In this document: positions 1 through 64,000 of the stretch, piece by piece | Numbering within the stretch: the stretch's first letter is position 1 | Layout: every line of letters begins with the position of its first letter | Origin: Candidatus Nomurabacteria bacterium | GTDB lineage: Bacteria > Patescibacteriota > Patescibacteriia > UBA1558 > GWA2-36-10 | DNA: 64,000 nt | Assembly (NCBI GenBank): GCA_020632415.1 | Contig: JACKFO010000002.1 | Coordinates: 23,244-87,243 of the forward strand | Direction of reading: 5' to 3' | The notes under the pieces: generated by a model | Seen by the model: only the letters and a program-made list of their open reading frames with translations | The model's database searches: none | Told to the model about the DNA's origin: nothing | Position numbers and translations under genes: made by a program

Positions 1-148
1 AAGTTTAAAAAATTTTGCAGACGTTGGATGAAGATACTGCGGCTACTTGGGCCGAGCATATAATTTTTTCGAGGAATATTATTCAAACCTTCCAACCAAG
101 CGATGTCTTGGTGATAAGTCTCTAAGATTGTTTTCATAGCTTAAGATT

Positions 149-778
149 TTATTTTTTTAGCCAGCGGACTCCTAGATAAACAAAGGGTGTATCGATGACA
201 GCCAGGATTAATTTTAGAGCATAATAAGGTAAAATCAAGTGCCACATAAAGGCAAAGTCAAATTTTGGTGCAATTTGGTAGAACGCTAAGAAGATAAAAA
301 TGCTTGTGTCGATAAACTGACTAACTGCAGTGGATAGATTATTACGCAGCCATAAAAATCGTCCCTTGGTTTTTTCCTTCCAAAAATTAAAAGACCAGAC
401 ATCATGCATTTGGCTAATCAAAAAAGCAACGATGGAAGCCAAAAAGAAACGTGCAGAGTTTTGAAAGATTGTTACAAAAGCTTCGTTATTTGTATATCGT
501 TCAGCAGGATTAAGCCAAACTGTCCATTGAATGAAAAGAAAGCTTAAAAATAAAATAATTGCCGTAGTCCAGATTAAGCTGTTGACTATTTTTTTGCCTT
601 TTACCTCTTCTAAAATATCAGTGATCAAGAAAGTGATTGGCATTAGCCAGATGGTGACGGAAATAGTCAGTGAACCTAAATTATAAACTTTGGCGCCGAC
701 AATATTAGCGAGCATCAAGGAGCTGATAAATAAAGCTTGTAAAAATAAAATTTTATTATCTTGAGTTATTTTAATCAT
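149..778 (-). CDS. yhhQ: YhhQ-family (DUF165/VUT) queuosine-precursor transporter, polytopic membrane protein
   Basis: Blocks co-linear with E. coli YhhQ (e.g. ...QMHDVWSFNFW...NNLSTAVSQFIDTSIFIFLAF...). ATG at 776-778; 4-nt overlap with dprA stop. Confidence 0.75.
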   Translation of the reverse strand: MIKITQDNKILFLQALFISSLMLANIVGAKVYNLGSLTISVTIWLMPITFLITDILEEVKGKKIVNSLIWTTAIILFLSFLFIQWTVWLNPAERYTNNEAFVTIFQNSARFFLASIVAFLISQMHDVWSFNFWKEKTKGRFLWLRNNLSTAVSQFIDTSIFIFLAFYQIAPKFDFAFMWHLILPYYALKLILAVIDTPFVYLGVRWLKK

Positions 779-1845
779 TTGATTTCAAATTCGTTAAATT
801 GATTAAGACTAATTAAGTTCATGATTTCCAGCTGACTCAAAGCTTTATTTAAATCAGAAGTTTTGATGGCTAATTTATTTTGTAATAAATCAAAACTTAA
901 GCTTTCGCTGGCTAGTGTTCCATAAACTTTTTTCTGCTCATTATTTAAATCGAGCATTTTTTTGTCAGTCTTTTTGATCAAATCATATGTTTGTAAAATG
1001 TCACTACTATTTAATAAAATATTTGCTCCTTGATAGATTAGTTGATTTGGTCCTTCGCAGAGTTTGAGATTGATATTGCCTGGTAAGGCAAAAACTTCTC
1101 TTCCATTTTCCAAGGCGCATTGAGCGGTAATTAAAGTGCCAGATTTTTCTGCGCCAGAGACAACGATGCTCGCTGGGCTTAAGCCGGCTAAAATCCGATT
1201 ACGCTTAGGAAATTGATAAAGCGCTGGTTTAGTCAAAGGCGGATATTCAGATAAAATTAAGCCGTCATTTTTTAAAATATCTTGAGCCAGTTTTAGATTT
1301 TGGCGGGGATACAAGACTTTTTGATCAAAGCCTGAGCCCAGGACGGCAATTGTTTTTAGATTGTTTTTCAAAGCGGCCAGATGCGCTGCTGAGTCGATTC
1401 CTAGGGCTAATCCGCTGACAATCACCAGTGGAGTTTGCGCTAAATCAGTAAGTAAAGAATTTAAAGTATTTAAATGGTAAGAAGTCAAAGTTCGCGAACC
1501 AACGATGCTTAATAAATATTTACTCTCTAACAATTTTAAATTACCTTGGTAAAATAAAAAGAGCGGTGGATCAAAAATTGTTTTTAACAACTCTGGGTAA
1601 GCAGGATCTAAAATGCTTAAGGAGTTTTTGTAAACTAGAAAATCTTGGCGGATTTTTGCAACAAAATTTGTATTTAGTTTACTAGCATTGACTAATTTAG
1701 CAATCGCTTTTGGCGGGGAAGCATAAAGTGTCTTGGGCAAAAATCCGTCTTTTAGATATTCCCAAATTAAGCTCTCCTTTAAACCATGGATTGATTTTAA
1801 ATAAAATAAATAATACTCTTCATTTTTTAAATCGCTTTTCATCAT
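775..1845 (-). CDS. dprA: DNA processing protein DprA (Smf)
   Basis: Rossmann-like DprA core (SGLALGIDSAAH...LGSGFD...RNRILAGLS...VVSGAEKSGTLITA); 356 aa. Confidence 0.85.
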   Translation of the reverse strand: MMKSDLKNEEYYLFYLKSIHGLKESLIWEYLKDGFLPKTLYASPPKAIAKLVNASKLNTNFVAKIRQDFLVYKNSLSILDPAYPELLKTIFDPPLFLFYQGNLKLLESKYLLSIVGSRTLTSYHLNTLNSLLTDLAQTPLVIVSGLALGIDSAAHLAALKNNLKTIAVLGSGFDQKVLYPRQNLKLAQDILKNDGLILSEYPPLTKPALYQFPKRNRILAGLSPASIVVSGAEKSGTLITAQCALENGREVFALPGNINLKLCEGPNQLIYQGANILLNSSDILQTYDLIKKTDKKMLDLNNEQKKVYGTLASESLSFDLLQNKLAIKTSDLNKALSQLEIMNLISLNQFNEFEIK

Positions 1846-1956
1846 ATTATGAGTTAATTTTTTTCTTCGCAGTTATAATAATATATAAGAGTGCTTTTGT
1901 AAAATTTAGATACTTGGCAAATTTCTTTTCTTCATATATAATCAATTTACTTAAAA

Positions 1957-2526
1957 GTGATTAATTTTTTATATTTTATGCCAGTCAAAAAAATAACTCC
2001 TAACTCTAGCAAGGCTCAAGCTGTGAAATCTAGAGCTGTAAAAACTAGCTCCAAAGAAGAAGATTTAATGGATTTTGATCAATTTGTTGCTCGCACTCCA
2101 CAAAAAAAATCTTCCAAGTCCTGGTTGTTTGTTACCTTGATTATTGTGATCTTAGCCTTAATCGGCGCTTTGTTGTTTTTATCTAAAGGCGGTTTTGACA
2201 AAGAGATGAAATACAAGGCAGTCTTTTTAGATAACAACCAAGTCTATTTTGCTCATGTTGCCAAAGAAGATAGTTTGAATATTTATCTAGCAGATGTTTA
2301 TTATATTCAAACCCAACAGCAAGTTGTGCCAGCTGAAGATGAAGATAGTGAAGATCAGGTTGTAGAAGTGCCAGTTTTGATCAAGCGTGGTGGTGAATTG
2401 CATCAGCCAAGTGGTTGGATGCAAATTAATCGTAGCAAGATAGTCTCTATTGAAGAAATTGGTGATGATTCAGAAGTTTTAAAAGAAATCCAAAGACAAG
2501 AAAGCTTACCAGCTACTACTAAATAG
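1957..2526 (+). CDS. hypothetical membrane-anchored protein
   Basis: Single TM helix (LFVTLIIVILALIGALLFL) after a basic N-terminus; no recognised domain; followed by a GC-rich terminator. Confidence 0.5.
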   Translation: MINFLYFMPVKKITPNSSKAQAVKSRAVKTSSKEEDLMDFDQFVARTPQKKSSKSWLFVTLIIVILALIGALLFLSKGGFDKEMKYKAVFLDNNQVYFAHVAKEDSLNIYLADVYYIQTQQQVVPAEDEDSEDQVVEVPVLIKRGGELHQPSGWMQINRSKIVSIEEIGDDSEVLKEIQRQESLPATTK

Positions 2527-2542
2527 TTAAAAGAAATTGATT

Positions 2543-2577
2543 CCGCTCGGCGGCTTAGGCCTCGGGCGGTTTTTTAT
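2543..2577 (+). terminator. rho-independent terminator
   Basis: GC-rich hairpin cgctcggcgg...cctcgggcg followed by a T6 run. Confidence 0.6.
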
Positions 2578-2614
2578 TTGTTTTTATTATAAACTATATA
2601 CTATCAAGAAATAC

Positions 2615-2643
2615 TTTACACTTTTTACTTTATGGTTTATAAT
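2615..2643 (+). promoter_or_regulatory. sigma70-like promoter (TTTACA-N17-TATAAT)
   Basis: -35 TTTACA 2615-2620, 17-nt spacer, perfect -10 TATAAT 2638-2643; ~30 nt upstream of the MerR-like gene, which has an AAGAGGA SD. Confidence 0.45.
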
Positions 2644-2674
2644 TAACTACGGTTTCTGAAAAAAGAGGATTTTA

Positions 2675-2929
2675 ATGCGCAAAATAAAAACTGGCAAACT
2701 CACTCCTAATAAAAAATTAGTCAAAATCGGACAATTAGCAGAAATGTTCGATGTTTTGCCATCGACGATCAATTTTTATACTCGCGAAGGTTTATTACCA
2801 GAGGCTGGGCGCTCACGTGGCGGCTATCGTCTTTATGATCCAGAAAAAGCTTTGGCAGCTTTAAATAAAATTGAAAGTTTGCAATTTAAAAAACGTCTGA
2901 GTATTTCAGAGATCAAAAAATTGCTTTAA
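2675..2929 (+). CDS. small MerR-superfamily HTH DNA-binding protein (HTH only, 84 aa)
   Basis: MerR-type HTH (IGQLAEMFDVLPSTINFYTREGLLP...GGYRLYD); SD AAGAGGA; a 13-bp-stem hairpin follows at 2933-2968. Confidence 0.6.
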   Translation: MRKIKTGKLTPNKKLVKIGQLAEMFDVLPSTINFYTREGLLPEAGRSRGGYRLYDPEKALAALNKIESLQFKKRLSISEIKKLL

Positions 2930-3200
2930 TCTCCTTCGAGCCTCATTTCATGCTTTGAGGCTTGAGGGATTTTAAATATATAAGAGATAAAAAATAAAAA
3001 TAATAATTATGAAAAGAAAATTGGATAAAGTTTTCAGTAAGGCTAAGTGTAAACATCGGGTTTACCAGCCTAGACCATGCAAGAAGTCCAAGAAATCTTG
3101 GTGGCAGAGCCTTTATTCTTTATTTTTCTAAAATATTGTCAAACATAGGCTTTTAGGCTAGAATAAATCTTACCTTAAGGGTAAGTAAATACACTATTAT

Positions 3201-6104
3201 ATGGCAAATTTCAAAGATCAAGAAAAAGAAATATTGGATTTTTGGGAAAGTGATCAAACTTTTCAGAAATCTTTAGATAAGACAGCGCCTCTTGGTGACT
3301 ATCTTTTTTATGATGGGCCACCATTTGCTACTGGCACGCCGCATTATGGACACTTGGTAGCTAGTATTATGAAAGATGTTGTGCCTCGTTTTTGGACGAT
3401 GCGTGGTTATCACGTTGAGCGTAAATGGGGTTGGGATTGTCATGGTTTGCCAGTCGAAAATATTGTTGAAAAAGAATTAGGCTCAAAATCTAAGCAAGCA
3501 ATTGAAGAAATGGGCGTCGCTAAATTCAACGAACTTTGTCGTTCTAAAGTCTTGAGTTATGTTACTGAATGGGAAAAGACGGTTAATCGGATGGGACGTT
3601 GGGTTGATATGAAAAATGCTTACCGCACGATGGACATTGAATTCATGGAATCTGTTTGGTGGGTTTTTAAAGAGCTTTGGGATAAAGATTTGATTTATCA
3701 AGATTATCGTTCGATGCATATTTGTCCTCGTTGCGAAACAACTCTTTCTCAACAAGAAGTTTCGGAAGGCTATAAAGACATCAAAGATTTATCGGTTACA
3801 GCGGAGTTTGAATTAATCAATGAGCCCGGTACTTTTGTTTTGGCTTGGACGACCACTCCTTGGACTTTGATTGCTAACGTTGCTTTAGCTGTTGGTGAAA
3901 ATATTGATTATCTAAAAGTAGATACGGGCAAAGATAAATTAATCATTGCCAAAGAGTTAGTTGAAAAATTTTCTAATGATTTAGGTGATTATAAAGTTCT
4001 TGAAGAATTTAAAGGTAAAAATTTAATTGGTCAGAAATACAAACCACTTTTTGGTTATTATGCAAGTGACGAAAATTTAGAAAATAGAGAAAATGGCTGG
4101 CAGATTGTGTCCGCAGATTTTGTGACAACTGAAGAAGGAACTGGCGTTGTCCATATTGCTCCAGCTTTTGGTGAAGATGATATGAGCTTGGGCAAAGAAA
4201 AGAAGCTTCCTTTTGTCCAGCATATCGGAATGGACGGCGTTATTAAAGAAGAAGTTGCAGATTTTAAAGGTTTACATGTCAAGCCAATAGATGATGTGCA
4301 AGCTACTGATGTGGCGATTATCAAATATTTAGCAGGCAAAGAATTATTATTTGCTAAAGAAAAATATGAACATAGCTATCCGCATTGCTGGCGTTGTGAT
4401 ACTCCATTATTGAATTATGCTACTTCGTCTTGGTTTGTAGCCGTGACTAAAGTAAAAACCAAAGCACAAGAAACGGCTAAGAAGATAAATTGGACTCCAG
4501 ATCACATCAAAGAAGGTCGTTTTGGAAAGTGGCTAGAAGGAGCTCGTGATTGGTCTATTTCTCGTCAAAGATTTTGGGCTTCAGTGATGCCAATTTGGCA
4601 ATGTCAAAAGTGTGAGGAAAAAGTAGTATTTGGTTCAGTGGCTGATTTGGAAAAAGCTAGCGGCCAAAAAGTGACTGATTTGCACAAGCATATTGTTGAT
4701 GAAATCACTTTTGCTTGTAAGTGCGGAGCTACGATGAAACGTGTGCCCGATGTTTTGGATACTTGGTTTGATTCTGGCTCGATGCCATATGCGCAGATGC
4801 ATTATCCATTTGAAAATGAAGAAAAATTTAAGAATGTTTTTCCAGCCAAGTTTATTGCCGAAGGAATTGATCAAACTAGAGCTTGGTTTTATTATCTCCA
4901 CATTTTAGCTACTGCTTTGAAGGGCTCTCAAGCTTTTGATAACGTGATTGTCAATGGCATTGTTTTGGCTGAAGATGGCAAGAAGATGTCCAAGAAATTA
5001 CAGAATTATCCAGATCCAAATGAAATAATGGAACAATACGGCGCTGATGCTTTGCGTTTGTATTTATTATCTTCACCCGTAATGTTGTCTGAGAATTTAT
5101 CTTTTGTCGAAAAAGATCTGCAAACAACTTATCGTCGTTTTATTGGCTTGTTGCAAAATGTCTTTAGTTTTTATCAGATGTTTAAAGGTGAGGCCAAAAT
5201 AGATGGAGATAAATTACCACAATTAGATAATGATTTAGATAAATGGATTGTTGCTAAATTTGTTACTTTACAAAAAGAAGTTACGGAAGCAATGGAGGAA
5301 TATAATTTAGTCAAAGCCACTCGTCCTTTGTTTGATTTTGTTGATGAGCTATCTACTTGGTATTTGCGACGTAGTCGCGATCGTTTCAAAGGCGACGATC
5401 AAAAAGATAAGGAGCAAGCTATTCAGACTTTGGCTTTTGTCTTAAAACAATTTGCCCGCACTATTGCACCGTTTACTCCAATGACCGCTGAGATTATCTG
5501 GCAAGAGTTTTCGCCAGAAACTTCTGTGCACTTGGAAAGCTGGGGAGAATATGATGAAAAATTAGTGGATCTTGATATTTCAAAGAAAATGGACGCTGTC
5601 CGTCAGATTGCAGAGGCGGTTCATGCGCTTCGTGCTGGAGCTGGCATGAAAGTGCGTCAGCCATTAGCTAGTTTAGTGGCTGATGAGAAATCTGGTTTAA
5701 CTGGACAAGAAAATTATCTAGAGCTTTTAGCTGATGAATTAAATGTAGAGCAAGTTAAGATTGGCGAAGTAAAAGAAGAGGCTGGTTGGTTAGTTGCTGA
5801 AGTAAATGATTTTAAAGTAGCCTTAGATACAAACTTAACTGACGATTTAAAAGAAAGAGGAGTAATGCGTGAATTAATTCGTTTTATTAATGCTTTAAGA
5901 AAAGACTCTGGTTTACAACCAAGTGATAGCCCAGTAGAAACCTATCAAACTGATTCTCCAGTTTTATTAGCTGTGATTGAAAAGTACAAAGAAGAAATCA
6001 TCAAAGCAACTTCCGCTGGTGATTTAGAAAAAGTAGATTCAAGTCCTGAAAAACAAGTTGTTCAAAAAATAAACAGTGAAGAAATTATTTTAGGTATCAA
6101 ATAA
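3201..6104 (+). CDS. ileS: isoleucyl-tRNA synthetase
   Basis: Class I HIGH (PHYGHL) and KMSKK (KMSKKLQN) motifs, editing domain, CxxC zinc knuckles; 967 aa. Confidence 0.95.
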   Translation: MANFKDQEKEILDFWESDQTFQKSLDKTAPLGDYLFYDGPPFATGTPHYGHLVASIMKDVVPRFWTMRGYHVERKWGWDCHGLPVENIVEKELGSKSKQAIEEMGVAKFNELCRSKVLSYVTEWEKTVNRMGRWVDMKNAYRTMDIEFMESVWWVFKELWDKDLIYQDYRSMHICPRCETTLSQQEVSEGYKDIKDLSVTAEFELINEPGTFVLAWTTTPWTLIANVALAVGENIDYLKVDTGKDKLIIAKELVEKFSNDLGDYKVLEEFKGKNLIGQKYKPLFGYYASDENLENRENGWQIVSADFVTTEEGTGVVHIAPAFGEDDMSLGKEKKLPFVQHIGMDGVIKEEVADFKGLHVKPIDDVQATDVAIIKYLAGKELLFAKEKYEHSYPHCWRCDTPLLNYATSSWFVAVTKVKTKAQETAKKINWTPDHIKEGRFGKWLEGARDWSISRQRFWASVMPIWQCQKCEEKVVFGSVADLEKASGQKVTDLHKHIVDEITFACKCGATMKRVPDVLDTWFDSGSMPYAQMHYPFENEEKFKNVFPAKFIAEGIDQTRAWFYYLHILATALKGSQAFDNVIVNGIVLAEDGKKMSKKLQNYPDPNEIMEQYGADALRLYLLSSPVMLSENLSFVEKDLQTTYRRFIGLLQNVFSFYQMFKGEAKIDGDKLPQLDNDLDKWIVAKFVTLQKEVTEAMEEYNLVKATRPLFDFVDELSTWYLRRSRDRFKGDDQKDKEQAIQTLAFVLKQFARTIAPFTPMTAEIIWQEFSPETSVHLESWGEYDEKLVDLDISKKMDAVRQIAEAVHALRAGAGMKVRQPLASLVADEKSGLTGQENYLELLADELNVEQVKIGEVKEEAGWLVAEVNDFKVALDTNLTDDLKERGVMRELIRFINALRKDSGLQPSDSPVETYQTDSPVLLAVIEKYKEEIIKATSAGDLEKVDSSPEKQVVQKINSEEIILGIK

Positions 6105-6833
6105 ATGATTTTTAAAACAGAAGCTTTTGTTTTGCGCGCCATTCCTTGGCGAGAAGCTGATCGTCTTTATTATTTTTTTACTCCACACGAAGGAGTAATT
6201 ACCGGAGTAGTCAGGGCAGCTGCTAAATCTAGCAGTAAGTTAGCTGGACAGCTTTTGCCTTTTGCTAAAGTACAAATTATGATTGGCCGAGGAAAACTAG
6301 ATCATGTTGCGGGCACTAGTACGATTAAGGATTACCAAAATTTAAGAACGGATTTAAAAAATTTGTCATTAGCCGCTTCAATCGTGGAGTTATTTTTGGG
6401 AGAATTATCCAGCGGCGCCAAACAACAAGAGTTTGATTTATTAGAGGAAGTTTTTACTTTATTAAATGAAGAAAATTTAAAATCAGAGGATAAATTGATT
6501 TTGGTCAGAACTTTTTTGTGGAAATTTTTATCCCTAAGTGGTTGGCAGCCACAGTTAGATGCTTGTTTTGTCTGTCAGAAAAGTATTTCGCAAGGAGCGT
6601 ATTTGCCAGGACGTGGTTTAGTTTGTCATCAGCACAATTTGGCTGGGGCTTTGTTAATTAGTCCAGATTTGCTACAATTTTTAAGAGAGATCTTAAAAAC
6701 ATCATTAAAAGATAGTTTGGATTTAAAATTAAATCCAGAATTAAATAAAGAATGGTTGCAGGCTTCTCAGGCTTATTATCAAGAAGTCTATGATCGACCA
6801 TCAAGAGCATTAAAATTATTTGTTTATGGCTAA
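6105..6833 (+). CDS. recO: DNA repair protein RecO
   Basis: N-terminal OB fold plus C-terminal Cys4 zinc finger (CFVCQ...CHQH); ATG immediately after the ileS stop. Confidence 0.8.
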   Translation: MIFKTEAFVLRAIPWREADRLYYFFTPHEGVITGVVRAAAKSSSKLAGQLLPFAKVQIMIGRGKLDHVAGTSTIKDYQNLRTDLKNLSLAASIVELFLGELSSGAKQQEFDLLEEVFTLLNEENLKSEDKLILVRTFLWKFLSLSGWQPQLDACFVCQKSISQGAYLPGRGLVCHQHNLAGALLISPDLLQFLREILKTSLKDSLDLKLNPELNKEWLQASQAYYQEVYDRPSRALKLFVYG

Positions 6834-8625
6834 TGTAAGAAAGCGCAGCATTGATTCAGTAAAACGTTCAAGTTTGCGAAAACAATCATATGAAGCGCCG
6901 GCAATCAAAAGAAAAACTTCAAGCAAAAGACCAGTGCCTCAAGAATATCGCACTTTCAAAAAAGCGCCCAAAGGCAGAGGCGGCTTGGTTTTTTTCTTGT
7001 TTTTGTTATTTATCGCCGCGATTTCTGGATTTTGGTATTGGAATAACAATGGCTCGACTAATATTACAGATAGTTTAAAACTAGAAATTACTGGACCAGA
7101 AAAAATTGTTTCTGGAGACGAAGTGACTTATCTGGTTGAATACACAAATTTGGATACTGTTGCTTTGACAGCTATGGAGCTTAGTGTTTATTGGCCAGCG
7201 GGATTTTATTTTGATGAGGCTTCTCTTGAGCCAGAAAATGCTAATGCCAAAACTTGGCTCCTTGATGATTTGCCTGCCGGACAAAAAGCTAGCTTGGAAA
7301 TCAAAGGGCAATTGGTTGGTAAAAAAGGTGAAGAACATGATGCAATTTTTAGCTTAGATTATCAGCCAGCAAATTTTCATTCAGATTTTGTAGCTAAGCA
7401 AACAGTAACTACTAAAATTACTGATCAAAAGATTGAGCTTGAAGTTCAAGGACTTGAAAAAACCCTGGTTGATACAGAGCAAGAGATAAAAATAGTTTAT
7501 CGTAATTTGAGTGAAGAAGTTTTGACTGATTTATATTTAGATGTTTTATATCCAGATGATTGGCAGATCGAAAGTGTTGAGCCAGCTAAAGAAGGTCAGT
7601 ACTGGGTCAGTAGCTTAGAGCCAGAAGAAGAAAAAGAAATCGTGCTCAAAGGATATTTTTCCATTGATAGTCGCGCAGATCAGTTGTTAGTGGCTGAAGT
7701 TGGAAATATGTTTGACAATGATTTTCGTCGCTTGATGCGAACTGAGCATCCGATTGTAGTTGTTAATCCACAATTTGATTTAAATTTGACAATCAATGGT
7801 CAAAAGGGTGATCAGCAAGCTAATTGGGGAGATGTTTTGCGTTATCAATTGGAAGTGACCAATGCCAGTGATAGCGATATTGCTGACGTTGAAGTAACTG
7901 CTTTGCTTGCTGGAAAACTTTTGAACTGGGATAGTTTGGATAGTGTCGGACAATATTTAGAAGAACGTATTGTTTGGACCAACGAAGAAGATCAAGGCTT
8001 AGCTTCTTGGTCAGCTGGTGAAAAGAAAATCTTTACTTGGGAAGTAAAGATAGTTTCTAGTCCTCAGCCAGAAAGAAATTTAGAAAATATTATTAAGATT
8101 AATATCGCCGGTCTTAATGACTGGGAGCAATTGGTGACAGTTTCCAAGTTGACAGTGGGCGAAAGTTTGACTTTTAACAATGGAATTTATTGGCATTTGG
8201 GCGGCAGACGTGTTGGTAGTGGTTTGTTGCCACCAAGAGTCGGTGAAGAAACTCAATATTTAGTTGTTTGGTCTTTACCACAATCAACTGGTAATTTTGC
8301 TGATGTAAAAGTAGAAACTGTTTTGCCACCAAATGTTGATTTTGTGGATCAGGCAGAAATTCAAGAAGGAACCTTGTCTTTTGATGAAAGTTCTAGATCA
8401 TTGACTTGGTCTTTGAATGATTTTCAAGACGTTTTGTTACCAGTGACTGCTTCTTTTATGATCTCAATCACTCCAGACAATGAAGACAAAGGACAGACTT
8501 TGACTTTATTAAATCCAGTGACAGTTAGCGCCAGTGGCACTGAAGATGTGGTAGTAAGAAGTAAAATTTTGAAAACTTCAGACGTTGTAGCAGAGAGTTC
8601 TGAGCCAATTGGTATTGTGCAATAA
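6826..8625 (+). CDS. membrane-anchored surface protein with ~110-aa tandem beta-sandwich (DUF11/CARDB-like) repeats
   Basis: Basic cytoplasmic tail, one TM helix, then repeated units (EITGPEKIVSGDEVTYLVEYTN... / ...NLTINGQKGDQQANWGDVLRYQLEVTN...). The track start at 6820 is a TTG; ATG at 6826 (MANVRK) is more likely. Confidence 0.6.
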   Translation: MANVRKRSIDSVKRSSLRKQSYEAPAIKRKTSSKRPVPQEYRTFKKAPKGRGGLVFFLFLLFIAAISGFWYWNNNGSTNITDSLKLEITGPEKIVSGDEVTYLVEYTNLDTVALTAMELSVYWPAGFYFDEASLEPENANAKTWLLDDLPAGQKASLEIKGQLVGKKGEEHDAIFSLDYQPANFHSDFVAKQTVTTKITDQKIELEVQGLEKTLVDTEQEIKIVYRNLSEEVLTDLYLDVLYPDDWQIESVEPAKEGQYWVSSLEPEEEKEIVLKGYFSIDSRADQLLVAEVGNMFDNDFRRLMRTEHPIVVVNPQFDLNLTINGQKGDQQANWGDVLRYQLEVTNASDSDIADVEVTALLAGKLLNWDSLDSVGQYLEERIVWTNEEDQGLASWSAGEKKIFTWEVKIVSSPQPERNLENIIKINIAGLNDWEQLVTVSKLTVGESLTFNNGIYWHLGGRRVGSGLLPPRVGEETQYLVVWSLPQSTGNFADVKVETVLPPNVDFVDQAEIQEGTLSFDESSRSLTWSLNDFQDVLLPVTASFMISITPDNEDKGQTLTLLNPVTVSASGTEDVVVRSKILKTSDVVAESSEPIGIVQ

Positions 8626-9746
8626 TGTTTAAACTAAATAAAACATCAAAAAAATCGCAAGCAAGATTAGGAGTGCTAACCACTGCTCGAGGCAAGGTTA
8701 GTACGCCTTTTTTTATGCCAATCGCTACTAAAGCAGCGATCAAAAGTTTGACTGTTCAGGATGTCCAAGATTTGGGAGCGGAAATAATTTTATCAAACAC
8801 TTATCACAATTATTTAAGGCCCGGTTTGGAAGTGATAAAAAAACACGGTGATCTTCATGATTTTATGGATTGCGATTTACCGATTTTGACTGACAGCGGC
8901 GGTTATCAGGTTTTTAGTTTATCAAAACTTAGAAAGATCAAAGGTGATGATATAGAATTTCAATCACATATTGACGGCAAGACTTATATTTTGAATCCAA
9001 AAAGAGTGATCGACATCCAAAAAGTTTTGGGTTCTGACATTATGATGGTGTTGGATGAATGCGTTGGTCTACCTACTACTCGCGCAGAGGCAGAGATGGC
9101 CCTAGAAAGAACTACCCGTTGGGCCAAGATTGCTTTTGATTATAAACATCGTTTAAATCAAAAATCAGCCAAAATCAAAAAACAATTGATGTTTGGAATT
9201 GTTCAAGGCGCTGATTTCAAAGATTTACGTTTGAGGTCTTTAGAAGAATTGTTGGCTTTGGAGAACAAAACTGCTCATTGGGATGGCTTGGCAGTTGGTG
9301 GCTTGGCAGTTGGTGAGCCGACAAAAGTGATGTACCAGGTGTTAGATGATCTGGTTTTTAAAATGCCAGAAAATCGTCCGCGTTATTTAATGGGCGTTGG
9401 TTATCCAGAAAATATTGTGGAAGCGGTCAAGCGAGGGGTTGATATGTTTGACTGCGTGATCCCAACTCGTGAAGCACGGCACGGCAAATTGTATTTATGG
9501 AAAGGAAAACCAGACCCTACCAAAAAAGATTTTTATCAGACTATTAATATTTCCAATGCAAAATTTGCTAGTGATAAAAAATCAATTAACAATAGCAATC
9601 TCAAAAATTATTCCTTAAGCTATTTACATCATTTATTTAAAACACAAGAGCCTTTGGCTTTGCGACTAGCAACTTTAAATAACCTTAACTTTTATTTAGA
9701 GCTGATGTCCGAGATTAGAAAAGCGATTAAAAGTGGTAAATTATAA
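8625..9746 (+). CDS. tgt: queuine/7-deazaguanine tRNA-ribosyltransferase (TGT fold) lacking the canonical zinc site
   Basis: Catalytic blocks LTDSGGYQVF, DEC, MGVGYPENIVEAVKRGVDMFDC present. The C-terminal CxCxxC...H zinc ligands are replaced (INNSNLKNYSLSYLHHL ... TLNNL). Confidence 0.85.
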   Translation: MFKLNKTSKKSQARLGVLTTARGKVSTPFFMPIATKAAIKSLTVQDVQDLGAEIILSNTYHNYLRPGLEVIKKHGDLHDFMDCDLPILTDSGGYQVFSLSKLRKIKGDDIEFQSHIDGKTYILNPKRVIDIQKVLGSDIMMVLDECVGLPTTRAEAEMALERTTRWAKIAFDYKHRLNQKSAKIKKQLMFGIVQGADFKDLRLRSLEELLALENKTAHWDGLAVGGLAVGEPTKVMYQVLDDLVFKMPENRPRYLMGVGYPENIVEAVKRGVDMFDCVIPTREARHGKLYLWKGKPDPTKKDFYQTINISNAKFASDKKSINNSNLKNYSLSYLHHLFKTQEPLALRLATLNNLNFYLELMSEIRKAIKSGKL

Positions 9747-9748
9747 AG

Positions 9749-9771
9749 CCAGCTAAATAGCTGGTTTTTTT
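9749..9771 (+). terminator. rho-independent terminator (tgt)
   Basis: ccagct-aaat-agctgg hairpin plus T7 run; a second GC hairpin with T-run follows at 9776-9799. Confidence 0.6.
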
Positions 9772-9835
9772 ATCCGCCTCGCCGGCGGGGCTGTTTTTTA
9801 CAAATTTATTTTGTACTGATCATTCAAAAAGTTAA

Positions 9836-9866
9836 AAGCGCTCCGTAGCTCCGGAGCGCTTTTGAG
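9836..9866. terminator. bidirectional hairpin terminator
   Basis: aaagcgctccg-tagc-tccggagcgcttt; A/T runs on both sides. Confidence 0.5.
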
Positions 9867-9880
9867 GGAGAAGCGCTTGG

Positions 9881-10039
9881 TCACTTGCTAGCTTTCTTGG
9901 TAGCAGTCTCTGCGCGAAGCTTCTCAAGTGCGGGCATGATGTACAAAATCATTTCTTCATCGGCTGGTGATACTCGTCTGTTGTTGAATGCATCGACGAC
10001 GATGGTTTCGCCGTTTCTTTCGACAATCTTGCAGCACAT
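9881..10039 (-). CDS. candidate small protein (52 aa), absent from the >=60-aa ORF track
   Basis: ATG preceded by GGAGAAAT SD at ideal spacing; relatively GC-rich; ends just before the bidirectional terminator. Translation: MCCKIVERNGETIVVDAFNNRRVSPADEEMILYIMPALEKLRAETATKKASK. Confidence 0.35.
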   Translation of the reverse strand: MCCKIVERNGETIVVDAFNNRRVSPADEEMILYIMPALEKLRAETATKKASK

Positions 10040-10133
10040 AGTAATTTCTCCTGGATGAACATTCGTTATTAGAAATACTAGGGATTAATTTTTATTTTGT
10101 CAATTGAAGCTAAAAAATGCTATAATAATTTCA

Positions 10134-10505
10134 ATGACAGGAAATATTTTTCTACAAACAATCAAAACTCTCTTCCTAGATTTTCTAGGGGAGATTTTGT
10201 ATTTTCCTTTTTGGTGGTACGGTAGTGGTTTGAAAAAAATTGTTTTATATATCTGGCAAAGTACCAGAAGATTAGCTGGAAATTTGTCTTTGCGCATTAT
10301 GCTCAAAAATCTTTTCCGCCCAATGTACGGTCAGTATGATCGAGCTGGTCGGGCAATTAGTTTTTTTATGCGCATCATTTTATTGTTTAGTCGTTTAGTT
10401 GTTTTTATTGTGCTGAGCATAATGTATCTTTGTATTTTATTAGTCTGGATGATTTTGCCGATTTTGATTCTTTGGCAGTTGCTTAGAAATTTGCATATTT
10501 TATGA
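10134..10505 (+). CDS. hypothetical polytopic membrane protein
   Basis: ATG 7 nt downstream of a perfect TATAAT (10121-10126); 3-4 hydrophobic helices; end overlaps the ClpC-like start. Confidence 0.5.
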   Translation: MTGNIFLQTIKTLFLDFLGEILYFPFWWYGSGLKKIVLYIWQSTRRLAGNLSLRIMLKNLFRPMYGQYDRAGRAISFFMRIILLFSRLVVFIVLSIMYLCILLVWMILPILILWQLLRNLHIL

Positions 10506-13207
10506 AGGCTATCAGATTCAAACAATGTGATCAGTGCCAAGACAAGAGCAAATCCTGTAATGCTTGTTTTGGAATAAAAAACTTTTATTTTTCTAATAAC
10601 AATTTTTTTTATTGGGATAAAAAAATAAATCGCAGCTCAATCTTGGTCAGAGAGTTGAGATTTTTTTTGGACTTGATAATCAATGCAGCTTTGATTGCGG
10701 CGACAATTTTTAGTGTAGTTTTAATTTATCGGATTTTAAATAGCGTTGAGTTTGATCCGAGGAATTTTTTGGATTTTTTGATTAGCCCTAGTCGTAATAA
10801 TTTTACCCTACTGATTTTACTTGTTTTGGACATGTATCTTTTTTATCGACTTTCTTTACCGGCTCAAAAAAGAGATTTGCAAGCCAAGCGACTTAAGGAT
10901 ACTAGTAAATTTACTCGTTATAATTTTGCTGAGAGCTTAAATCAAGAAACGGAAATGATTTTGGACCGAGCTTGGCTTTATGCTTTGCACAAAAAAGTTT
11001 GGCCAGTGACGGTTTGGCATTTACTTTTTGTTTTATTAAATGACAAAGACATTCGAGTTGTTTTAGCTCGCTTGGGAGTTGGTAGTAAAAATTTGCAAGA
11101 AATTATCGATAAGAATTTAGCTAGCTTAGTTGATAAAAATAATAATAATTCTTTAAGCAGAAAAGAAAAATTAGATTTAAGTTTTGAATTAAAAGAAGTT
11201 ATTTTAAACGCCTATTGGCATTCTAGCGTTGTTCGTAAGGATCAATATATCAAAGAGATTGATTTGCTAGCTGGTTTGGTTGCTTTGAGTCAAGATATCA
11301 AAGACTTTTTTTATGATTTTGAAATCGATGATGATAAAATAGACAATGTGATAGCTTGGATTGGTATCAATCTGCGCTTGGCAGAACGCTATCGTCGTTA
11401 TCGTGGTCGCTCGGCTTTTAAGCCAAAAACTGGCATTAATCGTGGCTACACGGCTATTGCCACGCCTCTTTTGGATAGTTTTTCAGCTGATTTAACTCAG
11501 GCCTCGCGCTTTGGTCGTTTGCCACTTTCTGTTGCTAGAGAAGCAGAAATTGCCGAAGTAATGTCAACAATGGAAAGTGATTTGGCTTCAGTAGTTTTGG
11601 TTGGGCCCAATGGAGTTGGTAAAACAAATATTATTGAAGGCATCTCTAATCGAATGATGGCCGAAGAAGTGCCAGCTATTTTTCAAGATAAAAGGTTAGT
11701 TAGTATTTCTTTGCCAATGTTAGTTTCCGGAGCATCAGAATCTGGCCGTTTGGAAGAGAGATTTTTAGGCATTTTAAACGAAGTGGCAATTTCTGGAAAT
11801 ATTATTTTAGCGATTGATAATATTCATAATTTGGTTGGCATCAGCTCAGCAGGACGAGAGGGCGTGGATTTATCAGAAGTTTTGGCTGCTGAAATTAGAA
11901 ACAAAAAAGTTTTGTTAATTGCTTCGACCAATAATCAAGATTATGTAAAATATTTAGAAGGAAGTGAACTTGGTCAAGCTTTGCGTAAAATAAATATCGA
12001 AGAGCCAAATAAAAATCAGGCAATTCAAATCATGGAAGCAAATGTCTCTTGGCTAGAAAATAAATATAAAATTTATTTTACTTACAATGCTCTTGAAAAA
12101 ATTTATCAGCTCACGGATCGTTATTTGCCTGATATGTATTTGCCAACCAAGGCTTTAAATATTATGGAAGAGATTGCCGTCAGAGTTTCTAAGTCAGGAA
12201 GACAGGATATGCTTGTTCGGGCAGAGGATGTAGCAGAATTGATTTCTCATAAAACACAAATTCCATTGACCCAAGTTTCTGATCAGGAATCTGTTAAGTT
12301 ATTAAATTTAGCAGAAGAAATGCATCAAAGAATAGTCGGGCAAGATGAGGCTGTCCAGAAGGTAGCAACTGCTTTACAGCGAGCCAGAGCAGAACTCAGG
12401 GATCAGAGTCGTCCGATTGCTAACTTTTTGTTTTTGGGACCAACTGGTGTTGGTAAAACAGAACTAGCAAAAACTGTGGCTGAGAAATATTTTGGTGCAG
12501 AGGAGAACATGATTCGTTTGGACATGTCTGAATACCAAAACAAAGATAGTTTGGATCGGCTTTTAGGCTCCAATACTCAGAGCACGCCTGGCATTTTGAC
12601 TGAGGCAGTCAGACACAAGCCTTTTGCGTTATTGTTGTTAGATGAGATTGAAAAAGCACACCCAGATATTTTAAATGTTTTTTTACAAGTCATGGAAGAT
12701 GGTCGTTTGACTGACGCTTTGGGCAGAACCGTTGATTTCACCAATGTGATTATGGTTGCTACTTCCAATGCCGGCACAGAGTATATTCAGCAACAAATTG
12801 AAGCTGGTCAAAAGATTGAAGATTTCCAAGAAGATTTAATCAAAACAAAACTACAGGGAATTTTTAGACCAGAATTTTTGAATCGTTTTGACAGTGTAGT
12901 GGTCTTTAGACCGTTAAATGAAAGTGAGATTTTACAAATCGCTGGTTTGATGCTAAATAAAGTTAAAAATAGATTAGAAGCCAAAGGCATTTATTTCGAA
13001 ATTACAGAGTCTGCACAAAAAGAATTAGCTCAACTTGGCTTTGATCCGGTATTTGGCGCTCGTTCTTTAAGAAGAGTGATTCAAGAAAAAGTAGACAATG
13101 CTCTGGCTAAGTTTTTGTTGCAAGGCAAGATTGGTCGACGAGACGTAGTGGTTTATGACCAAGGCGGAGAAATAAGTATCAAAAAAGCAGCTACTTATCA
13201 AAAATAA
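10502..13207 (+). CDS. ClpA/ClpC-like double-AAA+ ATPase with N-terminal Cys4 zinc ribbon and two predicted TM helices
   Basis: CDQCQ...CNAC ribbon; TM segments; Clp_N repeat; Walker A/B x2 (GPNGVGKT/ILAIDNIH; GPTGVGKT/LLLLDEIEKAHPD); sensor and C-terminal domain. Confidence 0.8.
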   Translation: MKAIRFKQCDQCQDKSKSCNACFGIKNFYFSNNNFFYWDKKINRSSILVRELRFFLDLIINAALIAATIFSVVLIYRILNSVEFDPRNFLDFLISPSRNNFTLLILLVLDMYLFYRLSLPAQKRDLQAKRLKDTSKFTRYNFAESLNQETEMILDRAWLYALHKKVWPVTVWHLLFVLLNDKDIRVVLARLGVGSKNLQEIIDKNLASLVDKNNNNSLSRKEKLDLSFELKEVILNAYWHSSVVRKDQYIKEIDLLAGLVALSQDIKDFFYDFEIDDDKIDNVIAWIGINLRLAERYRRYRGRSAFKPKTGINRGYTAIATPLLDSFSADLTQASRFGRLPLSVAREAEIAEVMSTMESDLASVVLVGPNGVGKTNIIEGISNRMMAEEVPAIFQDKRLVSISLPMLVSGASESGRLEERFLGILNEVAISGNIILAIDNIHNLVGISSAGREGVDLSEVLAAEIRNKKVLLIASTNNQDYVKYLEGSELGQALRKINIEEPNKNQAIQIMEANVSWLENKYKIYFTYNALEKIYQLTDRYLPDMYLPTKALNIMEEIAVRVSKSGRQDMLVRAEDVAELISHKTQIPLTQVSDQESVKLLNLAEEMHQRIVGQDEAVQKVATALQRARAELRDQSRPIANFLFLGPTGVGKTELAKTVAEKYFGAEENMIRLDMSEYQNKDSLDRLLGSNTQSTPGILTEAVRHKPFALLLLDEIEKAHPDILNVFLQVMEDGRLTDALGRTVDFTNVIMVATSNAGTEYIQQQIEAGQKIEDFQEDLIKTKLQGIFRPEFLNRFDSVVVFRPLNESEILQIAGLMLNKVKNRLEAKGIYFEITESAQKELAQLGFDPVFGARSLRRVIQEKVDNALAKFLLQGKIGRRDVVVYDQGGEISIKKAATYQK

Positions 13208-13221
13208 TCAAAAAAACTTAA

Positions 13222-13243
13222 GGAAAACCCTTAGGTTTTTTGT
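13222..13243 (+). terminator. AT-rich rho-independent terminator (ClpC-like)
   Basis: aaaccc-tta-gggttt-type hairpin plus T-run. Confidence 0.45.
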
Positions 13244-13307
13244 ATTTTTAGCAAAATTAAGTTATAATAAATTTACTATTGACAAAATTGTCATCTCGTG
13301 GTAATTT
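13238..13307 (+). promoter_or_regulatory. tandem sigma70-like promoters with operator-like dyads upstream of the high-GC island
   Basis: TTGTAT-N17-TATAAT (13238-13268) and TTGACA-N17-TAATTT (13279-13307). Palindrome TGACAAAATTGTCA overlaps the second -35; dyad CTCGTG-N8-CACGAG at 13295-13313. Confidence 0.4.
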
Positions 13308-13398
13308 CACGAGAACTTGTCAAAAGTCCGTTCTTTGACATCAGAGTTCAAAATCAAATTGAATACAACTGGGAAACCAAGAGAGGGAGAGAAATCTC

Positions 13399-14772
13399 AT
13401 GAAGAAGCTCAGTTCGCTCTGCATCGCCTTGCTGGCGATCGTTTTTGCTCTGCGTCCGGCTTCGGCCGAAACCTTCACCGTTCCGGACGATGGGACGATT
13501 CAGGATGGTGTGGATGTCACCGGCAGCGGTGATGATATCTACATCAGTCCGGGCGTGTATACCGAAACGGTGTACTTTGATGCGGACACCGTCAGCATCC
13601 ACGGCTTGGAGGCCGACCTGACCACCATCCGCAACGGCACTTTCGTCTTCAACGGCGGATCCACAATGGAAACCGTGCTTCATGATCTCGGCTTCGATGG
13701 TCCCGATGGCGCGGCGATCAGCCTTTTCAATGGCTCTGGCGTGACGGTTCAGAACGTGTTGATACGTGACAAAGAGGGAACGGCCGCGATTTTCGTGGGC
13801 AGCAATTCACATCTCGTCCTCAGCACGGTCTGGGCCTGGAACAATTCCAACGGTGCTCTGCAGGGCTATGCCACGGCCAGTAGCAATTTCGGTCAAATCG
13901 AGATCTACAACGCTCGTTTCGAAGGTAACGCCTTAAACGGTATTCCGACGATGATTCCGCAGATCGAGAATGGCCTTCTGACCTATCGACCCTACCAAAG
14001 CGATGATCGCAACCAGAACTTTGGTGGCGGCATCTACTTGCCTCTGGGCGGCGGTCGAGTCTCGATCTGGCGCAGTCTCTTGGCCAACAATGACGTGAAT
14101 TTCTTGGGCGGCGCTATCAGTGGCGGCAACGATGCCAACATTGATTCAACGATCGTCGATCTGGATCTCTGCACCATTTTCGGCAACGATGCTGGGCAGA
14201 ATGGATCGTTTTTCTATGGTCGCAATGGGAAAATTCGACTGAACATTTCCAATAGCCTGTTCGTCGACAACGGCATCAACGCCTTCGTCGGCAATGTCAG
14301 CTTCGAGGGGCACAACGTGGCCTGGCCGAACAACTACGACATTCCTGGCCTGATCGTCGAGGATCCTCTTTTCTGCGATCCGGATGGTCGCAATTTTCAG
14401 CTCGGCTACAGCTCCTTCTGCCTCCCCGAAAACAACCAGTGGGGGGAGCAGATCGGCGCCTTCGGCGCCGGTGAATGCGATGGAGTCGGTGTCGAGGCGA
14501 TCCAACAGCCGATCAACTTCGGCCTGACAGCCCATCCCAATCCTTTCAATCCCACGACCACCATCAACTTCAATCTGCAGTCGGCCAACCACGTCTCGCT
14601 GATCATCTACGACCTGGAAGGTCGGCTGGTGGCCAATCTGCTCGATGGCATGCTCGGTTCTGGACAGCACAGCGTCAACTTCGACGCCAGCAAGCTGTCC
14701 AGCGGCAGTTACTTCGTCTACATGACCACCAACGACCAGCAGCAGGTGATGAAGTTGCTGCTGCTCAAGTAG
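13399..14772 (+). CDS. secreted beta-helix-like protein with T9SS (Por) C-terminal sorting domain
   Basis: Signal peptide (LLAIVFALRPASA); Gly/Asn-rich parallel beta-helix-like repeats; C-terminus ...PNPFNPTTTINFNL...IYDLEGRLV...SGSYFVYM...KLLLLK typical of the T9SS CTD; SD GGGAGAG. Confidence 0.7.
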   Translation: MKKLSSLCIALLAIVFALRPASAETFTVPDDGTIQDGVDVTGSGDDIYISPGVYTETVYFDADTVSIHGLEADLTTIRNGTFVFNGGSTMETVLHDLGFDGPDGAAISLFNGSGVTVQNVLIRDKEGTAAIFVGSNSHLVLSTVWAWNNSNGALQGYATASSNFGQIEIYNARFEGNALNGIPTMIPQIENGLLTYRPYQSDDRNQNFGGGIYLPLGGGRVSIWRSLLANNDVNFLGGAISGGNDANIDSTIVDLDLCTIFGNDAGQNGSFFYGRNGKIRLNISNSLFVDNGINAFVGNVSFEGHNVAWPNNYDIPGLIVEDPLFCDPDGRNFQLGYSSFCLPENNQWGEQIGAFGAGECDGVGVEAIQQPINFGLTAHPNPFNPTTTINFNLQSANHVSLIIYDLEGRLVANLLDGMLGSGQHSVNFDASKLSSGSYFVYMTTNDQQQVMKLLLLK

Positions 14773-14827
14773 ATCTCAATCACCCGAAGGGCGGGTGTTG
14801 ACTTTATCTCTATGGAAAGGAGTGAGC

Positions 14828-15340
14828 ATGAGGAAACTCATTGTTCCGCTGCTGGCAGTGTTCTTGCTGCTGGCAGGCTGCGACTGCGTTCAGGCTCGCG
14901 GACCGACCACCGTCGATGAGAGTACGGGTCTGGTCTGCGACAACATGGGCAACTCCTGCGACATCATGATCAGCGGCCTCGGCTACGACGAACTCGCCTG
15001 GGAGGTCGAGTTCTCCGGCGTGGACATCAGCGACAACTCCTTCGTGGCGTCCGATTCCAGTCGGGACCTGCTGATCCTGGCGGTTGACAGCGGCGTCAAC
15101 GAAGGCTGTTTCGAGATCAGCTTCTATCCGGTGCTGATGAATTCGACGATCACCGGCGAGGCCTTCTCGAGCGACAAGATGGACACGGCGACGGCATTCC
15201 TGGCCAACATCGGCGAGGGCATCAACGGCGAAAACGGAGGCCGGCAAGTCCTCAAGTGTCTGATCGACAGCCAGTTCGTCAACGGCTACATGATCTGCCG
15301 CACCGACAACCGCGACGGGACGATCAAGTCCGCCGCCTGA
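14828..15340 (+). CDS. lipoprotein (lipobox LLAGC), unknown function
   Basis: Signal peptide plus lipobox; SD GGAAAGGAG; high GC. The track start at 14795 is a likely upstream extension. Confidence 0.55.
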   Translation: MRKLIVPLLAVFLLLAGCDCVQARGPTTVDESTGLVCDNMGNSCDIMISGLGYDELAWEVEFSGVDISDNSFVASDSSRDLLILAVDSGVNEGCFEISFYPVLMNSTITGEAFSSDKMDTATAFLANIGEGINGENGGRQVLKCLIDSQFVNGYMICRTDNRDGTIKSAA

Positions 15341-15395
15341 CCCAGGCTGTGTGCTAGAGGCGTCTAGTGCACAGCCAGAACTCTGAATTCCGCAC

Positions 15396-15436
15396 CCCCG
15401 CATCCGAGCTTGACTTGGATGCGGGGTTCTTTTTTT
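15396..15436 (+). terminator. GC-rich rho-independent terminator closing the high-GC island
   Basis: ccccgcatcc-(11-nt loop)-ggatgcgggg followed by TTCTTTTTTT; an additional hairpin at 15346-15378. Confidence 0.7.
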
Positions 15437-15528
15437 ACACCGATTATTAGCTTTGGAGTCAATATTGCTAAATATACTGATATTAGTTATAATTTTAATG
15501 ATTTTTATAGATTAAAATATTCTGTTTT

Positions 15529-16917
15529 ATGCAGCAAGAACGCAAATTTGATAAAGTAGTAAGTTTGGCAAAAACCAGAGGCTTTGTTTTTCCTTCTTCT
15601 GAAATTTATGGAGGCTTAGGTTCTATTTATGACTACGGTCCTTTGGGAGTTGAGCTAAAAAATAACATCAAAAAAGCTTGGTGGGATTTTATGAATGCTC
15701 GTCGTGATGTAGTTGGTTTGGATTCTGGAATTTTGATGCATCCAAAGATTTGGGAAGCTTCTGGACACGTTCAAGGCTTCAATGATCCTTTGGTGGATTG
15801 CAAAAAATGCAAAAGCCGTTTTCGAGCTGATCATTTGTTAGAAAATTTAGGAATTAAACCAGATTTTCGTCCGGGCGCCAAAATTGATTTGGCTGATGTA
15901 AGGTGTCCAGAATGTGGCGGAGAATTGACGGACATTCGTCAGTTTAATTTGATGTTCAAAACTTTTATTGGTCCATTAGAAGAAGAAGCAAACCAAATTT
16001 ATTTACGTCCAGAAACTGCTCAAGGAATTTATGTTAACTTTCTAAACGTTAAAGAAAGTATGCGTTTGAAAATGCCTTTTGGTATTGCTCAGATCGGCAA
16101 AGCTTTTCGTAATGAGATTACTCCGGGTAATTTTATTTTCCGTATGCGAGAATTTGAGCAAATGGAAATGCAATATTTTGTTGAAGAAAAAGAAGCTAAA
16201 AAAGTTTTTAAAAATTGGCAAGAATTACGTCGAGAATGGTACTTATCTTTGGGAATCGATCCAAAGAATTTGAAATTCAGAGAGCATGCCAAGGATGAAT
16301 TAGCGCATTATGCTCAAGCGGCAATTGACATTGAATATAATTTTGCTTTTTCAGGAGACGATAGCTTCAAAGAATTAGAAGGCGTGCATCATCGTGGTAC
16401 TTGGGATTTGAGTCAGCATCAGAAATTTTCTGGCCAGAAATTAACAGTCAAAGATGAAGAAAACAAAGACTATCTACCAACCGTGATTGAAACCTCTATT
16501 GGCGCTGATCGAGCTTTTTTAGCATTTTTGATGGACGCTTATACAGAAATTGATGGCGGTCGTAGCACAACTACCGAAAGCATCAAAGAAAAAGAAGTGG
16601 TTTTAAAACTTCATCCAAAATTAGCGCCGATTAAAATTGCTATTTTGCCACTTTCCAAAAAAGAACCACTAGCTGATAAAGCCAAAGAAGTTTATGAGTT
16701 GTTAGTAAAAAATTATCGTATTCAATACGATGAAACTGGTTCAATCGGCAAGCGTTATCGCAGGCAGGATGAAATCGGTACTCCGTATTGTGTGACTGTT
16801 GATTTTGATACTTTGGAAAATAACCAAGTGACGGTTAGAGACAGAGATACAATGCAACAGGAGCATCTTGATATTGCTGAGTTGAAAAATTATTTTCAAA
16901 AGAAGTTTGATTTTTAA
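15529..16917 (+). CDS. glyQS: glycyl-tRNA synthetase (alpha2 type)
   Basis: Class II motifs; Cys4 insertion (CKKCKSRF...CPECGG); anticodon-binding C-terminus. Confidence 0.9.
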
Positions 16918-16947
16918 ATTTTAATTAAAATAAAAAGTTTTTTAAAT

Positions 16948-18216
16948 ATGTATAAACGAATTGTCCGAAAAGATGGCAGTGTAGTGATTTTGATGCCGCA
17001 AAAAGAAACCAAAGCAATCACTTTTGAAGTTCTATATAAAGTAGGAAGTCGCAATGAAAATGACAAAAATAATGGCGTTTCACATTTTGTTGAGCATTTG
17101 ATGTTCAAGGGTACCGAGAAGCGTCCAGATACAGCGACAATTTCTCGTCAGCTCGATGGCATTGGTGCTGAATACAATGCTTTTACCGGTAAAGATCATA
17201 CTGGTTATTATATCAAAGCTGATAATTCTCATTTGGCTTTGGCTGTTGAAATGCTTTCAGACATGCTGCATAATTCTAAATTTGATAAAGCTGAAATTGA
17301 TCGAGAGCGGGGAGTAATTGTCGAAGAAATCAATATGTATGAGGATAATCCGATGATGTACATTGAAGAAGTTTTTGAAGGCTTATTGTATCAGGGAACA
17401 GTTTTAGGCAGAGAGATTGCTGGTCCGCGAGAAAATATCAGAAATATTTCACGTAGTAGTTTATACAATTATTATCAAAAATATTATTACAGCGGTAATT
17501 CAGTTATTGGCGTGGCTGGAAATTTCAAAGAAGCAGAAGTTTTAAAATTATTGGACCTTTATTTTCCAGTAGTTAAAAAACAAAAGCGTGTAGAAAATAA
17601 AAAAGTTGTTTTAAAAAAACAAAGTACACCACAAGTCAAGATTTTGAAGCGTCAGTTAGAACAAGTGCAATTAACCATTGGATTTCCAAGTATCGCCAAA
17701 AATGATCAAAGATTTATTGTTTCACAGGTCTTGGCAAATATCTTGGGCGGTAATATGAGCTCTCGTTTATTTTTACAAATTCGAGAACGCCGAGGTTTAT
17801 GTTATTTTATTCGTGCGGGAGTTGATGGTTTTGAAGATATTTCTAGTTTCAGCATTCATGCGGGATTAAACAAAGAAAAAATTTACGAAGCTCTAGAAGC
17901 AATTAAAGTAGAGCTTAATAAAGCAAAAAATAAAGAAATTACAGAGGAAGAATTAAAACAGGCCAAAGAAAATATTAAAGGCAGATTAATTTTGAGGCTA
18001 GAGGATTCTGGCAGTTATTTGAGTTTATTATCAGGGCAAGAATTATTAGGCAAACCTTTAAAAAATTTAGAACAGATTTTAGTAGACTTGAATAAAATTA
18101 CACTTAAACAGGTTAATGATTTGGCTAGTGAAATTATTGATTGGTCAAGTAGCAATTTGGCAATCATTGGACCTTTTGAAAATAAAGATAAATTTATTAA
18201 AGTTTTAAAAAATTAA
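16948..18216 (+). CDS. M16-family (pitrilysin-like) zinc peptidase
   Basis: Inverted zinc motif HFVEHLMFKGT and a downstream E; two-domain M16 organisation. Confidence 0.8.
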   Translation: MYKRIVRKDGSVVILMPQKETKAITFEVLYKVGSRNENDKNNGVSHFVEHLMFKGTEKRPDTATISRQLDGIGAEYNAFTGKDHTGYYIKADNSHLALAVEMLSDMLHNSKFDKAEIDRERGVIVEEINMYEDNPMMYIEEVFEGLLYQGTVLGREIAGPRENIRNISRSSLYNYYQKYYYSGNSVIGVAGNFKEAEVLKLLDLYFPVVKKQKRVENKKVVLKKQSTPQVKILKRQLEQVQLTIGFPSIAKNDQRFIVSQVLANILGGNMSSRLFLQIRERRGLCYFIRAGVDGFEDISSFSIHAGLNKEKIYEALEAIKVELNKAKNKEITEEELKQAKENIKGRLILRLEDSGSYLSLLSGQELLGKPLKNLEQILVDLNKITLKQVNDLASEIIDWSSSNLAIIGPFENKDKFIKVLKN

Positions 18217-18226
18217 CAAAAAAGTT

Positions 18227-19273
18227 ATGCCGGACTTAAGAAGAGTGTCTATTTCGACAGGCACGATTATCCAAACCATTATTATTTTACTGGTTTTGGG
18301 ATTTTTATTTTTAATTAAAGATGTTTTAGCCTTGCTTTTTGTAGCAGTCATTCTTTCAGCGGCTTTTGATCCCTTGGTTGATTGGTTACAAAAAAAGAGA
18401 ATTCCTCGTGCTTTGAGCATTTTGGGCGTTTACATTATTTTTCTTTCTTTGGTTGCTGGTGCAATTTTCTTACTTTCTGGTCCAGTCGTTCAGCAAATCA
18501 AAGATGTTTCTCGTGACGCTAATACCGCAGAGTTTTATCACAAAATAGAAGATGGTTTGAAAAATATCAATCAATTTAGCTTAGGAAGTCAAAGTGCTAA
18601 TGGTGCTAGTGGATTTTCAGTGATTACTGATAGCTTGTCAAAGGCAACTAATGGCGTCTTTAGTTTCATTGTTTCTTTATTTGGGGGTGTGATTTCTTTC
18701 TTTATTATTTTGGTGATCACTTTCTACTTAGTTGTTGAAGAGGATGGCATGAAACGTTTTATCAAGACTTTGACTCCGATCAAACATCAGCCTTATGTCA
18801 TGCAGCTGATTAATCGTATTCAACAAAGAATGGGTTATTGGTTACGTGGTCAGTTAATCTTATCATTAATTGTTTTTTCTTTAGTTTATTTAGGCTTGAG
18901 TATTTTAGGGATTAAATATGCCTTGATTTTGGCTCTTATTGCTGGTTTGTTTGAAATTATTCCTTATTTAGGTCCGTTAATGTCAGCCATTCCTGCGGTT
19001 TTCTTTGCCTTTGCCCAAGGTCCAACTAGAGCAATCATGGTTGTTGGTTTATACTTTTTGATTCAGCAAGCGGAAAATCATTTGATCGTGCCAAAGGTCA
19101 TGGGAAAAAGCGTTGGCTTAAATCCAATTGTCGTGATCTTGAGTATTTTAGTTGGTGCTCGTTTAGGCGGGGCAGTTGGAGCGATCTTGGCTATTCCAGT
19201 TGCCACGGCCATCGCAGTTTATGTTGAAGACTTAGTAGAAGATAAATCGAAAGCAGATAATAAATTAGAATAA
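18227..19273 (+). CDS. AI-2E family transporter (UPF0118/PerM-like)
   Basis: ~8 TM helices with the conserved family topology; 348 aa. Confidence 0.7.
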   Translation: MPDLRRVSISTGTIIQTIIILLVLGFLFLIKDVLALLFVAVILSAAFDPLVDWLQKKRIPRALSILGVYIIFLSLVAGAIFLLSGPVVQQIKDVSRDANTAEFYHKIEDGLKNINQFSLGSQSANGASGFSVITDSLSKATNGVFSFIVSLFGGVISFFIILVITFYLVVEEDGMKRFIKTLTPIKHQPYVMQLINRIQQRMGYWLRGQLILSLIVFSLVYLGLSILGIKYALILALIAGLFEIIPYLGPLMSAIPAVFFAFAQGPTRAIMVVGLYFLIQQAENHLIVPKVMGKSVGLNPIVVILSILVGARLGGAVGAILAIPVATAIAVYVEDLVEDKSKADNKLE

Positions 19274-19938
19274 TGTCTACTCTTTATTTAGTTGCCACAC
19301 CGATTGGAAATTTAGAAGATTTCACCTATCGAGCTGAAAATACTTTAAATCAAGTAGATGCTATTTTAGCTGAAGATAAAAGAGTAAGCAGTAAATTACT
19401 TAGCCATTACAAAATTAAAAAGCCTTTGCTAGTTTGGCAACAACACAGCAAAGAAAGTGATTGGCAGAGAATTAAAAGTTTACTAGCGGAAGATAAAAAT
19501 TTAGCCTTAGTTACTGATGCTGGAACACCTGGTGTTTCTGACCCTGGTGGACAGTTAATCGCCAAGGTTCTAGAAGAGTTTCCAGAAGTCGATATTGTGC
19601 CAATTCCTGGTGCTTCTGCTTTGACTGCTTTAATGTCTGTTGCTGGCATTGCTTTGGATAAATTTTTATTCTTAGGTTTCTTACCACATAAAAAAGGCAG
19701 ACAAACAATGCTTTTGGAAATCAAAGAGTCAAAAATTCCCGTGATTTTTTTTGAATCAGTACATCGAATTTTGAAGACTCTAGACGCCTTGGTAGATTGT
19801 GATAAACAAATTATCTTAGGCAGGGAACTAACAAAGCAATTCGAAACAATTTATCGTGGAACAGCTAAAGAAATTAAAGAAGTTTTAGAAAAAAATCCTG
19901 GGCAAGTAAAAGGAGAATTTGTCTTAATAGTAAAATAA
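19273..19938 (+). CDS. rsmI: 16S rRNA (cytidine1402-2'-O)-methyltransferase RsmI
   Basis: Tetrapyrrole-methylase fold (LYLVATPIGNLEDFTYRA...DAGTPGVSDPG); start overlaps the upstream stop (TAATG). Confidence 0.85.
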   Translation: MSTLYLVATPIGNLEDFTYRAENTLNQVDAILAEDKRVSSKLLSHYKIKKPLLVWQQHSKESDWQRIKSLLAEDKNLALVTDAGTPGVSDPGGQLIAKVLEEFPEVDIVPIPGASALTALMSVAGIALDKFLFLGFLPHKKGRQTMLLEIKESKIPVIFFESVHRILKTLDALVDCDKQIILGRELTKQFETIYRGTAKEIKEVLEKNPGQVKGEFVLIVK

Positions 19939-19943
19939 AATAT

Positions 19944-20156
19944 ATGGACTTAAAAACAACAATTTACATTTTAAATGTAGTGTTAGCGCTAGGAACAATT
20001 TATGCTTGGTATCAATTTGCTAAAGTAGTGATGAATAAGTGTGATACTTGTTCTGTTGGCTTGCATCAAAATCCTTTCAAATCAAAATGTTTTGTCGGAG
20101 CAGTTTTCTTTTCCTTGGCTTTTGTTTTTGCTTTATACGCTTTAATTATTTTATAA
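19944..20156 (+). CDS. small two-TM membrane protein
   Basis: 70 aa with two hydrophobic helices; no recognised domain. Confidence 0.4.
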   Translation: MDLKTTIYILNVVLALGTIYAWYQFAKVVMNKCDTCSVGLHQNPFKSKCFVGAVFFSLAFVFALYALIIL

Positions 20157-20165
20157 ATTTTATTT

Positions 20166-20825
20166 ATGTCTTTTGAAAATCCTCAAACAATAGAAGATCA
20201 AAAAGAAGAAATTAATATTGAAGAGCTTTTGAAAAAATACAATTTAAAATTAGCCAGCGAACCAAGACCAACTGTTTTGCCAGTTGATGGCCCGACACCA
20301 AAATTTTCTCGACAAAGAACTATGGACGGCGCTTTGAATGCTTTGGCTAATGCCTATCAAAAAGTCACTGATCATCCATCGAAAAAACGTTGGCATTGGG
20401 GAGAAAAAATTGAAGACGCAAAAGAACAACCAACTATATTTCAAGAGTTACAGCGTTTTCTGGTTGGTAAGAAAATCATTTTTGTTGAAAAACCAGACCC
20501 AGAAATATTAAGACAAGCAGAAGAGGAAACTGGTGAGGTGGCTATATTTACTTGGCCTGGTCAAAGCTTATTAGAACTTTCTGAGCAGATTGATCATTTG
20601 ATTTTAAAGGAAGAACAAAGAGTTACTGTTGAAGAAGGGGCTGCTGAAAAGCATCGAGGAGTTACTTGGGATTTTCAGGGGGAGCCAATTATGTACTCTA
20701 GTTTTTGGCAAGAAAAACAAGTGATGAAAGCTAGGGGACTTGATTTGTTATCTGGAACAATTGAGTCAAGATTTGATAATCAAGGTGATGTAGAGAAAAT
20801 GCCAACTTATGCAGATACTTTATAG
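20166..20825 (+). CDS. hypothetical protein
   Basis: 219-aa acidic soluble protein; no domain recognised. Confidence 0.45.
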   Translation: MSFENPQTIEDQKEEINIEELLKKYNLKLASEPRPTVLPVDGPTPKFSRQRTMDGALNALANAYQKVTDHPSKKRWHWGEKIEDAKEQPTIFQELQRFLVGKKIIFVEKPDPEILRQAEEETGEVAIFTWPGQSLLELSEQIDHLILKEEQRVTVEEGAAEKHRGVTWDFQGEPIMYSSFWQEKQVMKARGLDLLSGTIESRFDNQGDVEKMPTYADTL

Positions 20826-20829
20826 TTTT

Positions 20830-22314
20830 ATGGAAAATTTGAAAAAATATTATATTACAACTCCTATTTATTATGTAAACGACCAACCACACATTGGCCA
20901 TGCTTATACAACTATTGTTGCTGATGTTTTGGCTCGTTTTTATCGTGAAAAAATTGGCACTGAGAATGTTTATTTTTTGACTGGTACCGATGAGCATGGC
21001 GCGAAGATTGCTGAAAGCGCAGCAAAAGCAGGAATTGATCCGCAAAAATTTACAGACATGGTCAGTCAAAAGTTTCAAGTCACTTGGCAAAATTTAGACA
21101 TTGCTTATGATCAGTTTATTCGCACCACAGATATTCAGCATCAAAAAATTGTTCAAGATATTCTATTAAAATTAAAAGAAGCAAAAACTCCTCAAGGACA
21201 AGATGTTATTTATCAGGCAGAGTATCAAGGTCTTTACTGTGTAGGTTGCGAAAAATTTATTTTAGAAAGTGAATTGGTCGAAGGACTTTGTCCGGATCAT
21301 CACAAAAAGCCAGAACAACTAGCTGAACAAAACTGGTTTTTTCGCTTGCAGGATTATTTGGAGATTATCGCTCAAAAGATTAAGAGCGAAGAATTAAAAA
21401 TTTATCCAGACTCTCGTAAAAATGAAGTTTTAGGTTTGTTAGAAAAACAAAATTTACCAGATTTTTCTATTTCTCGTTCCAAAAAATCTGTGCCTTGGGG
21501 GATTGATTTGCCTTGGGATGAGACGCAAAAAGCTTATGTCTGGGTTGATGCCTTATCAAATTATATTACGGCTTTAGATTATCCTGATGGTGAAAAATTT
21601 CAAAAATTTTGGCCAGCTGATTGTCAATTAATGGCTTTAGATATCTTGAAATTTCATGCGCTCTATTGGCCGGCAATTTTACTTGCTTTGGATTTGCCCT
21701 TACCAAAACAGCTAAATATCCATGGTTTTTTTACAATCAATGGTCAAAAAATGTCCAAAACTTTAGGCAACGTTATTGACCCAAATGAATTAGTAAAAAT
21801 TTATGGTGCAGAAAGTACTAAGTATTTGATTTTGTCTCAGTTTTCTTTTGGCGCAGAATCGGACATTAAAGTAGAGGATTTTCCTGCCAAGTACAACGCG
21901 GACTTAGTTAATGGCTTAGGAAATTTAGTCAATCGAGTGACTAATATGATCGAGCAGTATTTAGGTGGAGAAATAAATTTAAAAGCGGAGTTGGAAACTG
22001 AATTTTTACAGGATTTAGAAATAGATCTTCAGAGTTTAAAGTTTAGAGATGCTTTGTTGAAAATTTGGGATTTAATCCAAGAGGCAAATATTTTTGTTGA
22101 TCAAAATAAACCTTGGCTTTTAAGTAAATCAGAAAAAAAAGAAGACCAAGAAAAATTAAAAATAGTTTTAGAAAAATTATTTTCAAAACTTTATAATATA
22201 GCTCAAGCCTTAAAACCTTTTATGCCAGAAAAATCTCAAGAAATTTTAGCTATTCTATCAGCTGATAAGATTCAAAAACCAAGTGAACCTTTGTTTAAAA
22301 GATTAGAAAATTAG
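20830..22314 (+). CDS. metG: methionyl-tRNA synthetase
   Basis: HIGH (PHIGHAYT) and KMSKT motifs, CxxC...CPDHH knuckle. ATG at 20830 (MENLKKYYITTPIYY) is preferred over the track's 20809, which would overlap the upstream gene. Confidence 0.9.
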   Translation: MENLKKYYITTPIYYVNDQPHIGHAYTTIVADVLARFYREKIGTENVYFLTGTDEHGAKIAESAAKAGIDPQKFTDMVSQKFQVTWQNLDIAYDQFIRTTDIQHQKIVQDILLKLKEAKTPQGQDVIYQAEYQGLYCVGCEKFILESELVEGLCPDHHKKPEQLAEQNWFFRLQDYLEIIAQKIKSEELKIYPDSRKNEVLGLLEKQNLPDFSISRSKKSVPWGIDLPWDETQKAYVWVDALSNYITALDYPDGEKFQKFWPADCQLMALDILKFHALYWPAILLALDLPLPKQLNIHGFFTINGQKMSKTLGNVIDPNELVKIYGAESTKYLILSQFSFGAESDIKVEDFPAKYNADLVNGLGNLVNRVTNMIEQYLGGEINLKAELETEFLQDLEIDLQSLKFRDALLKIWDLIQEANIFVDQNKPWLLSKSEKKEDQEKLKIVLEKLFSKLYNIAQALKPFMPEKSQEILAILSADKIQKPSEPLFKRLEN

Positions 22315-22454
22315 ATTAATCATATGAAAAGAAAAGCCATTTTATTAATTTTAATTTTAAGCATCTTTACTCTTTCTGCCTGTAGTTTGCGACCAGTAGA
22401 AGAAACAGGCGCTTTTGATGCGGTTTTATTAAACTAAAATAAAAAACTAAAAAT

Positions 22455-22961
22455 ATGAATTGGTTAGACATTATTATCGTGGTCCTTGTTTTATTTTTTG
22501 TCTTCAAAGGTTTTCGCGCTGGTTTAGTCGGGGCGATTGGCGGTTTTTTGGGAATTATTTTAGGTATTTGGGCAGGCTCACATTTCATGTCAAACTGGGC
22601 CGCTTGGATTATGTCGTCTTTTAATCTTGAAAATCAGCCCTTGGCAAATATTTTGGCTTTTGTAGGAATTTTTGTGGCAATTAATTTGGTGATTAGCATT
22701 GGGGTTTGGATTGTCAACAAAATTTTTCATATAATTCCTTTTATTAATCTAGCTAATAAACTATTAGGAGCTTTAATTGGTTTTATCGGAGGAGTATTAG
22801 CAGTCTCAGCTTTAGTTTACTTGTTGTCTTTGTTTCCTTTTTCTCAGAGTATCAATGACGTTTTGATTAGTTCTCAGTTTGCTGATTGGGCAGTAAAAAT
22901 TGCGATTGTTGTGAAGCCTTTGATTCCCGAGGCGATTAAAAGTTTAAAATCTATTGTTTAA
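22455..22961 (+). CDS. CvpA-family membrane protein
   Basis: N-terminus MNWLDIIIVVLVLFFVFKGFRAG, 4 TM helices. Confidence 0.65.
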   Translation: MNWLDIIIVVLVLFFVFKGFRAGLVGAIGGFLGIILGIWAGSHFMSNWAAWIMSSFNLENQPLANILAFVGIFVAINLVISIGVWIVNKIFHIIPFINLANKLLGALIGFIGGVLAVSALVYLLSLFPFSQSINDVLISSQFADWAVKIAIVVKPLIPEAIKSLKSIV

Positions 22962-22964
22962 AAA

Positions 22965-23780
22965 ATGTTATTTGACTCACATACTCATTTAAATTTTCAA
23001 GCTTACGATGAAGATCGAGAAGAAGTGATAAAACGCTGCCTTGATTTTCCAATGAGCTTAGTCAACATTGGCGCAGCTTTCGCCACAAGTCTCAAGGCTG
23101 TAGAATTGGCAAAAAATAATCAGAATTTTTACGCGGCCTTAGGTTTGCATCCGATTCATGTTTTTGATGAAGAATTTAAGATAACCGATTATCAAAAATT
23201 AATCACTGCCAATTCGGAAAAAGTTGTTGCTATGGGAGAAAGTGGTTTGGATTATTATCATTTTAATGAAGTTGAAGAAAAATATGGCGTTGATTTTGCT
23301 AAAATGCAGGCCAAACAACGGGAAATTTTTATTAAGCATATCCAGCTTGCCAAAGATAATAATCTAGCCTTAGTTGTCCATGGCAGAAATGATCAAGAAA
23401 GCAAACTCAATGTTTATCAAGATATTTTTAATGTTTTAGTCGAACAAAAAGTAGAGCGAGCAGTTATTCATTGTTTTGGTGGTTCTTTAGAAGAAGCTAA
23501 GAAATTTGTTGACAAGGGTTTTTATTTAGGCTTTACTGGAATTATTACCTTTGATAAAACTGGCGTTTTAGAAAGCATTATCAAAATAATGCCGAGGGAT
23601 AAAATTTTGATTGAAACTGACGCTCCTTATTTGACTCCGGTGCCAAATAGAGGAAAGCGCAATGAGCCGGTCTATGTCGAACATGTTGCTGTCAAAATTG
23701 CTGAAATTTTAGAAATGAGCAAAGAAGAAGTGATTGAATTGACGGGAAATAACGCTAAAAATTTGTTTAATTTAAAATAA
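22965..23780 (+). CDS. tatD: TatD-family metal-dependent DNase/hydrolase
   Basis: FDSHTHL...GESGLDYY...VVHGRN...IETDAPYL signature blocks. Confidence 0.85.
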   Translation: MLFDSHTHLNFQAYDEDREEVIKRCLDFPMSLVNIGAAFATSLKAVELAKNNQNFYAALGLHPIHVFDEEFKITDYQKLITANSEKVVAMGESGLDYYHFNEVEEKYGVDFAKMQAKQREIFIKHIQLAKDNNLALVVHGRNDQESKLNVYQDIFNVLVEQKVERAVIHCFGGSLEEAKKFVDKGFYLGFTGIITFDKTGVLESIIKIMPRDKILIETDAPYLTPVPNRGKRNEPVYVEHVAVKIAEILEMSKEEVIELTGNNAKNLFNLK

Positions 23781-23782
23781 AT

Positions 23783-24826
23783 ATGGATATTGCTTTGTTA
23801 ATAATTTTTGTTGTCGGTTTTGCAGGTGTGATTTTTTTCTTATGGAAAAATAATCAACCAAAGACAAAAGAAGAAGATAAATCAGTTTTAATGTTGCAAC
23901 AGCAGATTTCTGATTTGACCACTCAGCTAAATCAAAAATTTGATGACTCTAGTCGTCACTCTTCCAAAATGTTGCAAGATCAGTTTATGGAAACTTCTCG
24001 ACTTTCCAAAGAAGTGACCGAAAAATTACTGAAATTAGAAGAGACCAATAAGCAAGTTGTCGGCTTTACGGATCAATTACAAAATTTAGAAAAAGTTTTA
24101 TCCAATTCTAAAAATAGAGGATCTTTGGGCGAGGCTAGTTTGGAAATGATTTTATCAAACATTTTGCCACCACAAAGTTATGAAATGCAATACCATTTTA
24201 AAAATGGCGAAGCAGTAGATGCAGCGGTAAAAATCAAAGACAAAATTTTGCCAGTAGATGCTAAGTTCTCTTTGGAAAATTATCGTCGAATTATTTCTGA
24301 AACCGATGAGGAAAAGAAAAAGGTTTTGGAAAAAGAATTCAAAAACGATTTGAAAAAAAGAATAGATGAAACAGCGAAGTATATCAGACCGGCAGAAAAT
24401 ACTTTGGATTTTGCTTTTATGTTTATTCCAGCGGAAGGAATTTATTATGATTTGTTGATCAATGAAGTTGGCGCTGTAAAAGTAAACACCAGAAGCTTGA
24501 TTGACTATGCTTTTAATGAACGAAAAGTAATCATCGTTTCCCCAACTACCTTTGCTGCTTATTTGCAAACTGTTTTACAAGGCTTACGAGCTTTGCAGAT
24601 CGAGGAGTCAGCTAAGGAAATTCGTTCTAACGTAGAAAAATTACAAAAACACATGTCGGCTTTTGCTCAGTTTCAACAAAAATTAGGCTCTCAATTGGGC
24701 ACGGTGGTGAATACTTATAACATTAGCAACAAAGAATTTAAAAAAATTGATAAAGATATTTTGAAAGTTAGTGGCCAAGGAGGGGAAATCGAGCTTGAAG
24801 ATTTAGACCGTCCACGCTTAGAATAA
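23783..24826 (+). CDS. rmuC: DNA recombination protein RmuC
   Basis: N-terminal TM helix and coiled coil, then the C-terminal RmuC nuclease-like region. Confidence 0.75.
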   Translation: MDIALLIIFVVGFAGVIFFLWKNNQPKTKEEDKSVLMLQQQISDLTTQLNQKFDDSSRHSSKMLQDQFMETSRLSKEVTEKLLKLEETNKQVVGFTDQLQNLEKVLSNSKNRGSLGEASLEMILSNILPPQSYEMQYHFKNGEAVDAAVKIKDKILPVDAKFSLENYRRIISETDEEKKKVLEKEFKNDLKKRIDETAKYIRPAENTLDFAFMFIPAEGIYYDLLINEVGAVKVNTRSLIDYAFNERKVIIVSPTTFAAYLQTVLQGLRALQIEESAKEIRSNVEKLQKHMSAFAQFQQKLGSQLGTVVNTYNISNKEFKKIDKDILKVSGQGGEIELEDLDRPRLE

Positions 24827-24869
24827 GCTAATCTTAGCTGAAAATAAGCCAAAATAACAAAAAAACATC

Positions 24870-24898
24870 TTGACTTATAGCTAGTTTTGGTATATACT
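24870..24898 (+). promoter_or_regulatory. sigma70-like promoter of the ATP synthase operon (TTGACT-N17-TATACT)
   Basis: Near-consensus hexamers with a 17-nt spacer, upstream of the small membrane ORF/atpI. Confidence 0.5.
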
Positions 24899-24925
24899 GT
24901 CAGCGTCTTGAATTTTTAAGAATTT

Positions 24926-25207
24926 ATGTCTAAAAAAAGAAAGTCGCCGGTCAGTTTTTTTATCCTTCGTTTATTAAGCATTGTTGCTTTTTTTGTTCTG
25001 CTTAGTTTATATGGCTGTCGTTTGAATTTTTTCAGCACTATTTGTCAGGAGCATCTTTGGTTTAAAGTTGTTCTGATTATTTTAGCAATTATTGTTGCTT
25101 TATTAAGTTTATTTTTAGTGATCAGAGCAGAGATCAATGGCTTACTTGGTACTTATTCTGATGATTTGGCCAAGATTGGTAAGGCCGATGATTTGAAAGA
25201 AGAATAA
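24926..25207 (+). CDS. small membrane protein preceding the atp operon
   Basis: Two TM helices, 93 aa. Confidence 0.4.
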   Translation: MSKKRKSPVSFFILRLLSIVAFFVLLSLYGCRLNFFSTICQEHLWFKVVLIILAIIVALLSLFLVIRAEINGLLGTYSDDLAKIGKADDLKEE

Positions 25208-25208
25208 T

Positions 25209-25514
25209 ATGTCATTTTTTTCCAAAGACAATAAACAAGAAGATAAAGAATTAATGCGCTTAGGTTTGACAGCTTTTGCTGAGATGAGTGGTTGGATTGC
25301 TTTTCCGATTATCGGTGCTTTATTCTTGGGACGTTTTTTAGATCAAAAATACGAAACAGGATATTTATATTTTTTAAGTTTAACCGCTCTAGCCTTTATT
25401 ATTTCTATGATTGGCATTGGCTTGGTCGGTATGAAATATTTGAAGCAAATCAACAAGGAAGATAAATTACAAAAAGAAAGTAAAGAAGATAAAATCAATG
25501 ACAGTAGAAGATAA
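25209..25514 (+). CDS. AtpI/AtpZ-like ATP synthase-associated membrane protein
   Basis: Position immediately upstream of atpB; two TM helices (LGLTAFAEMSGWIAFPIIGALFLGRFLD). Confidence 0.5.
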   Translation: MSFFSKDNKQEDKELMRLGLTAFAEMSGWIAFPIIGALFLGRFLDQKYETGYLYFLSLTALAFIISMIGIGLVGMKYLKQINKEDKLQKESKEDKINDSRR

Positions 25515-26382
25515 TAGTCATCAGTCAGAACAAAATATCGAAAATCAAGAAGCTGTTCATCAAACAGATGCGCAAGCAGAACATTTAACTGAGACCGAAC
25601 ATGAAGAGTCTCACGAGATAACTTTGTATGCCGAGCCGATTGCCCATATCGGAAATTTTCCGGTAACTAATTCTTTAGTTACTTCTTGGGTAGCGGTTTT
25701 TTTAATTATTATTTTATCAATTGTCATTCGTAAAAAAACCAAAAGAATCCCTGCAATTTTTCAAAGTGCTATTGAAATAGTGATTGAAGGTGCTTTAGAT
25801 ATGATGGATTTGGTTACCAATGATCGTCAGAAGAGTAAAAAAGCTTTTCCGATTGTTTTTTCAATTTTTGTTTTTATTTTGATTAACAATTGGCTCGGGC
25901 TTGTTCCGGGTATTGGCACGATTAGCTTTAATGGGCATCATATTTTCCGTGGCGGAACAGCTGATCTAAATGCCACTTTAGCCTTGGGTTTGTTTTCTGT
26001 AATTGCTGCTAATATTTTTGGTATTTTGTCTGTTGGTTTTTGGGATTATTTTAATAAATTTATCAACATCAAAGCGCTTTTAGAAATTCCTAAGAAAATT
26101 AGAAAAGAACCAACGATTATTTTGGTTAATCCAATTACTTTTTTTGTGGGCTTGATTGAGATTATTTCTGAGTTTGCTAAAGTTGCTTCTTTGTCATTTC
26201 GTTTGTTTGGCAACGTCTTTGCTGGAGAAGTATTGCTCGCGTCAATTTCGGCTATGGTTGCCTGGGGCGTTCCTTTGCCATTTATGTTTTTGGAGCTAAT
26301 CGTCGGAGTTATTCAGGCTTTGATTTTTGCCATTTTAACTTTAGTTTATTTCACTATCGCTTCAACTAGTCACGAACACTAA
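25498..26382 (+). CDS. atpB: F0F1 ATP synthase subunit a
   Basis: Conserved Arg helix (...SLSFRLFGNVFAGEVLL...); acidic N-terminal extension. Confidence 0.85.
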   Translation: MTVEDNSHQSEQNIENQEAVHQTDAQAEHLTETEHEESHEITLYAEPIAHIGNFPVTNSLVTSWVAVFLIIILSIVIRKKTKRIPAIFQSAIEIVIEGALDMMDLVTNDRQKSKKAFPIVFSIFVFILINNWLGLVPGIGTISFNGHHIFRGGTADLNATLALGLFSVIAANIFGILSVGFWDYFNKFINIKALLEIPKKIRKEPTIILVNPITFFVGLIEIISEFAKVASLSFRLFGNVFAGEVLLASISAMVAWGVPLPFMFLELIVGVIQALIFAILTLVYFTIASTSHEH

Positions 26383-26484
26383 TTTTTAATACTTGATAGT
26401 TGCTGACTGAAAAATTATTTTTAGTCACTAATTATTAAGATCAGTAATCTAACGACTAAAAACAAATAAAAAAATAAAGTCTAA

Positions 26485-26724
<240 letters not shown>

Positions 26725-26789
26725 TTTGATTGTTTTTTCTGTTCCGCTTTTCAGTGGAACAGTCTAAAGCAATTAAAAAATAATATTTT

Positions 26790-27293
26790 ATGGAAATTTT
26801 AGATTTATTTGGAGTTAATTGGAAATTGATGCTAGCACAGCTTGTAAACTTTGCTATTGTTGTTTTTGTTTTATGGCGCTTTGCAATCAAACCTTTGATG
26901 AAAGTAATGGAAGAAAGAAACAAAGAAATTTCTCAAGGCTTGGAAGATGCAAATTCTGCTGCTGAAAAATTACAGAACACTGAAAAAGAAGTCAAAGCTC
27001 AGTTAAATGAAGCTAAGCAAGAAGCAATGAGTATTTTAGAAAAAGGACACAAACAAGCCGAAGCTGACAGACAAACAAGCATTGATCAAACCAAGGAGGA
27101 TGTGAAGCAAATCGTTGAAAAAGCCAAAGATCAAATTTCTGCTGAAAAAACAAAGATGGTTCAAGAAGTAAAAAAAGAAGCAGCAGCTTTGATTACCGAA
27201 AGTTTGAATAAAATTTTACTTGATGGTTTGAGTAAAGAAGTTGATCAGAAATATATTAAAAAAAGTTTAGCAGAACTGGAAAATGAAAAATAA
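26790..27293 (+). CDS. atpF: ATP synthase subunit b
   Basis: Single N-terminal TM helix plus a long charged helix. Confidence 0.8.
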   Translation: MEILDLFGVNWKLMLAQLVNFAIVVFVLWRFAIKPLMKVMEERNKEISQGLEDANSAAEKLQNTEKEVKAQLNEAKQEAMSILEKGHKQAEADRQTSIDQTKEDVKQIVEKAKDQISAEKTKMVQEVKKEAAALITESLNKILLDGLSKEVDQKYIKKSLAELENEK

Positions 27294-27690
27294 GAATTCT
27301 CAAGCAAACATTTTAGCTCAGAGCATTTATCAGGCAATTGAAGAGGCTAAAGGTAAAAAAACAGAGCAAGTAGTTGATAACTTTCTTGTTTATTTGCGCG
27401 AGCATCATTTATTAAATCTTTTGCCTCTTATTTTAGCAGAACTGAAAAATATCAGAAATCAAGAATTAGGTATCGTATCGGTCAAAGTCAAATCAGCACA
27501 TGATTTGAGTAAAGAGACGATGAAAGATTTAGAGAAATTTATTTTTAAGCGACTTGATAAAAAAGTAGAGCTAGAAATAGAAGAAGAAAAATCTTTACTT
27601 GGCGGTGTGGTTTTATCTTTTCAAGATAAGCAAATTGATTTATCTTTGAAAAATCGCTTAAATCACTTATTTAAAAAATTATCCAATTAA
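27283..27690 (+). CDS. atpH: ATP synthase subunit delta (short)
   Basis: Operon position between b and alpha; OSCP-like C-terminus (SLLGGVVLSFQDKQIDLS). Confidence 0.7.
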   Translation: MKNKNSQANILAQSIYQAIEEAKGKKTEQVVDNFLVYLREHHLLNLLPLILAELKNIRNQELGIVSVKVKSAHDLSKETMKDLEKFIFKRLDKKVELEIEEEKSLLGGVVLSFQDKQIDLSLKNRLNHLFKKLSN

Positions 27691-27701
27691 TAAAATAAAT
27701 T

Positions 27702-29222
27702 ATGTCTTACGATTATTTGATTAAAAATTTGCAAAAACAACTAAGCGATTTTCAAAGTCAGGCTAAAGAGGAGGAGATCGGCGAGGTTATTGAGCTTGGC
27801 GATGGTATTGCTAAAGTTTCCGGTTTATCTTCAGTCATGTCTTCAGAGATGTTAGAGTTTGAAGCGGCAAACGGTGATAAAGTTTACGGCGTAGTTTTAA
27901 ACTTGGAAGAATTTTCAATTGGTGCAGTTATTTTAGGTGATTACCAAAAATTACAAGAAGGAAACATTGTCCGTCGCACCAAAAGAATTTTGGAAGTGCC
28001 GGTAGGCGAAGCTGTTTTAGGTAGAGTGTTAAATCCACTTGGACAAGCTTTGGATGGTCAAGGTGAATTAAAAACCAAAGTTTTTTATCCAGTTGAAAAA
28101 ATTGCTCCCGGCGTGATTAATCGTCAGTCAGTACATCAACCATTAGAAACTGGAATCAAAGTTATTGACTCCATTATTCCGATTGGTAAAGGACAACGTG
28201 AGTTAATCATTGGCGATCGTCAAACTGGAAAAACAGCCTTGGCAATTGATACAATTATCAATCAAAAAGGTAAAGATGTCGTTTGTATTTATGTGGCTAT
28301 TGGTCAAAAAGAATCAAAAATTGCTCGTATTGTTGCCAAGCTAGAAGAAACTGGCGCTATGGAATATACAACTGTAGTTTTAGCTGGAGCTTCTGATTCA
28401 GCGGCCTTGTCTTATATTGCTCCTTACTCAGGAACAGCAATGGGCGAATATTTTATGGATCAAGGTAAAGATGTTTTGGTGATCTACGATGATCTATCAA
28501 AACACGCCGTTGCTTATCGTCAGATTTCTTTGCTTTTACGTCGTCCTCCAGGACGTGAAGCTTATCCTGGTGATGTTTTTTATTTACATTCCAGATTACT
28601 TGAACGTTCAGCTAAGATGAGCGCTGAGTTGGGTGGTGGTTCTTTGACTGCTTTGCCAATCATCGAAACTCAGGCTGGAGACATCTCAGCTTATATTCCA
28701 ACCAATGTTATTTCGATTACTGATGGACAGATCTTTTTGGAAACAGATTTATTCTACAAAGGTGTTCGTCCAGCTTTGAATGCTGGTTTGTCAGTTTCTC
28801 GTGTTGGTTCAGCTGCTCAAATTAAAGCCATGAAAAAAGTAGCTGGTAAATTAAAATTATCTTTAGCGCAATATCGAGAATTAGAAGCTTTTGCTCAATT
28901 TGGTTCAGACTTGGATGAAAATACCAAACAACAGCTTAATCGTGGTGCTCGGATTACTGAAATTTTGAAACAAGGTCAATTTTCACCACTTTCTCAGAGT
29001 AAACAAGTAGCAATTATTTATGCTGTTTCCAATGGCTTTTGTGATCAGATTGCTTTGGAAGATATTAATAAATTTGAAAGTCAATTATTTTCTAGGTTAG
29101 AAGCAGAAGGTCAAGATTTTATTAAACACATTGAGAAAGAAGGAACCCTAACAGAAGATATTGAAGAAAAATTAAAAGCGATAATTGAAGATTTAGTGTC
29201 AACTTTTTCTAAAGTAGAATAA
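27702..29222 (+). CDS. atpA: ATP synthase subunit alpha
   Basis: GDRQTGKT P-loop; 506 aa. Confidence 0.95.
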
Positions 29223-29234
29223 TCAAAATTAATT

Positions 29235-30146
29235 ATGCCTCAAGGTTCAAACGATATTAAAAGAAGAATCAAGTCCGTCAAAAATACGAACAAGATTACC
29301 AAAGCAATGGAATTGGTTTCTGCTGCTAAAATGCGTAAAGCAGTAGCTCGTGTTTTGAGTACTCGTACTTATGCTGATTTGACCTGGGAGACAATTATGC
29401 ATTTGGTTAAAAAAGTAGATACTACTAAGCATCCTTTTTTTCGAGAAGAAAAAGATGTTAAAAATGTAGCAATTGTTTTGGTCAGTACCAATCGTGGTTT
29501 GTGTGGCAGTTTTAATTCACAGATTGCTCAAAAAGTTATTGACTCGATCAAACTTCATCATCCAGAAGTGGTAAAAACAGATATCATTACTTTTGGCAGC
29601 AAAGGCAAAGACGAGGCTCGCCGTCGCAAATTAAATCTAATTGCTGACTTTCCCAAAAATGATATTACTGATAATTCAGCAGATATTCATCCGATTGTCA
29701 GTATGTTAGTCAAAGATTTTAGCCAGGCTAAATATGATAAAGTTTTTGTTGCTTATACTGATTTTATGTCTTCTTTAAAACAATTGCCTCATGTCAAACA
29801 GCTTTTACCGTTTTCAGCAACTTTAGATGAGCGATTAGGCCATATTATTCATGAAAAAGAAGCTGAAAAAAATAATTTAGAAAATATTTCAGAATTTAAA
29901 TTTGAACCAAGCGAAGAAAAAGTATTAGACACTTTTTTGCCACGTCTATTGGAAGTTCAGTTGTATCAAGCGGTTTTGGAAAGTGAGGCTTCAGAACATT
30001 CGGCTCGAATGTTCTCCATGCGCAATGCCAGCGATGCAGCCACGGAAATGATTGATGAATTAACCTTAATATATAATCAAGTTCGACAAGCTAGCATTAC
30101 TGCTGAAATTGCAGAAATTTCCGCAGGTTCTGCCGCCTTAGAATAA
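29235..30146 (+). CDS. atpG: ATP synthase subunit gamma
   Basis: N-terminus IKRRIKSVKNTNKITKAMELVSAAKMRKA; C-terminal helix. Confidence 0.85.
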   Translation: MPQGSNDIKRRIKSVKNTNKITKAMELVSAAKMRKAVARVLSTRTYADLTWETIMHLVKKVDTTKHPFFREEKDVKNVAIVLVSTNRGLCGSFNSQIAQKVIDSIKLHHPEVVKTDIITFGSKGKDEARRRKLNLIADFPKNDITDNSADIHPIVSMLVKDFSQAKYDKVFVAYTDFMSSLKQLPHVKQLLPFSATLDERLGHIIHEKEAEKNNLENISEFKFEPSEEKVLDTFLPRLLEVQLYQAVLESEASEHSARMFSMRNASDAATEMIDELTLIYNQVRQASITAEIAEISAGSAALE

Positions 30147-30163
30147 ATATAATCAAAAATTAA

Positions 30164-31546
<1,383 letters not shown>

Positions 31547-31578
31547 AAGGATTAAGCTAAACCGGCTTTGTTATTTTT

Positions 31579-32016
31579 ATGAAACATTTTAAGTTAAAAA
31601 TAGTTAGTCCTGAAAAGGTCTTATTTTCAGAAGAAGTAAGTCAAGTTTCAGTTGCAACAACTACTGGGCAAATCACTATTCTAGCAAATCATCTGCCATT
31701 GGTCAGCACTTTAGCGGCTGGTGAAATAGTAATTAAGAAAGATTCAAAAAACGAATCAGTCATGGCTGTTGCCGGTGGCTTGGTTGAAGTTTTGGATCAA
31801 GAAGTGGTGATTTTGGCTGATCGAGTAGAATACGCAACTGAGATTGATGAAGAGCGTGCTGAAGAAGCGAAAAAACGCGCAGAGCTTGCTTTGAAAGAAA
31901 AGCATCTCGACAGTGAAGAATTTGCGATCTTGTCTGCTAACTTAGAAAAAGAAATGAATCGTTTGCGAGTTGCTCGCAAGTATAAAATGCAAGGCATTAG
32001 AACTGGTCAAAATTAA
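31579..32016 (+). CDS. atpC: ATP synthase subunit epsilon
   Basis: Beta-sandwich plus C-terminal helices; operon position. Confidence 0.8.
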   Translation: MKHFKLKIVSPEKVLFSEEVSQVSVATTTGQITILANHLPLVSTLAAGEIVIKKDSKNESVMAVAGGLVEVLDQEVVILADRVEYATEIDEERAEEAKKRAELALKEKHLDSEEFAILSANLEKEMNRLRVARKYKMQGIRTGQN

Positions 32017-32025
32017 ATTAATTTT

Positions 32026-32433
32026 ATGAATTTTATTAGCCCACATCAGATATCAGAGACAGAAGATTGTCCCTTGTTGGTGATCAGTGATTCGGATTGG
32101 CGATTTCGTAAAGCTGATCAAGAGTTCGTAGAGCACGATTTGGCTTATACTGAATTTGATTTTTACTCTTGGCCAAATACCATTAAGGGAATTTTACGTC
32201 AAAATGGTTTTAAAAAAGAATTAGTAGAGAAAATTGTTTCTGTTGCCAGGGGTTTGCACAATATCAAAAAGATACTTTTGTTAAGTCATCATTTAGAAGA
32301 AAGCGAAGATTTTGTAAAAAATTTATTAGCCGCTAGAGATATTTTGGCAAAAGAATTGCCAGATAATTTAGAAATAATCTTGGCTTATTCTAAAAATTCT
32401 CCTCAAGGACTTGAATATAAAATAGTTGAATAA
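32026..32433 (+). CDS. hypothetical protein
   Basis: 135 aa, no recognised domain; followed by a terminator at 32441-32465. Confidence 0.45.
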   Translation: MNFISPHQISETEDCPLLVISDSDWRFRKADQEFVEHDLAYTEFDFYSWPNTIKGILRQNGFKKELVEKIVSVARGLHNIKKILLLSHHLEESEDFVKNLLAARDILAKELPDNLEIILAYSKNSPQGLEYKIVE

Positions 32434-32549
32434 ATATGCTAGCCGCCTTTTAGGCGGTTTTTGTTTTATTAAAAAATATGTTATAATTATGTTTTAGGTA
32501 AGCTAAAATTTATTTATTTGACATATATTTACATTAAGTTATTAGCTTT

Positions 32550-35500
32550 ATGTTTAAAAATCAAGAAAAAAAGAAAAAAAAGCTTAAGGAGCCTGTTTTT
32601 TTGTTATTTAAATTAAAAAAAAGTTTGATCTTTGGTTTAATTTTAGGTTTAATTTTTCAGACCTTTAGCCTTAATGCTCCTCAAGTACAAGCTGCCACTT
32701 TATTAAGCGATGATTTTACGGGTACAACTATTGATACCGCTAAGTGGGTAGAATATGATGCGGCAGGTAGCGGTGGAGAGGCTGGTAATATTCAGCAAAA
32801 TGATTCTTTATCAGTTACTAGTAGTAATAATGGAACCACAGCTCTTGTGTCAGTGGATAGTTTTTCTGCGGATGGTTTAGAAATTTCTTCTGTGATTACT
32901 ACAAGTAATGGTAAGTTCATTTTGGGATACGGAGATCGTGAGTGGTCATTGGCAGGACATAGAGGATATTTACTTTATAATTCTGGTTCTAATATTCTGG
33001 GTTTAGCTTGGAATAATAATGTATTAAAGCAAAATGTTGCTTGTGGCACGATGACCAGTGGAGCCAACTATAAAATGAAAATTATTCCTACTGGTTTTGA
33101 GGTCTATAAAAATGATGCTTTGCAATGTACCGTTACCCCACTTACTGCTGATTTGGTAGATGGTTATTCAATATTTTTAGAATCAAATGATGCGATTTCT
33201 TATTTTGATGATCTTTTAGTCGTTGGTACTGTCAGTGAGGAAGCAACTGTGCCGGCCGCTCCTACTATTGGTACGGCTATAGCTGGTGATACAGAAGCAA
33301 GTATAAGTTTTACTCCGGGATCAAATGGTGGTTCAGCAATTACGGGTTATACTGTGACTTCAAATCCAGGAGCCATTACAGCAACAGGTTCTGCTTCGCC
33401 GATTACAGTCACTGGTCTCACTAATGATACAGAATATACTTTTACAGTGACTGCTACTAACGCCATTGGCACTTCTGATCCTTCGGCTGCTTCTAATGCT
33501 GTGACGCCACACGTAACAGATATTTTTGACGAAGCAGCTTTGTGGCTCAAAGCAGATGCAATTACTGGCTTAAATGATGGCGATGCAGTTACTACTTGGG
33601 GAGATAGCTCTGTCTATGCTTTGGACGCAACACAATCAACAGTAGATTATAAACCAACTTATAAAACAAATATCATAAATTCTCAGCCGATAGTTAGATT
33701 TGACGGTATCAATGATTTATTGCTTACTCCTTCTACAGCCGCCGCTGCTGGTATCACGGTTTTTACGGTTGTGAAAAGTACAGATACGAGTTCTGGCTAT
33801 TTTGCTGCTTTTGGTGGTAATAATAATGCAATTATTACGGGTTTTAGTAATGCTTTATGGGAATATTATAGCAGCCCGAGAACTACTTTGGGCAATATAT
33901 CTACTTCTGAATTTCAAATTATCACCTCAAGAGTGGGCTCGAGTTTGACGAATCCAATTAGTTTGGGTGCAGATGCTGGTAGAGTCGCTCCTTGGGCAGG
34001 AGATGTGGCAGAATTTCTTGTATTCAAATCAGTTTTGTCAGATACTGACTATAATACCGTGTATGATTATTTAAATAATAAATATTTTTCAGCCGTCGAT
34101 CCAGTTGAGCCAGATGCGCCAAGCGAATTAGTAGCTACGCCAGCTAGTGAACAAATGTTGCTTTCTTGGACAGCACCGGCAAGTGATGGCGGAGCAACAA
34201 TTACAGATTATGTTGTAGAATACAAATTAAGTTCTGAGCCTACTACTTGGACTACTTTTGATGATGGTGTTTCTACTGAAACTACTGCTACGGTCACGGG
34301 GCTAACTAATAATTTGAGTTATGATTTTAGAGTGTCGGCAACTAATTCAGTAGGCACAGGTGCTGTTTCAGATACAGCAACGGAAACGCCAGCGCTCAGC
34401 GTACCCTCAGCACCTATTAGTTTGTCAGCTAGTGGTGGTAATAGTGATGCTACTCTTTCTTGGACAGCTCCCGCAAGCGATGGTGGAGCAGCGATTACAG
34501 ATTATGTTGTAGAATATAAACTAAGTTCTGAGCCTACTACTTGGACTACTTTTGACGATGGTGTTTCTACTGAAACTACTGCGACGGTTACGGGGCTAAC
34601 TAATAATTTGAGTTATGATTTTAGAGTGTCGGCAACTAATTCAGTAGGCACAGGTGCTGTTTCAGATACAGCTACTGCCACAGTAGAGTATGTTTTGTTA
34701 ATAGATGATTTTACTGGCACAACTATTGATTCTAGCAAATGGCTGGAGATCGATACTGCTGGCGACGGTGGTGATACTGGCAATGTCCAACAAAATGATT
34801 CTTTGTCGGTTGCTAACAGTGAATCTGGTAGCGACGAAGGGCTTAATGCTTTAGTTTCAGTAGATAGTTTTGATGATAACGATTTAGAGATTTCTGCCAA
34901 ACTGACCGCCGGAGGCCTGACCTTATTTGGCTATGGTGATCGTCAGTGGAATTTGGCTGGCAATAAAGCATATATAATTTATTTAAGTGGCGGCACCTTA
35001 ATGGGCTTGACTTGGCATGACGCTTCTTACGCCAATTCTAATACAAGCTGCGGTACTTATTCCGCTGGGGCAACTTATAAAATGACGATTATTTCCACTG
35101 GCTTTGAAGTTTATAAAAATGATGTGTTGCAGTGCACGGTTAGTCCGGGAGACGGTAATTTGGTAAATAATAAGCCAATATTTTTAGAGTCCAATGGCGC
35201 TACTGCTAGTACTTTTGATGATGTTTATGTAACTGGTACTTATACTGAGCCGACCGCACCAGAGGCTCCGACTATTGGTACTGCTACAGCGGACAATGCG
35301 CAAGCAACTATAACGTTTACCCCTGGTTCATCAGGAGGTTCTCCGATCACCAGCTACACTGTCAGCTCAGATCCAGGTGGCATTACTGCTACTGGTAGCT
35401 CTTCGCCTATTACAGTGACTGGGCTAACTAATGACACTGAATATACTTTTACAGTAACTGCTACTAATGCTATTGGTACCTCTGATCCGTCAGCGGCCTC

Positions 35501-38500
35501 AAATGCGGTTACTCCTACTGTGCCAACCGTTCCTGATCAAGTAACTGACTTGATAGCTTATGGGTATAATCAGCAGGCCTTACTTAGTTGGACTGCTCCA
35601 GACAATGGTGGCGCACCTATTTCAGACTATATAGTAGAGTACAAACCTTCATCAGGAAGCGAGTGGGGAATTTTTGATGATGGTACATCTGCAACTCTTA
35701 AAGCGATCGTTACTGGTTTGGAAAACGATATTCAATATGATTTGAGAGTTTCAGCAGTCAATAGTGGTGGCGCTGGTCTGGCTTCTGATCTTGCCACTGC
35801 CACTCCTAGGGCTTTAACAGAATTGGTAGTTGTCATTAACGGTGAAAGTAATTCTGGTGGACAAGCTCATAATAGCGAGGCAACAGAAGAAGAGCTGTCT
35901 CCTACAGAAGAAGTGCAAATATTAAATAATACATCTTTTGTTTTTGAAGATTTAGACATTGGAACTAATAATAATATTGATCATTGTTGTTGGTTGAATT
36001 CAGCGACACAACATGGTTTAGAATTAGAATTAGCTAGTTCCACAAAGGCTAATAATTTTCCAGATAATCCTCAAATTCATTTGATCAAAACTGGCCAAGG
36101 TGGTTCACGTCTTGCTCAGTGGAATGTTGGCGGTACATATTGGACTAAATTTTTAGAAAGAGTAAATGCCGCTAAAACACAATTATCCGCCAATCCCCAA
36201 TGGATAACGTGGATTAGTATAGGTATTAATGACTATTTGGCCGGGACAACGGTTTCGACTTTTAAGACAGAGTTGATTGCTCATATTAATAAAATAAAAG
36301 ATGAATTACCCGGAACCATAGTCATCTTAACTCAATTTCAAGCAATGAGCGCTAACTCTGGGTACCCAACATATAATGTGGTCATGGACGAAATAGCGGC
36401 TTCTGAAAATAATGTTTTTGTTGTCGATTCTACAGGAGCTGCTTTAGACGATGGTAATCATTGGAGTTATTCTGGGCTAAAAGTCGTTGCCGATAGAATG
36501 GTTACGATCACAAACACCCAACTAGGCCTGATCTACCCGGGAGTACCTACTGACCTTAGTGTGAATCCTGGCGCTACTTCTGCCGATCTAACATGGACTG
36601 CTCCAATAGCAAATGGTGGAGAAACTATCACAGATTATCTTATTGAATACAAAACTTCAGCAGAAAGTTCTTGGACTACTTTTTCTGATGGCACTTCTAC
36701 TGACACCACTGCCACTGTCACTGGTTTAGAAGATAGTACAGATTATAATTTTAGGGTTTCAACAGTAAATAGTAATGGAGCAGGAAATCCTTCTTTAACA
36801 GATGCTACTACTACCGATGGCACAGCCCCAGTAAACTCTAGTGTCACTGCTACTCCGACAGATAATTCAGCTACTATCACTTGGACTACAGATGAAGCAG
36901 GATCAAGTATTGTAGATCATGGATTAAATTCTAGTTATGGATCTTCTACTTCAGAGACTGATACTTCTCCTAGAGTCACAGATCATAGTGTCACTCTTTC
37001 CAATCTTCTCTCTTGTACCACTTACCATTACAGAGTCAGATCAAAAGATCTTGCTCAAAACCAAGGTACTTCTTCAGACTCTACTTTCATGACCACAGGA
37101 TGTACTGGAGATGCAGAAGTAGAACAGACTACCAATGACTCTGTTGCCACTTCTACTGGTGCTACAATTAATTTAAATTCAGGCACAGCCAATCTTACTT
37201 TAGATATTCCAGCAGGTTTTGATGAAGATGCTGCAAGTGATGTCGAATTCCAAGTCAATCAATTAACGACTAATACTTTGCTTTTAACTACAGGTAGCCC
37301 TAGTAGCAGAAGCGTTATTGGTTCGCATACTTATGACCTTTCAGCTTTTAGTGACGCTAACACAGCCTTAACTAATTTTGATCAAGCATTAACTCTCACC
37401 TTTACTTATCTAGATAGTGAAGTAGAGGGAATGGATGAATCAAGTCTAGTCATTTACTACTGGGATGGTGATTCTTGGGAAACACTAGATAACTGTTCAG
37501 TTAACACTACAGCCAACACTGTCTCTTGCACCACTACTCACTTTACAACCTTTGCTTTATTTGGGTCAGCTGCCGCAGAAGAATCAGCTGAAGAAGATGT
37601 ATCTGCTGGAGGCGGAGGAATGGCTATAATCCCTTCTCAAGGAGAAGGACAAGCAGACATTCATATTGGCATGCACCAAACAAAGGCAGGAGTAATCTTA
37701 GATAGTCAAAGCATTAATCTTTTAATGTACATTAATTCAGAGTTAGACTTTCAATTAAAAAATACAAACTTTAACAAAAAATTAATCATCAAAGATCTAA
37801 ACATGTTAAGCTCTGAAGCAGAAATAGAGCTTGCTAACCAAATACTAAAATTAAAGCCAGGACAGTCAGCGCTACTAGATCTTAACCACAACCAAATAGA
37901 TGATCTTAAATTAACTTTTAACACTTTACTTAACAATCGTTTAGATTTAACCTTAACATTCTTAACCTCTAGTGATCTCATTAATTTTGCCAATTATAAT
38001 CTTTTAGTTAAAAGATCAGACGATCCAGCAGTTTATTTGATTGAAAGTGGTCAAAAAAGACTTATTCCAAGCGAAAGTGTTTTCTTAAGTTATGGCTTTC
38101 AATGGTCGGATATTGAAATAGATGATGATCTAGAGCAGTATCCTACAGGAGAGGTACTTACTTATCCAGAACATAACTTTCCAGACGGAACTTTAGTTAA
38201 AGAAAAAAACAAACCACAAGTCTATTTATTGGAAGATCATCAAAAAAGATATATTACTAGCGAACAAATCTTCTTAAGCCATAACTTCAAATGGTCAGAT
38301 ATTATTGAAGTAGATACTCTAAGTTCTTATCCTATTGGGCAAGACCTCAGTATTAAGCAACAAAATAATCTCAATATTACTAGAAGTTTAAACTTAGGTA
38401 TGACCGGAGAAGATGTCAGACAATTACAAACATTACTTGCTCAAGACAAAACAGTGTACCCAGAAGGCAAAATAACCGGATACTTTGGACCTCTTACCGA

Positions 38501-38609
38501 ACAAGCTATTCAAAGATTCCAGCTTAAATACCAGATAGTTAACTCAGCGCAAGAGCAGGGCTATGGAGTGTTTGGACCAAAGACTAGAGCTAAAATTAAT
38601 TCCTTATAA
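32550..38609 (+). CDS. giant (2019 aa) multidomain cell-surface protein: 2x LamG-like, several FN3 repeats, SGNH/SASA-type esterase-like domain, C-terminal PG_binding_1 domain
   Basis: N-terminal signal/anchor; two LamG-like modules (LLSDDFTGTTIDTAKW... / LLIDDFTGTTIDSSKW...); FN3 repeats (SWTAP...YDFRVSATN); SGNH blocks GESNSGG / GINDY / DDGNHW (nt ~35826-36510); C-terminal PG-binding repeat (nt ~38391-38606). Confidence 0.8.
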   Translation: MFKNQEKKKKKLKEPVFLLFKLKKSLIFGLILGLIFQTFSLNAPQVQAATLLSDDFTGTTIDTAKWVEYDAAGSGGEAGNIQQNDSLSVTSSNNGTTALVSVDSFSADGLEISSVITTSNGKFILGYGDREWSLAGHRGYLLYNSGSNILGLAWNNNVLKQNVACGTMTSGANYKMKIIPTGFEVYKNDALQCTVTPLTADLVDGYSIFLESNDAISYFDDLLVVGTVSEEATVPAAPTIGTAIAGDTEASISFTPGSNGGSAITGYTVTSNPGAITATGSASPITVTGLTNDTEYTFTVTATNAIGTSDPSAASNAVTPHVTDIFDEAALWLKADAITGLNDGDAVTTWGDSSVYALDATQSTVDYKPTYKTNIINSQPIVRFDGINDLLLTPSTAAAAGITVFTVVKSTDTSSGYFAAFGGNNNAIITGFSNALWEYYSSPRTTLGNISTSEFQIITSRVGSSLTNPISLGADAGRVAPWAGDVAEFLVFKSVLSDTDYNTVYDYLNNKYFSAVDPVEPDAPSELVATPASEQMLLSWTAPASDGGATITDYVVEYKLSSEPTTWTTFDDGVSTETTATVTGLTNNLSYDFRVSATNSVGTGAVSDTATETPALSVPSAPISLSASGGNSDATLSWTAPASDGGAAITDYVVEYKLSSEPTTWTTFDDGVSTETTATVTGLTNNLSYDFRVSATNSVGTGAVSDTATATVEYVLLIDDFTGTTIDSSKWLEIDTAGDGGDTGNVQQNDSLSVANSESGSDEGLNALVSVDSFDDNDLEISAKLTAGGLTLFGYGDRQWNLAGNKAYIIYLSGGTLMGLTWHDASYANSNTSCGTYSAGATYKMTIISTGFEVYKNDVLQCTVSPGDGNLVNNKPIFLESNGATASTFDDVYVTGTYTEPTAPEAPTIGTATADNAQATITFTPGSSGGSPITSYTVSSDPGGITATGSSSPITVTGLTNDTEYTFTVTATNAIGTSDPSAASNAVTPTVPTVPDQVTDLIAYGYNQQALLSWTAPDNGGAPISDYIVEYKPSSGSEWGIFDDGTSATLKAIVTGLENDIQYDLRVSAVNSGGAGLASDLATATPRALTELVVVINGESNSGGQAHNSEATEEELSPTEEVQILNNTSFVFEDLDIGTNNNIDHCCWLNSATQHGLELELASSTKANNFPDNPQIHLIKTGQGGSRLAQWNVGGTYWTKFLERVNAAKTQLSANPQWITWISIGINDYLAGTTVSTFKTELIAHINKIKDELPGTIVILTQFQAMSANSGYPTYNVVMDEIAASENNVFVVDSTGAALDDGNHWSYSGLKVVADRMVTITNTQLGLIYPGVPTDLSVNPGATSADLTWTAPIANGGETITDYLIEYKTSAESSWTTFSDGTSTDTTATVTGLEDSTDYNFRVSTVNSNGAGNPSLTDATTTDGTAPVNSSVTATPTDNSATITWTTDEAGSSIVDHGLNSSYGSSTSETDTSPRVTDHSVTLSNLLSCTTYHYRVRSKDLAQNQGTSSDSTFMTTGCTGDAEVEQTTNDSVATSTGATINLNSGTANLTLDIPAGFDEDAASDVEFQVNQLTTNTLLLTTGSPSSRSVIGSHTYDLSAFSDANTALTNFDQALTLTFTYLDSEVEGMDESSLVIYYWDGDSWETLDNCSVNTTANTVSCTTTHFTTFALFGSAAAEESAEEDVSAGGGGMAIIPSQGEGQADIHIGMHQTKAGVILDSQSINLLMYINSELDFQLKNTNFNKKLIIKDLNMLSSEAEIELANQILKLKPGQSALLDLNHNQIDDLKLTFNTLLNNRLDLTLTFLTSSDLINFANYNLLVKRSDDPAVYLIESGQKRLIPSESVFLSYGFQWSDIEIDDDLEQYPTGEVLTYPEHNFPDGTLVKEKNKPQVYLLEDHQKRYITSEQIFLSHNFKWSDIIEVDTLSSYPIGQDLSIKQQNNLNITRSLNLGMTGEDVRQLQTLLAQDKTVYPEGKITGYFGPLTEQAIQRFQLKYQIVNSAQEQGYGVFGPKTRAKINSL
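32697..33510 (+). repeat. LamG-like+FN3 module, copy 1 of an intragenic duplication
   Basis: Co-linear protein similarity to the copy at 34695-35535 (same LamG-like order; FN3 ending ...TEYTFTVTATNAIGTSDPSAASNAVTP in both); DNA diverged. Confidence 0.7.
34164..34690 (+). repeat. two tandem ~294-bp FN3-encoding repeats, near-identical at DNA level
   Basis: 34199-34388 vs 34493-34682 differ at only a handful of positions (mostly synonymous wobble changes). Confidence 0.8.
34695..35535 (+). repeat. LamG-like+FN3 module, copy 2
   Basis: See copy 1. Confidence 0.7.
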
Positions 38610-38620
38610 GAATAATAAAA

Positions 38621-38647
38621 AATAGTCTCTTGAAGAGATTATTTTTT
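38621..38647 (+). terminator. rho-independent terminator of the giant gene
   Basis: tctctt-ga-agaga hairpin extended by flanking AT pairs, then a T6 run. Confidence 0.55.
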
Positions 38648-38762
38648 ATTTGCATAAAAGAAACAATTTTCTTAATTTATGTTAAGCGAACTAGACAAAT
38701 TTTTGTTTTTAGCTTAGGCTTAAATTAAGAAAAAGAACCTTGTTTAATTTGGAGTCAGAGCA

Positions 38763-38906
38763 ATGCAACGGAAACCGAAGAAGCCTACGTCCCTGATTCA
38801 ACAGGAGATTATTGAAAGACGTTGGATTCAGGTAGTGCCAGGATTTCCTGACAAGTACGGTAGAAGGAGTAGAAAGAGGAGTCAGTCTAAGAAGCGGGAG
38901 GGCTAA
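38763..38906 (+). CDS. tiny basic protein (47 aa), first gene of a three-gene micro-island
   Basis: GGAG SD 8 nt upstream; stop TAA 2 nt before the next ATG; MQRKPKKPTSLIQQEIIERRWIQVVPGFPDKYGRRSRKRSQSKKREG. Confidence 0.35.
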   Translation: MQRKPKKPTSLIQQEIIERRWIQVVPGFPDKYGRRSRKRSQSKKREG

Positions 38907-38908
38907 TC

Positions 38909-39160
38909 ATGTTTTGGAAAATCATGTTAGTATTGGCAGCGTTGTTATTTGTCCTTTTTTGCCTTAAAGCCTTGAAAGGATTCATTTCACGTATGTGCCA
39001 TACCGAAGGCTGTCCTCGTTGTAATGGTCTTTGCTATGCTGAGCGTCGAGATGATCTTTATGTAGAATGCGACAATTGTCATGCCATCTATCATCCTGTT
39101 ACCGGGACATTACACCCAAGCGAGGCTAACAACAATTCGGTTTCTCAGGCAACCATTTAG
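38909..39160 (+). CDS. small membrane-anchored Cys-rich (zinc-ribbon-like) protein
   Basis: SD GGGAGGG; N-terminal TM helix; C-x4-C-x2-C-x3-C...C-x2-C-H cluster. Confidence 0.45.
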   Translation: MFWKIMLVLAALLFVLFCLKALKGFISRMCHTEGCPRCNGLCYAERRDDLYVECDNCHAIYHPVTGTLHPSEANNNSVSQATI

Positions 39161-39174
39161 AAGGAGTGACGATC

Positions 39175-39345
39175 ATGTCAAAACTTTTGTTGGGACTCGC
39201 GGTCTTTGTGCTTGTTTGCATTGTTTGCGGACATTTTCAGCGTAAGACACCCGGAGGACGCGAAGCGATTGATTGGGAAAGGAGCTTTGGCGATCTGAAA
39301 CCAAGATTCAAGTGGAGGATTTCTCCCAAACCACCAGAGGCTTAG
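39175..39345 (+). CDS. tiny membrane protein (56 aa)
   Basis: SD GAAGGAG; N-terminal TM helix (LLLGLAVFVLVCIVC) plus basic tail; terminator-like structure at 39326-39363. Confidence 0.35.
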   Translation: MSKLLLGLAVFVLVCIVCGHFQRKTPGGREAIDWERSFGDLKPRFKWRISPKPPEA

Positions 39346-39412
39346 AGCCGGGTGGTTTTTATTTTTTCTCGAGGCTAGCCAAAAAATGCTTTTTTCTGCT
39401 AAAATAGACTAT

Positions 39413-42337
39413 ATGTCATTAGACTTAAAACAACTAAATAAAGCGCAAAAACAGGCGGTTTTGCATGATCAGGGACCAGCGATGTTGATTGCTGGCGCTG
39501 GGACTGGAAAAACTACGGTAATCACCCAACGCATTGCTTGTTTGATTGAAAAAGCTAAGGCTAAGCCGGAGGATATTTTGGCCGTGACTTTTACAGAAAA
39601 AGCTGCGGGAGAAATGGAAGAGCGCGTTGATCAACTTTTACCTTTGGGTTATTCAGAATTATGGATTCATACTTTTCATGGTTTTGCTGAAAAAATTTTG
39701 AAAGATTATGCTTTGGACATTGGTTTAGCAAATGATTTTAAGTTACTTGATTCCACCGCTGCTTGGATGCTGGTGCGAAACAATTTAGAAAAATTTGATT
39801 TAGATTATTATCGTCCGCTTGGCAATCCAACTAAATTTATTCATGCTTTGCTTTCTCATTTTTCTCGTTGCAAAGATGAGGTTATTTATCCCGAGGATTA
39901 TTTAGCTTATGTAGAAAACTTACAACTTGACCAAGATTCGGCGGCTGACCGGGAAGATGTCGAAAGTGAAATCAAGAGACAAAAAGAAATCGCTAACGCT
40001 TATCATACTTATCAGCAACTTTTGCTTGATCATAGTGCTTTGGATTTTGGCGATTTGATTAATTATACGCTTAAACTTTTTCAAACTCGCCCAAAGATTT
40101 TGAAAAAATTTCGTGAACAATTTAAGTATATTTTAGTTGATGAATTTCAAGATACTAATTGGGCGCAATACGAGCTGATCAAATTACTAGCTGCTCCAAA
40201 TAATAATTTGATGGTTGTCGGAGATGATGATCAAGCGATTTATAAGTTTAGAGGAGCGGCAATTTCTAATATTTTAAGTTTTCAAAAAGATTATCCAGCT
40301 GCCGCTCAAATTTTTTTAACCGACAATTATCGCTCTGGTCAGAAAATTTTGGATACAGCTTACAATTTTATCAAAGCCAATGATCCTGATCGCTTAGAGG
40401 CGCAGCTAAAGGTTGGCAAGAAAAAATTAGATAAAAAATTAACCAGCCACAGTGAAAATGAAGGTGAAGTAAAGGTTTTATCTTTTGCTGATAAAAATTC
40501 TGAAGTAGATGGTATTTTAAATAAAATATTTTCTTTAAAGAAAAAAAACAAAGATTTAAACTGGTCTGATTTTGCTATTTTAGTTAGAGCAAATGATCAA
40601 GCGGCGCCTTTTGTTAGCATGCTTAGAAAAGTTGGCTGGCCACATCAGTTTTTGGCCTCCCGTGGTTTGTATGCTCAAGATATTGTTTTGGATATTTTGG
40701 CTTATTTAAAGATGCTGGATAATTATCATGAGTCAGCTGCTTTATTTCGAATTTTAAGTTTGCCCTGTGTTAATTTAGACATTAAGACCTTGATTAATTT
40801 AAATCATTTGGCTTATAAAAAATCTTGGAGTTTGTATTATACTTTGCAGAGTTATCCAGGTCATTTGAATTTGAATTTAGCTGAACAAAGAACGATTAAT
40901 GAGCTTTTGGAACTAATCAAAAAACATACGGAAATTGTCAAAACAAAATCAGTTTCTCAGATTATTTATATTTGGCTGGAAGAAAGCGGATATTTAAAAT
41001 TATTGACTTTAGAGGACAGTGTTTACAGCCGTGAGCAGTTGCATTTTTTAAATCAGTTTTTTAAAAAAGTTCGTTCTTGGGAAGAGGAGTCGCTGGAGCC
41101 GACAATCAAGCAATTTTTGCAATCAATGGAAATGGAGCTTGAGTCCGGTGAACAAGGCGCCTTAAAACAAGATCAAGAAGCCGGGCCTGATGCGATCAAA
41201 ATTATGACAGTTCATGGCTCAAAGGGTTTGGAGTTCAAGTATGTTTTTATTACAAATTTAGTTCATTTACGTTTTCCAAGTACCGAGCGTCGTGATCCAA
41301 TTGAAATTCCAGAAAATTTTATCAAAGAAATTTTGCCGAGTGGTGACGCACATTTGCAGGAAGAAAGACGCTTATTTTATGTAGCTTTGACTCGCGCTAA
41401 AGAAGCTGTTTATTTAACTTATGCCAAAGATTACGGCGGAACGCGTGAGCGTAAGCCTTCTCGTTTTATTGAAGAAATAAAAATTGCCGCTCAAGATATC
41501 GCAGCTAAAGAAATCAAAGAGCCACCGACAGTTGATCAGAACATTGAGAAAGTAAAAAATGTTATTCCAAAAAGTTTTTCTTTTTCTCAGCTCAAGGCTT
41601 ATGAAACTTGTCCGCGGCAATATTATTATTCTCATGTCGTCAAATTACAAAGCAAAGGAAAGGCAAGCTTTAGTTTTGGTAAAACTATGCATAGCACTTT
41701 GCAAAAGTTTTTTTCCGATATTATTTTGAGTCGTGAAAAACAGCAGGCTGATTTGTTTGGCGAAAAAGCAAAGACTCTTGAGCCAAGCTTAAAAGATTTG
41801 TTGCAATTTTATCAAGATTCTTGGATTGATGATTGGTTTGATGGAGCAGAAGAAAAAGAAAAATATCATCAAGAAGGCGAAAAAATCTTGAAAGAATTTT
41901 ATCAAAAATTTGAGGGCCACTGGCCAGTGCCTTTATTTTTGGAAAAAGGATTTAATCTTAAATTTGGTGAACATTCTTTTAAAGGTGTTTTTGATCGAGT
42001 TGATGTTGATTCTCAAGGTGATTGGGAAATAGTTGATTATAAAACTGGTAAACCAAAAAGTGAAAAAATTACTTTTGAAGATAAAAAACAATTGTTGATT
42101 TATCAGATTGCGGCAACTGAAGTTTTTAATGTTCCAGTGAAAGCTTTGACTTTTTATTATCTAAATAATAATACGCCAATATCTTTTCTTGGCACCGAAA
42201 AAGAAATCGACAAAACCAAAACTTGGATTTTAGAAACCATTGCGTCAATTTTATCTGGAGATTTTACAGCTACTCCAGGGTTTGCTTGTCAAACTTGTGA
42301 TTTTAAGCAGATTTGTCCTTTTGCCAAAAAGAATTAA
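39413..42337 (+). CDS. UvrD/PcrA-type SF1 helicase fused to a C-terminal PD-(D/E)xK nuclease with 4-Cys (Fe-S-type) cluster (AddB/Cas4-like)
   Basis: Helicase motifs I (GAGTGKTT), II (DEFQDT), VI; C-terminus C-x(n)-DRVD...EIVDYKTGK...CQTCDFKQIC. Start at the second in-frame ATG (MSLDLKQLN); the track ORF begins 27 nt earlier. Confidence 0.8.
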   Translation: MSLDLKQLNKAQKQAVLHDQGPAMLIAGAGTGKTTVITQRIACLIEKAKAKPEDILAVTFTEKAAGEMEERVDQLLPLGYSELWIHTFHGFAEKILKDYALDIGLANDFKLLDSTAAWMLVRNNLEKFDLDYYRPLGNPTKFIHALLSHFSRCKDEVIYPEDYLAYVENLQLDQDSAADREDVESEIKRQKEIANAYHTYQQLLLDHSALDFGDLINYTLKLFQTRPKILKKFREQFKYILVDEFQDTNWAQYELIKLLAAPNNNLMVVGDDDQAIYKFRGAAISNILSFQKDYPAAAQIFLTDNYRSGQKILDTAYNFIKANDPDRLEAQLKVGKKKLDKKLTSHSENEGEVKVLSFADKNSEVDGILNKIFSLKKKNKDLNWSDFAILVRANDQAAPFVSMLRKVGWPHQFLASRGLYAQDIVLDILAYLKMLDNYHESAALFRILSLPCVNLDIKTLINLNHLAYKKSWSLYYTLQSYPGHLNLNLAEQRTINELLELIKKHTEIVKTKSVSQIIYIWLEESGYLKLLTLEDSVYSREQLHFLNQFFKKVRSWEEESLEPTIKQFLQSMEMELESGEQGALKQDQEAGPDAIKIMTVHGSKGLEFKYVFITNLVHLRFPSTERRDPIEIPENFIKEILPSGDAHLQEERRLFYVALTRAKEAVYLTYAKDYGGTRERKPSRFIEEIKIAAQDIAAKEIKEPPTVDQNIEKVKNVIPKSFSFSQLKAYETCPRQYYYSHVVKLQSKGKASFSFGKTMHSTLQKFFSDIILSREKQQADLFGEKAKTLEPSLKDLLQFYQDSWIDDWFDGAEEKEKYHQEGEKILKEFYQKFEGHWPVPLFLEKGFNLKFGEHSFKGVFDRVDVDSQGDWEIVDYKTGKPKSEKITFEDKKQLLIYQIAATEVFNVPVKALTFYYLNNNTPISFLGTEKEIDKTKTWILETIASILSGDFTATPGFACQTCDFKQICPFAKKN

Positions 42338-42350
42338 TAATATCATCAAT

Positions 42351-42647
42351 ATGCCTTGGGATAGTTTTAAAGCAGTCGCTTCGGGAAGAGTCGGGAAAAA
42401 TCAGCTTTGGCAACAAGCCACGGAAGCTTTGGTTTTGGAAAAAGCCAATGCCTTGTTGCTAGAATTTTTTGGCCAAAATCTTGATCATTTAGCGCGAGCT
42501 GTTTATTTGAAAAAGAAAATTTTGACGATTGCTATTTTATCAGATCAGGTCTTAGCTGATTTGGAAATCAAGCAAAGTGAATTTATCGAAGCAATTAACC
42601 TTAGTTTTCAAACCGAAGTAGTAAGGTCGCTTTATTTTTTGAGCTAA
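42351..42647 (+). CDS. DUF721-family (DciA-like) small protein
   Basis: 98 aa with the DUF721 pattern (...ILTIAILSDQVLADLEIKQSEFIEAINL...). The track ORF 42240.. is an upstream extension overlapping the helicase. Confidence 0.5.
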   Translation: MPWDSFKAVASGRVGKNQLWQQATEALVLEKANALLLEFFGQNLDHLARAVYLKKKILTIAILSDQVLADLEIKQSEFIEAINLSFQTEVVRSLYFLS

Positions 42648-42723
42648 AATATCATAAAATCAGCCTTTTTTCTTTGAATGCCTGGGTTGATTTTTTAGGT
42701 TATTTTTAGTATATTTAATCCAT

Positions 42724-43116
42724 ATGCAATTAAAAACTTACAATTATTCTATGCTCGGTGCGACCGTGGTTGCCTGGCTGGGCTTTTTCTTGGTTATCAG
42801 CAATTTTGATCCCGATCAAGCCAATGTAGTGGTTTTCGTTTTTCTATACTTTTCTTTATTTTTAAGCATTTTAGGCACGCTTTCTTTGTTGGGATTTTTG
42901 TTACGTAAATTGTTGCAAAGAAAAAAAGAGCAGTCTTACAAAGTTGCCACTGAATCATTTCGTCAAGCTTTTATTTTTGCGACAGTAGTAGTAGTTGCTT
43001 TGATTCTACAGGCAACTCGCTTATTAAATTGGTGGAATATTTTGTTATTAATTATTTTTGCTACTTTATTGGAATTTATTATTTTAAGTTTTCGCAAAGA
43101 TTTGGAGATTAAATAG
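42724..43116 (+). CDS. hypothetical 4-TM membrane protein
   Basis: Hydrophobic helices, 130 aa. Confidence 0.5.
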   Translation: MQLKTYNYSMLGATVVAWLGFFLVISNFDPDQANVVVFVFLYFSLFLSILGTLSLLGFLLRKLLQRKKEQSYKVATESFRQAFIFATVVVVALILQATRLLNWWNILLLIIFATLLEFIILSFRKDLEIK

Positions 43117-43122
43117 AATTTT

Positions 43123-44136
43123 ATGGAAAGTAAATTAAAAAATTTAAAAGATTCAGTTTTGAAAGATTTGGCAGAAATCAAAGATAGCCAGATTTTAGCT
43201 GATCTTAAAAATAAATATTTAGGTCGCAAAGGCGAATTAAACGAACTTTTAAAGTCTTTGAAAGATTTGTCAGTTGAAGAAAAACCAAAGATCGGAAAAT
43301 TAGCCAATGAAGTAAAAGAAGAACTTGTTGTTTTGTTTTCTAAAGCCGAGAAAATTATCAGTGGAGACAAAAAAGAATCCGAAGATTTAGATTTTGATCC
43401 AACTTTACCAGGAATAAAAAAAGAGATCGGACATCTTAACCCATCTACTATTGTCCAATATGAAATTGAAGATGCTTTTTTGGCTATGGGTTTTTCGATT
43501 TACGATGGTCCACAATTAGAATCAGATTATTATAATTTTACAGCTTTAAATATCCCAGATGATCATCCGGCTCGTGATACTCAAGATACTTTTTGGTTAG
43601 AGGGTGATAATTTATTAAGAACTCATACCTCTAATTTGCAAGTTAGAATGTTAGAAAAATACGGTGCTCCGTTTAGAGGTATTTTTCCTGGACGAGTTTT
43701 TCGTTATGAAGCGACAGATGCCTCTCATGATCATACTTTTTATCAGCTAGAAGGTTTAATGGTTGATGAGGATATTAATATCGGCAATTTAATTGCGACG
43801 ATGAAAACTTTATTGTCAGCAGTTTTTAGAAGAGAAGTAGATGTGCGTTTACGTCCAGGATTTTTTCCTTTTGTTGAGCCTGGTTTCGAAATGGATATTA
43901 AATGTTTGGTTTGTTCTGGTGATGGTTGTTCGGTCTGTAAACAGTCTGGTTGGCTAGAATTGATGCCTTGCGGCATGGTTCATCCAAAAGTTTTGGAAGC
44001 TGGTGGTGTCGATTCAAAAAAATATTCTGGTTTTGCTTTTGGGCTTGGTTTGACTAGAATGACGATGATGAAATATCGAATCAATGATATTCGTTTGTTA
44101 GAGTCTGGCGATTTAAGATTTTTAAAACAGTTTTAA
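43123..44136 (+). CDS. pheS: phenylalanyl-tRNA synthetase alpha subunit
   Basis: Class II motifs (FRYEATDASHDHTFYQLEGL...GFAFGLGLTR). Confidence 0.9.
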   Translation: MESKLKNLKDSVLKDLAEIKDSQILADLKNKYLGRKGELNELLKSLKDLSVEEKPKIGKLANEVKEELVVLFSKAEKIISGDKKESEDLDFDPTLPGIKKEIGHLNPSTIVQYEIEDAFLAMGFSIYDGPQLESDYYNFTALNIPDDHPARDTQDTFWLEGDNLLRTHTSNLQVRMLEKYGAPFRGIFPGRVFRYEATDASHDHTFYQLEGLMVDEDINIGNLIATMKTLLSAVFRREVDVRLRPGFFPFVEPGFEMDIKCLVCSGDGCSVCKQSGWLELMPCGMVHPKVLEAGGVDSKKYSGFAFGLGLTRMTMMKYRINDIRLLESGDLRFLKQF

Positions 44137-44140
44137 TTAT

Positions 44141-46570
44141 ATGTATTTATCAGTTAATTGGCTTAAAAGTTGGCTAAAATTACCAAGTGATTTAAGTGCT
44201 CAAGATTTAGCGCATCAGTTAACCATGTCCACGGTAGAAGTAGAAGAGGTACTTGATCAGTCAGCAAGTCTAGCAGGTGTGGTAGTCGGAAAAATCAAAG
44301 AGCTGGCCGAACATCCTGATGCTGATCGTTTGCAAGTTTGTCAGGTTGACTTAGGTTCAAGTGTTGAGCAAATTGTTTGCGGTGGTACAAATTTAAGCAA
44401 AGGAATGTTAGTTGCTGTAGCGACAGTTGGTTCTCAAGTCAAATGGCACGGAGAAGGGGAATTAGTTACTTTAGAAAAAGTAAAAATTCGCGGTATTGAA
44501 AGCAACGGCATGATTGCTGCTTCTTCGGAAATTGGTCTGAACAATTTATTTCCAGCAAAATCTGAAAAAGAAATTTTAGACTTAAGCAGTTTTAATTTGA
44601 AAGTTGGTCAAAATTTATCTCAAGCTTTGCAGCTTAATGATTTTGTCATTGATATCGATAACAAGTCTATTAATCATCGTCCAGATCTTTGGGGGCAATA
44701 TGGCTTAGCTCGGGAAGTAGCGGCGATTTATCGTTTGAAATTAAAAGAATATCAAGTTTCAGAACTAAAAATCAAAGAAGAGGAAAAATTAAAAGTCACT
44801 GTCAAAGATAAAGATAAATGTTTTCGTTATTTAGGTTTAGTGATTAAAAATGTTAAGATCGCTCCTTCTCCTTGGTGGCTCAAGGTGCGCTTAGAGGCGG
44901 TTGGTTTAAGGCCGATTAATAATATTGTTGATGTCACTAATTATGTAATGTACGAACTTGGTCAGCCAATGCATGCTTTTGATGCGAAAATGATTGAGGG
45001 TCAAGAGATCCAAGTGCTTAGCGCTAAAAAAGGAGAAAAATTTGTGACTTTAGATGGCGTCAAAAGGCGCTTGAATGAAAATAGTTTGATGATTTCTGAT
45101 GGTAAAAAGTACGTGGCCTTAGCTGGAATTATGGGCGGTCAAAATAGTGAAATTAGCCTTGAAACAGAAAATATTATTTTAGAGTCAGCAAATTTTCAAG
45201 CTTCAAATATCAGACGTACTTCTACAGCCCTTGGTTTGAGATCAGAAAGTTCGTCTCGTTTTGAAAAATCTTTGGACCCAGAAATAGCAGAATTAGCGAT
45301 CAAAAAAGCAGCAGAATTAATTTTAGCTTTAAATGAAGAAGCTTATGTTGCGAGTCGGCTAGTTGATGTTAACAATAGTCCTTTTTCAGAAATAACTTTG
45401 AGTGTGCCAGAGGATTTGATCAATAAGCGTTTTGGTGTAGTGATTCCGACTAAAGAAATCAAAGATATCTTAGGAAGATTACAGTTTAAAGTAACTTATA
45501 AAAATAAAATTTTTGAAATCAAAGTTCCATCTTTTAGAGCAACCAAAGATATTTCTATCCCTGAAGACATTGTTGAAGAAGTAGCAAGAATTTATGGCTA
45601 CGACAATATTCAAGCTTCTTTGCCAGAGGCTAAAATTCAAACGCCACAAATTGATTTGGCGCACACCACGACCAAGGATTTGCGTTATTGGCTTAGTCTG
45701 GCGCAAGAATATACAGAGGTTTATAATTATCCATTTACCAATGTTTCTTGGGCAGAAAAGTTAGGCTTAAATTTAACTGAACATATCAAAGTTAAAAATA
45801 CAATCAGTGCTGATCAGGCTTATTTAAACTTATCTTTGTTGCCAAATTTACTTGCTAAAGCTGAAGAGAATTTTCGTTTTTTTGATGAAATAAGAATTTT
45901 TGAATTAGAAAGGGTTTTTGATAAAAATAAAAAAGGAGTTTATCATGTTGACCCTGCCAAGAAAAAATATTTACCAGCGCAAGACAAACAGATCAGCGGA
46001 GTCAAGGTGACGGTCAAAGATGAACAAGTGGCATTTTTGGAGGTCAAAGGTTTATTAGAGTCTTTGGGTGAGTATTTGGGCTTAAATTTTATTTTAGAAA
46101 AAACAACCAATAATTTTAGCAAGCTAGTTTACAACATCAAAGAGCAAGATGTTATTTTGGGGCAGTTTGGGTTATTAAAAGAATCTTTGTTTGATAGTGG
46201 TCCGACAAAAGTTCAAGTAGCCTGGTGGCAATTAAATTTTTCTAGTTTGGTAAAATATATTAATCAAAATACAAGCTATCAATCCTTAGCTAAGTTTCCT
46301 AGTGTTAATCGTGATTTGGCAATTTTAGTTGGAAAAAATGTTTTGTGGGAAGATTTAGTTAAAGAAATAGTCAAAGTCTCTCCTTTGTTAATTAATGTTG
46401 AGCCTTTTGATGTTTTTATGGGTAAAGGTGTGCCAGAAAACAAAAAATCAATTGCTTTTCATTTAGAGTTTCGTAGCCCTGAAAAGACTTTAGAATCAGA
46501 AGACGTTGAACAATTAATCAAGAAAATCTTGGATATTTTAAATAAAAAATTTCAGGCTCAAATACGTTAG
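44141..46570 (+). CDS. pheT: phenylalanyl-tRNA synthetase beta subunit
   Basis: tRNA-binding OB, B3/4, B5 and FDX-ACB domains; 809 aa. Confidence 0.9.
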   Translation: MYLSVNWLKSWLKLPSDLSAQDLAHQLTMSTVEVEEVLDQSASLAGVVVGKIKELAEHPDADRLQVCQVDLGSSVEQIVCGGTNLSKGMLVAVATVGSQVKWHGEGELVTLEKVKIRGIESNGMIAASSEIGLNNLFPAKSEKEILDLSSFNLKVGQNLSQALQLNDFVIDIDNKSINHRPDLWGQYGLAREVAAIYRLKLKEYQVSELKIKEEEKLKVTVKDKDKCFRYLGLVIKNVKIAPSPWWLKVRLEAVGLRPINNIVDVTNYVMYELGQPMHAFDAKMIEGQEIQVLSAKKGEKFVTLDGVKRRLNENSLMISDGKKYVALAGIMGGQNSEISLETENIILESANFQASNIRRTSTALGLRSESSSRFEKSLDPEIAELAIKKAAELILALNEEAYVASRLVDVNNSPFSEITLSVPEDLINKRFGVVIPTKEIKDILGRLQFKVTYKNKIFEIKVPSFRATKDISIPEDIVEEVARIYGYDNIQASLPEAKIQTPQIDLAHTTTKDLRYWLSLAQEYTEVYNYPFTNVSWAEKLGLNLTEHIKVKNTISADQAYLNLSLLPNLLAKAEENFRFFDEIRIFELERVFDKNKKGVYHVDPAKKKYLPAQDKQISGVKVTVKDEQVAFLEVKGLLESLGEYLGLNFILEKTTNNFSKLVYNIKEQDVILGQFGLLKESLFDSGPTKVQVAWWQLNFSSLVKYINQNTSYQSLAKFPSVNRDLAILVGKNVLWEDLVKEIVKVSPLLINVEPFDVFMGKGVPENKKSIAFHLEFRSPEKTLESEDVEQLIKKILDILNKKFQAQIR

Positions 46571-46643
46571 TTTTTGGCTGAAATTAGGTAAAAAAACAGG
46601 TCAATTTTGGCTTGTTTTTTTGCTCTTTTTGTGTTAAAATTAG

Positions 46644-48698
<2,055 letters not shown>

Positions 48699-48702
48699 AG
48701 AA

Positions 48703-48727
48703 AAGCCCCTGAATTGGGGCTTTTTTG
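48703..48727 (+). terminator. rho-independent terminator (gyrB)
   Basis: agcccc-tgaatt-ggggct plus T6. Confidence 0.65.
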
Positions 48728-48775
48728 GACTTTTTGTTATTTTTCTGGGCTTTTTTGAGATTTTAGCTTTTAGGC

Positions 48776-48804
48776 TTGACTAAAGATATTTTTTTTGCTA
48801 TAGT
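48776..48804 (+). promoter_or_regulatory. sigma70-like promoter of secE-nusG-rplKA (TTGACT-N17-TATAGT)
   Basis: Near-consensus hexamers; followed by a leader hairpin aacagct-N8-agctgtt at 48808-48832. Confidence 0.5.
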
Positions 48805-48860
48805 TTTGGCAAGATAACAGCTCCCTCAACAGCTGTTTTAAAATACAAAGATCAGCAAAT

Positions 48861-49040
48861 ATGAGTAAACTTATAAATTATCTCAAAGAATCAAGAACGG
48901 AGTTGGCTAAGGTTTCCTGGCCATCCAAACAAACCACCTTACAGCATACAGGAATCGTTATTGTTATTTCTTTGTTAGTTGCTATTTTTTTGGGTGGAAT
49001 TGACTTTTTGTTGAATAAAATTTTAGAGTTATTTATCTAA
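48861..49040 (+). CDS. secE: preprotein translocase subunit SecE (59 aa; absent from the ORF track)
   Basis: Single C-terminal TM helix; conserved position immediately upstream of nusG; MSKLINYLKESRTELAKVSWPSKQTTLQHTGIVIVISLLVAIFLGGIDFLLNKILELFI. Confidence 0.7.
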   Translation: MSKLINYLKESRTELAKVSWPSKQTTLQHTGIVIVISLLVAIFLGGIDFLLNKILELFI

Positions 49041-49063
49041 ATTTAAAATTATAAATATCAAAT

Positions 49064-49609
49064 ATGCCTAAGCAAACATCACAACAAGGCAGACGGTGGT
49101 ATGTATTACATACTTATTCTGGGTACGAAGAAAATGTATCGAGAAATTTGCGTCAAAGAATTGAATCCATGGATATGGAGGATAAGATTTTTGATGTTTT
49201 AATTCCAACAGAAACAAAAATCAAAATTAAAAATGGCAAGCGTAAAATGGTTAAAGAAAAAATCTTTCCAGGTTATGTTTTGGTCAATATGATTGTCACT
49301 GATGCTTCTTGGTACGTCGTACGTAACACACCAAATGTCACTGGTTTTATTGGTTCAGGAACCACTCCTTCTCCAGTTTCCGAAGAAGAAATTTCTTCTT
49401 TGCTGGATCGAATGGGTGAAGAAGAGCCAGAATACAAAGTAGACATTGAAGTTGGTGAGTCAGTGAAGATCACCGATGGTCCATTTAAAGAATACGAAGG
49501 TAAGATTTCAGAAGTTGACGAAGCTCGTGGTAAGGCCAAAGTTTTGGTTTCCATGTTTGGTCGTGAAACCCCGGTTGAGTTAGACTTTTTACAAATTAAA
49601 AAAATATAA
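49064..49609 (+). CDS. nusG: transcription termination/antitermination factor NusG
   Basis: NGN ([11 protein letters not shown]...) and KOW domains. Confidence 0.9.
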
Positions 49610-49625
49610 TTGATAATAAATTTTT

Positions 49626-50051
49626 ATGGCAAAAGAAGTAAAACAGATTGTCAAATTGCAGATCCAGGCCGGCAAAGCAACTCCTGCTCCGCCAGTCGGT
49701 ACTGCTTTAGGGCCACATGGTTTGAATATTCAGGATTTTTGTAGTCAATTTAATGAGGCTTCAAAAGATAGAATGGGGGAAGTTGTTCCAGTAGAATTAT
49801 CCATCTATGAAGATCGTACTTTTAGTTTTATTTTAAAAACTGCCCCTGCTGCTGAAATGATCAAAGATAAACTTGGTTTAAAAAAAGGATCTGGTTCACC
49901 TTTGCAAATGAAAGTCGGTAAATTGACCCAAAGTCAACTAGCTGAGATTGCAGAAAAGAAAATGCCAGATTTAAACACCAATGATCTTGAGCAAGCAAAA
50001 AAAATCATCGCTGGCACTGCTCGTCAAATGGGCATTAGCATTCAAGAGTAA
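49626..50051 (+). CDS. rplK: 50S ribosomal protein L11
   Basis: ...[22 protein letters not shown]... Confidence 0.95.
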
Positions 50052-50114
50052 TTAATTTTTGAGGGAGTTTATCAAAAGTCCAATAAACGTTATTACCTCG
50101 CAAATAATATAACT

Positions 50115-50798
50115 ATGAAAATAAGCAAAAGATTAAAAGAAGCAAAAGCAAAAATTGAAGCAGATAAAGTTTATGATCTTCCTGAGGCTATTGCCTTGGT
50201 TAAAGAAACTTCTAAGGTCAAATTTGATGCTTCCGTAGAGGTTCATGCTAAATTAGGCATTGATCCAAAAAAGAGCGATCAAATTATCAGAGATTCAGTA
50301 ATTTTGCCACACGGCACTGGTAAAACTGTCAGAGTAGCTGCTTTTGTTCCTACTGAACAAATCAAAGAGGCTCAAGCTGCTGGCGCTGATGTTGTTGGTG
50401 ACAATGAGCTTGTAGAAGAAATCAAAAAAACTGGAAAATGTGATTTTGATGTTGCAATTACTACTCCAGCTTTTATGAAAACCTTAGCTGTTGTTGCTCG
50501 TGTTTTGGGACAAAAAGGTTTGATGCCTAATCCAAAAACAGGGACAATTGGCGAAGATGTTTCTAAAATGATCAGTGAATTAAAAAAAGGTAAAGTCTCC
50601 TATAAAAACGACGACACCTCAAATGTTCATTTGACTATCGGCAAGGTTTCTTTTGAAAGTTCTGCTTTAGAAGAAAACTTTAAGTTATTTTTAGAAACTC
50701 TGAAGAAAAATAAACCAAGCTCTGTTAAAGGAACCTATATCAAATCTCTTACCATCAGCTCTTCTATGGGGCCCGGAGTCAGAGTAAATGTCAAATAA
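50115..50798 (+). CDS. rplA: 50S ribosomal protein L1
   Basis: 227 aa with the L1 signature; terminator at 50824-50857. Confidence 0.95.
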   Translation: MKISKRLKEAKAKIEADKVYDLPEAIALVKETSKVKFDASVEVHAKLGIDPKKSDQIIRDSVILPHGTGKTVRVAAFVPTEQIKEAQAAGADVVGDNELVEEIKKTGKCDFDVAITTPAFMKTLAVVARVLGQKGLMPNPKTGTIGEDVSKMISELKKGKVSYKNDDTSNVHLTIGKVSFESSALEENFKLFLETLKKNKPSSVKGTYIKSLTISSSMGPGVRVNVK

Positions 50799-50914
50799 TT
50801 AAATTATTATCGTTTTTGATACAAAAACCTCTCGTTGAATTCGTGAGGTTTTTTGTTTATTTGCCAGATTTAGTGGCTTATGATAGTTTAAATTAGATAA
50901 TTAATAGTAAATAT

Positions 50915-52399
50915 ATGGAATTAAAATTTTGTAAATCAAATACAATAGAACAGGGAACGGATTTGTTGTTTTATCCGGTCTTAAATGACCAGATAAAAAT
51001 AAATCTTTTGCTAAAAAATTTGACCACAGATCAGAGTGTTTTAAGTCGTTTGGACAAAGAAAAATTTACTGGCAAAAAAGCTCAGATTTTTAGTTTTCAA
51101 ATTTCTGAAACAACAGTTATTTTTTATGGTACAGGAAATGAGCAAAAAATGAATCAAGAAGATTGGCGTCAAGCTAGTGGATTTTTAGGTAATTATATTT
51201 TAAATAACAAAATTAAAAGTTTAGCCTTAGAGCCAAGCGCTTGGTTTAAATCTGCGACTGAAATAGAAAAATTAGCTCAAAGCATCTCAGAGGGTTTAAA
51301 CTTGGCTTTGTATAATTTTGATAAGTATCAGAACAAAAAAGAAAAAGAAAATAATCTAGAAGTAATTTTTGTTTGTCTTGATGCCAAGAAAAGAAATCTG
51401 TTTAAGAAGTTTTGGGAGAGAGGATTATTTTTTGCTCAAGGAACAATGCTTGCTCGTGATTTAATCAATGAACCAGCGGGTGTAATGACGCCAACTTTTT
51501 TGGCTAAGCAAGCCGAGGAGATTGCTAATAAAAATCATAAAGAAATTAAATTGAAAATTTTAGAAAAAGAAGCAGTAGAAAAATTAGGTATGCAGGCTTT
51601 TTTGGGGGTTGATCGTGGCTCAGAAGAACCTTTGAAGTTTATTCATTTAAAGTATTTACCCAAACAAAAAGCCAAGGATAAGGTTGCTATTGTTGGCAAG
51701 GGAATCACTTTTGATAGCGGAGGTTTAAATATCAAAGTTGGTGAAGGTATGACCGATATGAAGATGGATATGGGCGGTGCAGCAACTGTTTTAGGTTTAT
51801 TTTCAGTTTTAGCAGAACTGAAGCCAAAAATAGAAGTTCACGGCATTATTGCTGCTTGTGAAAATATGCCTTCAGGATCTGCTTTAAAACCCGGTGATGT
51901 AGTTACTAATTTGCAGGGCAAGACAATTGAAATTGGCAATACTGACGCAGAAGGTCGAGTGACCTTAGCTGATTCTTTGGCTTATGCTCAAAAGCAAAAA
52001 GTCAGCACGGTAGTTGATTTGGCAACTTTGACTGGCGCTTGTATCGTTGCCTTGGGAAGCGAGTATGCCGCTTTGTATGCTAATCAAGATCTTTTAGCCA
52101 AAGATTTATTAAAAGCAGCAGAGACCAGTGGAGAAAAAATGTGGCTGATGCCTTTGCCGGAAGAGTATAGAGAATTAAATAAAAGCAGCATTGCTGATAT
52201 TCGCAATATTCCTAATTCTCGTGGCGGAGGTTCAATTACCGCAGCTTTATTTTTGAGCGAATTTATTGAGGCAGGCACAGCTTGGGCGCACTTAGATATT
52301 GCTGGTCCTGCTTATGCTGAGAAAGCTTTGAATACTTATACGCCAATTGGTGGTGTTGGCTACGGAGTACGAACTCTTTTGGAATGGCTAGATAACTAA
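50915..52399 (+). CDS. pepA: leucyl aminopeptidase (M17)
   Basis: NTDAEGRVTLADSLAYA motif and metal ligands. Confidence 0.85.
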   Translation: MELKFCKSNTIEQGTDLLFYPVLNDQIKINLLLKNLTTDQSVLSRLDKEKFTGKKAQIFSFQISETTVIFYGTGNEQKMNQEDWRQASGFLGNYILNNKIKSLALEPSAWFKSATEIEKLAQSISEGLNLALYNFDKYQNKKEKENNLEVIFVCLDAKKRNLFKKFWERGLFFAQGTMLARDLINEPAGVMTPTFLAKQAEEIANKNHKEIKLKILEKEAVEKLGMQAFLGVDRGSEEPLKFIHLKYLPKQKAKDKVAIVGKGITFDSGGLNIKVGEGMTDMKMDMGGAATVLGLFSVLAELKPKIEVHGIIAACENMPSGSALKPGDVVTNLQGKTIEIGNTDAEGRVTLADSLAYAQKQKVSTVVDLATLTGACIVALGSEYAALYANQDLLAKDLLKAAETSGEKMWLMPLPEEYRELNKSSIADIRNIPNSRGGGSITAALFLSEFIEAGTAWAHLDIAGPAYAEKALNTYTPIGGVGYGVRTLLEWLDN

Positions 52400-52429
52400 A
52401 TTGACATTTAGTTTTAATAATGTTAGCTT

Positions 52430-52716
52430 AAAGTCGAATTTAAGCACATTCCCACCTTGAGTTACTCATTCTGGTTCCACCCACCCAAAGGCACGCCCTT
52501 ATCCACTATTTACCACGATTTGTCCTGTGTCCAGAATGCGTTGACTCAAAAATCCTCCCCAAAGGTCCCCGGGGAGGATTTTATATTTGACAGGAAATTA
52601 AAACTATGTTATTTTAGCAAAGTCAGATTCTAATGAATCATTCGCCCCTTCCTTAGGCCGCATTGCCGGCCGTTCCGTGTACCTGGGGACCCTTGCTTCG
52701 CGCGGGGGTCCCTATT
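52430..52716. ncRNA. GC-rich, hairpin-dense intergenic block between convergent genes (pepA + / pth -); candidate structured RNA of unknown class, or stacked terminators
   Basis: GC visibly higher than the flanks. Hairpins tcctcccc...ggggagga+TTTT (52553-52582), ggccg-cattg-ccggcc (~52655-52670), gggaccc...gggtccc+TTTT (~52685-52717). No confident ORF; no match to tRNA/tmRNA/RNase P/SRP motifs found by eye. Confidence 0.25.
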
Positions 52717-53271
52717 TTAATTATATTTATTTGCAGCCAACTCTTTGCCTTCTTTCAAGATATTTTCTAGAGCCAAATGACTAGTGTCGATAATTTCAGT
52801 TAGTTGTTTTTTTTGAGCAACTGAAAATTTTTGTAAAACAAACTTTTCCGCTGGTCCTTTTTGAGGGGCAATTCCTAAACGGAGACGAATAAATTCTTTG
52901 CTTTTTAAGTATTGAATAATCGAGCTTACACCATTGTGTCCGCCGGCAGAACGGTTATAAGAAATTTTTATTTTCCCAAAATCAAGATCCAAGTCATCGT
53001 AAATAATTACGATATTTTCAGTTTTAATTTTATAGAACCTTTTCAAATTAGCAACCGCAAATCCAGAATCATTCATAAAAGTCAGTGGTCTTGCGAGAAT
53101 GATCTTTTCTTTTCCTAAAATAAATTCACAAGTTTCAGCTTTTTCTTTTTTGCGTTCTTGCCATTTTAGCTGATGTTTTTTGGCCAATTCTTCTAAGGCT
53201 AAAAAGCCAAAATTATGACGAGTAAGTTGGTATTCTGTTCCAGGATTTCCTAAGCCAATGATTAATTTCAT
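52717..53271 (-). CDS. pth: peptidyl-tRNA hydrolase
   Basis: MKLIIGLGNPG...TRHNFGF signature. Confidence 0.9.
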   Translation of the reverse strand: MKLIIGLGNPGTEYQLTRHNFGFLALEELAKKHQLKWQERKKEKAETCEFILGKEKIILARPLTFMNDSGFAVANLKRFYKIKTENIVIIYDDLDLDFGKIKISYNRSAGGHNGVSSIIQYLKSKEFIRLRLGIAPQKGPAEKFVLQKFSVAQKKQLTEIIDTSHLALENILKEGKELAANKYN

Positions 53272-53291
53272 ATGCTTTTTGCTTAAAGATT

Positions 53292-54647
53292 TTATTTGTC
53301 TTGAGCGTTCTGAGATTTTTGTTGATGAATTCTGATCGGTACACCAACAAAACCAAATTTATATCTTAAGTTATTTTCAATAAAATTAAGATAAGAAAGA
53401 TGCATCGTGGCTTTGAAGTCTACTTTGACGGCGAAAGTTGGCGGATTAGTTTTTAGTTGTTTTAGAGAATAAATGTAAGGATGTTTAGTGCCTTTTCCTC
53501 TGGCTGGTTTGTGTTTTTTGACTAGTTTTTTTAACAACTTATCTAAAGCATTTTCATCTATTTTTTTAAATTTTTCTTTATAAACTTCGACAATAGTTGG
53601 AAAAATTTTGTGGAGATTATTTTTTGTTTCAGCAGAAGTAAAGAAGATAGGAGCCCAAGGAAGATAAGGCAATTGTGCTCGGTAATAGTCGGTAAATTTT
53701 TGTGCAGTATCAGTGTCTTTGTCTGGTACTAAGTCCCATTTATTAACTAAGATAATAATGCCCACACCAGCTTCTTCTAATTCTTTGGCTAGTCTTTTAT
53801 CTTGAAAGCCTATCTTTTCCTGAGCGTCTAGTACAAAAATAGCGATATCTGCTTTTTTGATGCTTTCTAAGCTTTGCTCAACACTTTGTTTTTCAAAAGG
53901 GTCGATTGCCTTGCGACTTCGGCGACGCATGCCCGCAGTGTCAATAAAAGTGATGCTTTGTTTAAAATAGCTTACTTTAATATCTTGTGAGTCACGGGTA
54001 GTGTGTGGCGTTGGTGAAACAATTACTCTTTCTTGTCCCAAGAGAGCATTGATCAAAGAAGATTTTCCGACATTTGGCTGACCAACTAAAGCTACTTTGA
54101 TAATGTCCACATCTTCAGTTTTGGTTATTTTGGTACTTGGTTTTTTGATTTTTTTTAATTTTTTGACAACTTGGTCCAATAAGTCGCCGGTACCAACTCC
54201 ACTAGCTGCTGAAATTAAATGTGGGTCGCCGATGTTTAGTTGGTAAAATTCAGCGCTTTGATTACGTAGTTTATTATTATCTGCTTTATTGGCAACTAAT
54301 AAAACTTCTTTTTTTAATGGTCGGAGTATTTTTAAAATATTTCGATCATCAGGCATGATGCCGGTTTTGACATCGACTACAAATAAGATCAAATCAGCCT
54401 CTTTGGCGGCAATCAGTATTTGTTTGGTGATCTCTTCGTCGATCTCATTTTCTGCTTTAGCTAGACCACCGGTATCGATAATTTCAAAATCAAGATCACG
54501 CCAAGAACAAATGGCATAATTACGATCACGAGTTGTACCGGCAACTTTTGAGGTAATGGCTTTTTTTTCAGAAATCAAAACATTAAACAAACTTGATTTG
54601 CCGACGTTGACCCTACCAATGATAGCTACTTTATAAAGTTTAGACAT
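53292..54647 (-). CDS. der: ribosome-biogenesis GTPase Der (EngA)
   Basis: Two tandem G domains (GRVNVGKSSLFN / GQPNVGKSSLIN) plus a KH-like C-terminus. Confidence 0.9.
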   Translation of the reverse strand: MSKLYKVAIIGRVNVGKSSLFNVLISEKKAITSKVAGTTRDRNYAICSWRDLDFEIIDTGGLAKAENEIDEEITKQILIAAKEADLILFVVDVKTGIMPDDRNILKILRPLKKEVLLVANKADNNKLRNQSAEFYQLNIGDPHLISAASGVGTGDLLDQVVKKLKKIKKPSTKITKTEDVDIIKVALVGQPNVGKSSLINALLGQERVIVSPTPHTTRDSQDIKVSYFKQSITFIDTAGMRRRSRKAIDPFEKQSVEQSLESIKKADIAIFVLDAQEKIGFQDKRLAKELEEAGVGIIILVNKWDLVPDKDTDTAQKFTDYYRAQLPYLPWAPIFFTSAETKNNLHKIFPTIVEVYKEKFKKIDENALDKLLKKLVKKHKPARGKGTKHPYIYSLKQLKTNPPTFAVKVDFKATMHLSYLNFIENNLRYKFGFVGVPIRIHQQKSQNAQDK

Positions 54648-54651
54648 TTTT

Positions 54652-56238
54652 TTATTCTTGATCTTGATTAGTTGCTTCTATTGAAGAGCTTGTAGTGCTA
54701 GTATTAAATAAACTTGGATCAATTGTGGTAACAATTTCTAAATTCTCATCAATTACCTGATCTTGACCTAAAATAATTAAAAAATCTAAATCAGCAAATT
54801 CATTATTTTCATCTCTGATGTCCCAAGCCTCTGTTATTTTTTGATTAGAATATTCATCCGGAATATTAGTCAGAGCTTTGGTGGCAAAGATTTTTTCTAG
54901 AGTTTTACGAGTGTTTTCTTTATTTCCAGAGTAATCATACAGGATTGTCTGCTTTTTGTCTTGCTCCAAAGCATTGCCATATCTTAAGACTGAGTAGCCC
55001 ATATAGTTTAAATGATTGACGCCTTGCAGGGCTAATCCTGGAACTTCGGTGCCGTTTTGGATGACAATGTTGGCTTTTTCTTCACTGACTTCTTGTAAGT
55101 CAAAGATATTGGCGGCTAATTTTTGGATTTGCTCAAAGTTACCAGTGACTGGTTGTAAAATATAAGCCCCGTCTAGAGCAATGCCAGCTTTTAAAAATCC
55201 ACCTGGACGAGCATCAATTGATTGACTGACAATTTGTTGACTGTCTAGTCCTTTGACCATGTGAACTAATTTTACAGCCTCCCAAGGCTCTAAATCAGTT
55301 TGAGTGTATTGATTAACCAAAGAAAAAAGATCGGTAATTTTTTTGGGGTTAATCAAAGTGTTGAAAGAAGTAATTTTATCTTTTAAGGCGCTTAATATTT
55401 TTTGTTGTCTGATACTACGAGAAAAGTCAGATCCTTCGCCATTGTTGCCGTGACGGGACCTGGCAAAACGTAAGGCAGTTAAACCATCCATTTCTTGTTC
55501 GCCTTGTTCAAAAGAAATTACTTGATATTTATAATCTTCAGTTGGAAATTGATAATCAGTAAAATCTCGATCAACAGTGACATCGACGCCACCAAGAGAA
55601 TCGATGATCTCCACAAAGCCTTGAAAATCAACAGAAACAAAATAGTGAATTGGCAAGCCTAATGTTTCGCTGACAATTTCTTTGGTGAAAGCACCGCCGT
55701 CTCCAGTTTGGTTTTTGCCAATAGTATAAACACTATTAATTTTTTTATAGTTATTTTTAGAAACTGGCACAATCATGTCACGAGGGATAGAAATTAGAGC
55801 AGCTTTTTTACTTGATGGTTGAAAACTAGCCAAAATGATTGTGTCGGTTAAATATGGACCACTATGTCCTTCTCCGCCCATTCCCAAGATCAAAAAGTTA
55901 ATTCGATCTTCTTGTTCACCTTGTAAATATTTTTCAGCAGGGGAGACAATATTGAAAATTTGTCTAAGTAAATAACTATGTTTAATTCCAGACAAAAAGC
56001 TGTTATTTCCATCGGCTAAAATATTACTCAATAAACCCAAAAAAATTATTGAAAAGATAAAAAAATAGGAAATTTTTTTCCTGCGTTTGGAGTTTTTTGA
56101 AGTAGTACGATTTGCTTGAGGGGTTTTTGTTGAGCTTGTTTGGTGAATGATTTCTGGTCTTTTTTGAAGCTCTATTTGATGTTCTTCTTCAATGAAGTTT
56201 ATCTTCTTTTTTGTAAAATCAGAGGCAGCCATTGGCAA
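54652..56238 (-). CDS. LytR-CpsA-Psr (LCP) family cell-envelope phosphotransferase with C-terminal extension
   Basis: N-terminal anchor; LCP core (RINFLILGMGGEG...ALISIPRDMIVPV...). Confidence 0.8.
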   Translation of the reverse strand: MPMAASDFTKKKINFIEEEHQIELQKRPEIIHQTSSTKTPQANRTTSKNSKRRKKISYFFIFSIIFLGLLSNILADGNNSFLSGIKHSYLLRQIFNIVSPAEKYLQGEQEDRINFLILGMGGEGHSGPYLTDTIILASFQPSSKKAALISIPRDMIVPVSKNNYKKINSVYTIGKNQTGDGGAFTKEIVSETLGLPIHYFVSVDFQGFVEIIDSLGGVDVTVDRDFTDYQFPTEDYKYQVISFEQGEQEMDGLTALRFARSRHGNNGEGSDFSRSIRQQKILSALKDKITSFNTLINPKKITDLFSLVNQYTQTDLEPWEAVKLVHMVKGLDSQQIVSQSIDARPGGFLKAGIALDGAYILQPVTGNFEQIQKLAANIFDLQEVSEEKANIVIQNGTEVPGLALQGVNHLNYMGYSVLRYGNALEQDKKQTILYDYSGNKENTRKTLEKIFATKALTNIPDEYSNQKITEAWDIRDENNEFADLDFLIILGQDQVIDENLEIVTTIDPSLFNTSTTSSSIEATNQDQE

Positions 56239-56386
56239 TATAAAATGCTTATTATTTTAAATAAAAGTACTTGCATTATACAAGAAATAAGGGCCTAAAG
56301 TCAATGCCTTGAGATTAGAGTAAAAAGTCTAAGTTTGCCTTAAATTTGGGCATTGTGTATAATGATTTTGTTTAATTTATATATTT

Positions 56387-57049
56387 ATGGAAAATGAAAA
56401 ATATTCAGTTGAAGCAGAAAATAATTCAGCTGATCCCTTAGAAAATATTAAAGAGGTAGAAAGCCAAGATTTAAATTTGGATAATTTTTCCTCTGATAAT
56501 GAAAATATTGTTTTGGTTTGGGCTAAGAAATTTGGTCTTTTGGTCTTTGAGGTTTTAAAAGTAGTTTTGATTTCCTTGGCTATTATTTTGCCAGTTAGAA
56601 TGTTTTTGATTCAACCTTTCTACGTTGAAGGTGCTTCGATGGAGCCAAATTTTTATGACAAAGAATATTTAATCATCGATGAAATATCTTATCGTTTTGA
56701 TCAACCAGAGCGGGGAGAGGTAATTGTTTTTCGCAATCCAAAAAATACTAAACAATATTATATCAAAAGAGTAATTGGCTTGCCTGGTGAAACAATAGAA
56801 ATTCATTCTGGCGATGTTTTTATCAATGGTCAGCAGATTTCCGAACCTTATGTTAAAGATTTGTCTAGCCAAAGTTTTCCAGAATTAACTTTAGCAGACG
56901 ATGAATATTTTGTTTTAGGTGATAATCGACAGGTCAGTCAAGACTCTCGGTATTTTAAAGCGCTAAATGAAAAATATATTATTGGTAAAGTTTGGTTTCG
57001 TGGTTGGCCAATAGATCGAATAGCCACTTTTAATCCGCCAAGCTACTAA
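56387..57049 (+). CDS. lepB: signal peptidase I
   Basis: Catalytic Ser box (GASMEPNF), KR box (YIKRVIGLPGE), GDNRQVSQDSRYF. Confidence 0.85.
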   Translation: MENEKYSVEAENNSADPLENIKEVESQDLNLDNFSSDNENIVLVWAKKFGLLVFEVLKVVLISLAIILPVRMFLIQPFYVEGASMEPNFYDKEYLIIDEISYRFDQPERGEVIVFRNPKNTKQYYIKRVIGLPGETIEIHSGDVFINGQQISEPYVKDLSSQSFPELTLADDEYFVLGDNRQVSQDSRYFKALNEKYIIGKVWFRGWPIDRIATFNPPSY

Positions 57050-57070
57050 AAATTTTTAAGTCAAAATTTT

Positions 57071-58405
57071 ATGGCCAGCAAAAAAAAATCTAAAAAAACT
57101 CAAGTACAATTAATCAAGGGGATGAAAGATATTCTTCCTTCTGAGCAATTGATTTGGGATTTTATCAAGAAACAAGTATTTTCTCTTGCTCGAGATTATG
57201 GCTTTTCTTTGATCGAAACACCAATTGTTGAATCAACTCAGCTTTTTAAACGAGCGGTTGGTGAAGAAACTGATGCTGTTTCAAAAGAAATGTATTCTTT
57301 TGTTGATCAAGGTGGTGAGAAATTATCTTTACGTCCAGAAAATACTGCCGGAGTAGTCAGGGCTTACATTGAACACGGCATGCTTAATTTACCTCAACCA
57401 GTAAAATTGTTTTATTTTGCTCCACAATTTAGGCACGACAAACCGCAAGCTGGACGTTATCGTCAGTTTTGGCAATTTGGTTTTGAAGTAATTGGTGAAA
57501 AAGATCCGATTATTGATGCGCAATTAATAAGTATGTCCTATGTTATTTTGCAAGAATTAGGAATTACAGCCCAAATTCAGATTAATAGCATTGGTGATGA
57601 GAATTGCCGTCCGAGATATATCAAAGCTTTAACTCAATATTTTAAAGAACACAAAAAAGATTTGTGTGCTGATTGTCAAAAACGTTTATTAAAAAATCCA
57701 CTTCGTTTGTTAGATTGTAAAGTAAAAAAATGTCAGGATATTGGACAAGCGGCTCCGCAAATGATTGATTATCTTTGTGAAGATTGTAATAAAGATTTTA
57801 CTGCCGTTTTAGAATATTTAGATGAATTAGATATTAATTACACTTTGAATCCAAAAATAGTCAGAGGTTTAGATTATTACACCAAAACTGCTTGGGAGAT
57901 CGTTGAGGGCGATGAAGAAGGAAAGTTGCAGGCTTTAGGTGGCGGAGGACGTTATGATGACTTGGTGGCAAATTTGGGCGGAAGAGAAACACCGGCCATT
58001 GGCTTTGCTATGGGAGTTGAGAGAGTGATTAATAAAATGAAAGAAAAGAAAGTAGAATTACCAGCTGCGCATCGTCCAGATGTTTATCTTGCTCAATTAG
58101 GTGAAGAAGCAAGGAAAAAAAGTTTGCGTCTAATGAAAGAATTAAGAGAGGCTGGAATTTCAATTTCAGAAGATGTTTATAAAAATGGTTTAAAAAATCA
58201 GTTAGAGCTCGCTGATCATCGTCATGCAAAATATGCTTTGATCATGGGGCAGAAAGAGATTTCTGACGAAACAATTTTGATTAGAGATATGGAGAGTGGC
58301 GTTCAGGAAACCGTTGATTATAAAAAAGTAGTCAAAGAAGTCCAAAAGCGTTTAAATGCTCGGGTTGTGGAAAAAGTTTTAAAAATCAAAGCAGTCAAAA
58401 AATAA
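57071..58405 (+). CDS. hisS: histidyl-tRNA synthetase (with Cys-rich insertion)
   Basis: Class II motifs and HisA/HisB peptides; six Cys in aa ~199-239; terminator hairpin at 58428-58464. Confidence 0.9.
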   Translation: MASKKKSKKTQVQLIKGMKDILPSEQLIWDFIKKQVFSLARDYGFSLIETPIVESTQLFKRAVGEETDAVSKEMYSFVDQGGEKLSLRPENTAGVVRAYIEHGMLNLPQPVKLFYFAPQFRHDKPQAGRYRQFWQFGFEVIGEKDPIIDAQLISMSYVILQELGITAQIQINSIGDENCRPRYIKALTQYFKEHKKDLCADCQKRLLKNPLRLLDCKVKKCQDIGQAAPQMIDYLCEDCNKDFTAVLEYLDELDINYTLNPKIVRGLDYYTKTAWEIVEGDEEGKLQALGGGGRYDDLVANLGGRETPAIGFAMGVERVINKMKEKKVELPAAHRPDVYLAQLGEEARKKSLRLMKELREAGISISEDVYKNGLKNQLELADHRHAKYALIMGQKEISDETILIRDMESGVQETVDYKKVVKEVQKRLNARVVEKVLKIKAVKK

Positions 58406-58551
58406 CATTTTTTCAGTTAAATTTTAGTCCCAGCAAGCAAATGCTTGTTGGGATTGACTTTTTGCAAAAAATTTGTCATTATAATAGAAGAATAAAGTCT
58501 GAGATTTTATTCTAAGAATAATTTAGATAATACAGAAAGAGAGGTGCTAAT

Positions 58552-58794
58552 ATGCTAGAAGTTAAGAAAAAAGACAATGAGTCTTTTGAGAGTTTGATCC
58601 GAAGATTTACCAAGAAAACCATTCAAAGTGGTAAGATTTTGCAAGCGAAAAAAGTACGTTTTCATACTGGCAAAAGTTCAAGACGTGAACAAAAAGAAAC
58701 TGCTTTACGTCGCATTGACATGACCGATAAGATTGACTACTTAAAACGCGTTGGCAAATTAGATGATTTCTTTAATCGTCGTTATAATAAATAG
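58552..58794 (+). CDS. rpsU: 30S ribosomal protein S21
   Basis: Basic 80-aa protein with the S21 pattern (...RRFTKK...KVRFHTGKSSRREQKE...); SD GAGAGGTG. Confidence 0.8.
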   Translation: MLEVKKKDNESFESLIRRFTKKTIQSGKILQAKKVRFHTGKSSRREQKETALRRIDMTDKIDYLKRVGKLDDFFNRRYNK

Positions 58795-58849
58795 TCTTTA
58801 GTTTCTGCTTAGATGAATCTTTATCTAAGCAGCATATTGATGATTATCT

Positions 58850-59293
58850 ATGGAATTATTAGAAAAAATTGAGCAAGATTTTAAAGAAGCGCTTAGAACT
58901 AAACAAGAGTTAAAATTGTCGGTTTTGAGAATGTTAAAAACTTCTTTGAAAAATCAAGCCATTGCTGATAAAAAACCAGAGACAGAAATGTCAGAACAGG
59001 ATATTTTTTTAGTTTTAAAAAGAGAGCTTAAAAAACGTAATGATGCTGTAGCCTCTTTTGAACAAGGAAATCGTCCAGAACTTGCCGCTCAAGAAAGGCA
59101 AGAGGCTGAAATTTTATCAGCTTATTTGCCAGCCGCAATGTCTGAAGAGGAGCTACAAAAAATAGTTGACGAAGTAATTGCTGGCGGTGTAGAAAATTTT
59201 GGCCAAGCAATGAAAGAAATAATGCAAAGAACTCAAGGCCAGGCTGACGGACAAGTTGTTCAAGCTTTGGTGAAAGCTAAACTAGCTAATTAG
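58850..59293 (+). CDS. GatB/YqeY domain protein
   Basis: YqeY-like helical domain; conserved rpsU-yqeY gene order. Confidence 0.75.
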   Translation: MELLEKIEQDFKEALRTKQELKLSVLRMLKTSLKNQAIADKKPETEMSEQDIFLVLKRELKKRNDAVASFEQGNRPELAAQERQEAEILSAYLPAAMSEEELQKIVDEVIAGGVENFGQAMKEIMQRTQGQADGQVVQALVKAKLAN

Positions 59294-59319
59294 TTTTTTA
59301 TTTTTTAACTTACAATCCC

Positions 59320-60915
59320 ATGCTAACAAAAAGAAAGATAACTGTTTTTCTAATTATTTTAACAGCAGTTATTTTTTTGTTGCCAGATTTAGTCTCGGCT
59401 CAAACCGTCAGTAATTTTGGTGTTAATGATTTAGTTGATACTGGCTTAGGTACTAGAGACATTAGAGAAACAATTGCTTTGATTATCAATGTTATCCTTG
59501 GTTTCTTAGGAATTTTGGCAACTCTAATTATAATTTACGCTGGTTGGACCTGGATGACTTCTCAGGGTGAGGCTGATAAGATTGAAAAAGCTAAAAAAAC
59601 CATAGTCAGCGCAGTGATTGGTCTGGTAATTATTTTAGCTTCTTATGGAATTGCTCGTTTTATTTTAAAACAAATTTCTGACGCTACTGGCTATGATGGC
59701 CCAGGAAGTGGCGGCGGCTATGTTGGTGGAGTTGGTATTGGTGGTGGAATAATCGAGAGTCATTATCCAGCTAGAAACGCCACCGATGTTCCTCGCAATA
59801 CTAATATCTATATTACTTTTAAAGAGCCAATGAATCTTGATGATTTAACGACTGCTGTTGATTGTGATTTTGATTTGTGTGCCAAAGTAGATAATTTAAT
59901 CCTTACTGATCGGACAAATAGCACTGTTTTTGATAATACAAAGTTAAAAGTAATAGTCAGCGCTGATCATAAGGTTTTTGCCTTTAATCCTTATGACACA
60001 GATGCAGGCTTACATCTAGGAAACGCTAATGGTGAGACAGAATATAATTTTGCTTTAAGTAATAATATCCACAAAGAAAACGGGGACTTAGCCTTTGGTT
60101 TAAACGGTTATGATTGGGATTTCACAATTAGCAATGAAATAGACTTGACTCCACCAACAGTGACTTCAGTTATTCCGGTAGCAAGCTCTGTTAATCCTCG
60201 TAATACTGTAGTTCAAGTTAATTTTTCAGAAGCAGTTAATCCAATGCTCGCTTCTGGTGTTTATCCGGATTTTACTAATTTGACAACTAAAAATAGCACA
60301 GCAACAATCATTAGCGGTCAATATTTGATTTCTAATCAATATCAGACTGTAGAATTTTTGACCAATGATTTATGTGGAACAAATTCTTGTGGCGGTGATG
60401 TTTATTGTTTGCCAGCTAATGAAAGTTTGACTTCAGAAGTGACTGACTTAATCAAAGATATGGCTGATAATCAGCTTGATGGAAATGGCGATGGAATAGC
60501 TGGTGGAAATTATATTTGGTCTTTTTCGACTAATGATACGATTGATTTGTCACCTCCAGAAATTAGCTCAATGCAAAGTGTTTCTGATGTTGATCTATCT
60601 GCTCCAGTTCAAGTAAGTTTTAATAAGAATCTTTTGACTTCCTCGGTTAATTCTGAGCATGTTAAATTAGTCAAAACTCCAGCTACGGCGATAAATTATT
60701 GGTTAAACGTCGTTTCTGGAAAAGCGATTAGAATTTCTCATGATAAATTTGATTCTTTGACTCAATATAAACCAACTTTGTTATCTGGCATTCAAGATGT
60801 CTATCAGAATTGTTGGTACCCTTGCGCTTGTGATGACCCAACCGGGCATTCTTGTGCTTGTGATACTGACTTTAGTTTGGAGTGCGCTTCTGGCTTGCAT
60901 TGTGAAGAAAATTAA
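59320..60915 (+). CDS. secreted/membrane protein with N-terminal TrbC/VirB2-like pilin domain and Cys-rich C-terminal extracellular region
   Basis: Signal peptide; two hydrophobic helices split by the short polar loop GWTWMTSQGEADKIEKAKK; Gly-rich linker; paralogous to the next gene. Confidence 0.55.
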   Translation: MLTKRKITVFLIILTAVIFLLPDLVSAQTVSNFGVNDLVDTGLGTRDIRETIALIINVILGFLGILATLIIIYAGWTWMTSQGEADKIEKAKKTIVSAVIGLVIILASYGIARFILKQISDATGYDGPGSGGGYVGGVGIGGGIIESHYPARNATDVPRNTNIYITFKEPMNLDDLTTAVDCDFDLCAKVDNLILTDRTNSTVFDNTKLKVIVSADHKVFAFNPYDTDAGLHLGNANGETEYNFALSNNIHKENGDLAFGLNGYDWDFTISNEIDLTPPTVTSVIPVASSVNPRNTVVQVNFSEAVNPMLASGVYPDFTNLTTKNSTATIISGQYLISNQYQTVEFLTNDLCGTNSCGGDVYCLPANESLTSEVTDLIKDMADNQLDGNGDGIAGGNYIWSFSTNDTIDLSPPEISSMQSVSDVDLSAPVQVSFNKNLLTSSVNSEHVKLVKTPATAINYWLNVVSGKAIRISHDKFDSLTQYKPTLLSGIQDVYQNCWYPCACDDPTGHSCACDTDFSLECASGLHCEEN

Positions 60916-60952
60916 TTTTGATAAATAAAAAATAAAAAGATAATCTAAAAAA

Positions 60953-63900
60953 ATGTTGAAAAAATTACTAGCCACATTTTTACCGCTTAGCATCATCTTC
61001 TTTTGGCGAGCAGAACAAGTTTTTGCTCAAGCCACTGATGGTTTTGGGGTTAATGATTTAGTTAATTCCAATTTAGGGACCAGAGACGTTGTTGGCATCG
61101 TCAATAGCTTAATTAACATCTTCTTGGGTTTCTTGGGGATTATTGCAGTAATTTTGATTATTTACGGTGGCTGGCTCTGGATGACTTCTCAAGGAAGCGC
61201 AGAGCAAATTCAAAAAGCAAAGTTGTTGATCACTAGCGCAGTCATTGGTTTGATCATTATCATGTCTTCTTATTTGATTGCTCGTTTTGTAATTTCTAAG
61301 ATTGTTGACGCAACAGGAGCCGGCGGGGGTGAAGGTGGCTCAGTGGTGATTATTCCACCACCAGTAACTATTCCGACCTGCCCTGAACCGATGGACGGAG
61401 ATGAGGTTAAAATTTGTAAAGTCAGGCCAGATGCTGATAGCGCGCCAGTTGGACAGTACATTACGATTGAAGGTTGGCATTTTGATGCTTATGGAGCTAA
61501 TAGCGCAGTAAAATTTGATAGTTTTTCAGCGGATTTAGTTTCTTGTGGCGGTATTGTTCGTTGGCAAGAAATTGATCCGGTCCATTATCCGGGATATTTT
61601 AGAGTTAAGGCAATTGTTCCGAATATTGCTTTGGGTGATTATAAAATAAATGTTTTTAGCAACGATGGTTGGAATGGTTCTTACCCAGAAGGCCCAGTAG
61701 ATTTTTTTGAAGTTGTTGCTGGAACGCCTGGTCCAGGAATCGCTTGTCTGGTGCCAAACGTTCAAGAACGTGGTTTAGCTATAGATATTCAAGGAATTGG
61801 TTTTTCTTCTGCTGGTACGATTACAATGACTGGTTGGGACGGTAACAATCAAGTTGATCTTGATTTTGATGATTTTGATTCCTGGTCAGACACTTTGATT
61901 AATAATGCGATTATTCCAATTTCTGCTTTATCAAGTGACCTGACAGTGACAGTGAGTGGTTTGACTTCAGGCCCAGAGTGGCTTCAAGTTTATTGTGGAG
62001 ATGCGAGTTTTTGTGCCTCTGGCTGTTGCGCTGCTAATTCTTGTGTTGATGCTAGCGCTTGCTTCACTGCCGCGATTCTTGAAGAAGGTGGTCCAATTAT
62101 TGATCGTATTTCACCAGAGCAAGGTGCTGAAGGAAATATTATTACTGTTTATGGTCGTAACTTTGGCGATAATCCTGGCTCAGTAGTTTTTGAAAACAAT
62201 GTCGGCGGAGAAGTTTCCGGCCTTAATCCAGCAGATGTTAACGCAGAATGTACGCAATATTGGAGCGATGAAATGATCGTTGTCGTTGTACCGGATAACC
62301 TTAGAGATTCAGAGGCAAAAGTTTGGGTTAGAGATCAAGATGGAAATGATAGTAATTTTAAATTTTTTGATGACAGTTTTGGATCTTTGCCAAGTCTTTG
62401 TCGTTTAGAGCCTTTGTCTGGTTCTTTTGAGGATTTAATCACTTTATACGGCATAAAATTCAATGTTGGAGACAAAGCTTCTTTTGGTGGCGTCTTAGAT
62501 CACGATACAGTAATCTTAAGCGACGAAAAAGCCGAGACTAAAGTACCAAATTTAGAAGCTGGAGAGCTTGCGCTTGTTTTGCAAACAGCAAGCGGTGATA
62601 AGGGCAATGCCTTGCCATTTACAGCAGAAGATCAAGCAGGGGGCGATCCGGTGATTAATCAAATTAGTCCAGACAATGGTCCAAAAGGACAATATTTAAC
62701 TATCTTTGGCGCTAATTTCGGTAATGCCATCGGAACAGTTACTTTCAAAAGAGGTGGCGTAGATACTCTGGGAGACTTTAGTTTTCCAGCACAATGTTCT
62801 GACTCTTATTGGAGTAACTCTAGCATTGTTGTTAAAGTGCCAAGTAGTTTGTCGGCAGCAAATGACTATCAGATAGTTGTCAAAAGAAGTAGTGATGGAA
62901 AAATTAGTAACCAAAAGCAATTTGCTGTTGTTTTAGGAACTGCCGGTCCTGGCTTATGTTCATTGCAGCCAGACAATGGTCCGGCTAACGATTCTTTTGC
63001 GATTAATTTAGCAGGAGATAATTTTGGCAACTCCAGTGATGTTGTTAGATTTTTTGATAATCAAACAGCAAATATTAATACTTGGGAAAATCAATATATT
63101 AATGCTCGCGTTCCGCTTAATGCTCAGACTGGTCCGGTAGTAGTTGAGAATGATGGAGTAGTAAGTAATGCTTTAAATTTTGAAGTTGGCTCTTGTAGTG
63201 TTGATAGTGACTGCGGAGCAGGCTATGAATGTTGTTTTCAGGGTACGGGAAATTATTGTGCTTTAGCTGGCTCTTGTCCAGGAGCGCAAAGTTGTGAGTA
63301 TTCATGGACTTTGACGACTGTTGCTGATCCTTTTGGTCTTAAAAAAACTTATCAATGTGAAAATAATTTGCAATCGCCATCTCCTTGGCCTGACGCTTTG
63401 GACGGAGAAGAGTCTCGGTCAGCTTATTTGGATGCAAATGTCGCAGCTTTGTTTACTAGAGATGTTTTGGATAGTGATATCAACTCGACAAATGTCAGAG
63501 TGCAGGCCTGTAATTTTGGTGGTGAATTTGACCCATCTGCCTGTTCTGGTCTGCTTGTTGGTGATTTGTCAATCATTAATCATGATAGCGATCAAGAAGG
63601 TTTTGTTTTTAATCCAGCTGCCAATCTGGATCCTAATCGTTGGTATGTTGTAAAGTTAGGAGTTTTTCATAGTCAGCTTGGCTTTGACATTTGGGATGGT
63701 AATAGTTTTGATTGGCATTTTAGAACACAGGATACAACTTGTCAGGTAACAAGCATTCAAGTCACACCAACGCTTAGTCCGCAAGCTGATCTTTACCTTG
63801 GTGATAGTAAATTTTTCTATGCTACACCACAGGGATCAAATTGTAATGTTTGTGGATCAAATTATAATTGGGAAGATTGGGAGTTGCCAGTGCCAATTGA

Positions 63901-64000
63901 TAATTCTCGAGCAAATATTATTTTTCAAGAAACCGCGAATGTAAATATTTCTCGAGCGCTTTTAGAAGGTCTGCAGGTTACTGAAAATTCTCCAGTGCCG
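60953..64000 (+). CDS. large paralogous pilin-domain surface protein (5' partial; continues past window end) with IPT/TIG-like repeats
   Basis: N-terminus AQATDGFGVNDLV...GGWLWMTSQGSAEQIQKAK...SYLIARF is homologous to 59320; an uninterrupted ORF of >1000 codons to the window edge; repeated ISP(E/D)xGxxGxxxTxxGxNFG units. Confidence 0.6.
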   Translation, partial: MLKKLLATFLPLSIIFFWRAEQVFAQATDGFGVNDLVNSNLGTRDVVGIVNSLINIFLGFLGIIAVILIIYGGWLWMTSQGSAEQIQKAKLLITSAVIGLIIIMSSYLIARFVISKIVDATGAGGGEGGSVVIIPPPVTIPTCPEPMDGDEVKICKVRPDADSAPVGQYITIEGWHFDAYGANSAVKFDSFSADLVSCGGIVRWQEIDPVHYPGYFRVKAIVPNIALGDYKINVFSNDGWNGSYPEGPVDFFEVVAGTPGPGIACLVPNVQERGLAIDIQGIGFSSAGTITMTGWDGNNQVDLDFDDFDSWSDTLINNAIIPISALSSDLTVTVSGLTSGPEWLQVYCGDASFCASGCCAANSCVDASACFTAAILEEGGPIIDRISPEQGAEGNIITVYGRNFGDNPGSVVFENNVGGEVSGLNPADVNAECTQYWSDEMIVVVVPDNLRDSEAKVWVRDQDGNDSNFKFFDDSFGSLPSLCRLEPLSGSFEDLITLYGIKFNVGDKASFGGVLDHDTVILSDEKAETKVPNLEAGELALVLQTASGDKGNALPFTAEDQAGGDPVINQISPDNGPKGQYLTIFGANFGNAIGTVTFKRGGVDTLGDFSFPAQCSDSYWSNSSIVVKVPSSLSAANDYQIVVKRSSDGKISNQKQFAVVLGTAGPGLCSLQPDNGPANDSFAINLAGDNFGNSSDVVRFFDNQTANINTWENQYINARVPLNAQTGPVVVENDGVVSNALNFEVGSCSVDSDCGAGYECCFQGTGNYCALAGSCPGAQSCEYSWTLTTVADPFGLKKTYQCENNLQSPSPWPDALDGEESRSAYLDANVAALFTRDVLDSDINSTNVRVQACNFGGEFDPSACSGLLVGDLSIINHDSDQEGFVFNPAANLDPNRWYVVKLGVFHSQLGFDIWDGNSFDWHFRTQDTTCQVTSIQVTPTLSPQADLYLGDSKFFYATPQGSNCNVCGSNYNWEDWELPVPIDNSRANIIFQETANVNISRALLEGLQVTENSPVP

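Follow-up and report, generated by a model that had tools for sequence, protein, structure and literature searches.

The tgt gene in the stretch of Candidatus Nomurabacteria DNA analysed here (64,000 nucleotides, called the window below) encodes a bacterial tRNA-guanine(34) transglycosylase that has lost all four ligands of the structural zinc site and has retained the catalytic, pocket and dimer residues of the family. Taken as a whole, these features are probably best read as a single orthologous, zinc-independent Tgt that still works on tRNA with preQ1. The gene (positions 8625 to 9746, plus strand; 373 amino acids) was assigned by Pfam, NCBIfam, alignment and an AF2 model. Its product scored 424.6 bits over the full length of the Tgt equivalog TIGR00430 (NCBIfam; cut-off 306.75) and 424.1 bits with Pfam TGT (PF01702; cut-off 26.3), and aligned with the Zymomonas mobilis enzyme over the full length at 43-44% identity (E 2e-92). 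The arcTGT model TIGR00432 reached 118.2 bits (cut-off 350), its best match covering residues 8-117, and the chain terminates past helix F, at residue 373, lacking the C-terminal C1, C2 and PUA domains of archaeosine TGTs. By descent and catalytic apparatus the protein is a variant and an orthologue of Tgt, and it is non-canonical as a zinc metalloprotein. It was filed as a Tgt variant and not as a canonical zinc Tgt, since the zinc site is missing and the other sequence and fold features of the family are present.

The former zinc-binding segment spans I321 to N352 (INNSNLKNYSLSYLHHLFKTQEPLALRLATLN; positions 9585 to 9680, plus strand), as delimited by alignment to Z. mobilis TGT and to two canonical CPR relatives (P0111 and P0116). 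The C-x-C-x2-C...H pattern of the structural zinc site is absent. In place of CxCxxC there is a shortened loop, I321-N322-N323-S324-N325-L326, followed by helix E (YSLSYLHHLFK), and at the start of helix F, N352 stands where canonical Tgt have the His ligand. HMMER set 'DSECHCAVCQKWSRAYIHHL...MTEHNIAF' of Z. mobilis opposite 'KSINN----SNLKNYSLSYLHHL...ATLNNLNF' of the window Tgt, so that Z. mobilis E317-C320, including the ligands C318 and C320, face a four-residue gap, and C323 and H349 are matched by L326 and N352, respectively. A preliminary description of this DNA had proposed that all four ligands are substituted within 9585-9680; the coordinates were right, and no ligand survives under either placement. 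It had further aligned the segment without gaps and read the three Cys as replaced by I, N and L. This is one of two possible placements, the four-residue gap given by HMMER being the other. It was also correct that the C-terminal region contains no Cys: the only Cys residues are at 83, 146 and 277, which leaves the last 96 residues Cys-free, and His is found at 61, 74, 78, 115, 175, 218, 286, 335 and 336. A genome-wide avoidance of Cys or zinc motifs was considered and rejected; the ClpB-like ATPase, IleRS, PheS, HisRS and a class-II aminoacyl-tRNA synthetase of the same window keep paired CxxC motifs.

Of the 120 nearest clusters at 90% identity, all from Patescibacteria where named, 118 have the same Cys-less loop, four residues shorter, and an identical copy of the window protein is recorded both in NCBI and in an independent Logan assembly. 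Thus, the loss of the zinc site is neither a chance event nor a sequencing error. Within the clade, the residues at the former ligand positions are narrowly constrained: position 326 is L, F or I and position 321 is I, L, V or F in every member (116/116 each), N322 is Asn in 100 of 116, and N352 is Asn in 110 and His in the other six. An inserted hairpin of some 11 residues (around 294-304), not shared with Z. mobilis-type Tgt, was tried as a compensation for zinc loss and discarded, as zinc-type and zinc-less CPR Tgt both carry it.

The catalytic apparatus lies upstream of the altered segment, and the claim that its sequence blocks are intact was borne out, with ILTDSGGYQVF (88-97), LDEC (143-146), LMGVGYPE (255-262) and DMFDCV (273-278) all present. 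The Asp triad of Z. mobilis (D102, D156 and D280) is matched in register by D90, D144 and D276. Asp90 in the LTDSGGYQ block (8892 to 8894, plus strand) corresponds to the general acid/base Asp102 in a gap-free register, and Asp276 in the MFDCV block (9450 to 9452, plus strand) aligns with the nucleophile Asp280; each is found in 116/116 clade members. Asp144-Glu145-Cys146 (9054 to 9062, plus strand) aligns with D156-E157-C158, with D144 invariant and C146 present in 115/116. The counterpart of Cys146 in Escherichia coli, Cys145, is the residue that selects preQ1 (PMC3074131). Together with Cys146, the motif GGLAVGE (G225-E231, Z. mobilis 229-235; 9297 to 9317, plus strand), which is invariant in the clade and includes V229 as the counterpart of Val233, constitutes a pocket of the preQ1 type; queuine-salvaging TGTs carry GG[LS][AS]G, and GGLAVG is found in E. 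coli, Bartonella and Pelagibacter (PMC11570991).

The homodimer interface of the Z. mobilis enzyme is formed by K52, F92, W/Y/F326, Y330, H333 and E339 (bioRxiv 10.1101/2020.09.01.277731), and the roles of its catalytic, pocket and dimer residues have been described (PMC5699537, PMC3074131 and the same preprint). At the level of sequence, the interface is preserved in the window Tgt as K40 (K52), F80, Y329 (W326), Y333 (Y330), H336 (H333) and E342 (E339), with 92-100% conservation: K40 is invariant, like D90, D144, D276 and V229, Y333 is found in 116/116, H336 and Y329 in 114/116 each, and E342 in 109/116. Mean pairwise identity in the clade is 77% in helices E-F versus 70% in the barrel, and the C-terminal subdomain thus appears to be under purifying selection. 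The invariance of catalytic and pocket residues and the conservation of the C-terminal helices above that of the barrel point to selection for both catalysis and the dimer.

The predicted structure has the TIM barrel and the C-terminal helical subdomain of the family. The AF2 model has a pLDDT of 94, with 95 for residues 321-330 and 95-98 for the C-terminal part, and Foldseek superposed it on Z. mobilis TGT (PDB 1ozm/7apm) with a TM score of 0.91-0.92 and an rmsd of 1.4 A over 376 columns. The proposal of a zinc-independent fold variant, already made in the preliminary description, gained support from the score above the Tgt equivalog cut-off, the retained functional residues, the superposable fold and a loop pLDDT of about 95. 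AlphaFold confidently predicts the folds of zinc sites without modelling the metal, and high pLDDT is therefore no proof of metal independence.

The gene is embedded in a conserved run. It is preceded by recO (6105 to 6833, plus strand; Pfam RecO_N and RecO_C), the first gene of the run, and by a gene for a DUF11/CLIPPER-repeat protein of 601 amino acids (6820 to 8625, plus strand; Pfam DUF11), an upstream partner of tgt conserved in Parcubacteria, whose TAA stop overlaps the ATG of tgt by one base (TAATG). The tgt stop is immediately followed by two hairpins with T-runs that resemble terminators, recognised by consensus matches (9749 to 9799, plus strand; CCAGCTAAATAGCTGG+TTTTTTT and TCCGCCTCGCCGGCGGG+GCTGTTTTTT). 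DUF11 proteins account for 17 neighbours of 33 zinc-less loci and also flank tgt in the loci L081, L087, L089-L100 and L099, and the order recO-DUF11-tgt recurs in L081, L087, L089-L092 and L099. In the window, the neighbours of tgt are IleRS, RecO, the DUF11 protein and a ClpB-like ATPase. A Komeilibacteria genome (GCA_043801745.1) carries the canonical zinc-type Tgt P0111 in the same locus, MerR-IleRS-RecO-DUF11-Tgt-...-ClpB-like-aaRS. As they fill the same syntenic slot in related genomes, the zinc-less and the canonical Tgt are positional orthologues.

About 8 kb upstream of tgt lies a gene for a queuosine-precursor transporter of the YhhQ/QPTR type (COG1738, Vut_1; positions 149 to 778, minus strand), which scored 159.6 bits with Pfam Vut_1 and 146.9 bits with TIGR00697 'queuosine precursor transporter' (cut-off 50.95). 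A QPTR homologue is located at the same relative place in one related locus (L001), and another is present in a second (L002). Among the window ORFs scanned with Pfam and NCBIfam over the 64 kb, there was no queA, queH/queG or queF. When the window was scanned for Rfam families and tRNAs, nothing relevant emerged, and there was no preQ1 riboswitch. Komeilibacteria and other Patescibacteria do have QueA and QueH, but protein searches with patescibacterial QueA as the query gave none that could be linked to a genome assembly carrying a zinc-less Tgt, and queA adjoins tgt in zinc-type loci only. The combination of a GGLAVG pocket with QPTR has been proposed as a genotype for preQ1 salvage, and Pelagibacter has been described as a lineage with 'tgt + QPTR only' (PMC11570991). 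For Pelagibacter and Bartonella, tRNA carrying preQ1 has been proposed as the final product.

In the preferred reading, that of a working zinc-free Tgt, the enzyme would most likely act as a homodimer that exchanges G34 of tRNAs with GUN anticodons (Asp, Asn, His and Tyr) for preQ1, via a covalent intermediate at Asp276 and with Asp90 as the acid/base. The Cys3His knuckle, which links the loop preceding helix E with the beginning of helix F, would be replaced by side-chain packing: judged from its conservation, the set of the aliphatic I321 and L326 with N322 and N352 at the ligand positions probably forms a small hydrophobic, hydrogen-bonded plug. With such packing in place of the knuckle, the enzyme would therefore no longer need zinc. 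Import through the YhhQ/QPTR protein of the same window, and not de novo synthesis, is the probable source of the 7-deazaguanine substrate. Mutation of the zinc ligands of the E. coli enzyme reportedly abolished its function in work of Chong and colleagues in 1995, and so the loss of these ligands is not trivially tolerated.

In the nearest competing reading, the zinc-free Tgt is functional but its base specificity is shifted, so that it would use queuine or preQ0 from a host or community as the Chlamydia Tgt uses queuine. CPR bacteria are thought to be host-dependent, the absence of queA and queH from the window and of any QueA linked to a zinc-less genome is compatible with such a supply, and the transporter family to which the window QPTR belongs differs between lineages in its cargo (preQ0, preQ1 or queuine; PMC11570991). 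However, the window Tgt combines the E. coli-type GGLAVGE with Cys146 and not the motif of queuine-salvaging TGTs, and Val233, the counterpart of V229, blocks queuine binding in Z. mobilis TGT (PMC11570991), which makes a shifted specificity unlikely. It is very unlikely that a structural metal is still bound, through other ligands such as nearby His, Asp, Glu or Asn (e.g., H335, H336 and E342). H335 and H336 are highly conserved one helical turn past the former Cys loop, and His stands at the fourth ligand column in the six clade members noted above and in 18 of 91 zinc-less sequences overall. Yet, the two adjacent His (H332/H333 in Z. mobilis) are just as well conserved in the zinc-containing enzymes, where H333 of Z. 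mobilis is a hydrogen-bond donor of the dimer interface and no metal ligand (bioRxiv 10.1101/2020.09.01.277731), the positions that replaced the ligands hold aliphatic residues or Asn, which are poor zinc ligands, and no new conserved Cys, His or Asp has appeared in the subdomain.

A remnant with impaired catalysis, retained for a function other than catalysis or in the course of being lost, would fit the strong reduction of CPR genomes, the lack of queA and queH in the window and the reported inactivation of E. coli TGT when its structural cofactor site is lost. The open reading frame is nevertheless intact, translationally coupled to the upstream gene and followed by the terminator-like hairpins, and across more than 116 cluster representatives (58-84% identity) the catalytic and pocket residues are all invariant or nearly so, with C-terminal helices more conserved than the barrel; a pseudoenzyme is highly improbable on these grounds. 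The preliminary description had raised the option of a sub-functionalised paralogue or of a DpdA-like enzyme, with DNA and not tRNA receiving the 7-deazaguanines. A precedent exists in phage 9g DpdA, in which two zinc ligands out of four are missing (PMC5699537), and the tgt gene is a neighbour of recO, with dprA in the same region. This option found no support and is extremely improbable: the DpdA model NF041059 gave 15.9 bits (cut-off 200) and arcTGT 118 (cut-off 350), while the Tgt equivalog cut-off was exceeded, the identical syntenic slot holds a canonical Tgt in the sister genome, and the bacterial preQ1 pocket (C146 and GGLAVGE) is kept, as is K40, the equivalent of K52, which contacts tRNA U35. 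The check for a second tgt copy that had been suggested found, within the window and within each of 80 related loci, only one Tgt-like ORF. Neither a second tgt nor dpdB/dpdC-like genes occurred in the window or among the 113 neighbours of 33 zinc-less tgt loci. A Pfam scan of these 113 genes revealed no queuosine-pathway or dpd genes and only the DUF11 synteny, and their top 25 Pfam families (DUF11, CDP-OH_P_transf and similar) include none of the dpd type.

The loss of the zinc site is not peculiar to the window gene, as had been supposed before, but is a widespread and recurrent state of bacterial Tgt. In an alignment of 224 Tgt, all 133 sequences with CxCxxC keep His at the fourth ligand column, whereas the other 91 show N, H, I, Q, A or others there, with His in 18. 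This pattern indicates that the columns are correctly aligned and that the four ligand positions change together. About 40% of the aligned Tgt are without a zinc site, in a sample that is biased towards relatives of the query. Outside the Patescibacteria, zinc-less Tgt were found in Pelagibacteraceae/SAR11 (L055), Neomarinimicrobiota (L068 and L075), Bacteroidota (L072 and P0211) and cultured Devosia. The Devosia Tgt (P0136 cluster, e.g., WP_212658164.1) aligns gap-free with Z. mobilis and has the replacements C318S, C320N and H349I, with C323 retained. Zinc-site loss has thus occurred repeatedly, at least four phyla being affected. A rough neighbour-joining tree of the barrel columns gave 33 changes by Fitch parsimony; given the crudeness of the tree and a few frameshifted sequences, this number is an upper bound. 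Intermediate forms occur in related CPR genomes, and the patescibacterial forms plausibly make up a series from the canonical CDCxxC...H via a full-length Cys-less S-K-[ILF]-x-x-L...N to the shortened loop of the window Tgt. More tentatively, the losses might represent a repeatedly selected 'zinc-sparing' or streamlining adaptation that arose independently in small-genome or oligotrophic Parcubacteria/CPR, SAR11 and Neomarinimicrobiota and in some free-living bacteria (Devosia), with a different non-metal packing each time; this is a possibility but a doubtful one.

Compared with the Tgt of Z. mobilis and E. coli (PDB 1pud and 1q2r; TIGR00430), the window protein shares the TIM barrel with its C-terminal helical subdomain, the Asp triad, the pocket and the dimer residues (K52, F92, Y330, H333 and E339), but differs in the missing zinc ligands, the loop shortened by four residues and the hairpin insertion. 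The canonical Tgt of sister Patescibacteria (P0111; P0116, L005 and L008) are 58-59% identical to it and have the same CPR insertion and the slot IleRS-RecO-DUF11-Tgt-ClpB-like, whereas they keep C-D-C-x-x-C and the His. The zinc-less Tgt of SAR11, Neomarinimicrobiota, Bacteroidota and Devosia are likewise bona fide Tgt by annotation and alignment with a destroyed CxCxxC, but they are of independent origin, with other replacement residues and a full-length loop, and some keep one Cys or His. DpdA belongs to the same TGT superfamily and differs in its arcTGT-like pocket, its action on DNA and its location within dpd gene clusters. A parallel in unrelated folds is provided by the C+/C- ribosomal proteins and the adenylate kinase lid, in which a Cys4 or Cys3His zinc site has repeatedly been replaced by hydrophobic and hydrogen-bonding residues with retention of fold and function.

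To our knowledge, every solved structure of the TGT family (bacterial Tgt, QTRT1, QTRT2 and arcTGT) contains the Cys3His zinc site. The four ligands have been called 'absolutely conserved' in all three domains of life (PMC3074131), and a hallmark of the family has been seen in its zinc domain (PMC6165067). In the largely open-access literature searched, neither a zinc-less bacterial Tgt nor such a dimorphism is described. The assumed function of Tgt is unchanged by the finding. If zinc sparing proved true, queuosine-type tRNA modification would be uncoupled from zinc supply, and the variants would offer natural templates for a metal-free TGT fold. Cultured Devosia is an organism in which a zinc-less Tgt can be tested. 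If such enzymes are active without the metal, the textbook statement on the TGT family would have to be corrected, the variants would represent natural experiments on the replacement of a structural zinc knuckle at a dimer interface, and Tgt would come off the list of obligate zinc users when the zinc demand of streamlined microbes is modelled.

The tgt gene at 8625–9746 on the forward strand encodes a protein of 373 amino acids that matches the Pfam TGT family end to end (424 bits) and passes the NCBI equivalog model for bacterial tRNA guanosine(34) transglycosylase (TIGR00430; 424.6 bits, cut-off 306.75). Its only cysteines are residues 83, 146 and 277, leaving none in the final 96 residues. 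The former zinc segment (9585–9680, forward strand) spans I321–N352, INNSNLKNYSLSYLHHLFKTQEPLALRLATLN. In the HMMER alignment to Z. mobilis TGT, D-S-E-C318-H-C320-A-V-C323-Q-K-W faces S-I-N-N-(4-residue gap)-S-N-L326-K-N-Y, and M-T-E-H349-N-I faces A-T-L-N352-N-L; a deletion thus takes up two ligand positions, and Leu and Asn occupy the other two. The preliminary description had mapped the cysteines to I, N and L without a gap, which is one possible placement, whereas HMMER places a gap. As neither placement retains any ligand, the absence of all four is confirmed.

Two readings of this loss had been proposed, a zinc-independent fold variant and a sub-functionalised, possibly DpdA-like, paralogue. 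The second is unsupported. The protein clearly fails the models for DpdA, the DNA 7-deazaguanine transglycosylase (15.9 bits, cut-off 200), and for archaeosine TGT (118 bits, cut-off 350), no dpd genes were found near tgt in the neighbourhoods examined, and there is a single Tgt-like open reading frame in the window as well as in each of 80 related genome loci. Synteny points the same way. In the window, tgt follows IleRS (3201–6104), RecO (6105–6833) and a DUF11-repeat (CLIPPER repeat) protein (6820–8625), whose stop codon shares one base with the tgt start codon (TAATG), and precedes two terminator-like hairpins, a small hydrophobic membrane open reading frame (10104–10505) overlapping the gene of a ClpB-like double-AAA+ ATPase (10502–13207), and a class-II aaRS (15529–16917). 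The RecO-DUF11-Tgt run is repeated in many Parcubacteria contigs (also L081, L087, L089–L100, L099). A canonical zinc-type Tgt (P0111, Komeilibacteria GCA_043801745.1) lies in the matching arrangement, MerR-IleRS-RecO-DUF11-Tgt-...-ClpB-like-aaRS, so that in related genomes a single locus holds either the zinc or the zinc-less form of one gene. The reading as a zinc-independent variant is well supported by the conserved functional residues and the predicted fold; by synteny the gene is an orthologous tgt, and it probably encodes an active enzyme of this kind.

A protein identical to the window Tgt is present in NCBI on an 842-kb contig of 'Candidatus Nomurabacteria bacterium', and again, with unchanged neighbours, in an independent Logan assembly. 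The Cys-less shortened loop is found in 118 of the 120 most similar 90%-identity clusters (58–100% identity), every named one of which belongs to Patescibacteria/Parcubacteria; only P0111 and P0116, another canonical zinc-type Tgt, have C-D/N-C-x-x-C plus His. Over 116 full-length clade members, the catalytic aspartates D90, D144 and D276 (Z. mobilis D102, D156 and D280) and V229 (V233) are invariant, C146 (Z. mobilis C158, E. coli C145) is kept in 115, and the dimer-interface residues K40, F80, Y329, Y333, H336 and E342 (Z. mobilis K52, F92, W326, Y330, H333 and E339) are conserved at 92–100%; the catalytic, pocket and dimer roles of these residues have been described (PMC5699537, PMC3074131, bioRxiv 10.1101/2020.09.01.277731). 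Mean pairwise identity is higher in helices E-F, the former zinc subdomain (77%), than in the barrel (70%). Substitution is also limited where the ligands used to be: position 321 is I/L/V/F and position 326 L/F/I throughout the clade, and position 352 is N in 110 members and H in six. Judged from sequence, this pattern is as expected for a working enzyme and not for a decaying one.

An AlphaFold2 model (60-sequence alignment) reached a mean pLDDT of 94 and a pTM of 0.91, with 95–98 for the ten-residue blocks spanning 311–370, and Foldseek superimposed it on Z. mobilis TGT structures with a TM score of 0.91–0.92 (rmsd 1.4 Å, about 376 columns). Since AlphaFold folds zinc sites confidently without the metal, the model shows that the sequence is compatible with the Tgt fold and is no proof of a metal-free fold.

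Three states of the zinc site occur among related Patescibacteria: canonical (L008, ...IDKNCDCELCRNYS...TSHNV), full-length Cys-less (L007, ...INKDSKIKELREYT...TLNNI; Falkowbacteria and Kuenenbacteria, ...DSRFPVL.../...NSKFPEL...TLNNL) and shorter by four residues, as in the window. In the full-length Cys-less state, the first Cys is replaced by Ser, the second by an aliphatic or aromatic residue, the third by Leu, and His by Asn. In the simplest reading, hydrophobic and Asn side chains would have replaced the ZnS3N cluster before the loop was trimmed. A CPR-specific hairpin insertion of about 11 residues (~294–304) was considered as compensation and rejected, because it is common to zinc and zinc-less CPR Tgt.

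The loss recurs across bacteria. Of the 79 full-length Tgt closest to the query among GTDB species genomes, 33 lack CxCxxC; sampling, here and in the joint alignment below, is biased to relatives of a zinc-less protein, so that such fractions should not be read as frequencies across all bacteria. Many of the 33 are from Patescibacteria, and others come from a single-cell genome of Pelagibacteraceae (L055), two genomes of Neomarinimicrobiota (L068 and L075) and one of Bacteroidota (L072). Many zinc-less representatives also came up when 1.84 billion cluster representatives were searched exhaustively with HMMER; one cluster (P0136) includes the Tgt of cultured Devosia species (e.g., WP_212658164.1), which aligns gap-free to Z. 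mobilis TGT with C318S, C320N and H349I, leaving C323 as sole ligand. When 224 sequences were aligned together, the fourth-ligand column was His in all 133 with CxCxxC and N (49), H (18), I, Q, A or others in the 91 without. Fitch parsimony on a crude neighbour-joining tree gave up to 33 state changes, as an upper bound only. What is firm is that at least four phyla lost the site independently.

The pocket of the window Tgt is of the E. coli/Z. mobilis preQ1 type (Cys146 and GGLAVGE), whereas queuine-salvaging bacterial TGTs have GG[LS][AS]G (PMC11570991); in E. coli, Cys145 selects preQ1 (PMC3074131). A COG1738/YhhQ queuosine precursor transporter (QPTR) is encoded at 149–778 on the reverse strand (TIGR00697, 146.9 bits versus 50.95), and the Komeilibacteria locus L001 has one at the matching relative place. 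No queA, queH/queG, queF or queC/D/E was found among the scanned open reading frames of the window, nor a preQ1 riboswitch in the window. Komeilibacteria and other Patescibacteria do have QueA and QueH, encoded in a ruvB-queH-queA locus, and none was placed in one assembly with a zinc-less Tgt. Most likely, preQ1 or preQ0 would be taken up by QPTR and then inserted by Tgt. Salvage of preQ1 has been proposed for genomes with tgt and QPTR only, such as Pelagibacter and Bartonella (PMC11570991), and the Pelagibacteraceae Tgt examined is zinc-less too. In a side set (L084, L085, L086, L088, L108, L109), the conserved ruvB-(queH)-queA locus of Komeilibacteria and related Patescibacteria lies far from tgt. 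Elsewhere, in eight loci from Omnitrophota, a Planctomycetia MAG, the gammaproteobacterium Nitrincola and one probable CPR genome (L039), the distance between queA and tgt is about 100 bases or less in seven; in the eighth, L054, queA lies about 1.6 kb upstream. Many GTDB records named 'uncultured Gammaproteobacteria bacterium' (CAY.../CAZ...) have a Tgt and a gene order of the CPR type, which suggests mislabelling.

Other features of the window were also observed. The TAATG overlap suggests that the DUF11 surface-repeat protein is co-transcribed and translationally coupled with the tRNA-modification enzyme, a pairing with no obvious functional reason. The small hydrophobic and ClpB-like genes are kept downstream of tgt in related genomes, and the N-terminus of the ATPase carries CxxC-x6-CxxC (CDQC...CNAC), so zinc-ribbon-type motifs are not generally abandoned by the organism. 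The segment 13207–15529 has about 51% G+C (genome about 35%), open reading frames overlapping on both strands and, at 13399–14772 on the forward strand, a 457-amino-acid frame with a Por_Secre_tail (T9SS C-terminal sorting) domain. In locus L099 of Komeilibacteria, which is syntenic, nothing separates the ClpB-like gene from the class-II aaRS after it, giving the segment the look of an insertion, perhaps gained by horizontal transfer. A 2019-amino-acid protein (32550–38609) combines multiple fibronectin-III, SASA/GDSL-type carbohydrate esterase, purple-acid-phosphatase N-terminal and C-terminal peptidoglycan-binding domains and is possibly a giant surface enzyme with a role in an episymbiotic lifestyle. 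At 39386–42337, a PcrA/UvrD-type helicase of 983 amino acids is fused C-terminally to a Cas4/AddB-like nuclease domain (TIGR00372, residues 852–978), a single-chain AddA-like architecture. Tandem paralogues at 59320–60915 and 60944–64000 resemble each other in signal peptide and in a TrbC/pilin-like N-terminus; the first product weakly matches the Mbov_0395 pilin-like conjugal-transfer family, and the second gene, open for more than 1019 amino acids, continues past the window end, hence the apparently empty 3 kb in the list of open reading frames.

The published view is that the four ligands are 'absolutely conserved' in all three domains of life (PMC3074131). The zinc domain has been described as one of two TGT hallmarks (PMC6165067), and only two of the four ligands remain in DpdA of phage 9g (PMC5699537). 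No other zinc-site erosion was reported in the literature searched, nor was a zinc-less bacterial Tgt described there, subscription-only papers being outside its coverage. By function and context, as far as sequence tells, the window gene is an ordinary housekeeping tgt; as a variant of the hallmark metal site of its family, it is structurally notable and apparently unreported. The occurrence of both zinc and zinc-less Tgt is similar to the case of certain ribosomal proteins, which have C+ and C- forms, and of adenylate kinase, whose lid exists with and without zinc. The zinc-less variant is common in uncultured and in some cultured bacteria.

Follow-up and report, generated by a model that had tools for sequence, protein, structure and literature searches.

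Surface-molecule loci with a fixed position between housekeeping genes, as the O-antigen clusters of Enterobacteria (galF-gnd) and the S-layer cassette of Clostridioides difficile, carry alleles that are far more divergent than their flanks and unlinked from the genome phylogeny, and all of these alleles have an atypical base composition that was never satisfactorily explained. The O-antigen genes of Salmonella, for instance, have 28-37% GC in a genome of 51-52%, which according to the authors "needs explanation" (PMC3715488), and the C. difficile S-layer cassette sits in a high-recombination zone (PMC7677006). In Borrelia burgdorferi, the surface lipoprotein locus vls reaches about 50% GC although the reduced genome around it is very AT-rich; the locus is a conserved feature across strains with strongly different sequences, and next to the expression site, in non-coding DNA, GC falls back to the usual level (PMC3303823). 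Closer to the organism studied here, a single gene shows local hypervariability in a Gracilibacterium (CPR); it encodes an extracellular protein with a repeat motif shared with a protein of a co-occurring bacterium, the presumed host, and was read as a trait under diversifying pressure (PMC6851277). The Gracilibacterium case differs from ours in being a within-population variation of a PTD repeat array, with neither a compositional anomaly nor cassettes exchanged among lineages. Among CPR bacteria, diversity-generating retroelements are common.

The locus described here lies between a clpC-like gene and glyQS of an uncultivated, reduced-genome Patescibacterium, within a stretch of 64,000 nt that was analysed as a whole (the window). 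Its GC-rich segment is a genuine part of the Patescibacteria chromosome (annotated "Ca. Nomurabacteria"). The fixed site is shared with the O-antigen and S-layer loci; however, O-antigen loci deviate towards low GC and this one in the opposite direction, an O-antigen locus is a biosynthetic cluster whereas the present unit has one or two small protein genes, and the GC-richness is here restricted to coding sequences behind host-type AT-rich promoters. In comparison with Borrelia vls, the proteins are unrelated, neither silent cassettes in the 64 kb nor a GC skew or G-run asymmetry were found, and the variation seen is that between lineages. Retroelement targets are likewise surface or ligand-binding proteins of reduced-genome symbionts undergoing targeted diversification, but their variable region is C-terminal and 100-200 nt long, whereas gene A of our locus diverges over its whole length with the leader unaffected; this class was rejected, given that no template repeat was found in the window and no reverse transcriptase among the scanned ORFs. 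A recent integrative genomic island is not supported either: the sharp compositional break and the accessory exported proteins are shared with the classical cases, but these have integrases, tRNAs or att repeats, of which none was found here (30 host ORFs scanned, 64 kb), no donor appeared among 1.84 billion cluster representatives, and the clpC-glyQS island has a conserved host-type promoter and a clade-wide, not sporadic, presence at the same site.

Composition and content of the GC-rich unit

The segment 13,370-15,440 (2,070 nt) has a GC content of 56.5%, against 35.8 +/- 2.2% in the rest of the window (z = 9.4; 289 other same-size windows of the 64 kb, mean 35.8%, sd 2.2, maximum 42.6), and a tetranucleotide distance with z = 9.7. 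All 300-nt windows within 13350-15449 have a GC fraction of 0.52-0.61 (0.29-0.46 in either flank), and the GC skew, which is +0.15 to +0.3 in host DNA, drops to about 0 inside the island. At third codon positions, GC (GC3) reaches 0.72 in gene A and 0.85 in gene B (whole genes, 0.56 and 0.60), versus 0.22-0.36 in 43 of the 45 other ORFs of at least 100 aa; the two exceptions, both at 0.54, are an antisense ORF within the island and an unidentified ORF of 110 aa at 63321-63653. The island codon usage follows a generic high-GC pattern favouring AAG, CAG, GGC, GCC and CCG, with CTG making up 51% and TTA 2% of the leucine codons (host, 3% and 43%), and its proteins contain 1.7% lysine versus 7.4% in those of the host. 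Since TTA, CTA and TCA codons are nearly missing from the sense strand, long ORFs on both strands are an expected by-product; those that the preliminary description had noted are present. Sliding-window GC, tetranucleotides and codon usage all agree on the abrupt, foreign-looking switch that it reported, and both flanks bear out its reading of a clean integration between intact host intergenic regions. Its borders needed adjustment, as the GC rise starts about 20-40 nt upstream of the first ATG and not about 60 nt upstream, and the return to host GC, correctly placed at the terminator, occurs inside 15396-15436 and not right after it. The features of the unit and its flanks are given in Table 1.

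Table 1. Features of the clpC-glyQS locus (window coordinates).
Feature	Position	Strand	Basis or remark
Left anchor: clpC-like AAA+ gene, 901 aa	10502..13207	+	Pfam AAA_2, ClpB_D2-small, AAA_lid_9
clpC-like terminator (host flank), AT-rich stem then T run	13211..13241	+	terminator scan; inverted repeat I1
Predicted promoter of gene A: TTGACA (13279-13284), 17-nt spacer, TAATTT (13302-13307)	13279..13307	+	sequence reading
AT-rich leader of A, about 90 nt	13308..13398	+	sequence; alignable among alleles
Shine-Dalgarno of A, GGGAGAG, 7 nt upstream of ATG	13385-13391	+	SD scan
Gene A, 457 aa, predicted secreted right-handed beta-helix with T9SS type A C-terminal domain	13399..14772	+	
Sec signal peptide of A, residues 1-23, MKKLSSLCIALLAIVFALRPASA before E	13399..13467	+	sequence; model helix at residues 3-17
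Beta-helix body of A, residues about 25-320	13471..14358	+	regular strand ladder
Linker of A, residues about 323-385	14365..14553	+	pLDDT 26-43 (low-confidence model)
C-terminal domain of A (T9SS type A sorting domain), residues 380-455, modelled as a beta-sandwich	14536..14763	+	Pfam, TIGR04183
Short GC hairpin between A and B, without proper T run	14781..14797	+	terminator scan
Shine-Dalgarno of B, AAGGAG	14817..14822	+	SD scan
Gene B, 170 aa, Cys-rich lipoprotein, lipobox LLAGC	14828..15340	+	sequence
Imperfect 13-bp hairpin 3' of B	15345..15376	+	sequence reading
Strong intrinsic terminator at the end of the GC-rich unit, with 9 GC pairs in its 13-bp stem and a T run	15396..15436	+	terminator scan
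glyQS promoter (host flank): TTGCTA, 17 nt, TATAAT	15465..15493	+	highly conserved among relatives
Right anchor: host glyQS, glycyl-tRNA synthetase, 462 aa	15529..16917	+	GC3 0.28, no SD

The clpC-like gene has host composition (GC3 0.29), is syntenic in every related locus, and its product is 100% identical to the NCBI "Candidatus Nomurabacteria bacterium" protein P0122, encoded on a contig of 842,326 bp. Consensus and conservation point to a sigma-70-type promoter for gene A: the -10 element is preceded by TGG (extended -10), and TTGACAAA together with the TG-extended -10 is kept in 4/4 full-length A loci. The leader that follows is A-rich, with no depletion of A, and partly conserved. No promoter-like site was found upstream of B; the two genes are probably co-transcribed, and the hairpin between them is a possible attenuator. 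A Shine-Dalgarno (SD) sequence is present at every island gene in all loci, and every allele has its own GC-rich terminator. In the window, SD matches were found at five of 41 plus-strand starts, with A and B accounting for two of the five, the strongest included, and 36 of 39 host plus-strand starts lack a match of at least 4 nt, as had been described.

The protein encoded by gene A is 100% identical to P0001 and its AlphaFold model has a mean pLDDT of 69.6. The signal peptide noticed before, ending in ASA before E, is confirmed on reading the sequence (MKKLSSLCIALLAIVFALRPASA followed by ETF), and a signal peptide is conserved in 5/5 alleles, judged by sequence alone. The body gives a weak Pfam Beta_helix match and is modelled at pLDDT 75-92 over residues 21-200; its Foldseek matches, to a PL6 alginate lyase, a GH87 glucanase, the RbmB lyase and pectin methylesterases, are weak (E 4e-4 to 5e-2, TM 0.3-0.38). 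In the linker, the motifs DP..CD, C.P.NN and IGA..G.C contain the invariant columns C326, C341 and C360. The best-conserved region is the C-terminal domain, assigned by PF18962 (E = 6e-11, 42.9 bits, cut-off 27) and TIGR04183 (41.8 bits, cut-off 23), the latter exceeding its cut-off in 4/4 full-length alleles (36.7-44.3 bits). Its model has seven strands at residues 388-455 with a pLDDT of only 65-69, and Foldseek pairs it with two C-terminal domains of T9SS proteins, 8glk_D and 8qb1, at a probability of 1.0 but with E values of 0.05-0.2. For gene B, the start previously set at GTG 14795 was corrected to the ATG given in Table 1, which yields the database protein P0121 (locus tag H6761_00165), and the lipobox that had been noted is present. 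Among 5.8 billion clusters, B found only itself, with no Pfam or NCBIfam match and no viral relative. Signal peptides, lipoboxes and conserved Cys residues suggest that the island proteins are exported. A would be a putative surface-exposed glycan-binding or glycan-cleaving adhesin, and B, together with the small proteins B2 and B3 of related loci, putative accessory surface or secreted proteins.

Patescibacteria are not known to have an outer membrane or a type IX secretion system (T9SS), and no T9SS component was detected among the 30 host ORFs scanned (64 kb of the ~842-kb genome). The window encodes a LytR-CpsA-Psr enzyme, a family generally linked to cell-wall glycopolymer attachment in Gram-positive, single-membrane bacteria. 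For these reasons, a role of the C-terminal domain in T9SS cargo sorting is doubtful, and its probable function is that of an Ig-like anchor or spacer.

The same site in related Patescibacteria

GC-rich genes for secreted proteins occupy the clpC-glyQS site in six other independently assembled Patescibacteria contigs, from differing projects and sequencing runs (GCA_018062885.1, GCA_964425495.1 and the Logan assemblies SRR22387790, SRR6489335, SRR19145479 and SRR30605900). With the window included, the slot holds genes with GC3 of 0.66-0.85 in 7 of 10 contexts (the window, L081, L082, L083, L164, L167 and L168); the clade is a deep one, ClpC being only 66-77% identical between subclades. Of the remaining contexts, L165 has other genes in the slot, and the slot is empty in one ingroup contig and in the outgroup (>24 contigs). 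The relatives contributed four further A alleles and a family of small secreted proteins or lipoproteins, and gene content varies even between close relatives, with A only, B2 followed by A, or B2 only.

The A alleles are pairwise 31-46% identical, beside flanks that can be nearly the same. In L081 and L167, ClpC is 98% identical and A only 35-37%; in L082 and L083, ClpC is 92% and GlyRS 95% identical, and A only 34-35%; and in L083 and L164, with 96% identical ClpC, B2 is only 32-39% identical. At the nucleotide level, L081 and L167 share 97-98% through the 3' end of clpC, its terminator and the A promoter, about 72% over the remaining promoter region and leader, and 37-66% through A, recovering to 58-76% at the end coding for the C-terminal domain. 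The divergence spans the whole gene and is not confined to discrete variable regions in a constant framework. At 4-fold sites of conserved residues, the alleles share 0.29-0.51 of their third positions, where saturation corresponds to 0.30-0.38, and C makes up 40-55% of their 4-fold sites; despite this near saturation, all A alleles have GC3 of 0.66-0.73. Within the "close" genome pairs, too, 31-49% of the ClpC 4-fold sites are different, so that the magnitude alone is compatible with very fast in-place divergence. The identity of A alleles does not track that of ClpC, a comparison of few taxa with saturated distances; in addition, the L081 group is nearer to the window in ClpC (76% versus 67%) and nearer to the L082 group (92-97%) than to the window (82%) in GlyRS. 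As a test of discordance, the neighbour-joining tree of A, with four or five taxa and saturated distances, is weak evidence, and among the seven occupied loci no allele pair is close enough to polarise substitutions.

Outside this locus, no close relative of A was found. When 1.84 billion cluster representatives (about 15 billion proteins) were searched with an HMM, close relatives came from the clpC-glyQS locus only: the four full-length A proteins scored 713-777 bits and the next hit, a giant multidomain protein, 368 bits. Among outside sequences, A is nearest to T9SS type A cargo proteins of the FCB group (Latescibacterota, Krumholzibacteriia, Zixibacteria, Bacteroidota), which have the same layout of signal peptide, right-handed beta-helix and C-terminal TIGR04183/PF18962 but are only 24-31% identical to A, and in the neighbour-joining tree the A proteins group together against these homologues. 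The protein comparison proposed to find a donor lineage gave none for A or B, and viral contigs yielded no match either; assemblies made from the very sequencing runs in which these bacteria occur were part of the material searched. The reported lack of mobility genes, tRNA and direct repeats holds: a Pfam scan of 30 host ORFs detected no integrase, transposase or recombinase, the 64 kb contain no tRNA, and direct repeats across the island borders are at chance level only. The window also gave no Rfam match.

Probable turnover and origin of the alleles

The preliminary description had considered the segment unameliorated and very recently acquired, a reading that the occupation of the site in six relatives leaves unsupported, as do a single A family with 31-46% identity, near-saturated 4-fold sites and a conserved AT-rich promoter. 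Because this family is clade-wide, diverged and placed behind a conserved promoter, the high GC is a lasting feature of coding sequence at this locus and does not indicate recency. We think it probable, with moderate confidence, that this is a fixed-position hypervariable surface-protein locus, anciently acquired, whose alleles are shuffled by homologous recombination. An ancestor of the clade would have gained an A-type gene from an FCB-group bacterium with a T9SS, Latescibacterota and Zixibacteria having the nearest relatives outside the clade, and the slot would then have been inherited and diversified inside the clade, with homologous recombination in the conserved flanks swapping whole transcription units (A-type, B2/B3-type or none) between lineages. 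Such swapping would leave highly divergent alleles beside flanks up to 98% identical. DprA, RecO and a UvrD/PD-(D/E)XK helicase-nuclease are encoded in the window. The proteins A, B, B2 and B3 would act in host-cell contact or phage evasion, under diversifying or frequency-dependent selection.

An unlikely, though the next best, explanation is that the gap is an insertion hotspot where each lineage recently imported A- or B-type genes from GC-rich donors, in which case the GC content would be high because every copy is young. The base composition, the low lysine content and the codons fit a genome of ~60% GC, the island lacks the strand signature of the host GC skew, GC3 is uniform per family with no intermediate, "ameliorating" copies, close relatives differ in content, and the distant relatives are T9SS cargo of FCB phyla. 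However, no donor appears among the 1.84 billion representatives and B has no relative at all, even with same-run assemblies and viral contigs in the search. Moreover, the A alleles group together and have in common an AT-rich promoter, leader, SD and signal peptide, which is not expected from a foreign donor, and the GC rise begins at the ribosome-binding site and not at a block edge with foreign upstream DNA; integrases, att-like repeats and tRNAs were likewise not found (30 host ORFs scanned, 64 kb). As an extension of the import idea in the preliminary description, such donors might be T9SS-bearing host bacteria or their mobile elements.

Considerably less probable is an expression site of the vls type, in which segments of A, and perhaps of B, would be converted from silent GC-rich cassettes located elsewhere in the genome and the GC content would be due to the recombination system. 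The resemblance lies in a hypervariable, GC-rich locus for an exported protein or lipoprotein in an AT-rich reduced genome, as the vls cassettes of Borrelia are also GC-rich in an AT-rich genome (PMC3303823). Against it, blastn and tblastn found no A-like or B-like sequence in the other 62 kb, the homologue search attributed no second A-like protein to the 842-kb contig, G4 motifs and GC skew are lacking on either strand, and allele divergence is gene-long.

We give still less credence to an in-place, GC-biased hypermutation of these transcription units alone, for instance by a retroelement- or repair-based diversifier. It would agree with the extreme divergence adjoining near-identical flanks, the star-like allele distances unrelated to genome relatedness, and the lack of outside donors; yet a transcript-templated mutator would have hit the leader, which is AT-rich, A-rich and partly conserved, no island segment has a template repeat in the window, third positions are low in both A and T instead of A alone, and point mutation would not account for loci that differ by whole genes (A, B, B2, B3 or empty), for which recombination is required. 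Lastly, an assembly or binning chimera joining a fragment of a GC-rich organism to a Patescibacteria contig, which would fit the composition jump only, is effectively refuted, since the same architecture and junctions, with different GC-rich alleles, recur in six further assemblies that come from separate projects and were built with different assemblers, the junctions lie in conserved, functional-looking promoter and terminator sequences, and the source contig is 842 kb long.

Possible maintenance of high GC, and significance

Coding sequences with GC3 of 0.66-0.85 in a genome of GC3 ~0.28 imply either a force restricted to them or replenishment from an unsampled GC-rich pool. We know of no mechanism that keeps coding sequences alone GC-rich. 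Export by itself fails to explain it, as the other surface proteins of the window (a 2019-aa FN3/SASA protein, DUF11 and Big_5) have host codon usage. If biased gene conversion were at work, the homologous flanks would be affected too, and they show no GC gradient. The codon pattern (CTG, CCG, AAG, CAG) resembles mutational GC pressure and not translational optimisation for an AT-rich genome. Tentatively, and with more doubt than confidence, we suggest that the GC-rich, SD-led genes of this hypervariable slot do not bear a fading trace of foreign origin but are actively kept in their present state: a force confined to coding sequence would hold GC3 at 0.7-0.85 through synonymous saturation, in parallel to Borrelia vls and as a mirror image of the low-GC O-antigen loci. 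Candidates for this force would be selection acting on the stability or structure of the mRNA, on initiation and elongation of translation, or on recombination. In a more radical version, the A and B proteins may act via the T9SS or the surface of a GC-rich FCB-group host (mimicry or hijack), and the T9SS domain, the SD and a codon usage like that of this host would have been retained for that reason.

A sharp, "unameliorated" island without mobility genes need not represent a recent transfer or a chimera; here the relatives reversed that inference, which matters for automated horizontal-transfer and contamination screens of metagenome-assembled genomes. With GC-richness limited to coding sequences beside AT-rich promoters, the locus is a third independent case, after Borrelia vls and the O-antigen loci, of a hypervariable surface locus that keeps an atypical base composition, and a genome below 1 Mb offers a small system for testing explanations of base composition at hypervariable surface loci. 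For the presumed life of Patescibacteria in attachment to other cells, few of the contact molecules have been characterised. The fixed slot, with its fast turnover of genes for secreted beta-helix proteins and lipoproteins, provides candidate determinants of host recognition or phage evasion, conserved in locus and not in sequence, and its conserved flanks are handles for following it across samples.

Composition, borders and gene content of the island

The compositional break that the preliminary description had noted between a clpC-like gene and glyQS was confirmed. The island (approximately 13,370-15,440) has a GC content of 56.5%, compared with a mean of 35.8% (sd 2.2, maximum 42.6) in 289 other windows of equal size (z = 9.4), and its tetranucleotide distance reaches z = 9.7. 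The GC3 of its two genes, A and B, is 0.72 and 0.85, respectively, whereas 43 of the 45 other ORFs of at least 100 aa in the 64 kb lie between 0.22 and 0.36; the two exceptions, both at 0.54, are an antisense ORF within the island and a 110-aa ORF for which the Pfam search gave no match. Leucine is encoded by CTG in 51% and TTA in 2% of cases in the island (3% and 43% in the host), and the codon usage otherwise follows a generic high-GC pattern in which AAG, CAG, GGC, GCC, and CCG are favoured. Lysine content is about 1.8% versus 7.4% in the host, and the GC skew goes from +0.15 to +0.3 in host DNA to approximately zero within the island. The right border was correctly placed at the terminator (15396-15436), but on the left the GC rise begins approximately 20-40 nt upstream of the A start codon, and not 60 nt as first described. 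Long ORFs on both strands of the island are indeed present and are to be expected, because the codons TTA, CTA, and TCA are nearly absent from the sense strand. Thus, the antisense ORFs (e.g., one of 438 aa on the opposite strand of L081, a related locus in another assembly) were regarded as a by-product of this scarcity and rejected as genes, since Pfam and NCBIfam matches and conservation are all found on the plus strand.

The difference in Shine-Dalgarno (SD) sites between island and host is stronger than initially stated. No SD-like match of at least 4 nt at -21 to -4 was found for 36 of the 39 host starts on the plus strand (e.g., 15529, 16948, 18227, and 27702), and the sites of A (GGGAGAG) and B (AAGGAG) represent two of the five matches seen in the window, including the strongest one, AAGGAG. 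SD sites accompany every GC-rich allele found at this position, while the rest of the genome is largely devoid of them. Judging from the sequence, the host seems to initiate translation independently of SD pairing. The SD sites of the island may be needed to begin translation on a structured, GC-rich message. For B, a start at GTG 14795 had been proposed, and this was corrected to ATG 14828.

The beta-helix of A was modelled with pLDDT 75-92 across residues 21-200 and the linker at low confidence; Foldseek matched the helix weakly to polysaccharide lyases, glycosidases, and esterases, and the tail to T9SS C-terminal domains. The C-terminal domain (CTD) scores above the curated thresholds for the T9SS type A sorting domain (PF18962 and TIGR04183). 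The Patescibacteria phylum is not known to have a type IX secretion system. B has no relative in 5.8 billion protein clusters and no family match. A, B, and the neighbouring ClpC are 100% identical to NCBI proteins of "Candidatus Nomurabacteria bacterium" (842,326-bp contig), and exact look-ups of the window's own A and of GlyRS, the glyQS product, gave no record.

According to Pfam scans, the remainder of the window consists of housekeeping genes, among them aminoacyl-tRNA synthetases, ATP synthase, gyrB, EngA, and a LytR-CpsA-Psr enzyme. No tRNA is present in the 64 kb, Rfam searches of the locus and the whole window gave no match, riboswitch or known leader element, and flanking direct or inverted repeats that could serve as attachment sites were found in the window only at chance level.

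Coordinates of the features discussed, in the window and in related loci
Feature	Location	Strand	Description
DprA	window 775-1845	-	DNA_processg_A, E = 1e-71; 12 kb upstream of the locus
RecO	window 6105-6833	+	7 kb upstream of the locus
A	window 13399-14772		457 aa; Sec signal peptide, right-handed beta-helix, linker with invariant cysteines, C-terminal beta-sandwich
B	window 14828-15340		170 aa; Cys-rich lipoprotein
FN3/SASA protein	window 32550-38609	+	2019 aa; at least six fibronectin type III repeats and a SASA sialate-O-acetylesterase-like domain; GC3 0.25
UvrD/PD-(D/E)XK helicase-nuclease	window 39386-42337	+	
110-aa ORF	window 63321-63653	+	window end; surroundings of ~41% GC
L165 secreted protein	L165 10229-10771		159 aa
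L083 terminator, two copies	L083 9822-9857 and 11368-11403		36 nt, GC-rich; after B2 and after A
Leader hairpin	L081 ~9960-9985		just 5' of the SD site
Second variable spot	L081 1-6600		RE_Bsp6I, DNA methylase, PDDEXK, Fic/RhuM, Peptidase_U49
Second variable spot	L164 1-6300		type I R-M system, KAP NTPase
Second variable spot	L168 380-2120		HTH, SocA_Panacea
Second variable spot	L082 870-2800		Fic

Occupancy of the clpC-glyQS slot in relatives

A shares 39-44% identity with its three nearest homologues, each of which is encoded on an independently assembled contig between the clpC-like gene and glyQS, in DNA of 50-62% GC within genomes of approximately 37% GC. Further loci were found by following ClpC homologues. 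Besides A, the slot can contain other small secreted protein or lipoprotein genes (B2 and B3), which are weakly related to each other (28% identity over 162 aa, E = 2e-4 in a nine-sequence database). Since the same junctions were recovered in seven assemblies of different projects, the assembly or binning chimera that had been put forward as an explanation can be dismissed.

Content of the gap between the clpC-like gene and glyQS in related loci
Locus	ClpC identity	Gap content
window		A + B
L081	76% to window	A
L082	68% to window	A
L083	67% to window	B2 + A
L164	96% to L083	B2 homologue only, GC3 0.83
L167	98% to L081	fifth A allele, partial, GC3 0.72
L168	86-87% to L081 and L167	B3, 223-aa lipoprotein, GC3 0.83
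JGI 3300072015 contig	73% to window	empty, 218 nt
L165	68% to window	three genes, none GC-rich
L169-L171 (outgroup, >24 contigs)	64% to window	empty, 263 nt

In L165, one gene encodes a secreted protein behind a TTGACAAAA promoter, with a GGGAGA SD site and an MMKKLS signal peptide, all of them A-like, and has a GC3 of 0.53 versus ~0.43 in its neighbours. This gene could represent an occupant of the same slot that has diverged or been partly ameliorated. Its C-terminus resembles the CTD by eye, but a CTD-only remnant of A was discarded, as Pfam gave no Por_Secre_tail match; homology to A is supported by hhalign only in the signal peptide.

A few kb upstream, in the gap 5' of the small membrane-protein gene that precedes clpC, there is a second variable spot, which is occupied by defence-type genes in four of the loci as listed in the coordinate table; in the window, L165, and L167, tgt is found directly upstream instead. 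A short ORF on the minus strand, located between tgt and the gene preceding clpC, is conserved neither as protein nor as DNA and was not retained.

Two wider scans added little. With GlyRS, the 80 loci listed from the genome collection belonged to unrelated phyla (49-57% identity), the protein being too conserved to be informative. With the A alignment, the patterns back-translated from the T9SS CTD returned unrelated cargo proteins for 79 of the 80 metagenome loci listed; the only one covering the beta-helix, L084 (28% identity, a 986-aa protein on a contig of 42% GC), was not informative.

Allele divergence, proposed exchange and probable origin

The alleles diverge far more than their flanks. 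L081 and L167 share 98% amino acid identity in ClpC and 35-37% in A, L082 and L083 share 92% in ClpC, 95% in GlyRS, and 34-35% in A, and L083 and L164 share 96% in ClpC and 32-39% in B2. At the nucleotide level, L081 and L167 are 97-98% identical from the final 300 nt of clpC through the clpC terminator and A promoter, approximately 72% over the remaining promoter region and leader, 37-66% in A up to the CTD-coding end, and 58-76% in the CTD-coding region. The proportion of third positions that A alleles share at 4-fold sites of conserved residues is 0.29-0.51, with 0.30-0.38 expected at saturation (for L081 and L167, 0.47 in A versus 0.69 in ClpC), and A-allele identity is not in step with ClpC identity, although the sequences compared are few and saturated. 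The flanks also disagree with each other: the identity of the L081 group to the window and to the L082 group is 76% and 67%, respectively, for ClpC, but 82% and 92-97% for GlyRS. Such a conflict suggests that recombination broke at the variable slot or close by, or else that the two genes differ greatly in rate.

The magnitude of divergence alone would be compatible with very fast evolution in place, considering that even the "close" genome pairs have diverged considerably at synonymous sites. The pattern of divergence, taken with the disagreement of the flanks and the gain and loss of whole genes, points to entire transcription units being exchanged through homologous recombination in the flanks. 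The presence of DprA, RecO, and UvrD/PD-(D/E)XK genes near the locus agrees with such an exchange by natural transformation and homologous recombination.

In L083, the terminator GCGCG.G.CCACCCCTGTGGCCGCGCG.TTTTCTTT occurs twice with 92% identity, the one repeat of note in the repeat search, so that direct repeats flank a promoter-A-terminator unit; the L164 and L168 islands end in related terminators with the loop GACCATCTGG. The duplicated terminator may be a mark of how units are added or lost.

Regarding origin, 1.84 billion cluster representatives (standing for ~15 billion proteins) were searched with a profile HMM, against which the four full-length A proteins scored 713-777 bits and the next-best match, a giant multidomain protein, 368 bits. 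In a neighbour-joining tree the four cluster apart from outside single-domain homologues (24-31% identity), and the outside relatives that could be named come from Latescibacterota, Krumholzibacteriia, and Zixibacteria and are T9SS cargo proteins. Viral contigs searched with A, B, and B3 gave no match. From these comparisons, the most economical reading would be a single, long-past uptake from an FCB-group donor, after which the acquired DNA stayed within this Patescibacteria clade. Of the very recent horizontal acquisition initially envisaged, the clean integration and, probably, the foreign origin are retained, but not the recency.

Persistent GC-richness and comparison with known loci

Each unit is composed of a conserved AT-rich promoter and an AT-rich leader, with the GC-rich part restricted to the coding sequence and terminator. 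A units share the promoter TTGACAAAA, approximately 13 nt (N13), and then GTGATATGTTCAC/TG-extended -10, while B2 and B3 units have a common promoter different from it. As the leader is homologous among alleles, these diverged while joined to host-type AT-rich upstream DNA. The GC3 of all alleles is 0.66-0.73 for A and 0.83-0.85 for B, B2, and B3, with no intermediates. Recent arrival does not explain this high GC, unless an unsampled GC-rich pool resupplies alleles that already bear the promoter and leader of the clade.

In the leaders of L081, L167, and L082, alignments inspected by eye display a small hairpin with a GNRA-like loop (GCGA-GTAA-TCGC in L167; GCGAG-GCAA-CTCGC, with a compensatory extra pair, in L082); in the window and L083 the leader is shorter and the hairpin absent. 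It may be an mRNA-stabilising 5' stem-loop.

Several processes were considered as the source of the GC-richness. Translational selection is rejected as the sole cause of the high GC3, since the G-ending codons CTG, CCG, AAG, and CAG, which it does not predict, are favoured as well. GC-biased gene conversion is disfavoured because the homologous flanks, on which it would also act, have no GC gradient. Export is not a sufficient cause, given that exported-type proteins of the window have host codon usage (the DUF11 and Big_5 proteins and the FN3/SASA protein, likely another surface protein and used as a control). Retroelement-type adenine mutagenesis is rejected in view of the A-rich transcribed leader and the depletion of T, and a transcript-templated mutator would have altered the leader too. 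None of these processes readily explains the coding-only GC-richness.

By analogy, the closest kind of system would be a hypervariable surface-antigen locus that keeps a fixed position, flanked by housekeeping genes, and is replaced through homologous recombination. In Salmonella, the O-antigen clusters have 28-37% GC in a genome of 51-52%, which according to the authors "needs explanation" (PMC3715488), the C. difficile S-layer cassette is within a high-recombination zone (PMC7677006), and Borrelia vls has approximately 50% GC in a very AT-rich genome, with GC dipping to normal between the cassettes and the expression site (PMC3303823). A conceptual neighbour is the hypervariable surface gene of a Gracilibacterium, which resembles a protein of the presumed host (PMC6851277). 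With surface-antigen loci of this kind, the slot has in common a fixed position, allele divergence, exported products, and atypical composition. Its deviation is opposite to that of the O-antigen clusters, being GC-rich as in vls; unlike in vls, neither silent cassettes nor GC skew were found for it within the 64-kb window. It also differs from the surface-antigen loci compared in being GC-rich in coding sequences only and in carrying a T9SS sorting domain. It is not a classical genomic island, as no mobility signatures were found in the window and it is spread across the clade, nor a DGR target, as repeat searches of the window found no template repeat.

Altogether, we favour, with moderate confidence, a slot for surface proteins that is ancient, hypervariable, and present throughout the clade, that exchanges its alleles through recombination, and that probably functions in host contact or phage evasion. 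The locus is relevant to CPR biology and to the evolution of base composition, and calls for caution in screens for horizontal transfer and contamination.

Follow-up and report, generated by a model that had tools for sequence, protein, structure and literature searches.

Gene content and borders of the clp–glyS locus

The stretch of DNA analyzed here, henceforth called the window, has a length of 64 kb and a GC content of 36%, and contains a single segment in which the GC content changes sharply at both borders. This GC-rich island of about 2.1 kb (about 13380..15437 (+)) has a GC content of about 56% and a GC3 of 0.72, and comprises an RBS, two coding sequences, and a terminator of its own. 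It is the strongest feature of the window and was absent from the first-pass annotation. An RNA gene was excluded as the cause of the elevated GC content, as tRNA and Rfam scans of the island returned no match; in addition, neither att-like repeats nor an integrase were found at the island.

The island is flanked by two genes of host-like composition, which were assigned by family profiles: a Clp-type (ClpB/ClpC-like) AAA+ ATPase gene on the left (10502..13207 (+)) and the gene for glycine–tRNA ligase, glyS, on the right (15529..16917 (+)). The left edge of this variable slot is the intrinsic terminator of the Clp-type gene (13211..13241 (+), terminator scan), and DNA similarity between loci ends about 45 nt past the Clp stop codon. 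Reading of the sequence further revealed a promoter-like block (TTGACA, 17 nt, TAATTT; 13279..13307 (+)) in AT-rich DNA, with a 5′ leader of roughly 90 nt downstream of it. In the window, the −10 element is a weak one that the promoter scanner did not call; a TTGACAAA...GTGnTAT block is kept upstream in the window as well as in the related loci L001 and L003. The first coding sequence of the island (13399..14772 (+)) encodes a protein of 457 aa. The second (14828..15340 (+)) is likewise GC-rich and translates into 170 aa with a lipoprotein-type signal (LLLAGC); it had no family match and no detectable homologue in other slots, and its resemblance to a lipoprotein of L084 was rejected as not significant (z 1.2). 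A minus-strand ORF called in the slot of L002 was an artefact, the real ORF being located on the plus strand. A strong, GC-rich intrinsic terminator with a 13-bp stem and a T-run (15396..15436 (+), terminator scan) ends the island, and similarity to other loci returns directly after it. The right edge of the slot is the glyS promoter block (TTGCTA, 17 nt, TATAAT; 15458..15496 (+)), which was identified by conservation and promoter scan and is kept in all related loci, those with filled and those with empty slots alike.

The near relatives of the encoded GlyRS are all from Patescibacteria, and the source organism of the 457-aa protein in NCBI is Candidatus Nomurabacteria, in agreement with the CPR-type host assumed in the first-pass annotation. 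Family libraries were used to scan the two ORFs of the island, the two genes next to it, and the ten largest of the remaining ORFs of the window, which covers 64 kb of an 842-kb contig. No components of a type IX secretion system (T9SS) or of an outer membrane were detected among these ORFs, which bears out the earlier statement that the 64 kb give no sign of a T9SS. Genes of a monoderm-type envelope, i.e., for an LCP ligase and a PG_binding_1 surface protein, were present in the window, along with a gene for a T4SS-pilin-like protein. CPR bacteria have been placed in a monoderm clade (10.1101/2021.05.31.446380), and the T9SS is reported to be confined to the FCB superphylum (PMC12421860, PMC12398890). 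A search of a literature library returned no paper connecting T9SS C-terminal sorting domains (CTDs) with CPR bacteria.

Domain organization of the 457-aa protein

The protein starts with a putative Sec-type signal peptide (13399..13467 (+); MKKLSSLCIALLAIVFALRPASA, ASA cleavage motif), which was recognized by reading of the sequence and has a typical n-h-c region; signal peptides of the same kind are present in all alleles described below. In an AlphaFold2 model of the full protein (pLDDT 86.9, pTM 0.80), residues 2–17 form a helix within this signal peptide. Sec alone would be the most plausible export route of the protein.

The signal peptide is followed by a variable, swappable passenger (13471..14403 (+), residues about 25–335), which is predicted to fold into a right-handed parallel beta-helix with regular three-strand coils and a pLDDT above 90. 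Foldseek matched the passenger to phage tailspikes, depolymerases, a pectin methylesterase (CE8), and PL6, PL1, and pectate lyases, although these beta-helix matches are generic and weak (E-values of 5e-4 to 7e-2); the PL6 alginate lyase 7dmk was matched with an E-value of 4.9e-5. In the family search against PF13229 (cutoff 25.9), the window allele remained below the cutoff with a score of 18.4, while the alleles of L094 (28.3) and L095 (32.9) exceeded it. The beta-helix that had been suspected from the letters alone is thus upheld at the level of the fold by the AlphaFold2 model and the Foldseek matches.

The passenger leads into a conserved Cys-rich linker (DPLFCDPDG..CLPENN..GEQIGAFGAGxC) and a subsequent flexible stretch (together 14362..14526 (+)), which were delimited by the allele alignment and the AlphaFold2 model. 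The cysteines C326, C341, and C360 are invariant in the alignment, and residues 360–375 have a pLDDT below 60.

The extreme C-terminus of the protein (residues 377–457 of 457; 14527..14772 (+), stop codon included) was confirmed to be a true sorting domain of T9SS type A by profile matches, alignment, and predicted fold. Residues 380–454 matched TIGR04183 (Por_Secre_tail) with 41.8 bits and an E-value of 8e-11 (curated cutoff 23 bits), covering positions 3–70 of the 72 model positions, and the ORF scored 42.9 bits against PF18962 (cutoff 27 bits) and 110 bits against a local CTD HMM trained on 115 CTDs of non-CPR origin. Five alleles have an intact C-terminus, and each of them passed the TIGR04183 cutoff, the sister alleles scoring 36.7–46.3 bits; the 159-aa slot ORF of L091, considered as a possible decayed remnant of a CTD, reached 16.6 bits against the same cutoff of 23. 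The first-pass annotation had located the domain at 14480–14772, which is correct and corresponds to residues 361–457, i.e., the flexible linker plus the CTD. In the predicted structure, residues 377–455 form a 7-strand Ig-like beta-sandwich, which superposes on solved T9SS structures with TMt values of 0.63–0.67 (8qb1, 8glk_D, 8gl8_D, and 4g5a); these include the CTD of mirolase (8qb1, TMt 0.67) and the substrate CTDs of the SprA translocon (8glk_D and 8gl8_D, TMt 0.66–0.67). PorZ (5m11) was also among the solved structures matched. The CTD motifs PNPFNP, GxY, and K-x-x-L-x-K are invariant in four of four aligned alleles at an overall identity of 34–45%. Only one CTD-bearing gene was detected with the local CTD HMM in 186 kb of clade sequence.

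Allelic variation at the slot

The gene for the 457-aa protein belongs to a known set of six distinct intact alleles, which occur in independent assemblies (nine contigs including the window), all of them between the Clp-type ATPase gene and glyS. The slot is filled in the window, L001–L003, and L092–L095, and empty in the close relatives L086–L090; in the Clp tree, the window and L001–L003, which are the four carriers whose flanks are complete, group as a clade. Each filled slot holds a cassette of one gene, sometimes two. The alleles are one another's closest relatives, and no other relative above about 29% identity was present in 5.8 billion proteins, JGI metagenome contigs, and IMG/VR. No viral contig carried a relative of the 457-aa protein, and an exact-sequence look-up of the protein among contigs gave no entry. 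Distant full-length relatives were found only in uniformly GC-rich contigs (59–66% GC) or in Zixibacteria- and Cloacimonetes-type organisms, and distant relatives of the passenger bear PF02415 or POMP repeats.

The alleles are mosaics, in which the helix has been exchanged between distant members of the clade while the Cys-rich linker and the CTD have been conserved. Among alleles, the helix has an identity of 28–42% and the linker of 47–69%. The CTD is also more conserved than the passenger. L003 and L095 share 98.9% identity in Clp and 97% in their CTDs, but only 23–41% in their helices; conversely, the helix of L095 is 59–94% identical to that of L001, yet the Clp proteins of these two loci are only 69% identical. 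The alleles of L002 and L094 have 19–35% identity in alignment columns 41–160 and 62–97% beyond. Breakpoints between loci are visible at the DNA level, and L001 and L003 share a block of 83.5% identical DNA that begins in glyS and extends without a break into the 3′ portion of the slot gene. The tree of the alleles disagrees with that of the flanks.

Most alleles have diverged from one another to saturation at synonymous sites. Fourfold sites in the slot gene are saturated (z 0.3–1.6), in contrast to those of Clp in L002/L003 (z 9.1), and the alleles are therefore older than their carriers. The slot gene is under purifying selection, with dN/dS values of 0.14–0.50 on all unsaturated segments, the CTD included (0.14 for the CTD of L002/L094). 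The GC3 of the alleles holds at 0.66–0.74 in host genomes with a GC3 of about 0.3, and polarized substitutions are balanced at high GC in the slot gene, unlike in the flanks. A polarized GC test with saturated outgroups was discarded, since it gave opposite directions in GC-rich and AT-rich genes, a parsimony artefact. All slot cargo has an elevated GC content, including the mutually non-homologous 170-aa ORF of the window and the upstream ORF of L002/L094.

Origin and role of the slot gene

The observations are probably best accounted for, at a confidence somewhat above the midpoint, by a Sec-exported, variable beta-helix surface protein with an exapted CTD that acts independently of a T9SS, encoded by old, recombining alleles at the clp–glyS locus. 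The 457-aa protein would be exported by Sec and be located extracellularly or on the cell surface of the CPR (Patescibacteria) bacterium. Its first module, the variable right-handed beta-helix, would most likely bind or cleave a polysaccharide on the surface of a partner or host cell; the choice between binding and cleavage, as well as the identity of the ligand, are guesses. The second, constant module at the C-terminus would consist of the Cys-rich linker and the T9SS-type CTD, the latter being kept as a folded Ig-like beta-sandwich that may, without type IX secretion, function for instance in anchoring, in interactions, or as a stalk. An ancestor of this Komeilibacteria-related clade may have acquired the cassette, placed between clp and glyS, from a GC-rich donor of the kind that bears a T9SS. 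The cassette would since have been maintained as an old, divergent set of alleles, which homologous recombination would swap among members of the clade in the manner of phage tailspike or surface-antigen specificity cassettes.

The first-pass annotation had read the gene as an import from an FCB-group donor. A GC-rich foreign origin is indeed plausible in view of the sharply bounded island of 56% GC in a window of 36% GC and of the distant relatives; a simple one-off import, in contrast, is contradicted, because the sister alleles are the closest relatives, no donor exceeds about 29% identity, synonymous sites are saturated, and the alleles form a recombining mosaic. Most likely, the gene is not dead DNA left from an import but encodes a functional surface protein that is swapped rapidly, since relatives keep the GC-rich gene in the same slot as shuffled and selected variants. 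The persistence of a GC3 of about 0.7 in a genome of about 0.3 is, however, not explained by the favored model alone.

This base composition is one of the points in favor of a competing explanation, namely repeated import, which appears improbable overall but is the most credible of the alternatives. The clp–glyS locus would then be a hotspot fed by an unsampled GC-rich reservoir (e.g., a mobile element or the bacterium that hosts the epibiont), and the age and GC-richness of the alleles would come from evolution outside CPR genomes. Such a reservoir would fit the elevated GC content of all slot cargo, even of non-homologous ORFs, the alleles being older than their carriers, the substitution flux balanced at high GC, and the distant relatives in contigs of 59–66% GC. 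However, no carrier was found outside the CPR slot and no relative above about 29% identity in the databases named above (5.8 billion proteins, JGI, IMG/VR), three carriers have kept the AT-rich promoter-like block upstream of the gene, and the locus bears neither att-like repeats nor an integrase. The exchange moreover uses the CPR flanks, as the 83.5% block of L001/L003 is continuous from glyS into the gene.

Considerably less probable is a CTD that still functions in sorting, be it that an unrecognized machinery of this CPR clade reads it or that the protein is passed on to the type IX system of a diderm host from the FCB group. The invariance of PNPFNP, GxY, and the terminal K-x-x-L-x-K in four alleles at 34–45% overall identity, the CTD dN/dS of down to 0.14, and the superposition of the predicted domain on substrate CTDs bound in the SprA translocon would all be in line with this, and retention of the three signature motifs would be expected equally if some recognition machinery read the domain. 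The motifs are, however, structural elements of the beta-sandwich, so that their conservation needs no recognition, and no route into the host periplasm is known. T9SS organisms have multi-cargo CTD repertoires, whereas a single CTD gene was present in the 186 kb of clade sequence, and CPR bacteria have been placed among the monoderms (10.1101/2021.05.31.446380). The more specific form, in which the T9SS of a diderm FCB-group host that carries the CPR epibiont would read the CTD, the protein would be displayed on or processed by the surface machinery of this host, and the beta-helix would track host surface glycans, is rated even lower.

A recent, stranded FCB import that is non-functional in its new host, as the first-pass annotation had suggested, is lower again in probability. 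The GC-rich island with its foreign codon usage and the lack of T9SS parts among the window ORFs scanned are what such an import would leave behind, but this explanation is contradicted by six intact alleles in the same slot and dN/dS values of 0.14–0.50 that include the CTD, by a CTD more conserved than the passenger, by saturated synonymous divergence between alleles and no close donor, and by an island that has its own terminator and a conserved upstream promoter-like block. That a GC-rich fragment was stitched into a CPR contig by chimeric assembly or contamination is very nearly dismissed despite the abrupt GC shift at both borders, as the same architecture with different alleles recurs in NCBI, Logan, JGI, and ENA-type contigs, both flanks belong to one genome, and the junction block is continuous at 83.5% between two loci. 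Diversity-generating retroelements (DGRs) are common in CPR bacteria and the gene is hypervariable; nevertheless, a DGR target or other local hypermutation can be set aside for the window with similar firmness, as no template-repeat copy of any island segment was present elsewhere in the 64 kb, the variation consists of blocks exchanged over the whole helix instead of a short C-terminal variable region, and the C-terminus is the conserved part.

With respect to the favored variable surface protein with an exapted CTD, the architecture resembles that of T9SS type A cargo such as the gingipains of P. gingivalis and mirolase of Tannerella forsythia, which likewise consist of a Sec signal, a passenger, and, at the C-terminus, a beta-sandwich with seven strands and about 80 aa. 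The present host, however, belongs to the CPR lineage, which has been placed among the monoderms, with no T9SS parts among the ORFs scanned and only one CTD gene in the 186 kb of clade sequence, for which reason CTD cleavage and A-LPS linkage as in T9SS organisms are unlikely. Phage tailspikes and depolymerases share the right-handed beta-helix body (by weak structural matches) and the combination of a constant attachment module with a swappable specificity module and recombination breakpoints in between, but here the constant module is C-terminal and a T9SS-type CTD, and the gene resides on the chromosome of a cellular organism and is borne by no viral contig. The chlamydial Pmp proteins and other polymorphic beta-helix adhesins (PF02415) are also a polymorphic family, and PF02415 or POMP repeats occur in proteins distantly related to the passenger, yet the window allele has no autotransporter beta-barrel and no significant PF02415 match. 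Hypervariable surface-antigen loci, e.g., capsule, O-antigen, flagellin, and pilin alleles, are replaced by recombination via conserved flanks. They likewise hold old, deeply diverged alleles between housekeeping flanks, with incongruent trees and both empty and filled sites, and differ from the present locus in its cassette of one gene, sometimes two, with a foreign, GC-rich composition that shows no drift to that of the host.

If the favored explanation is true, a T9SS sorting domain is under purifying selection in a lineage expected to be unable to use a T9SS, and the CTD either has a T9SS-independent job or joins an as yet unknown cross-organism interaction. A lifestyle of attachment to other cells is assumed for CPR bacteria, and to our knowledge almost nothing is known of the molecules that set their partner specificity; a beta-helix protein that is secreted and exchanges its specificity module between lineages at a fixed locus would be a concrete and testable candidate. 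The GC3 of about 0.7 versus about 0.3, combined with synonymous saturation and balanced flux, also makes the slot a natural test case for the maintenance of base composition, for which biased gene conversion at a recombination hotspot, codon or mRNA selection, and an unseen reservoir are candidate causes.

Domain composition, host lineage, and T9SS context

The window gene located between a Clp-type AAA+ gene and glyS (hereafter slot gene; 13399-14772, forward strand) encodes a protein of 457 aa that begins with a putative Sec-type signal peptide (MKKLSSLCIALLAIVFALRPASA). In profile searches, residues 380-454 exceeded the curated thresholds for the type A C-terminal sorting domain (CTD) of type IX secretion systems (T9SS) with both TIGR04183 (41.8 bits, cutoff 23) and PF18962 (42.9 bits, cutoff 27), and a local HMM trained on 115 CTDs from outside the Patescibacteria (CPR) returned 110 bits for the ORF. 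Structure prediction with AlphaFold2 from a 25-sequence alignment yielded a confident model (pLDDT 86.9, pTM 0.80) with a right-handed beta-helix (residues 25-335), a flexible stretch (residues 360-375), and a seven-strand beta-sandwich (residues 377-455). The predicted sandwich superposed on solved T9SS CTDs, i.e., those of mirolase (8qb1, TMt 0.67), of substrates bound to the SprA translocon (8glk_D and 8gl8_D, TMt 0.66-0.67), and of PorZ (5m11); structure matches of the helix were weak and comprised phage tailspikes, capsule depolymerases, pectin methylesterases, and PL6/pectate lyases. Given these HMM scores and the fold superposition, the CTD that the first-pass annotation had placed at 14480-14772 is real and correctly located, and since every domain feature tested was found, the protein is a T9SS type A CTD family member at the domain level. 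Two predicted phage proteins in BFVD (A0A6J5M064 and A0A6J5L910, 'Secretion system C-terminal sorting domain') also matched the modelled CTD, so the fold is present in viral proteins too.

The T9SS has been described as unique to the FCB superphylum (PMC12421860, PMC12398890), and CPR bacteria have been assigned to a monoderm clade (10.1101/2021.05.31.446380). Near relatives of the adjacent GlyRS were all Patescibacteria (Komeilibacteria at ~78%, then Parcubacteria and Magasanikbacteria). Among the remaining ORFs of the window, the ten largest encode housekeeping and monoderm-type envelope proteins, the latter including an LCP ligase, a 2019-aa fn3 protein with a terminal PG_binding_1 domain, and a T4SS-pilin/Big_5 protein; none of the ten was a T9SS or outer-membrane part, in agreement with the earlier remark that the window shows no sign of a T9SS. 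Because the CPR lineage in part contradicts the context of a T9SS in a diderm cell, the slot protein should not be filed as T9SS cargo. It is identical to MCB9802419.1 ('T9SS type A sorting domain-containing protein [Candidatus Nomurabacteria bacterium]', 842,326-bp contig), and the mere presence of the CTD is thus not new, as the NCBI pipeline already names the domain. No publication connecting T9SS CTDs to CPR turned up in a literature search.

The 2019-aa protein (32550-38609, forward strand) carries six fn3 repeats, a SASA/GDSL-type carbohydrate esterase domain, and a purple-acid-phosphatase N domain in addition to its C-terminal PG_binding_1 domain, and resembles a giant surface enzyme anchored to the wall; GC within its gene locally reached 0.49 (35251-35550). 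In the pilin-type protein (531 aa; 59320-60915, forward strand), a T4SS/TrbC-type pilin domain is joined by Big_5 Ig-like domains.

The GC-rich island and its borders

The slot gene lies in a sharply bordered island (~13380-15437) of about 56% GC and a GC3 of 0.72, the only segment of such GC within the 64 kb (window overall 36% GC; flanking genes GC3 0.28-0.29). High GC spans RBS, coding sequences, and terminator, promoter regions excepted. The island is not an RNA gene, none having been found in it. Its second ORF (14828-15340; 170 aa) had no family match and carries a lipoprotein-type signal, and a strong terminator of its own (15396-15436) ends the island. To the left lie the Clp-type gene and its terminator, to the right the glyS promoter (TTGCTA and TATAAT spaced by 17 nt; 15465-15493) and glyS. 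An AT-rich promoter-like block (TTGACAAA...GTGnTAT) upstream of the slot gene was kept in three carriers.

The glyS promoter block (GTCAATATTGCTAAA..GATATTAGTTATAATTT; 15458-15496) was near-invariant in the window and six related loci (L001-L003, L084, L086, L089), although the proteins of these genomes are just 75-85% identical; intergenic elements are rarely conserved so strongly. Long antisense ORFs within the island (14146-14670 and 14810-15403, reverse strand), like those entered as genes in public gene calls for L001 (9869-11185, reverse strand) and L002 (9176-9730, reverse strand), are by-products of the GC-rich composition; in L002 the true upstream ORF, which codes for a secreted protein, lies on the plus strand.

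Relatives in the same slot and mosaic alleles

A search of 5.8 billion proteins returned just three full-length relatives exceeding ~29% identity (39-44%), all of them encoded between the Clp gene and glyS, on contigs of differing origin. Two more alleles in this slot came from a metagenome scan, one recovered from three samples (L092-L094) and one in L095. In every carrier the slot gene had 52-58% GC and a GC3 of 0.66-0.74 (flanks 0.28-0.39). The slot was empty in L086-L090 (intergenic distance 179-279 bp) and held other genes in L091. In L084, the closest GlyRS relative (85% identity), it held no CTD gene and a lone gene for a 192-aa lipoprotein (373-951, forward strand; GC ~0.45) without detectable relationship to the 170-aa ORF of the window. 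The Clp tree grouped the four carriers whose flanks were complete into one clade, sister to the empty-site genomes. Across 186 kb of clade sequence the CTD was confined to the slot gene, bar a sub-threshold match in L091, an outgroup genome. There, a 159-aa slot ORF (5664-6143, forward strand; TIGR04183 16.6 bits against the cutoff of 23, local HMM 18 bits) of intermediate GC (~0.45) adjoins an ABC transporter gene and may be a decayed cassette remnant.

The main rival explanation, repeated import out of a GC-rich reservoir that has escaped sampling, appears unlikely. Weak metagenome relatives lay on contigs of uniformly 59-66% GC. A search with the non-CTD part alone returned no donor, its best outside matches being beta-helix proteins of <=29% identity, some of Zixibacteria- or Cloacimonetes-type. 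No viral contig carried the slot gene. The import from an FCB-group donor proposed in the first-pass annotation is, as a one-off event, contradicted by the shared slot of the relatives and the lack of a close donor. An assembly chimera is very unlikely, as the same slot carried differing alleles on contigs of separate origin.

The slot gene is a recombining mosaic. L002 and L003 are 92% (Clp) and 95% (GlyRS) identical, and their DNA similarity ends 45 nt past the Clp stop codon and restarts 74 nt ahead of the glyS start codon. A single DNA block, 83.5% identical between L001 and L003, extends from glyS into the 3'-terminal 425 nt of the slot gene (linker and CTD); in the helix part the two have no DNA similarity. 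L003 and L095, nearly the same organism as judged by 98.9% Clp identity, have CTDs that are 97% and helices that are 23-41% identical; the L095 helix is 59-94% identical to that of L001, though the L001 Clp is just 69% identical. L002 and L094 are 19-35% identical at alignment columns 41-160 and 62-97% beyond. Pairwise identities among the first four alleles were 28-42% (helix), 47-69% (Cys-rich linker), and 45-71% (CTD), with PNPFNP, GxY, and the terminal K-x-x-L-x-K invariant.

Upstream of the locus, a 743-nt segment (L003 1-743, L001 3303-4045) beside Fic and PD-(D/E)XK genes is 93% identical, compared to only ~70% for the Clp genes at the DNA level, which points to recent sharing of a mobile segment or one from a defence island.

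Allele age, selection, and proposed function

Saturation was assessed at fourfold-degenerate sites of identical residues by shuffling within each amino acid. Slot alleles were statistically saturated (z 0.3-1.6) except for L001/L003 (z 3.7, common 3' block) and L001/L002 (z 2.2), whereas the Clp genes of L002/L003 were far from saturation (z 9.1); the slot alleles are therefore far older than their present carrier genomes. All had a GC4 of 0.62-0.81. For the 3' block, three taxa (L001, L003, L095) were compared in a star analysis, which is valid under any recombination history. GC-to-AT and AT-to-GC changes were equally frequent (34 each) at 61% GC (implied equilibrium 0.61) and numbered 18 and 13, respectively, at third positions (implied equilibrium 0.70). 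Controls from the same genomes balanced at 0.44 and 0.40 (Clp) and 0.43 and 0.37 (GlyRS), and in this small sample the slot gene differed from the host regime with P = 0.0035 (all sites) and P = 0.00076 (third positions). Taken at face value, the high GC is being maintained, and the island is more than foreign DNA that has yet to ameliorate. Three candidate explanations are biased gene conversion at a hotspot of recombination, codon- or mRNA-level selection, and an unseen GC-rich reservoir, the star analysis being blind to where the alleles resided during change.

On every unsaturated allele segment dN/dS was 0.14-0.50, including 0.14 on the CTD (L002/L094) and 0.16-0.21 on the helix. The slot protein is under purifying selection and therefore functional, contrary to the earlier suggestion of a non-functional protein. 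On balance, we favour a two-module protein that would be exported via Sec to the surface or extracellular space, with the variable beta-helix as a putative specificity module binding or cleaving a glycan, and the conserved linker and CTD as a constant module that would work without a T9SS. What appears to be new is that conserved synteny, mosaic exchange of alleles, an orphan CTD under selection, and maintained GC-richness occur together; in organisation, the slot gene resembles tailspike-type or surface-antigen specificity cassettes.

Follow-up and report, generated by a model that had tools for sequence, protein, structure and literature searches.

The Locus and Its Gene

The window (the whole 64,000-nucleotide stretch of DNA analyzed here) comes from Candidatus Nomurabacteria, a tiny uncultured bacterium of the Patescibacteria. 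The gene is a forward-strand ORF, 32550..38609, that begins with ATG and encodes 2019 amino acids. Because it stays open for 6 kb in DNA of 36-39% GC, the frame is not a chance product. An earlier note on this DNA had proposed a ~6-kb gene for a surface protein; the exact ORF is present, and a secreted, wall-binding, giant multidomain protein is supported. The gene and its bordering elements, from N to C terminus, are as follows.

32441..32486, + strand: upstream element with a terminator-like hairpin and T-run (32441-32459; scan and direct sequence reading) and a TATAAT-like box, gttataat (~32479-32486; direct reading), both by consensus match only
32550..32693, + strand: signal peptide, aa 1-48, with a Lys-rich n-region, the hydrophobic core SLIFGLILGLIFQTF, then VQA|AT (translation judged by eye)
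32694..33245, + strand: module A1, aa 49-232, predicted ConA-like beta-jelly roll (AF2 model, PDB structure matches)
33246..33521, + strand: FN3 no. 1, aa 233-324 (Pfam fn3, internal similarity)
33522..34100, + strand: second jelly roll, aa 325-517, Laminin_G_3-like (sub-threshold Pfam)
34101..34685, + strand: tandem FN3 nos. 2 and 3, aa 518-712 (amino acid and DNA self-identity)
34686..35249, + strand: module A2, aa 713-900, paralog of A1 (identity to A1, family profile)
35250..35813, + strand: FN3 nos. 4 and 5, aa 901-1088 (Pfam fn3, internal similarity)
35814..36515, + strand: SASA/CE6-type SGNH O-acetylesterase, aa 1089-1322 (Pfam SASA, homolog alignment, solved structures)
36516..37103, + strand: FN3 nos. 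6 and 7, aa 1323-1518, no. 7 of Pur_ac_phosph_N type (Pfam)
37104..37565, + strand: predicted GAIN_B/ZU5-like "MAIN" domain (domain X), aa 1519-1672 (AF2 and Foldseek, weak Pfam GPS/ZU5 in relatives)
37539..37547, + strand: His1664-Phe1665-Thr1666, predicted autoproteolysis site (coordinates, AF2 model, YfkN motif)
37566..37646, + strand: short A/E/G-rich linker, aa 1673-1699 (read from the translation)
37647..37994, + strand: conserved domain, aa 1700-1815 (conserved in the ortholog; without a Pfam match)
37995..38384, + strand: two ~60-aa R repeats, aa 1816-1945 (mutual identity; arrays in other proteins)
38385..38609, + strand: PG_binding_1, aa 1946-2019, and stop codon (Pfam)
38624..38652, + strand: likely terminator, an AT-rich hairpin with a T-run after it (direct reading; missed by the GC-biased scan)

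From the sequence, the esterase gene looks like its own transcription unit. A collinear 2027-aa ortholog (L001) reads AHS|ATLLSDDF at the corresponding end of its signal peptide.

The genes on either side are housekeeping genes: ATP synthase genes, an AddA-like helicase-nuclease gene, and PheST. No synteny of these genes was found in relatives. PHROG matches, which include endolysins as well as minor and major tail proteins, could suggest that the protein is a prophage-derived tail fiber or lysin-like protein. However, those matches are confined to the FN3 domains and PG_binding_1. Neither module A nor domain X has any, and the one that reaches into the SASA domain is centered on FN3 no. 6 and overlaps just the final ~20 residues of SASA. 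Given also the flanking genes and the N-terminal signal peptide (by eye), we consider a prophage origin very improbable.

Jelly-Roll Modules and FN3 Repeats

The AF2 model of module A1 (pLDDT 94.2, pTM 0.89) finds its best PDB matches in GH16 lichenases (3d6e, TMq 0.72, E 8e-8) and CBM66. The likeness is one of fold, the ConA-like lectin/glucanase fold, with TMq up to 0.72. Unlike GH16 and CBM66, modules A (aa 49-232 and 713-900) carry the signature GYGD, and a Pfam comparison extended to 22 family members assigned them to no family at all, LamG, GH16, and CBM families included. No Glu is conserved at >=90% in the module A family, and therefore there is no ExDxxE catalytic strand. Lacking both such a Pfam match and a conserved Glu, module A is most likely a binding module and, on its modeled fold, probably a lectin/CBM. 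Thus, the earlier designation of these modules as LamG-like holds at the level of the ConA-like fold and does not hold for LamG itself. The family is small and unannotated, with 76 representatives in 1.84 billion proteins; module A2 is 50-63% identical to A1 and scores 9.8e-77 against the family profile. For the second jelly roll, Laminin_G_3 is the sole Pfam family to appear (E 0.007-0.09 in four of five orthologous segments, below the gathering score), so its description as Laminin_G_3-like stands only as a sub-threshold resemblance.

Seven stretches match Pfam fn3 (E 2.8e-76). Self-comparison recovers both duplications that had been noticed earlier. Specifically, the module-plus-FN3 unit at aa 51-328 recurs at aa 716-997 with 52-87% identity, and the tandem FN3 repeats, aa 521-613 and 619-711, share 85-98% of their amino acids. 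DNA from the latter pair (34161-34381 and 34455-34675) is 95% identical; as judged from these sequences, FN3 nos. 2 and 3 are a recent 294-nt duplication.

The Esterase Domain

The SGNH/SASA esterase that had been placed at nt ~35826-36510 coincides with a Pfam SASA match (PF03629) that covers aa 1093-1317 and, when the segment is searched by itself, reaches E 3.7e-13 and 50 bits, versus a cutoff of 24.8. The three blocks named at the outset, GESNSGG (aa 1098-1104), GINDY (1225-1229), and DDGNHW (1300-1305), are all present and correspond to invariant family columns, and KTGQGGS (1180-1186) supplies block II. Among 169 esterase homologs, a 26-sequence alignment keeps GESNSGG, TGQGGS, GIND, and H invariant. 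The family profile matches the SASA/CE6 hydrolases Arabidopsis At4g34215 (2apj, 1.2e-9) and a Clostridium acetobutylicum protein (1zmb, 2.9e-7), with the GxSN, G, GxND, and DxxH blocks falling on the catalytic positions of these structures. The predicted catalytic residues are Ser1100 as nucleophile, Gly1184 and Asn1227 in the oxyanion hole, Asp1301, and His1304. Together, the motifs support a catalytically intact carbohydrate O-acetylesterase.

The domain departs from typical SASA/CE6 enzymes in several ways. Block I is GESN rather than GQSN, the solved relatives are distant (E 1e-9), and the distinct subfamily consists mostly of stand-alone proteins of ~250 aa (<=58% identity), whereas here the domain lies inside 2019 aa. 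Its nearest homologs either bear dockerins or are small free esterases. The closest, P0001-P0004, carry dockerins, and P0001, the closest stand-alone one, adjoins a cohesin gene. Like the present enzyme, these dockerin-bearing esterases are surface-tethered, but by another route: the present one is attached through a covalent stalk of many domains, together with the MAIN domain and a peptidoglycan-binding anchor. The suggested resemblance to peptidoglycan O-acetylesterases was not borne out, in that comparing the profile with solved structures retrieved no Ape-type chain at E<=1.

The C-Terminal Region and Predicted Wall Anchor

Most of what had been described as a helical low-complexity linker is a conserved domain of ~115 aa (aa 1700-1815), preceded by a short A/E/G-rich stretch at aa ~1673-1699. 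The domain has no Pfam match, is 52% identical over 108 aa in the ortholog L001, and also occurs in P0210 and P0219. The two repeats that follow, previously sized at ~55 aa, are recovered as ~60-aa R repeats (1819-1868 versus 1882-1931; 54% identity, E 1.7e-14). No Pfam or PDB match was found for them, and they overlap weakly with C-terminal profiles of phage endolysins. Arrays exist elsewhere: six copies accompany SpoIID in P0121, seven are present in L003, and one accompanies a subtilase in P0135. By this association with SpoIID and other secreted enzymes, the R repeats are candidate wall-binding repeats. The protein ends, as first proposed, in PG_binding_1, with a significant Pfam match at aa 1952-2019 (E 4.7e-12; 46 bits versus a cutoff of 23).

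An anchor of this kind raises the idea that the enzyme serves its own cell as an autolysin accessory, with the housekeeping task of de-O-acetylating that cell's wall glycopolymers or peptidoglycan. PG_binding_1 and R repeats do occur in peptidoglycan-active enzymes, SpoIID (P0121) and endolysins, and JGI annotates one relative as [quoted passage not shown] That name, however, reflects the PG-binding domain only, and the esterase is of the SASA/CE6 rather than the Ape type. A lectin/FN3 stalk of ~1500 aa, which distances the enzyme from its anchor, makes little sense for a self-wall enzyme. We regard this role as improbable.

A Predicted MAIN Domain

A domain absent from the earlier note separates the last FN3 from the linker. 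It spans ~155 aa (1519-1672) and ends in C..C.T-H-F-T-TFALFG. Its AF2 model (pLDDT 81, pTM 0.73) has only three PDB matches at E<=1e-3 in Foldseek, all GAIN domains (4dlo, 8oek; E 1.2e-4 to 4.3e-4), followed by ankyrin ZU5, the NLRP1 FIIND, and the latrophilin GAIN domain. TM-scores to GAIN/ZU5 structures are moderate (0.37-0.59). In the model, the HFT triplet is the turn between the last two strands: strand E139-146 ends with H146, F147 and T148 make up the turn, and the last strand, E149-156, follows (domain numbering).

The best structural matches thus come from adhesion-GPCR GAIN domains (BAI3 4dlo, BAI2 8oek, latrophilin 4dlq) and from ZU5/FIIND domains (ankyrin 3ud2, NLRP1 7crw), whose autoproteolytic motifs, HxS/T in GAIN and HFS/SFS in ZU5/FIIND, likewise occupy a beta-turn. 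C1645 and C1659, which precede the triplet, recall the GPS motif C..C.HLT.FAVL. In contrast to those domains, domain X lacks a helical GAIN_A subdomain, is not paired with a 7TM or death-fold region, and shares 11-14% sequence identity with them.

By its predicted fold, HFT position, and domain order, aa 1519-1672 fits the MAIN (Microbial Autoproteolysis INducing) domain of Brogan & Rudner, whose prototype is Bacillus subtilis YfkN. YfkN is cut between F and S of HFS, and an S-to-A change abolishes the cut; the products remain associated until SDS or heat frees them (bioRxiv 10.64898/2026.05.12.724683). In nearly all MAIN proteins, a signal peptide is followed by adhesion or enzyme domains, MAIN, and an anchor (bioRxiv 10.64898/2026.05.12.724683). 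The present protein shares this order, wall anchor included, and also the predicted GAIN_B-like beta-sandwich whose last turn carries H-hydrophobic-S/T, the large size, and the FN3, lectin, and hydrolase cargo typical of the class.

Domain X might instead have lost cleavage and serve as a structural beta-sandwich spacer, leaving the enzyme covalently continuous with its anchor and acting only at the surface. Of 50 homologous domains, 28 contain HF[TS], and HF[TS]TFA is strongly conserved among homologs. The -2 His is replaced in many esterase-bearing relatives of similar architecture (NFS, SFS, AFS, QFS, GFS), so the family has no conserved need for cleavage. Among 26 family members, weak Pfam matches are to GPS in six and to ZU5 in one; GPS here is sub-threshold (E 0.085, not significant). 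Resistance to cleavage is reported for GAIN domains that do carry an HxS/T motif (PMC13062082). SF|S is itself the cut site in the NLRP1 and CARD8 FIIND domains (PMC3210808). Against a spacer, the protein and its ortholog L001 both retain canonical H-F-T/S, the triplet sits exactly at the last beta-turn of the GAIN-like fold, and Brogan & Rudner saw cleavage in nearly all the bacterial MAIN domains that they tested (bioRxiv 10.64898/2026.05.12.724683). A non-cleaving spacer is a possible but doubtful reading.

A Proposed Model for a Releasable Ectodomain

We favor, as the probable reading, a surface protein on the MAIN plan: a self-cleaved, force-releasable lectin/esterase ectodomain on a wall-bound stub. 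The notion is that the ~210-kDa protein would be Sec-exported to the cell surface, by way of the signal peptide read by eye, and held non-covalently on the cell's own peptidoglycan by the R repeats and PG_binding_1. The MAIN domain would cut itself at F1665|T1666, with His1664 serving as the base and an N-O acyl shift coming next, the mechanism shown for YfkN. Of the predicted products, the ectodomain (aa 49-1665) would measure 169 kDa and the anchored stub (aa 1666-2019) 40 kDa, and the two would stay joined non-covalently through their shared beta-sandwich. With the FN3 domains as spacers, the three jelly-roll modules may bind glycan, from which the esterase (Ser1100, His1304, Asp1301) would strip O-acetyl groups; pulling force on the bound ectodomain would then free it from the cell. 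The predicted MAIN domain makes an ectodomain that cleaves itself and can be released a likelier mechanism than a fixed adhesin.

The substrate class is most likely an acetylated polysaccharide, environmental or on another cell. Lectin-like modules beside an esterase on a long FN3 stalk would also suit an epibiont's giant adhesin, de-O-acetylating host surface glycans or peptidoglycan for attachment or feeding. This idea, put forward in the earlier note, is compatible with the MAIN architecture, and the Patescibacteria are, by inference in recent papers, largely episymbiotic. However, the nearest solved relatives are CE6/SASA rather than Ape-type enzymes, the nearest homologs are the dockerin-bearing or free esterases, and the housekeeping neighborhood is not syntenic in relatives. 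Neither the sequence nor the gene neighborhood holds a pointer to a host target, these data show no Nomurabacteria host, and the consulted portions of the literature offered no link between O-acetylesterases and CPR epibiosis. We judge the host-directed role unlikely.

Relatives and the MAIN Class

Module A, FN3, and SASA occur together in at least 13 representatives. In many such relatives the C-terminal end is formed by a PAP_N-type FN3, domain X, and PG_binding_1, the PAP_N-type FN3 preceding domain X as FN3 no. 7 does here. The architecture recurs in uncultured bacteria, and the few taxon-labeled ones are Patescibacteria.

On the favored reading of a releasable ectodomain, the protein joins the MAIN class described in 2026 by Brogan & Rudner (bioRxiv, May 2026), with differences. 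Cleavage here is predicted, and in place of a sortase signal or SLH the protein has a putatively non-covalent anchor made up of PG_binding_1 and a new 60-aa repeat. The Patescibacteria are a phylum unmentioned in that paper, which surveyed RefSeq Select (bioRxiv 10.64898/2026.05.12.724683). Among its 15,000 proteins, SASA cargo appears once and PG_binding_1 three times (bioRxiv 10.64898/2026.05.12.724683).

Domain architecture of a giant surface protein

The forward strand carries, at 32550-38609, one uninterrupted open reading frame with an ATG start that encodes 2019 aa, just as the earlier note stated. Because GC content is only 39% in the gene and 36.5% in the window, the 6-kb open frame is not the product of chance. 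The earlier observation of a giant modular gene holds with corrections, and the interpretation placed on it is supported in part. Its most informative feature, a GAIN-like and putatively self-cleaving tether, had been overlooked. The parts discussed here are as follows:

32550-38609 (+), the gene, 2019 aa
aa 49-232 (+), module A1, jelly-roll fold by model
aa 325-517 (+), a further jelly roll, Laminin_G_3-like
34161-34675 (+), tandem duplication of an FN3 unit
aa 713-900 (+), module A2, second copy of module A
aa 1093-1317 (+), SASA-type esterase domain
aa 1519-1672 (+), domain X, GAIN_B-like by model
aa 1700-1815, window 37647-37994 (+), conserved domain of ~115 aa
aa 1816-1945, window 37995-38384 (+), two R repeats
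aa 1952-2019 (+), PG_binding_1 domain

Pfam fn3 (PF00041) matches seven stretches of the protein (E 2.8e-76), and the internal duplications reported earlier are real. Specifically, a jelly-roll module together with its FN3 domain occurs twice (aa 51-328 vs 716-997, 52-87% identity), two FN3 domains stand in tandem with 85-98% amino acid identity (their DNA is 95% identical over 221 nt), and two ~60-aa repeats lie toward the end (aa 1819-1868 vs 1882-1931, 54% identical). The FN3-unit duplication spans 294 nt at 95% DNA identity and is therefore recent. No other copies of any module exist elsewhere in the window. The exact protein is absent from the protein collection, and NCBIfam holds no model specific for it. 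Short Logan contigs from the same organism have an identical gene start and break 114 nt into the gene.

A predicted GAIN-like domain ahead of the putative wall anchor

Between the seventh FN3 domain and the linker lies a domain of ~155 aa, here called domain X, that was absent from the earlier description. It ends in YYWDGDSWETLDNCSVNTTANTVSCTTTHFTTFALFG, and its homologs share a strongly conserved tail, W..L...VD...NTVTA.VSHF(T/S)TFA(I/L). Profile matches are faint and all below gathering scores: Pfam GPS gives E 0.085 for this protein and weak matches in 6 of 26 family members (best E 0.0053), and ZU5 appears in one of the 26 (E 0.0014). A PDB search with the single sequence returned nothing significant. 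The structural model is more telling. An AlphaFold prediction from the 26-sequence alignment (pLDDT 81, pTM 0.73) was compared with the PDB by Foldseek. The matches at E<=1e-3, three in all, come from adhesion GPCRs: they are the GAIN domains of BAI3 (4dlo) and BAI2 (8oek). Ankyrin ZU5, the NLRP1 FIIND, and the latrophilin GAIN domain come next. As modeled, domain X is thus a GAIN_B-like beta-sandwich with an H-hydrophobic-S/T motif in its last turn. Specifically, H1664-F1665-T1666 are model residues 146-148, in the turn region between the last two strands (139-146 and 149-156). The triplet thus takes up the end of the penultimate strand and the turn before the last one, which is the place where GAIN domains cut themselves.

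A published precedent exists for such an arrangement. Brogan & Rudner (bioRxiv 10.64898/2026.05.12.724683, May 2026) describe MAIN, a bacterial and archaeal GAIN_B-like fold with a conserved HX(S/T) motif. In their work, Bacillus subtilis YfkN is cut within HFS, after the F and before the S; the fragments stay associated yet can be released. Nearly all of the ~15,000 MAIN proteins consist of a signal peptide, adhesion or enzyme domains, MAIN, and a surface anchor, and the protein studied here has exactly the same N-to-C order. It appears to be a new member, in a new phylum, of this class described in 2026. The text of that survey mentions neither Patescibacteria nor esterases, and its co-occurrence table has a single entry for SASA and three for PG_binding_1. 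The survey drew on RefSeq Select, which probably accounts for the absence of genomes known only from metagenomes.

The -2 position is a caveat to the predicted self-cleavage: in many of the relatives that bear the esterase, His is replaced there by N, S, A, or Q, while F-S/T is kept. PMC3210808, however, gives SFS, cut between F and S, as the cleavage site in the FIIND domains of NLRP1 and CARD8, and PMC13062082 describes cleavage-resistant GAIN domains.

Many short homologs of domain X (P0138-P0150 and locus L005) adjoin CARDB domains; all have the HFT triplet, mostly as ...SHFTTFAIMG. One of these loci comes from an uncultured archaeon, which agrees with published reports of MAIN domains in archaea.

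The C-terminal region

At the C-terminus, the predicted peptidoglycan-binding domain is confirmed: PG_binding_1 (PF01471) matches with E 4.7e-12 and 46.3 bits, above its cutoff of 23, covering profile positions 1-55 of 57. The stretch ahead of the R repeats had been described as a helical low-complexity linker. A short A/E/G-rich linker is indeed present, but the remainder, aa 1700-1815, is a domain rather than a low-complexity helix, since it is conserved in the ortholog at locus L001 (52% identical) and in two further relatives (P0210 and P0219). Pfam assigns it to no family.

The R repeats likewise have no Pfam or PDB match, save for a weak hint of EccB (E 0.027). Their consensus, over ~60 aa, is DGTLvK...p.VYLIEnGkKR.IpS..vF.s.gfkWsdI....s..l..YP.G. 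Tandem arrays of the repeat occur in other secreted proteins: six copies accompany SpoIID (P0121), and seven are found in another Patescibacteria protein (L003 5288-8665). A single repeat accompanies a subtilase (P0135). The repeats also overlap weakly with C-terminal profiles of phage endolysins. From these associations, it is plausible that the R repeats bind the cell wall, and we regard them as a candidate new family of wall-binding repeats.

A SASA-type esterase

The enzymatic cargo matches SASA (PF03629) with E 3.7e-13 when the segment is isolated. It scores 50 bits where the cutoff is 24.8, and the match spans profile positions 4-220 of 226. Searching with aa 1085-1325 recovers 169 homologs, none more than 58% identical; the majority are stand-alone SASA proteins of 240-340 aa. 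A PDB search with the single sequence gave nothing significant; the profile of a 26-sequence alignment, by comparison, finds the SASA/CE6-type structures 2apj (E 1.2e-9) and 1zmb (E 2.9e-7). Blocks I-V of the esterase align to the GQSN, SGGT, GESD, and D..H blocks of these two structures, so the motifs noticed earlier do fall at catalytic positions. Invariant across the alignment are G-E-S-N-x-G-G (block I), T-G-x-G-x-S (block II), G-x-N-D (block III), and His1304.

Catalytic-triad geometry was judged from alignments alone. G1098-E-S1100-N aligns with GQSN of 2apj, making Ser1100 the predicted nucleophile. The predicted oxyanion hole comprises the invariant G1184 in TGQGGS and N1227 in GIND, aligned to SGGT and GESD of 2apj. 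In block V (D1301-G-N-H1304), Asp stands three residues before the invariant His; this Asp is present here and variable in the subfamily. The predicted activity of the domain is that of a sugar O-acetylesterase.

A resemblance to peptidoglycan O-acetylesterases had also been suggested. Structures of Ape1, an Ape-type enzyme of that activity, are present in the PDB, and the profile search of all PDB chains found no Ape1 chain at E<=1. "SASA/CE6-like" is therefore the accurate label, and a sequence relationship to Ape1 is not supported. Other chains at E<=1 are two 159-aa acetyltransferases (6wn9 and 6vjp, E 0.03-0.05) and a sialate esterase/lysophospholipase L1 (E 0.3).

The four closest homologs of the esterase have dockerin-like tails, three of them with a recorded match to Pfam dockerin (PF00404). 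The closest stand-alone homolog, P0001 (58% identical; L008 1431-3043), has a dockerin-like repeat at its end, and immediately after it comes a gene for a 224-aa cohesin-domain protein. The two genes are a minimal cohesin-dockerin pair around the same type of esterase. A cellulosomal-type tether of this kind is an alternative way to attach the same type of enzyme to a surface.

Jelly-roll modules

Modules A1 and A2 had been called LamG-like. When 22 family members were scanned individually, no Pfam family was assigned, and LamG, Laminin_G_3, GH16, and CBM profiles had no match at E<=1 in any of them. A PDB search with the single sequence found nothing significant, and the designed Kelch proteins returned by the profile are spurious, each match being a sum of six sub-threshold repeats. 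The AlphaFold model, by contrast with the profiles, is informative (pLDDT 94.2, pTM 0.89): it has 226 PDB matches at E<=1e-3, headed by GH16 beta-glucanases (3d6e, TMq 0.72, E 8e-8) and CBM66. The predicted fold is a ConA-like jelly roll, and the LamG-like label is thus right at the superfold level only.

The similarity to GH16 raises the possibility of a glycosidase. The family, however, has no Glu in any invariant or >=90% conserved column; its signature is G-Y-G-D, and at the position of the GH16 catalytic E-x-D-x(x)-E its consensus reads L-x-I-S-A. We therefore reject GH16 activity, and the conservation pattern favors a binding module. Searched exhaustively with HMMER, a set of 1.84 billion representatives contains only 76 relatives of module A. 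Nearly all of these belong to very large proteins, in which the module often stands right behind the signal peptide.

For the remaining jelly roll (aa 325-517), the proposed Laminin_G_3 kinship (PF13385) is the sole family seen, at a sub-threshold 16.7 bits against a cutoff of 27.6. The match recurs in four of five orthologous segments (E 0.007-0.09).

A possible mode of action

From the domain content, motifs, and predicted folds, we infer how the protein might be cleaved, anchored, and released, and what it might act upon. In the best-supported reading, the protein would be exported by Sec, and its C-terminus would bind the peptidoglycan of its own cell. A self-cut between F1665 and T1666 would yield a 169-kDa ectodomain and a 40-kDa stub (calculated masses). 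The ectodomain would bind a glycan and strip its O-acetyl groups, and force could release it. Host-surface remodeling by the esterase, the earlier interpretation, is compatible with these features but is a less likely reading.

We speculate further, while thinking it improbable, that the protein equips a host-dependent ultra-small bacterium with a break-away attachment and receptor-destroying device. The notion is that the lectins grip an O-acetylated glycan of the partner cell, the SASA domain strips the acetyl groups, and tension across the self-cleaved GAIN-like domain detaches the cell, leaving the enzyme on its target. Influenza C HEF and some phage tailspikes have esterases that offer a parallel. 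If this were true, the cycle by which Patescibacteria attach and detach would include force-gated GAIN-type tethers.

The gene by itself reveals no new mechanism. If the above inferences hold, it extends the MAIN autoproteolytic tether to Patescibacteria, a phylum that the founding survey leaves unmentioned. The cargo, a SASA esterase accompanied by an unannotated lectin-like module, and the type of anchor, PG_binding_1 with an unannotated 60-aa repeat, would then be additions too, both being rare or absent in that survey. Two domain families lacking Pfam models are defined here: the R repeat and module A, the latter with 76 representatives. Organisms of this kind are otherwise difficult to study.

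Relatives and genomic context

Module A, FN3, and SASA are combined in at least 13 representatives, and other relatives have divergent SASA or GDSL domains. In many, the C-terminal end is formed by a PAP_N-type FN3, domain X, and PG_binding_1. Those with names are called only "hypothetical" or "fibronectin type III domain-containing"; one is from Candidatus Magasanikbacteria. The L001 ortholog is collinear (2027 aa) and comes from an uncultured-bacterium MAG, while the relative at locus L002 is without R repeats and PG_binding_1. The latter (L002 7986-14241, GC 44%, in a MAG labeled "Gammaproteobacteria") consists of two ORFs of 395 and 1589 aa and has NFS in place of HFT. A frameshift may account for the split, or the contig may have been assigned to the wrong bin.

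Proteins encoded nearby are identical to NCBI entries from a Candidatus Nomurabacteria bacterium, where they lie on a contig of 842 kb. The gene is flanked by genes for ATP synthase alpha, gamma, beta, and epsilon, a 135-aa unknown protein, an AddA-like helicase-nuclease, and PheST, and hairpins followed by T-runs lie on both sides of it. A prophage origin was considered and rejected on the basis of flanking-gene content and PHROG comparison. No flanking gene is common to the loci of the relatives; there is therefore no conserved partner gene. For the small neighboring ORFs at 32026-32433 (135 aa) and 38909-39160 (83 aa), neither Pfam nor PHROG gives a match, and the ORFs are not kept beside the giant gene's relatives. 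Just before the 83-aa ORF, the intergenic stretch 38760-38900 is visibly higher in G+C than its surroundings. Rfam has no significant match there or anywhere in the window, which also contains no tRNAs.

Elsewhere in the window, 13399-15400 forms an island of 51% GC in a genome of 33-38% GC, with overlapping ORFs on both strands at 14.1-15.4 kb. Its product, a protein of 457 aa, has a right-handed beta-helix as well as a T9SS C-terminal sorting domain (Por_Secre_tail, E 6e-11), a domain typical of Bacteroidota. The GC content, sorting domain, and overlapping ORFs together suggest that the island is horizontally acquired DNA or a chimeric assembly.
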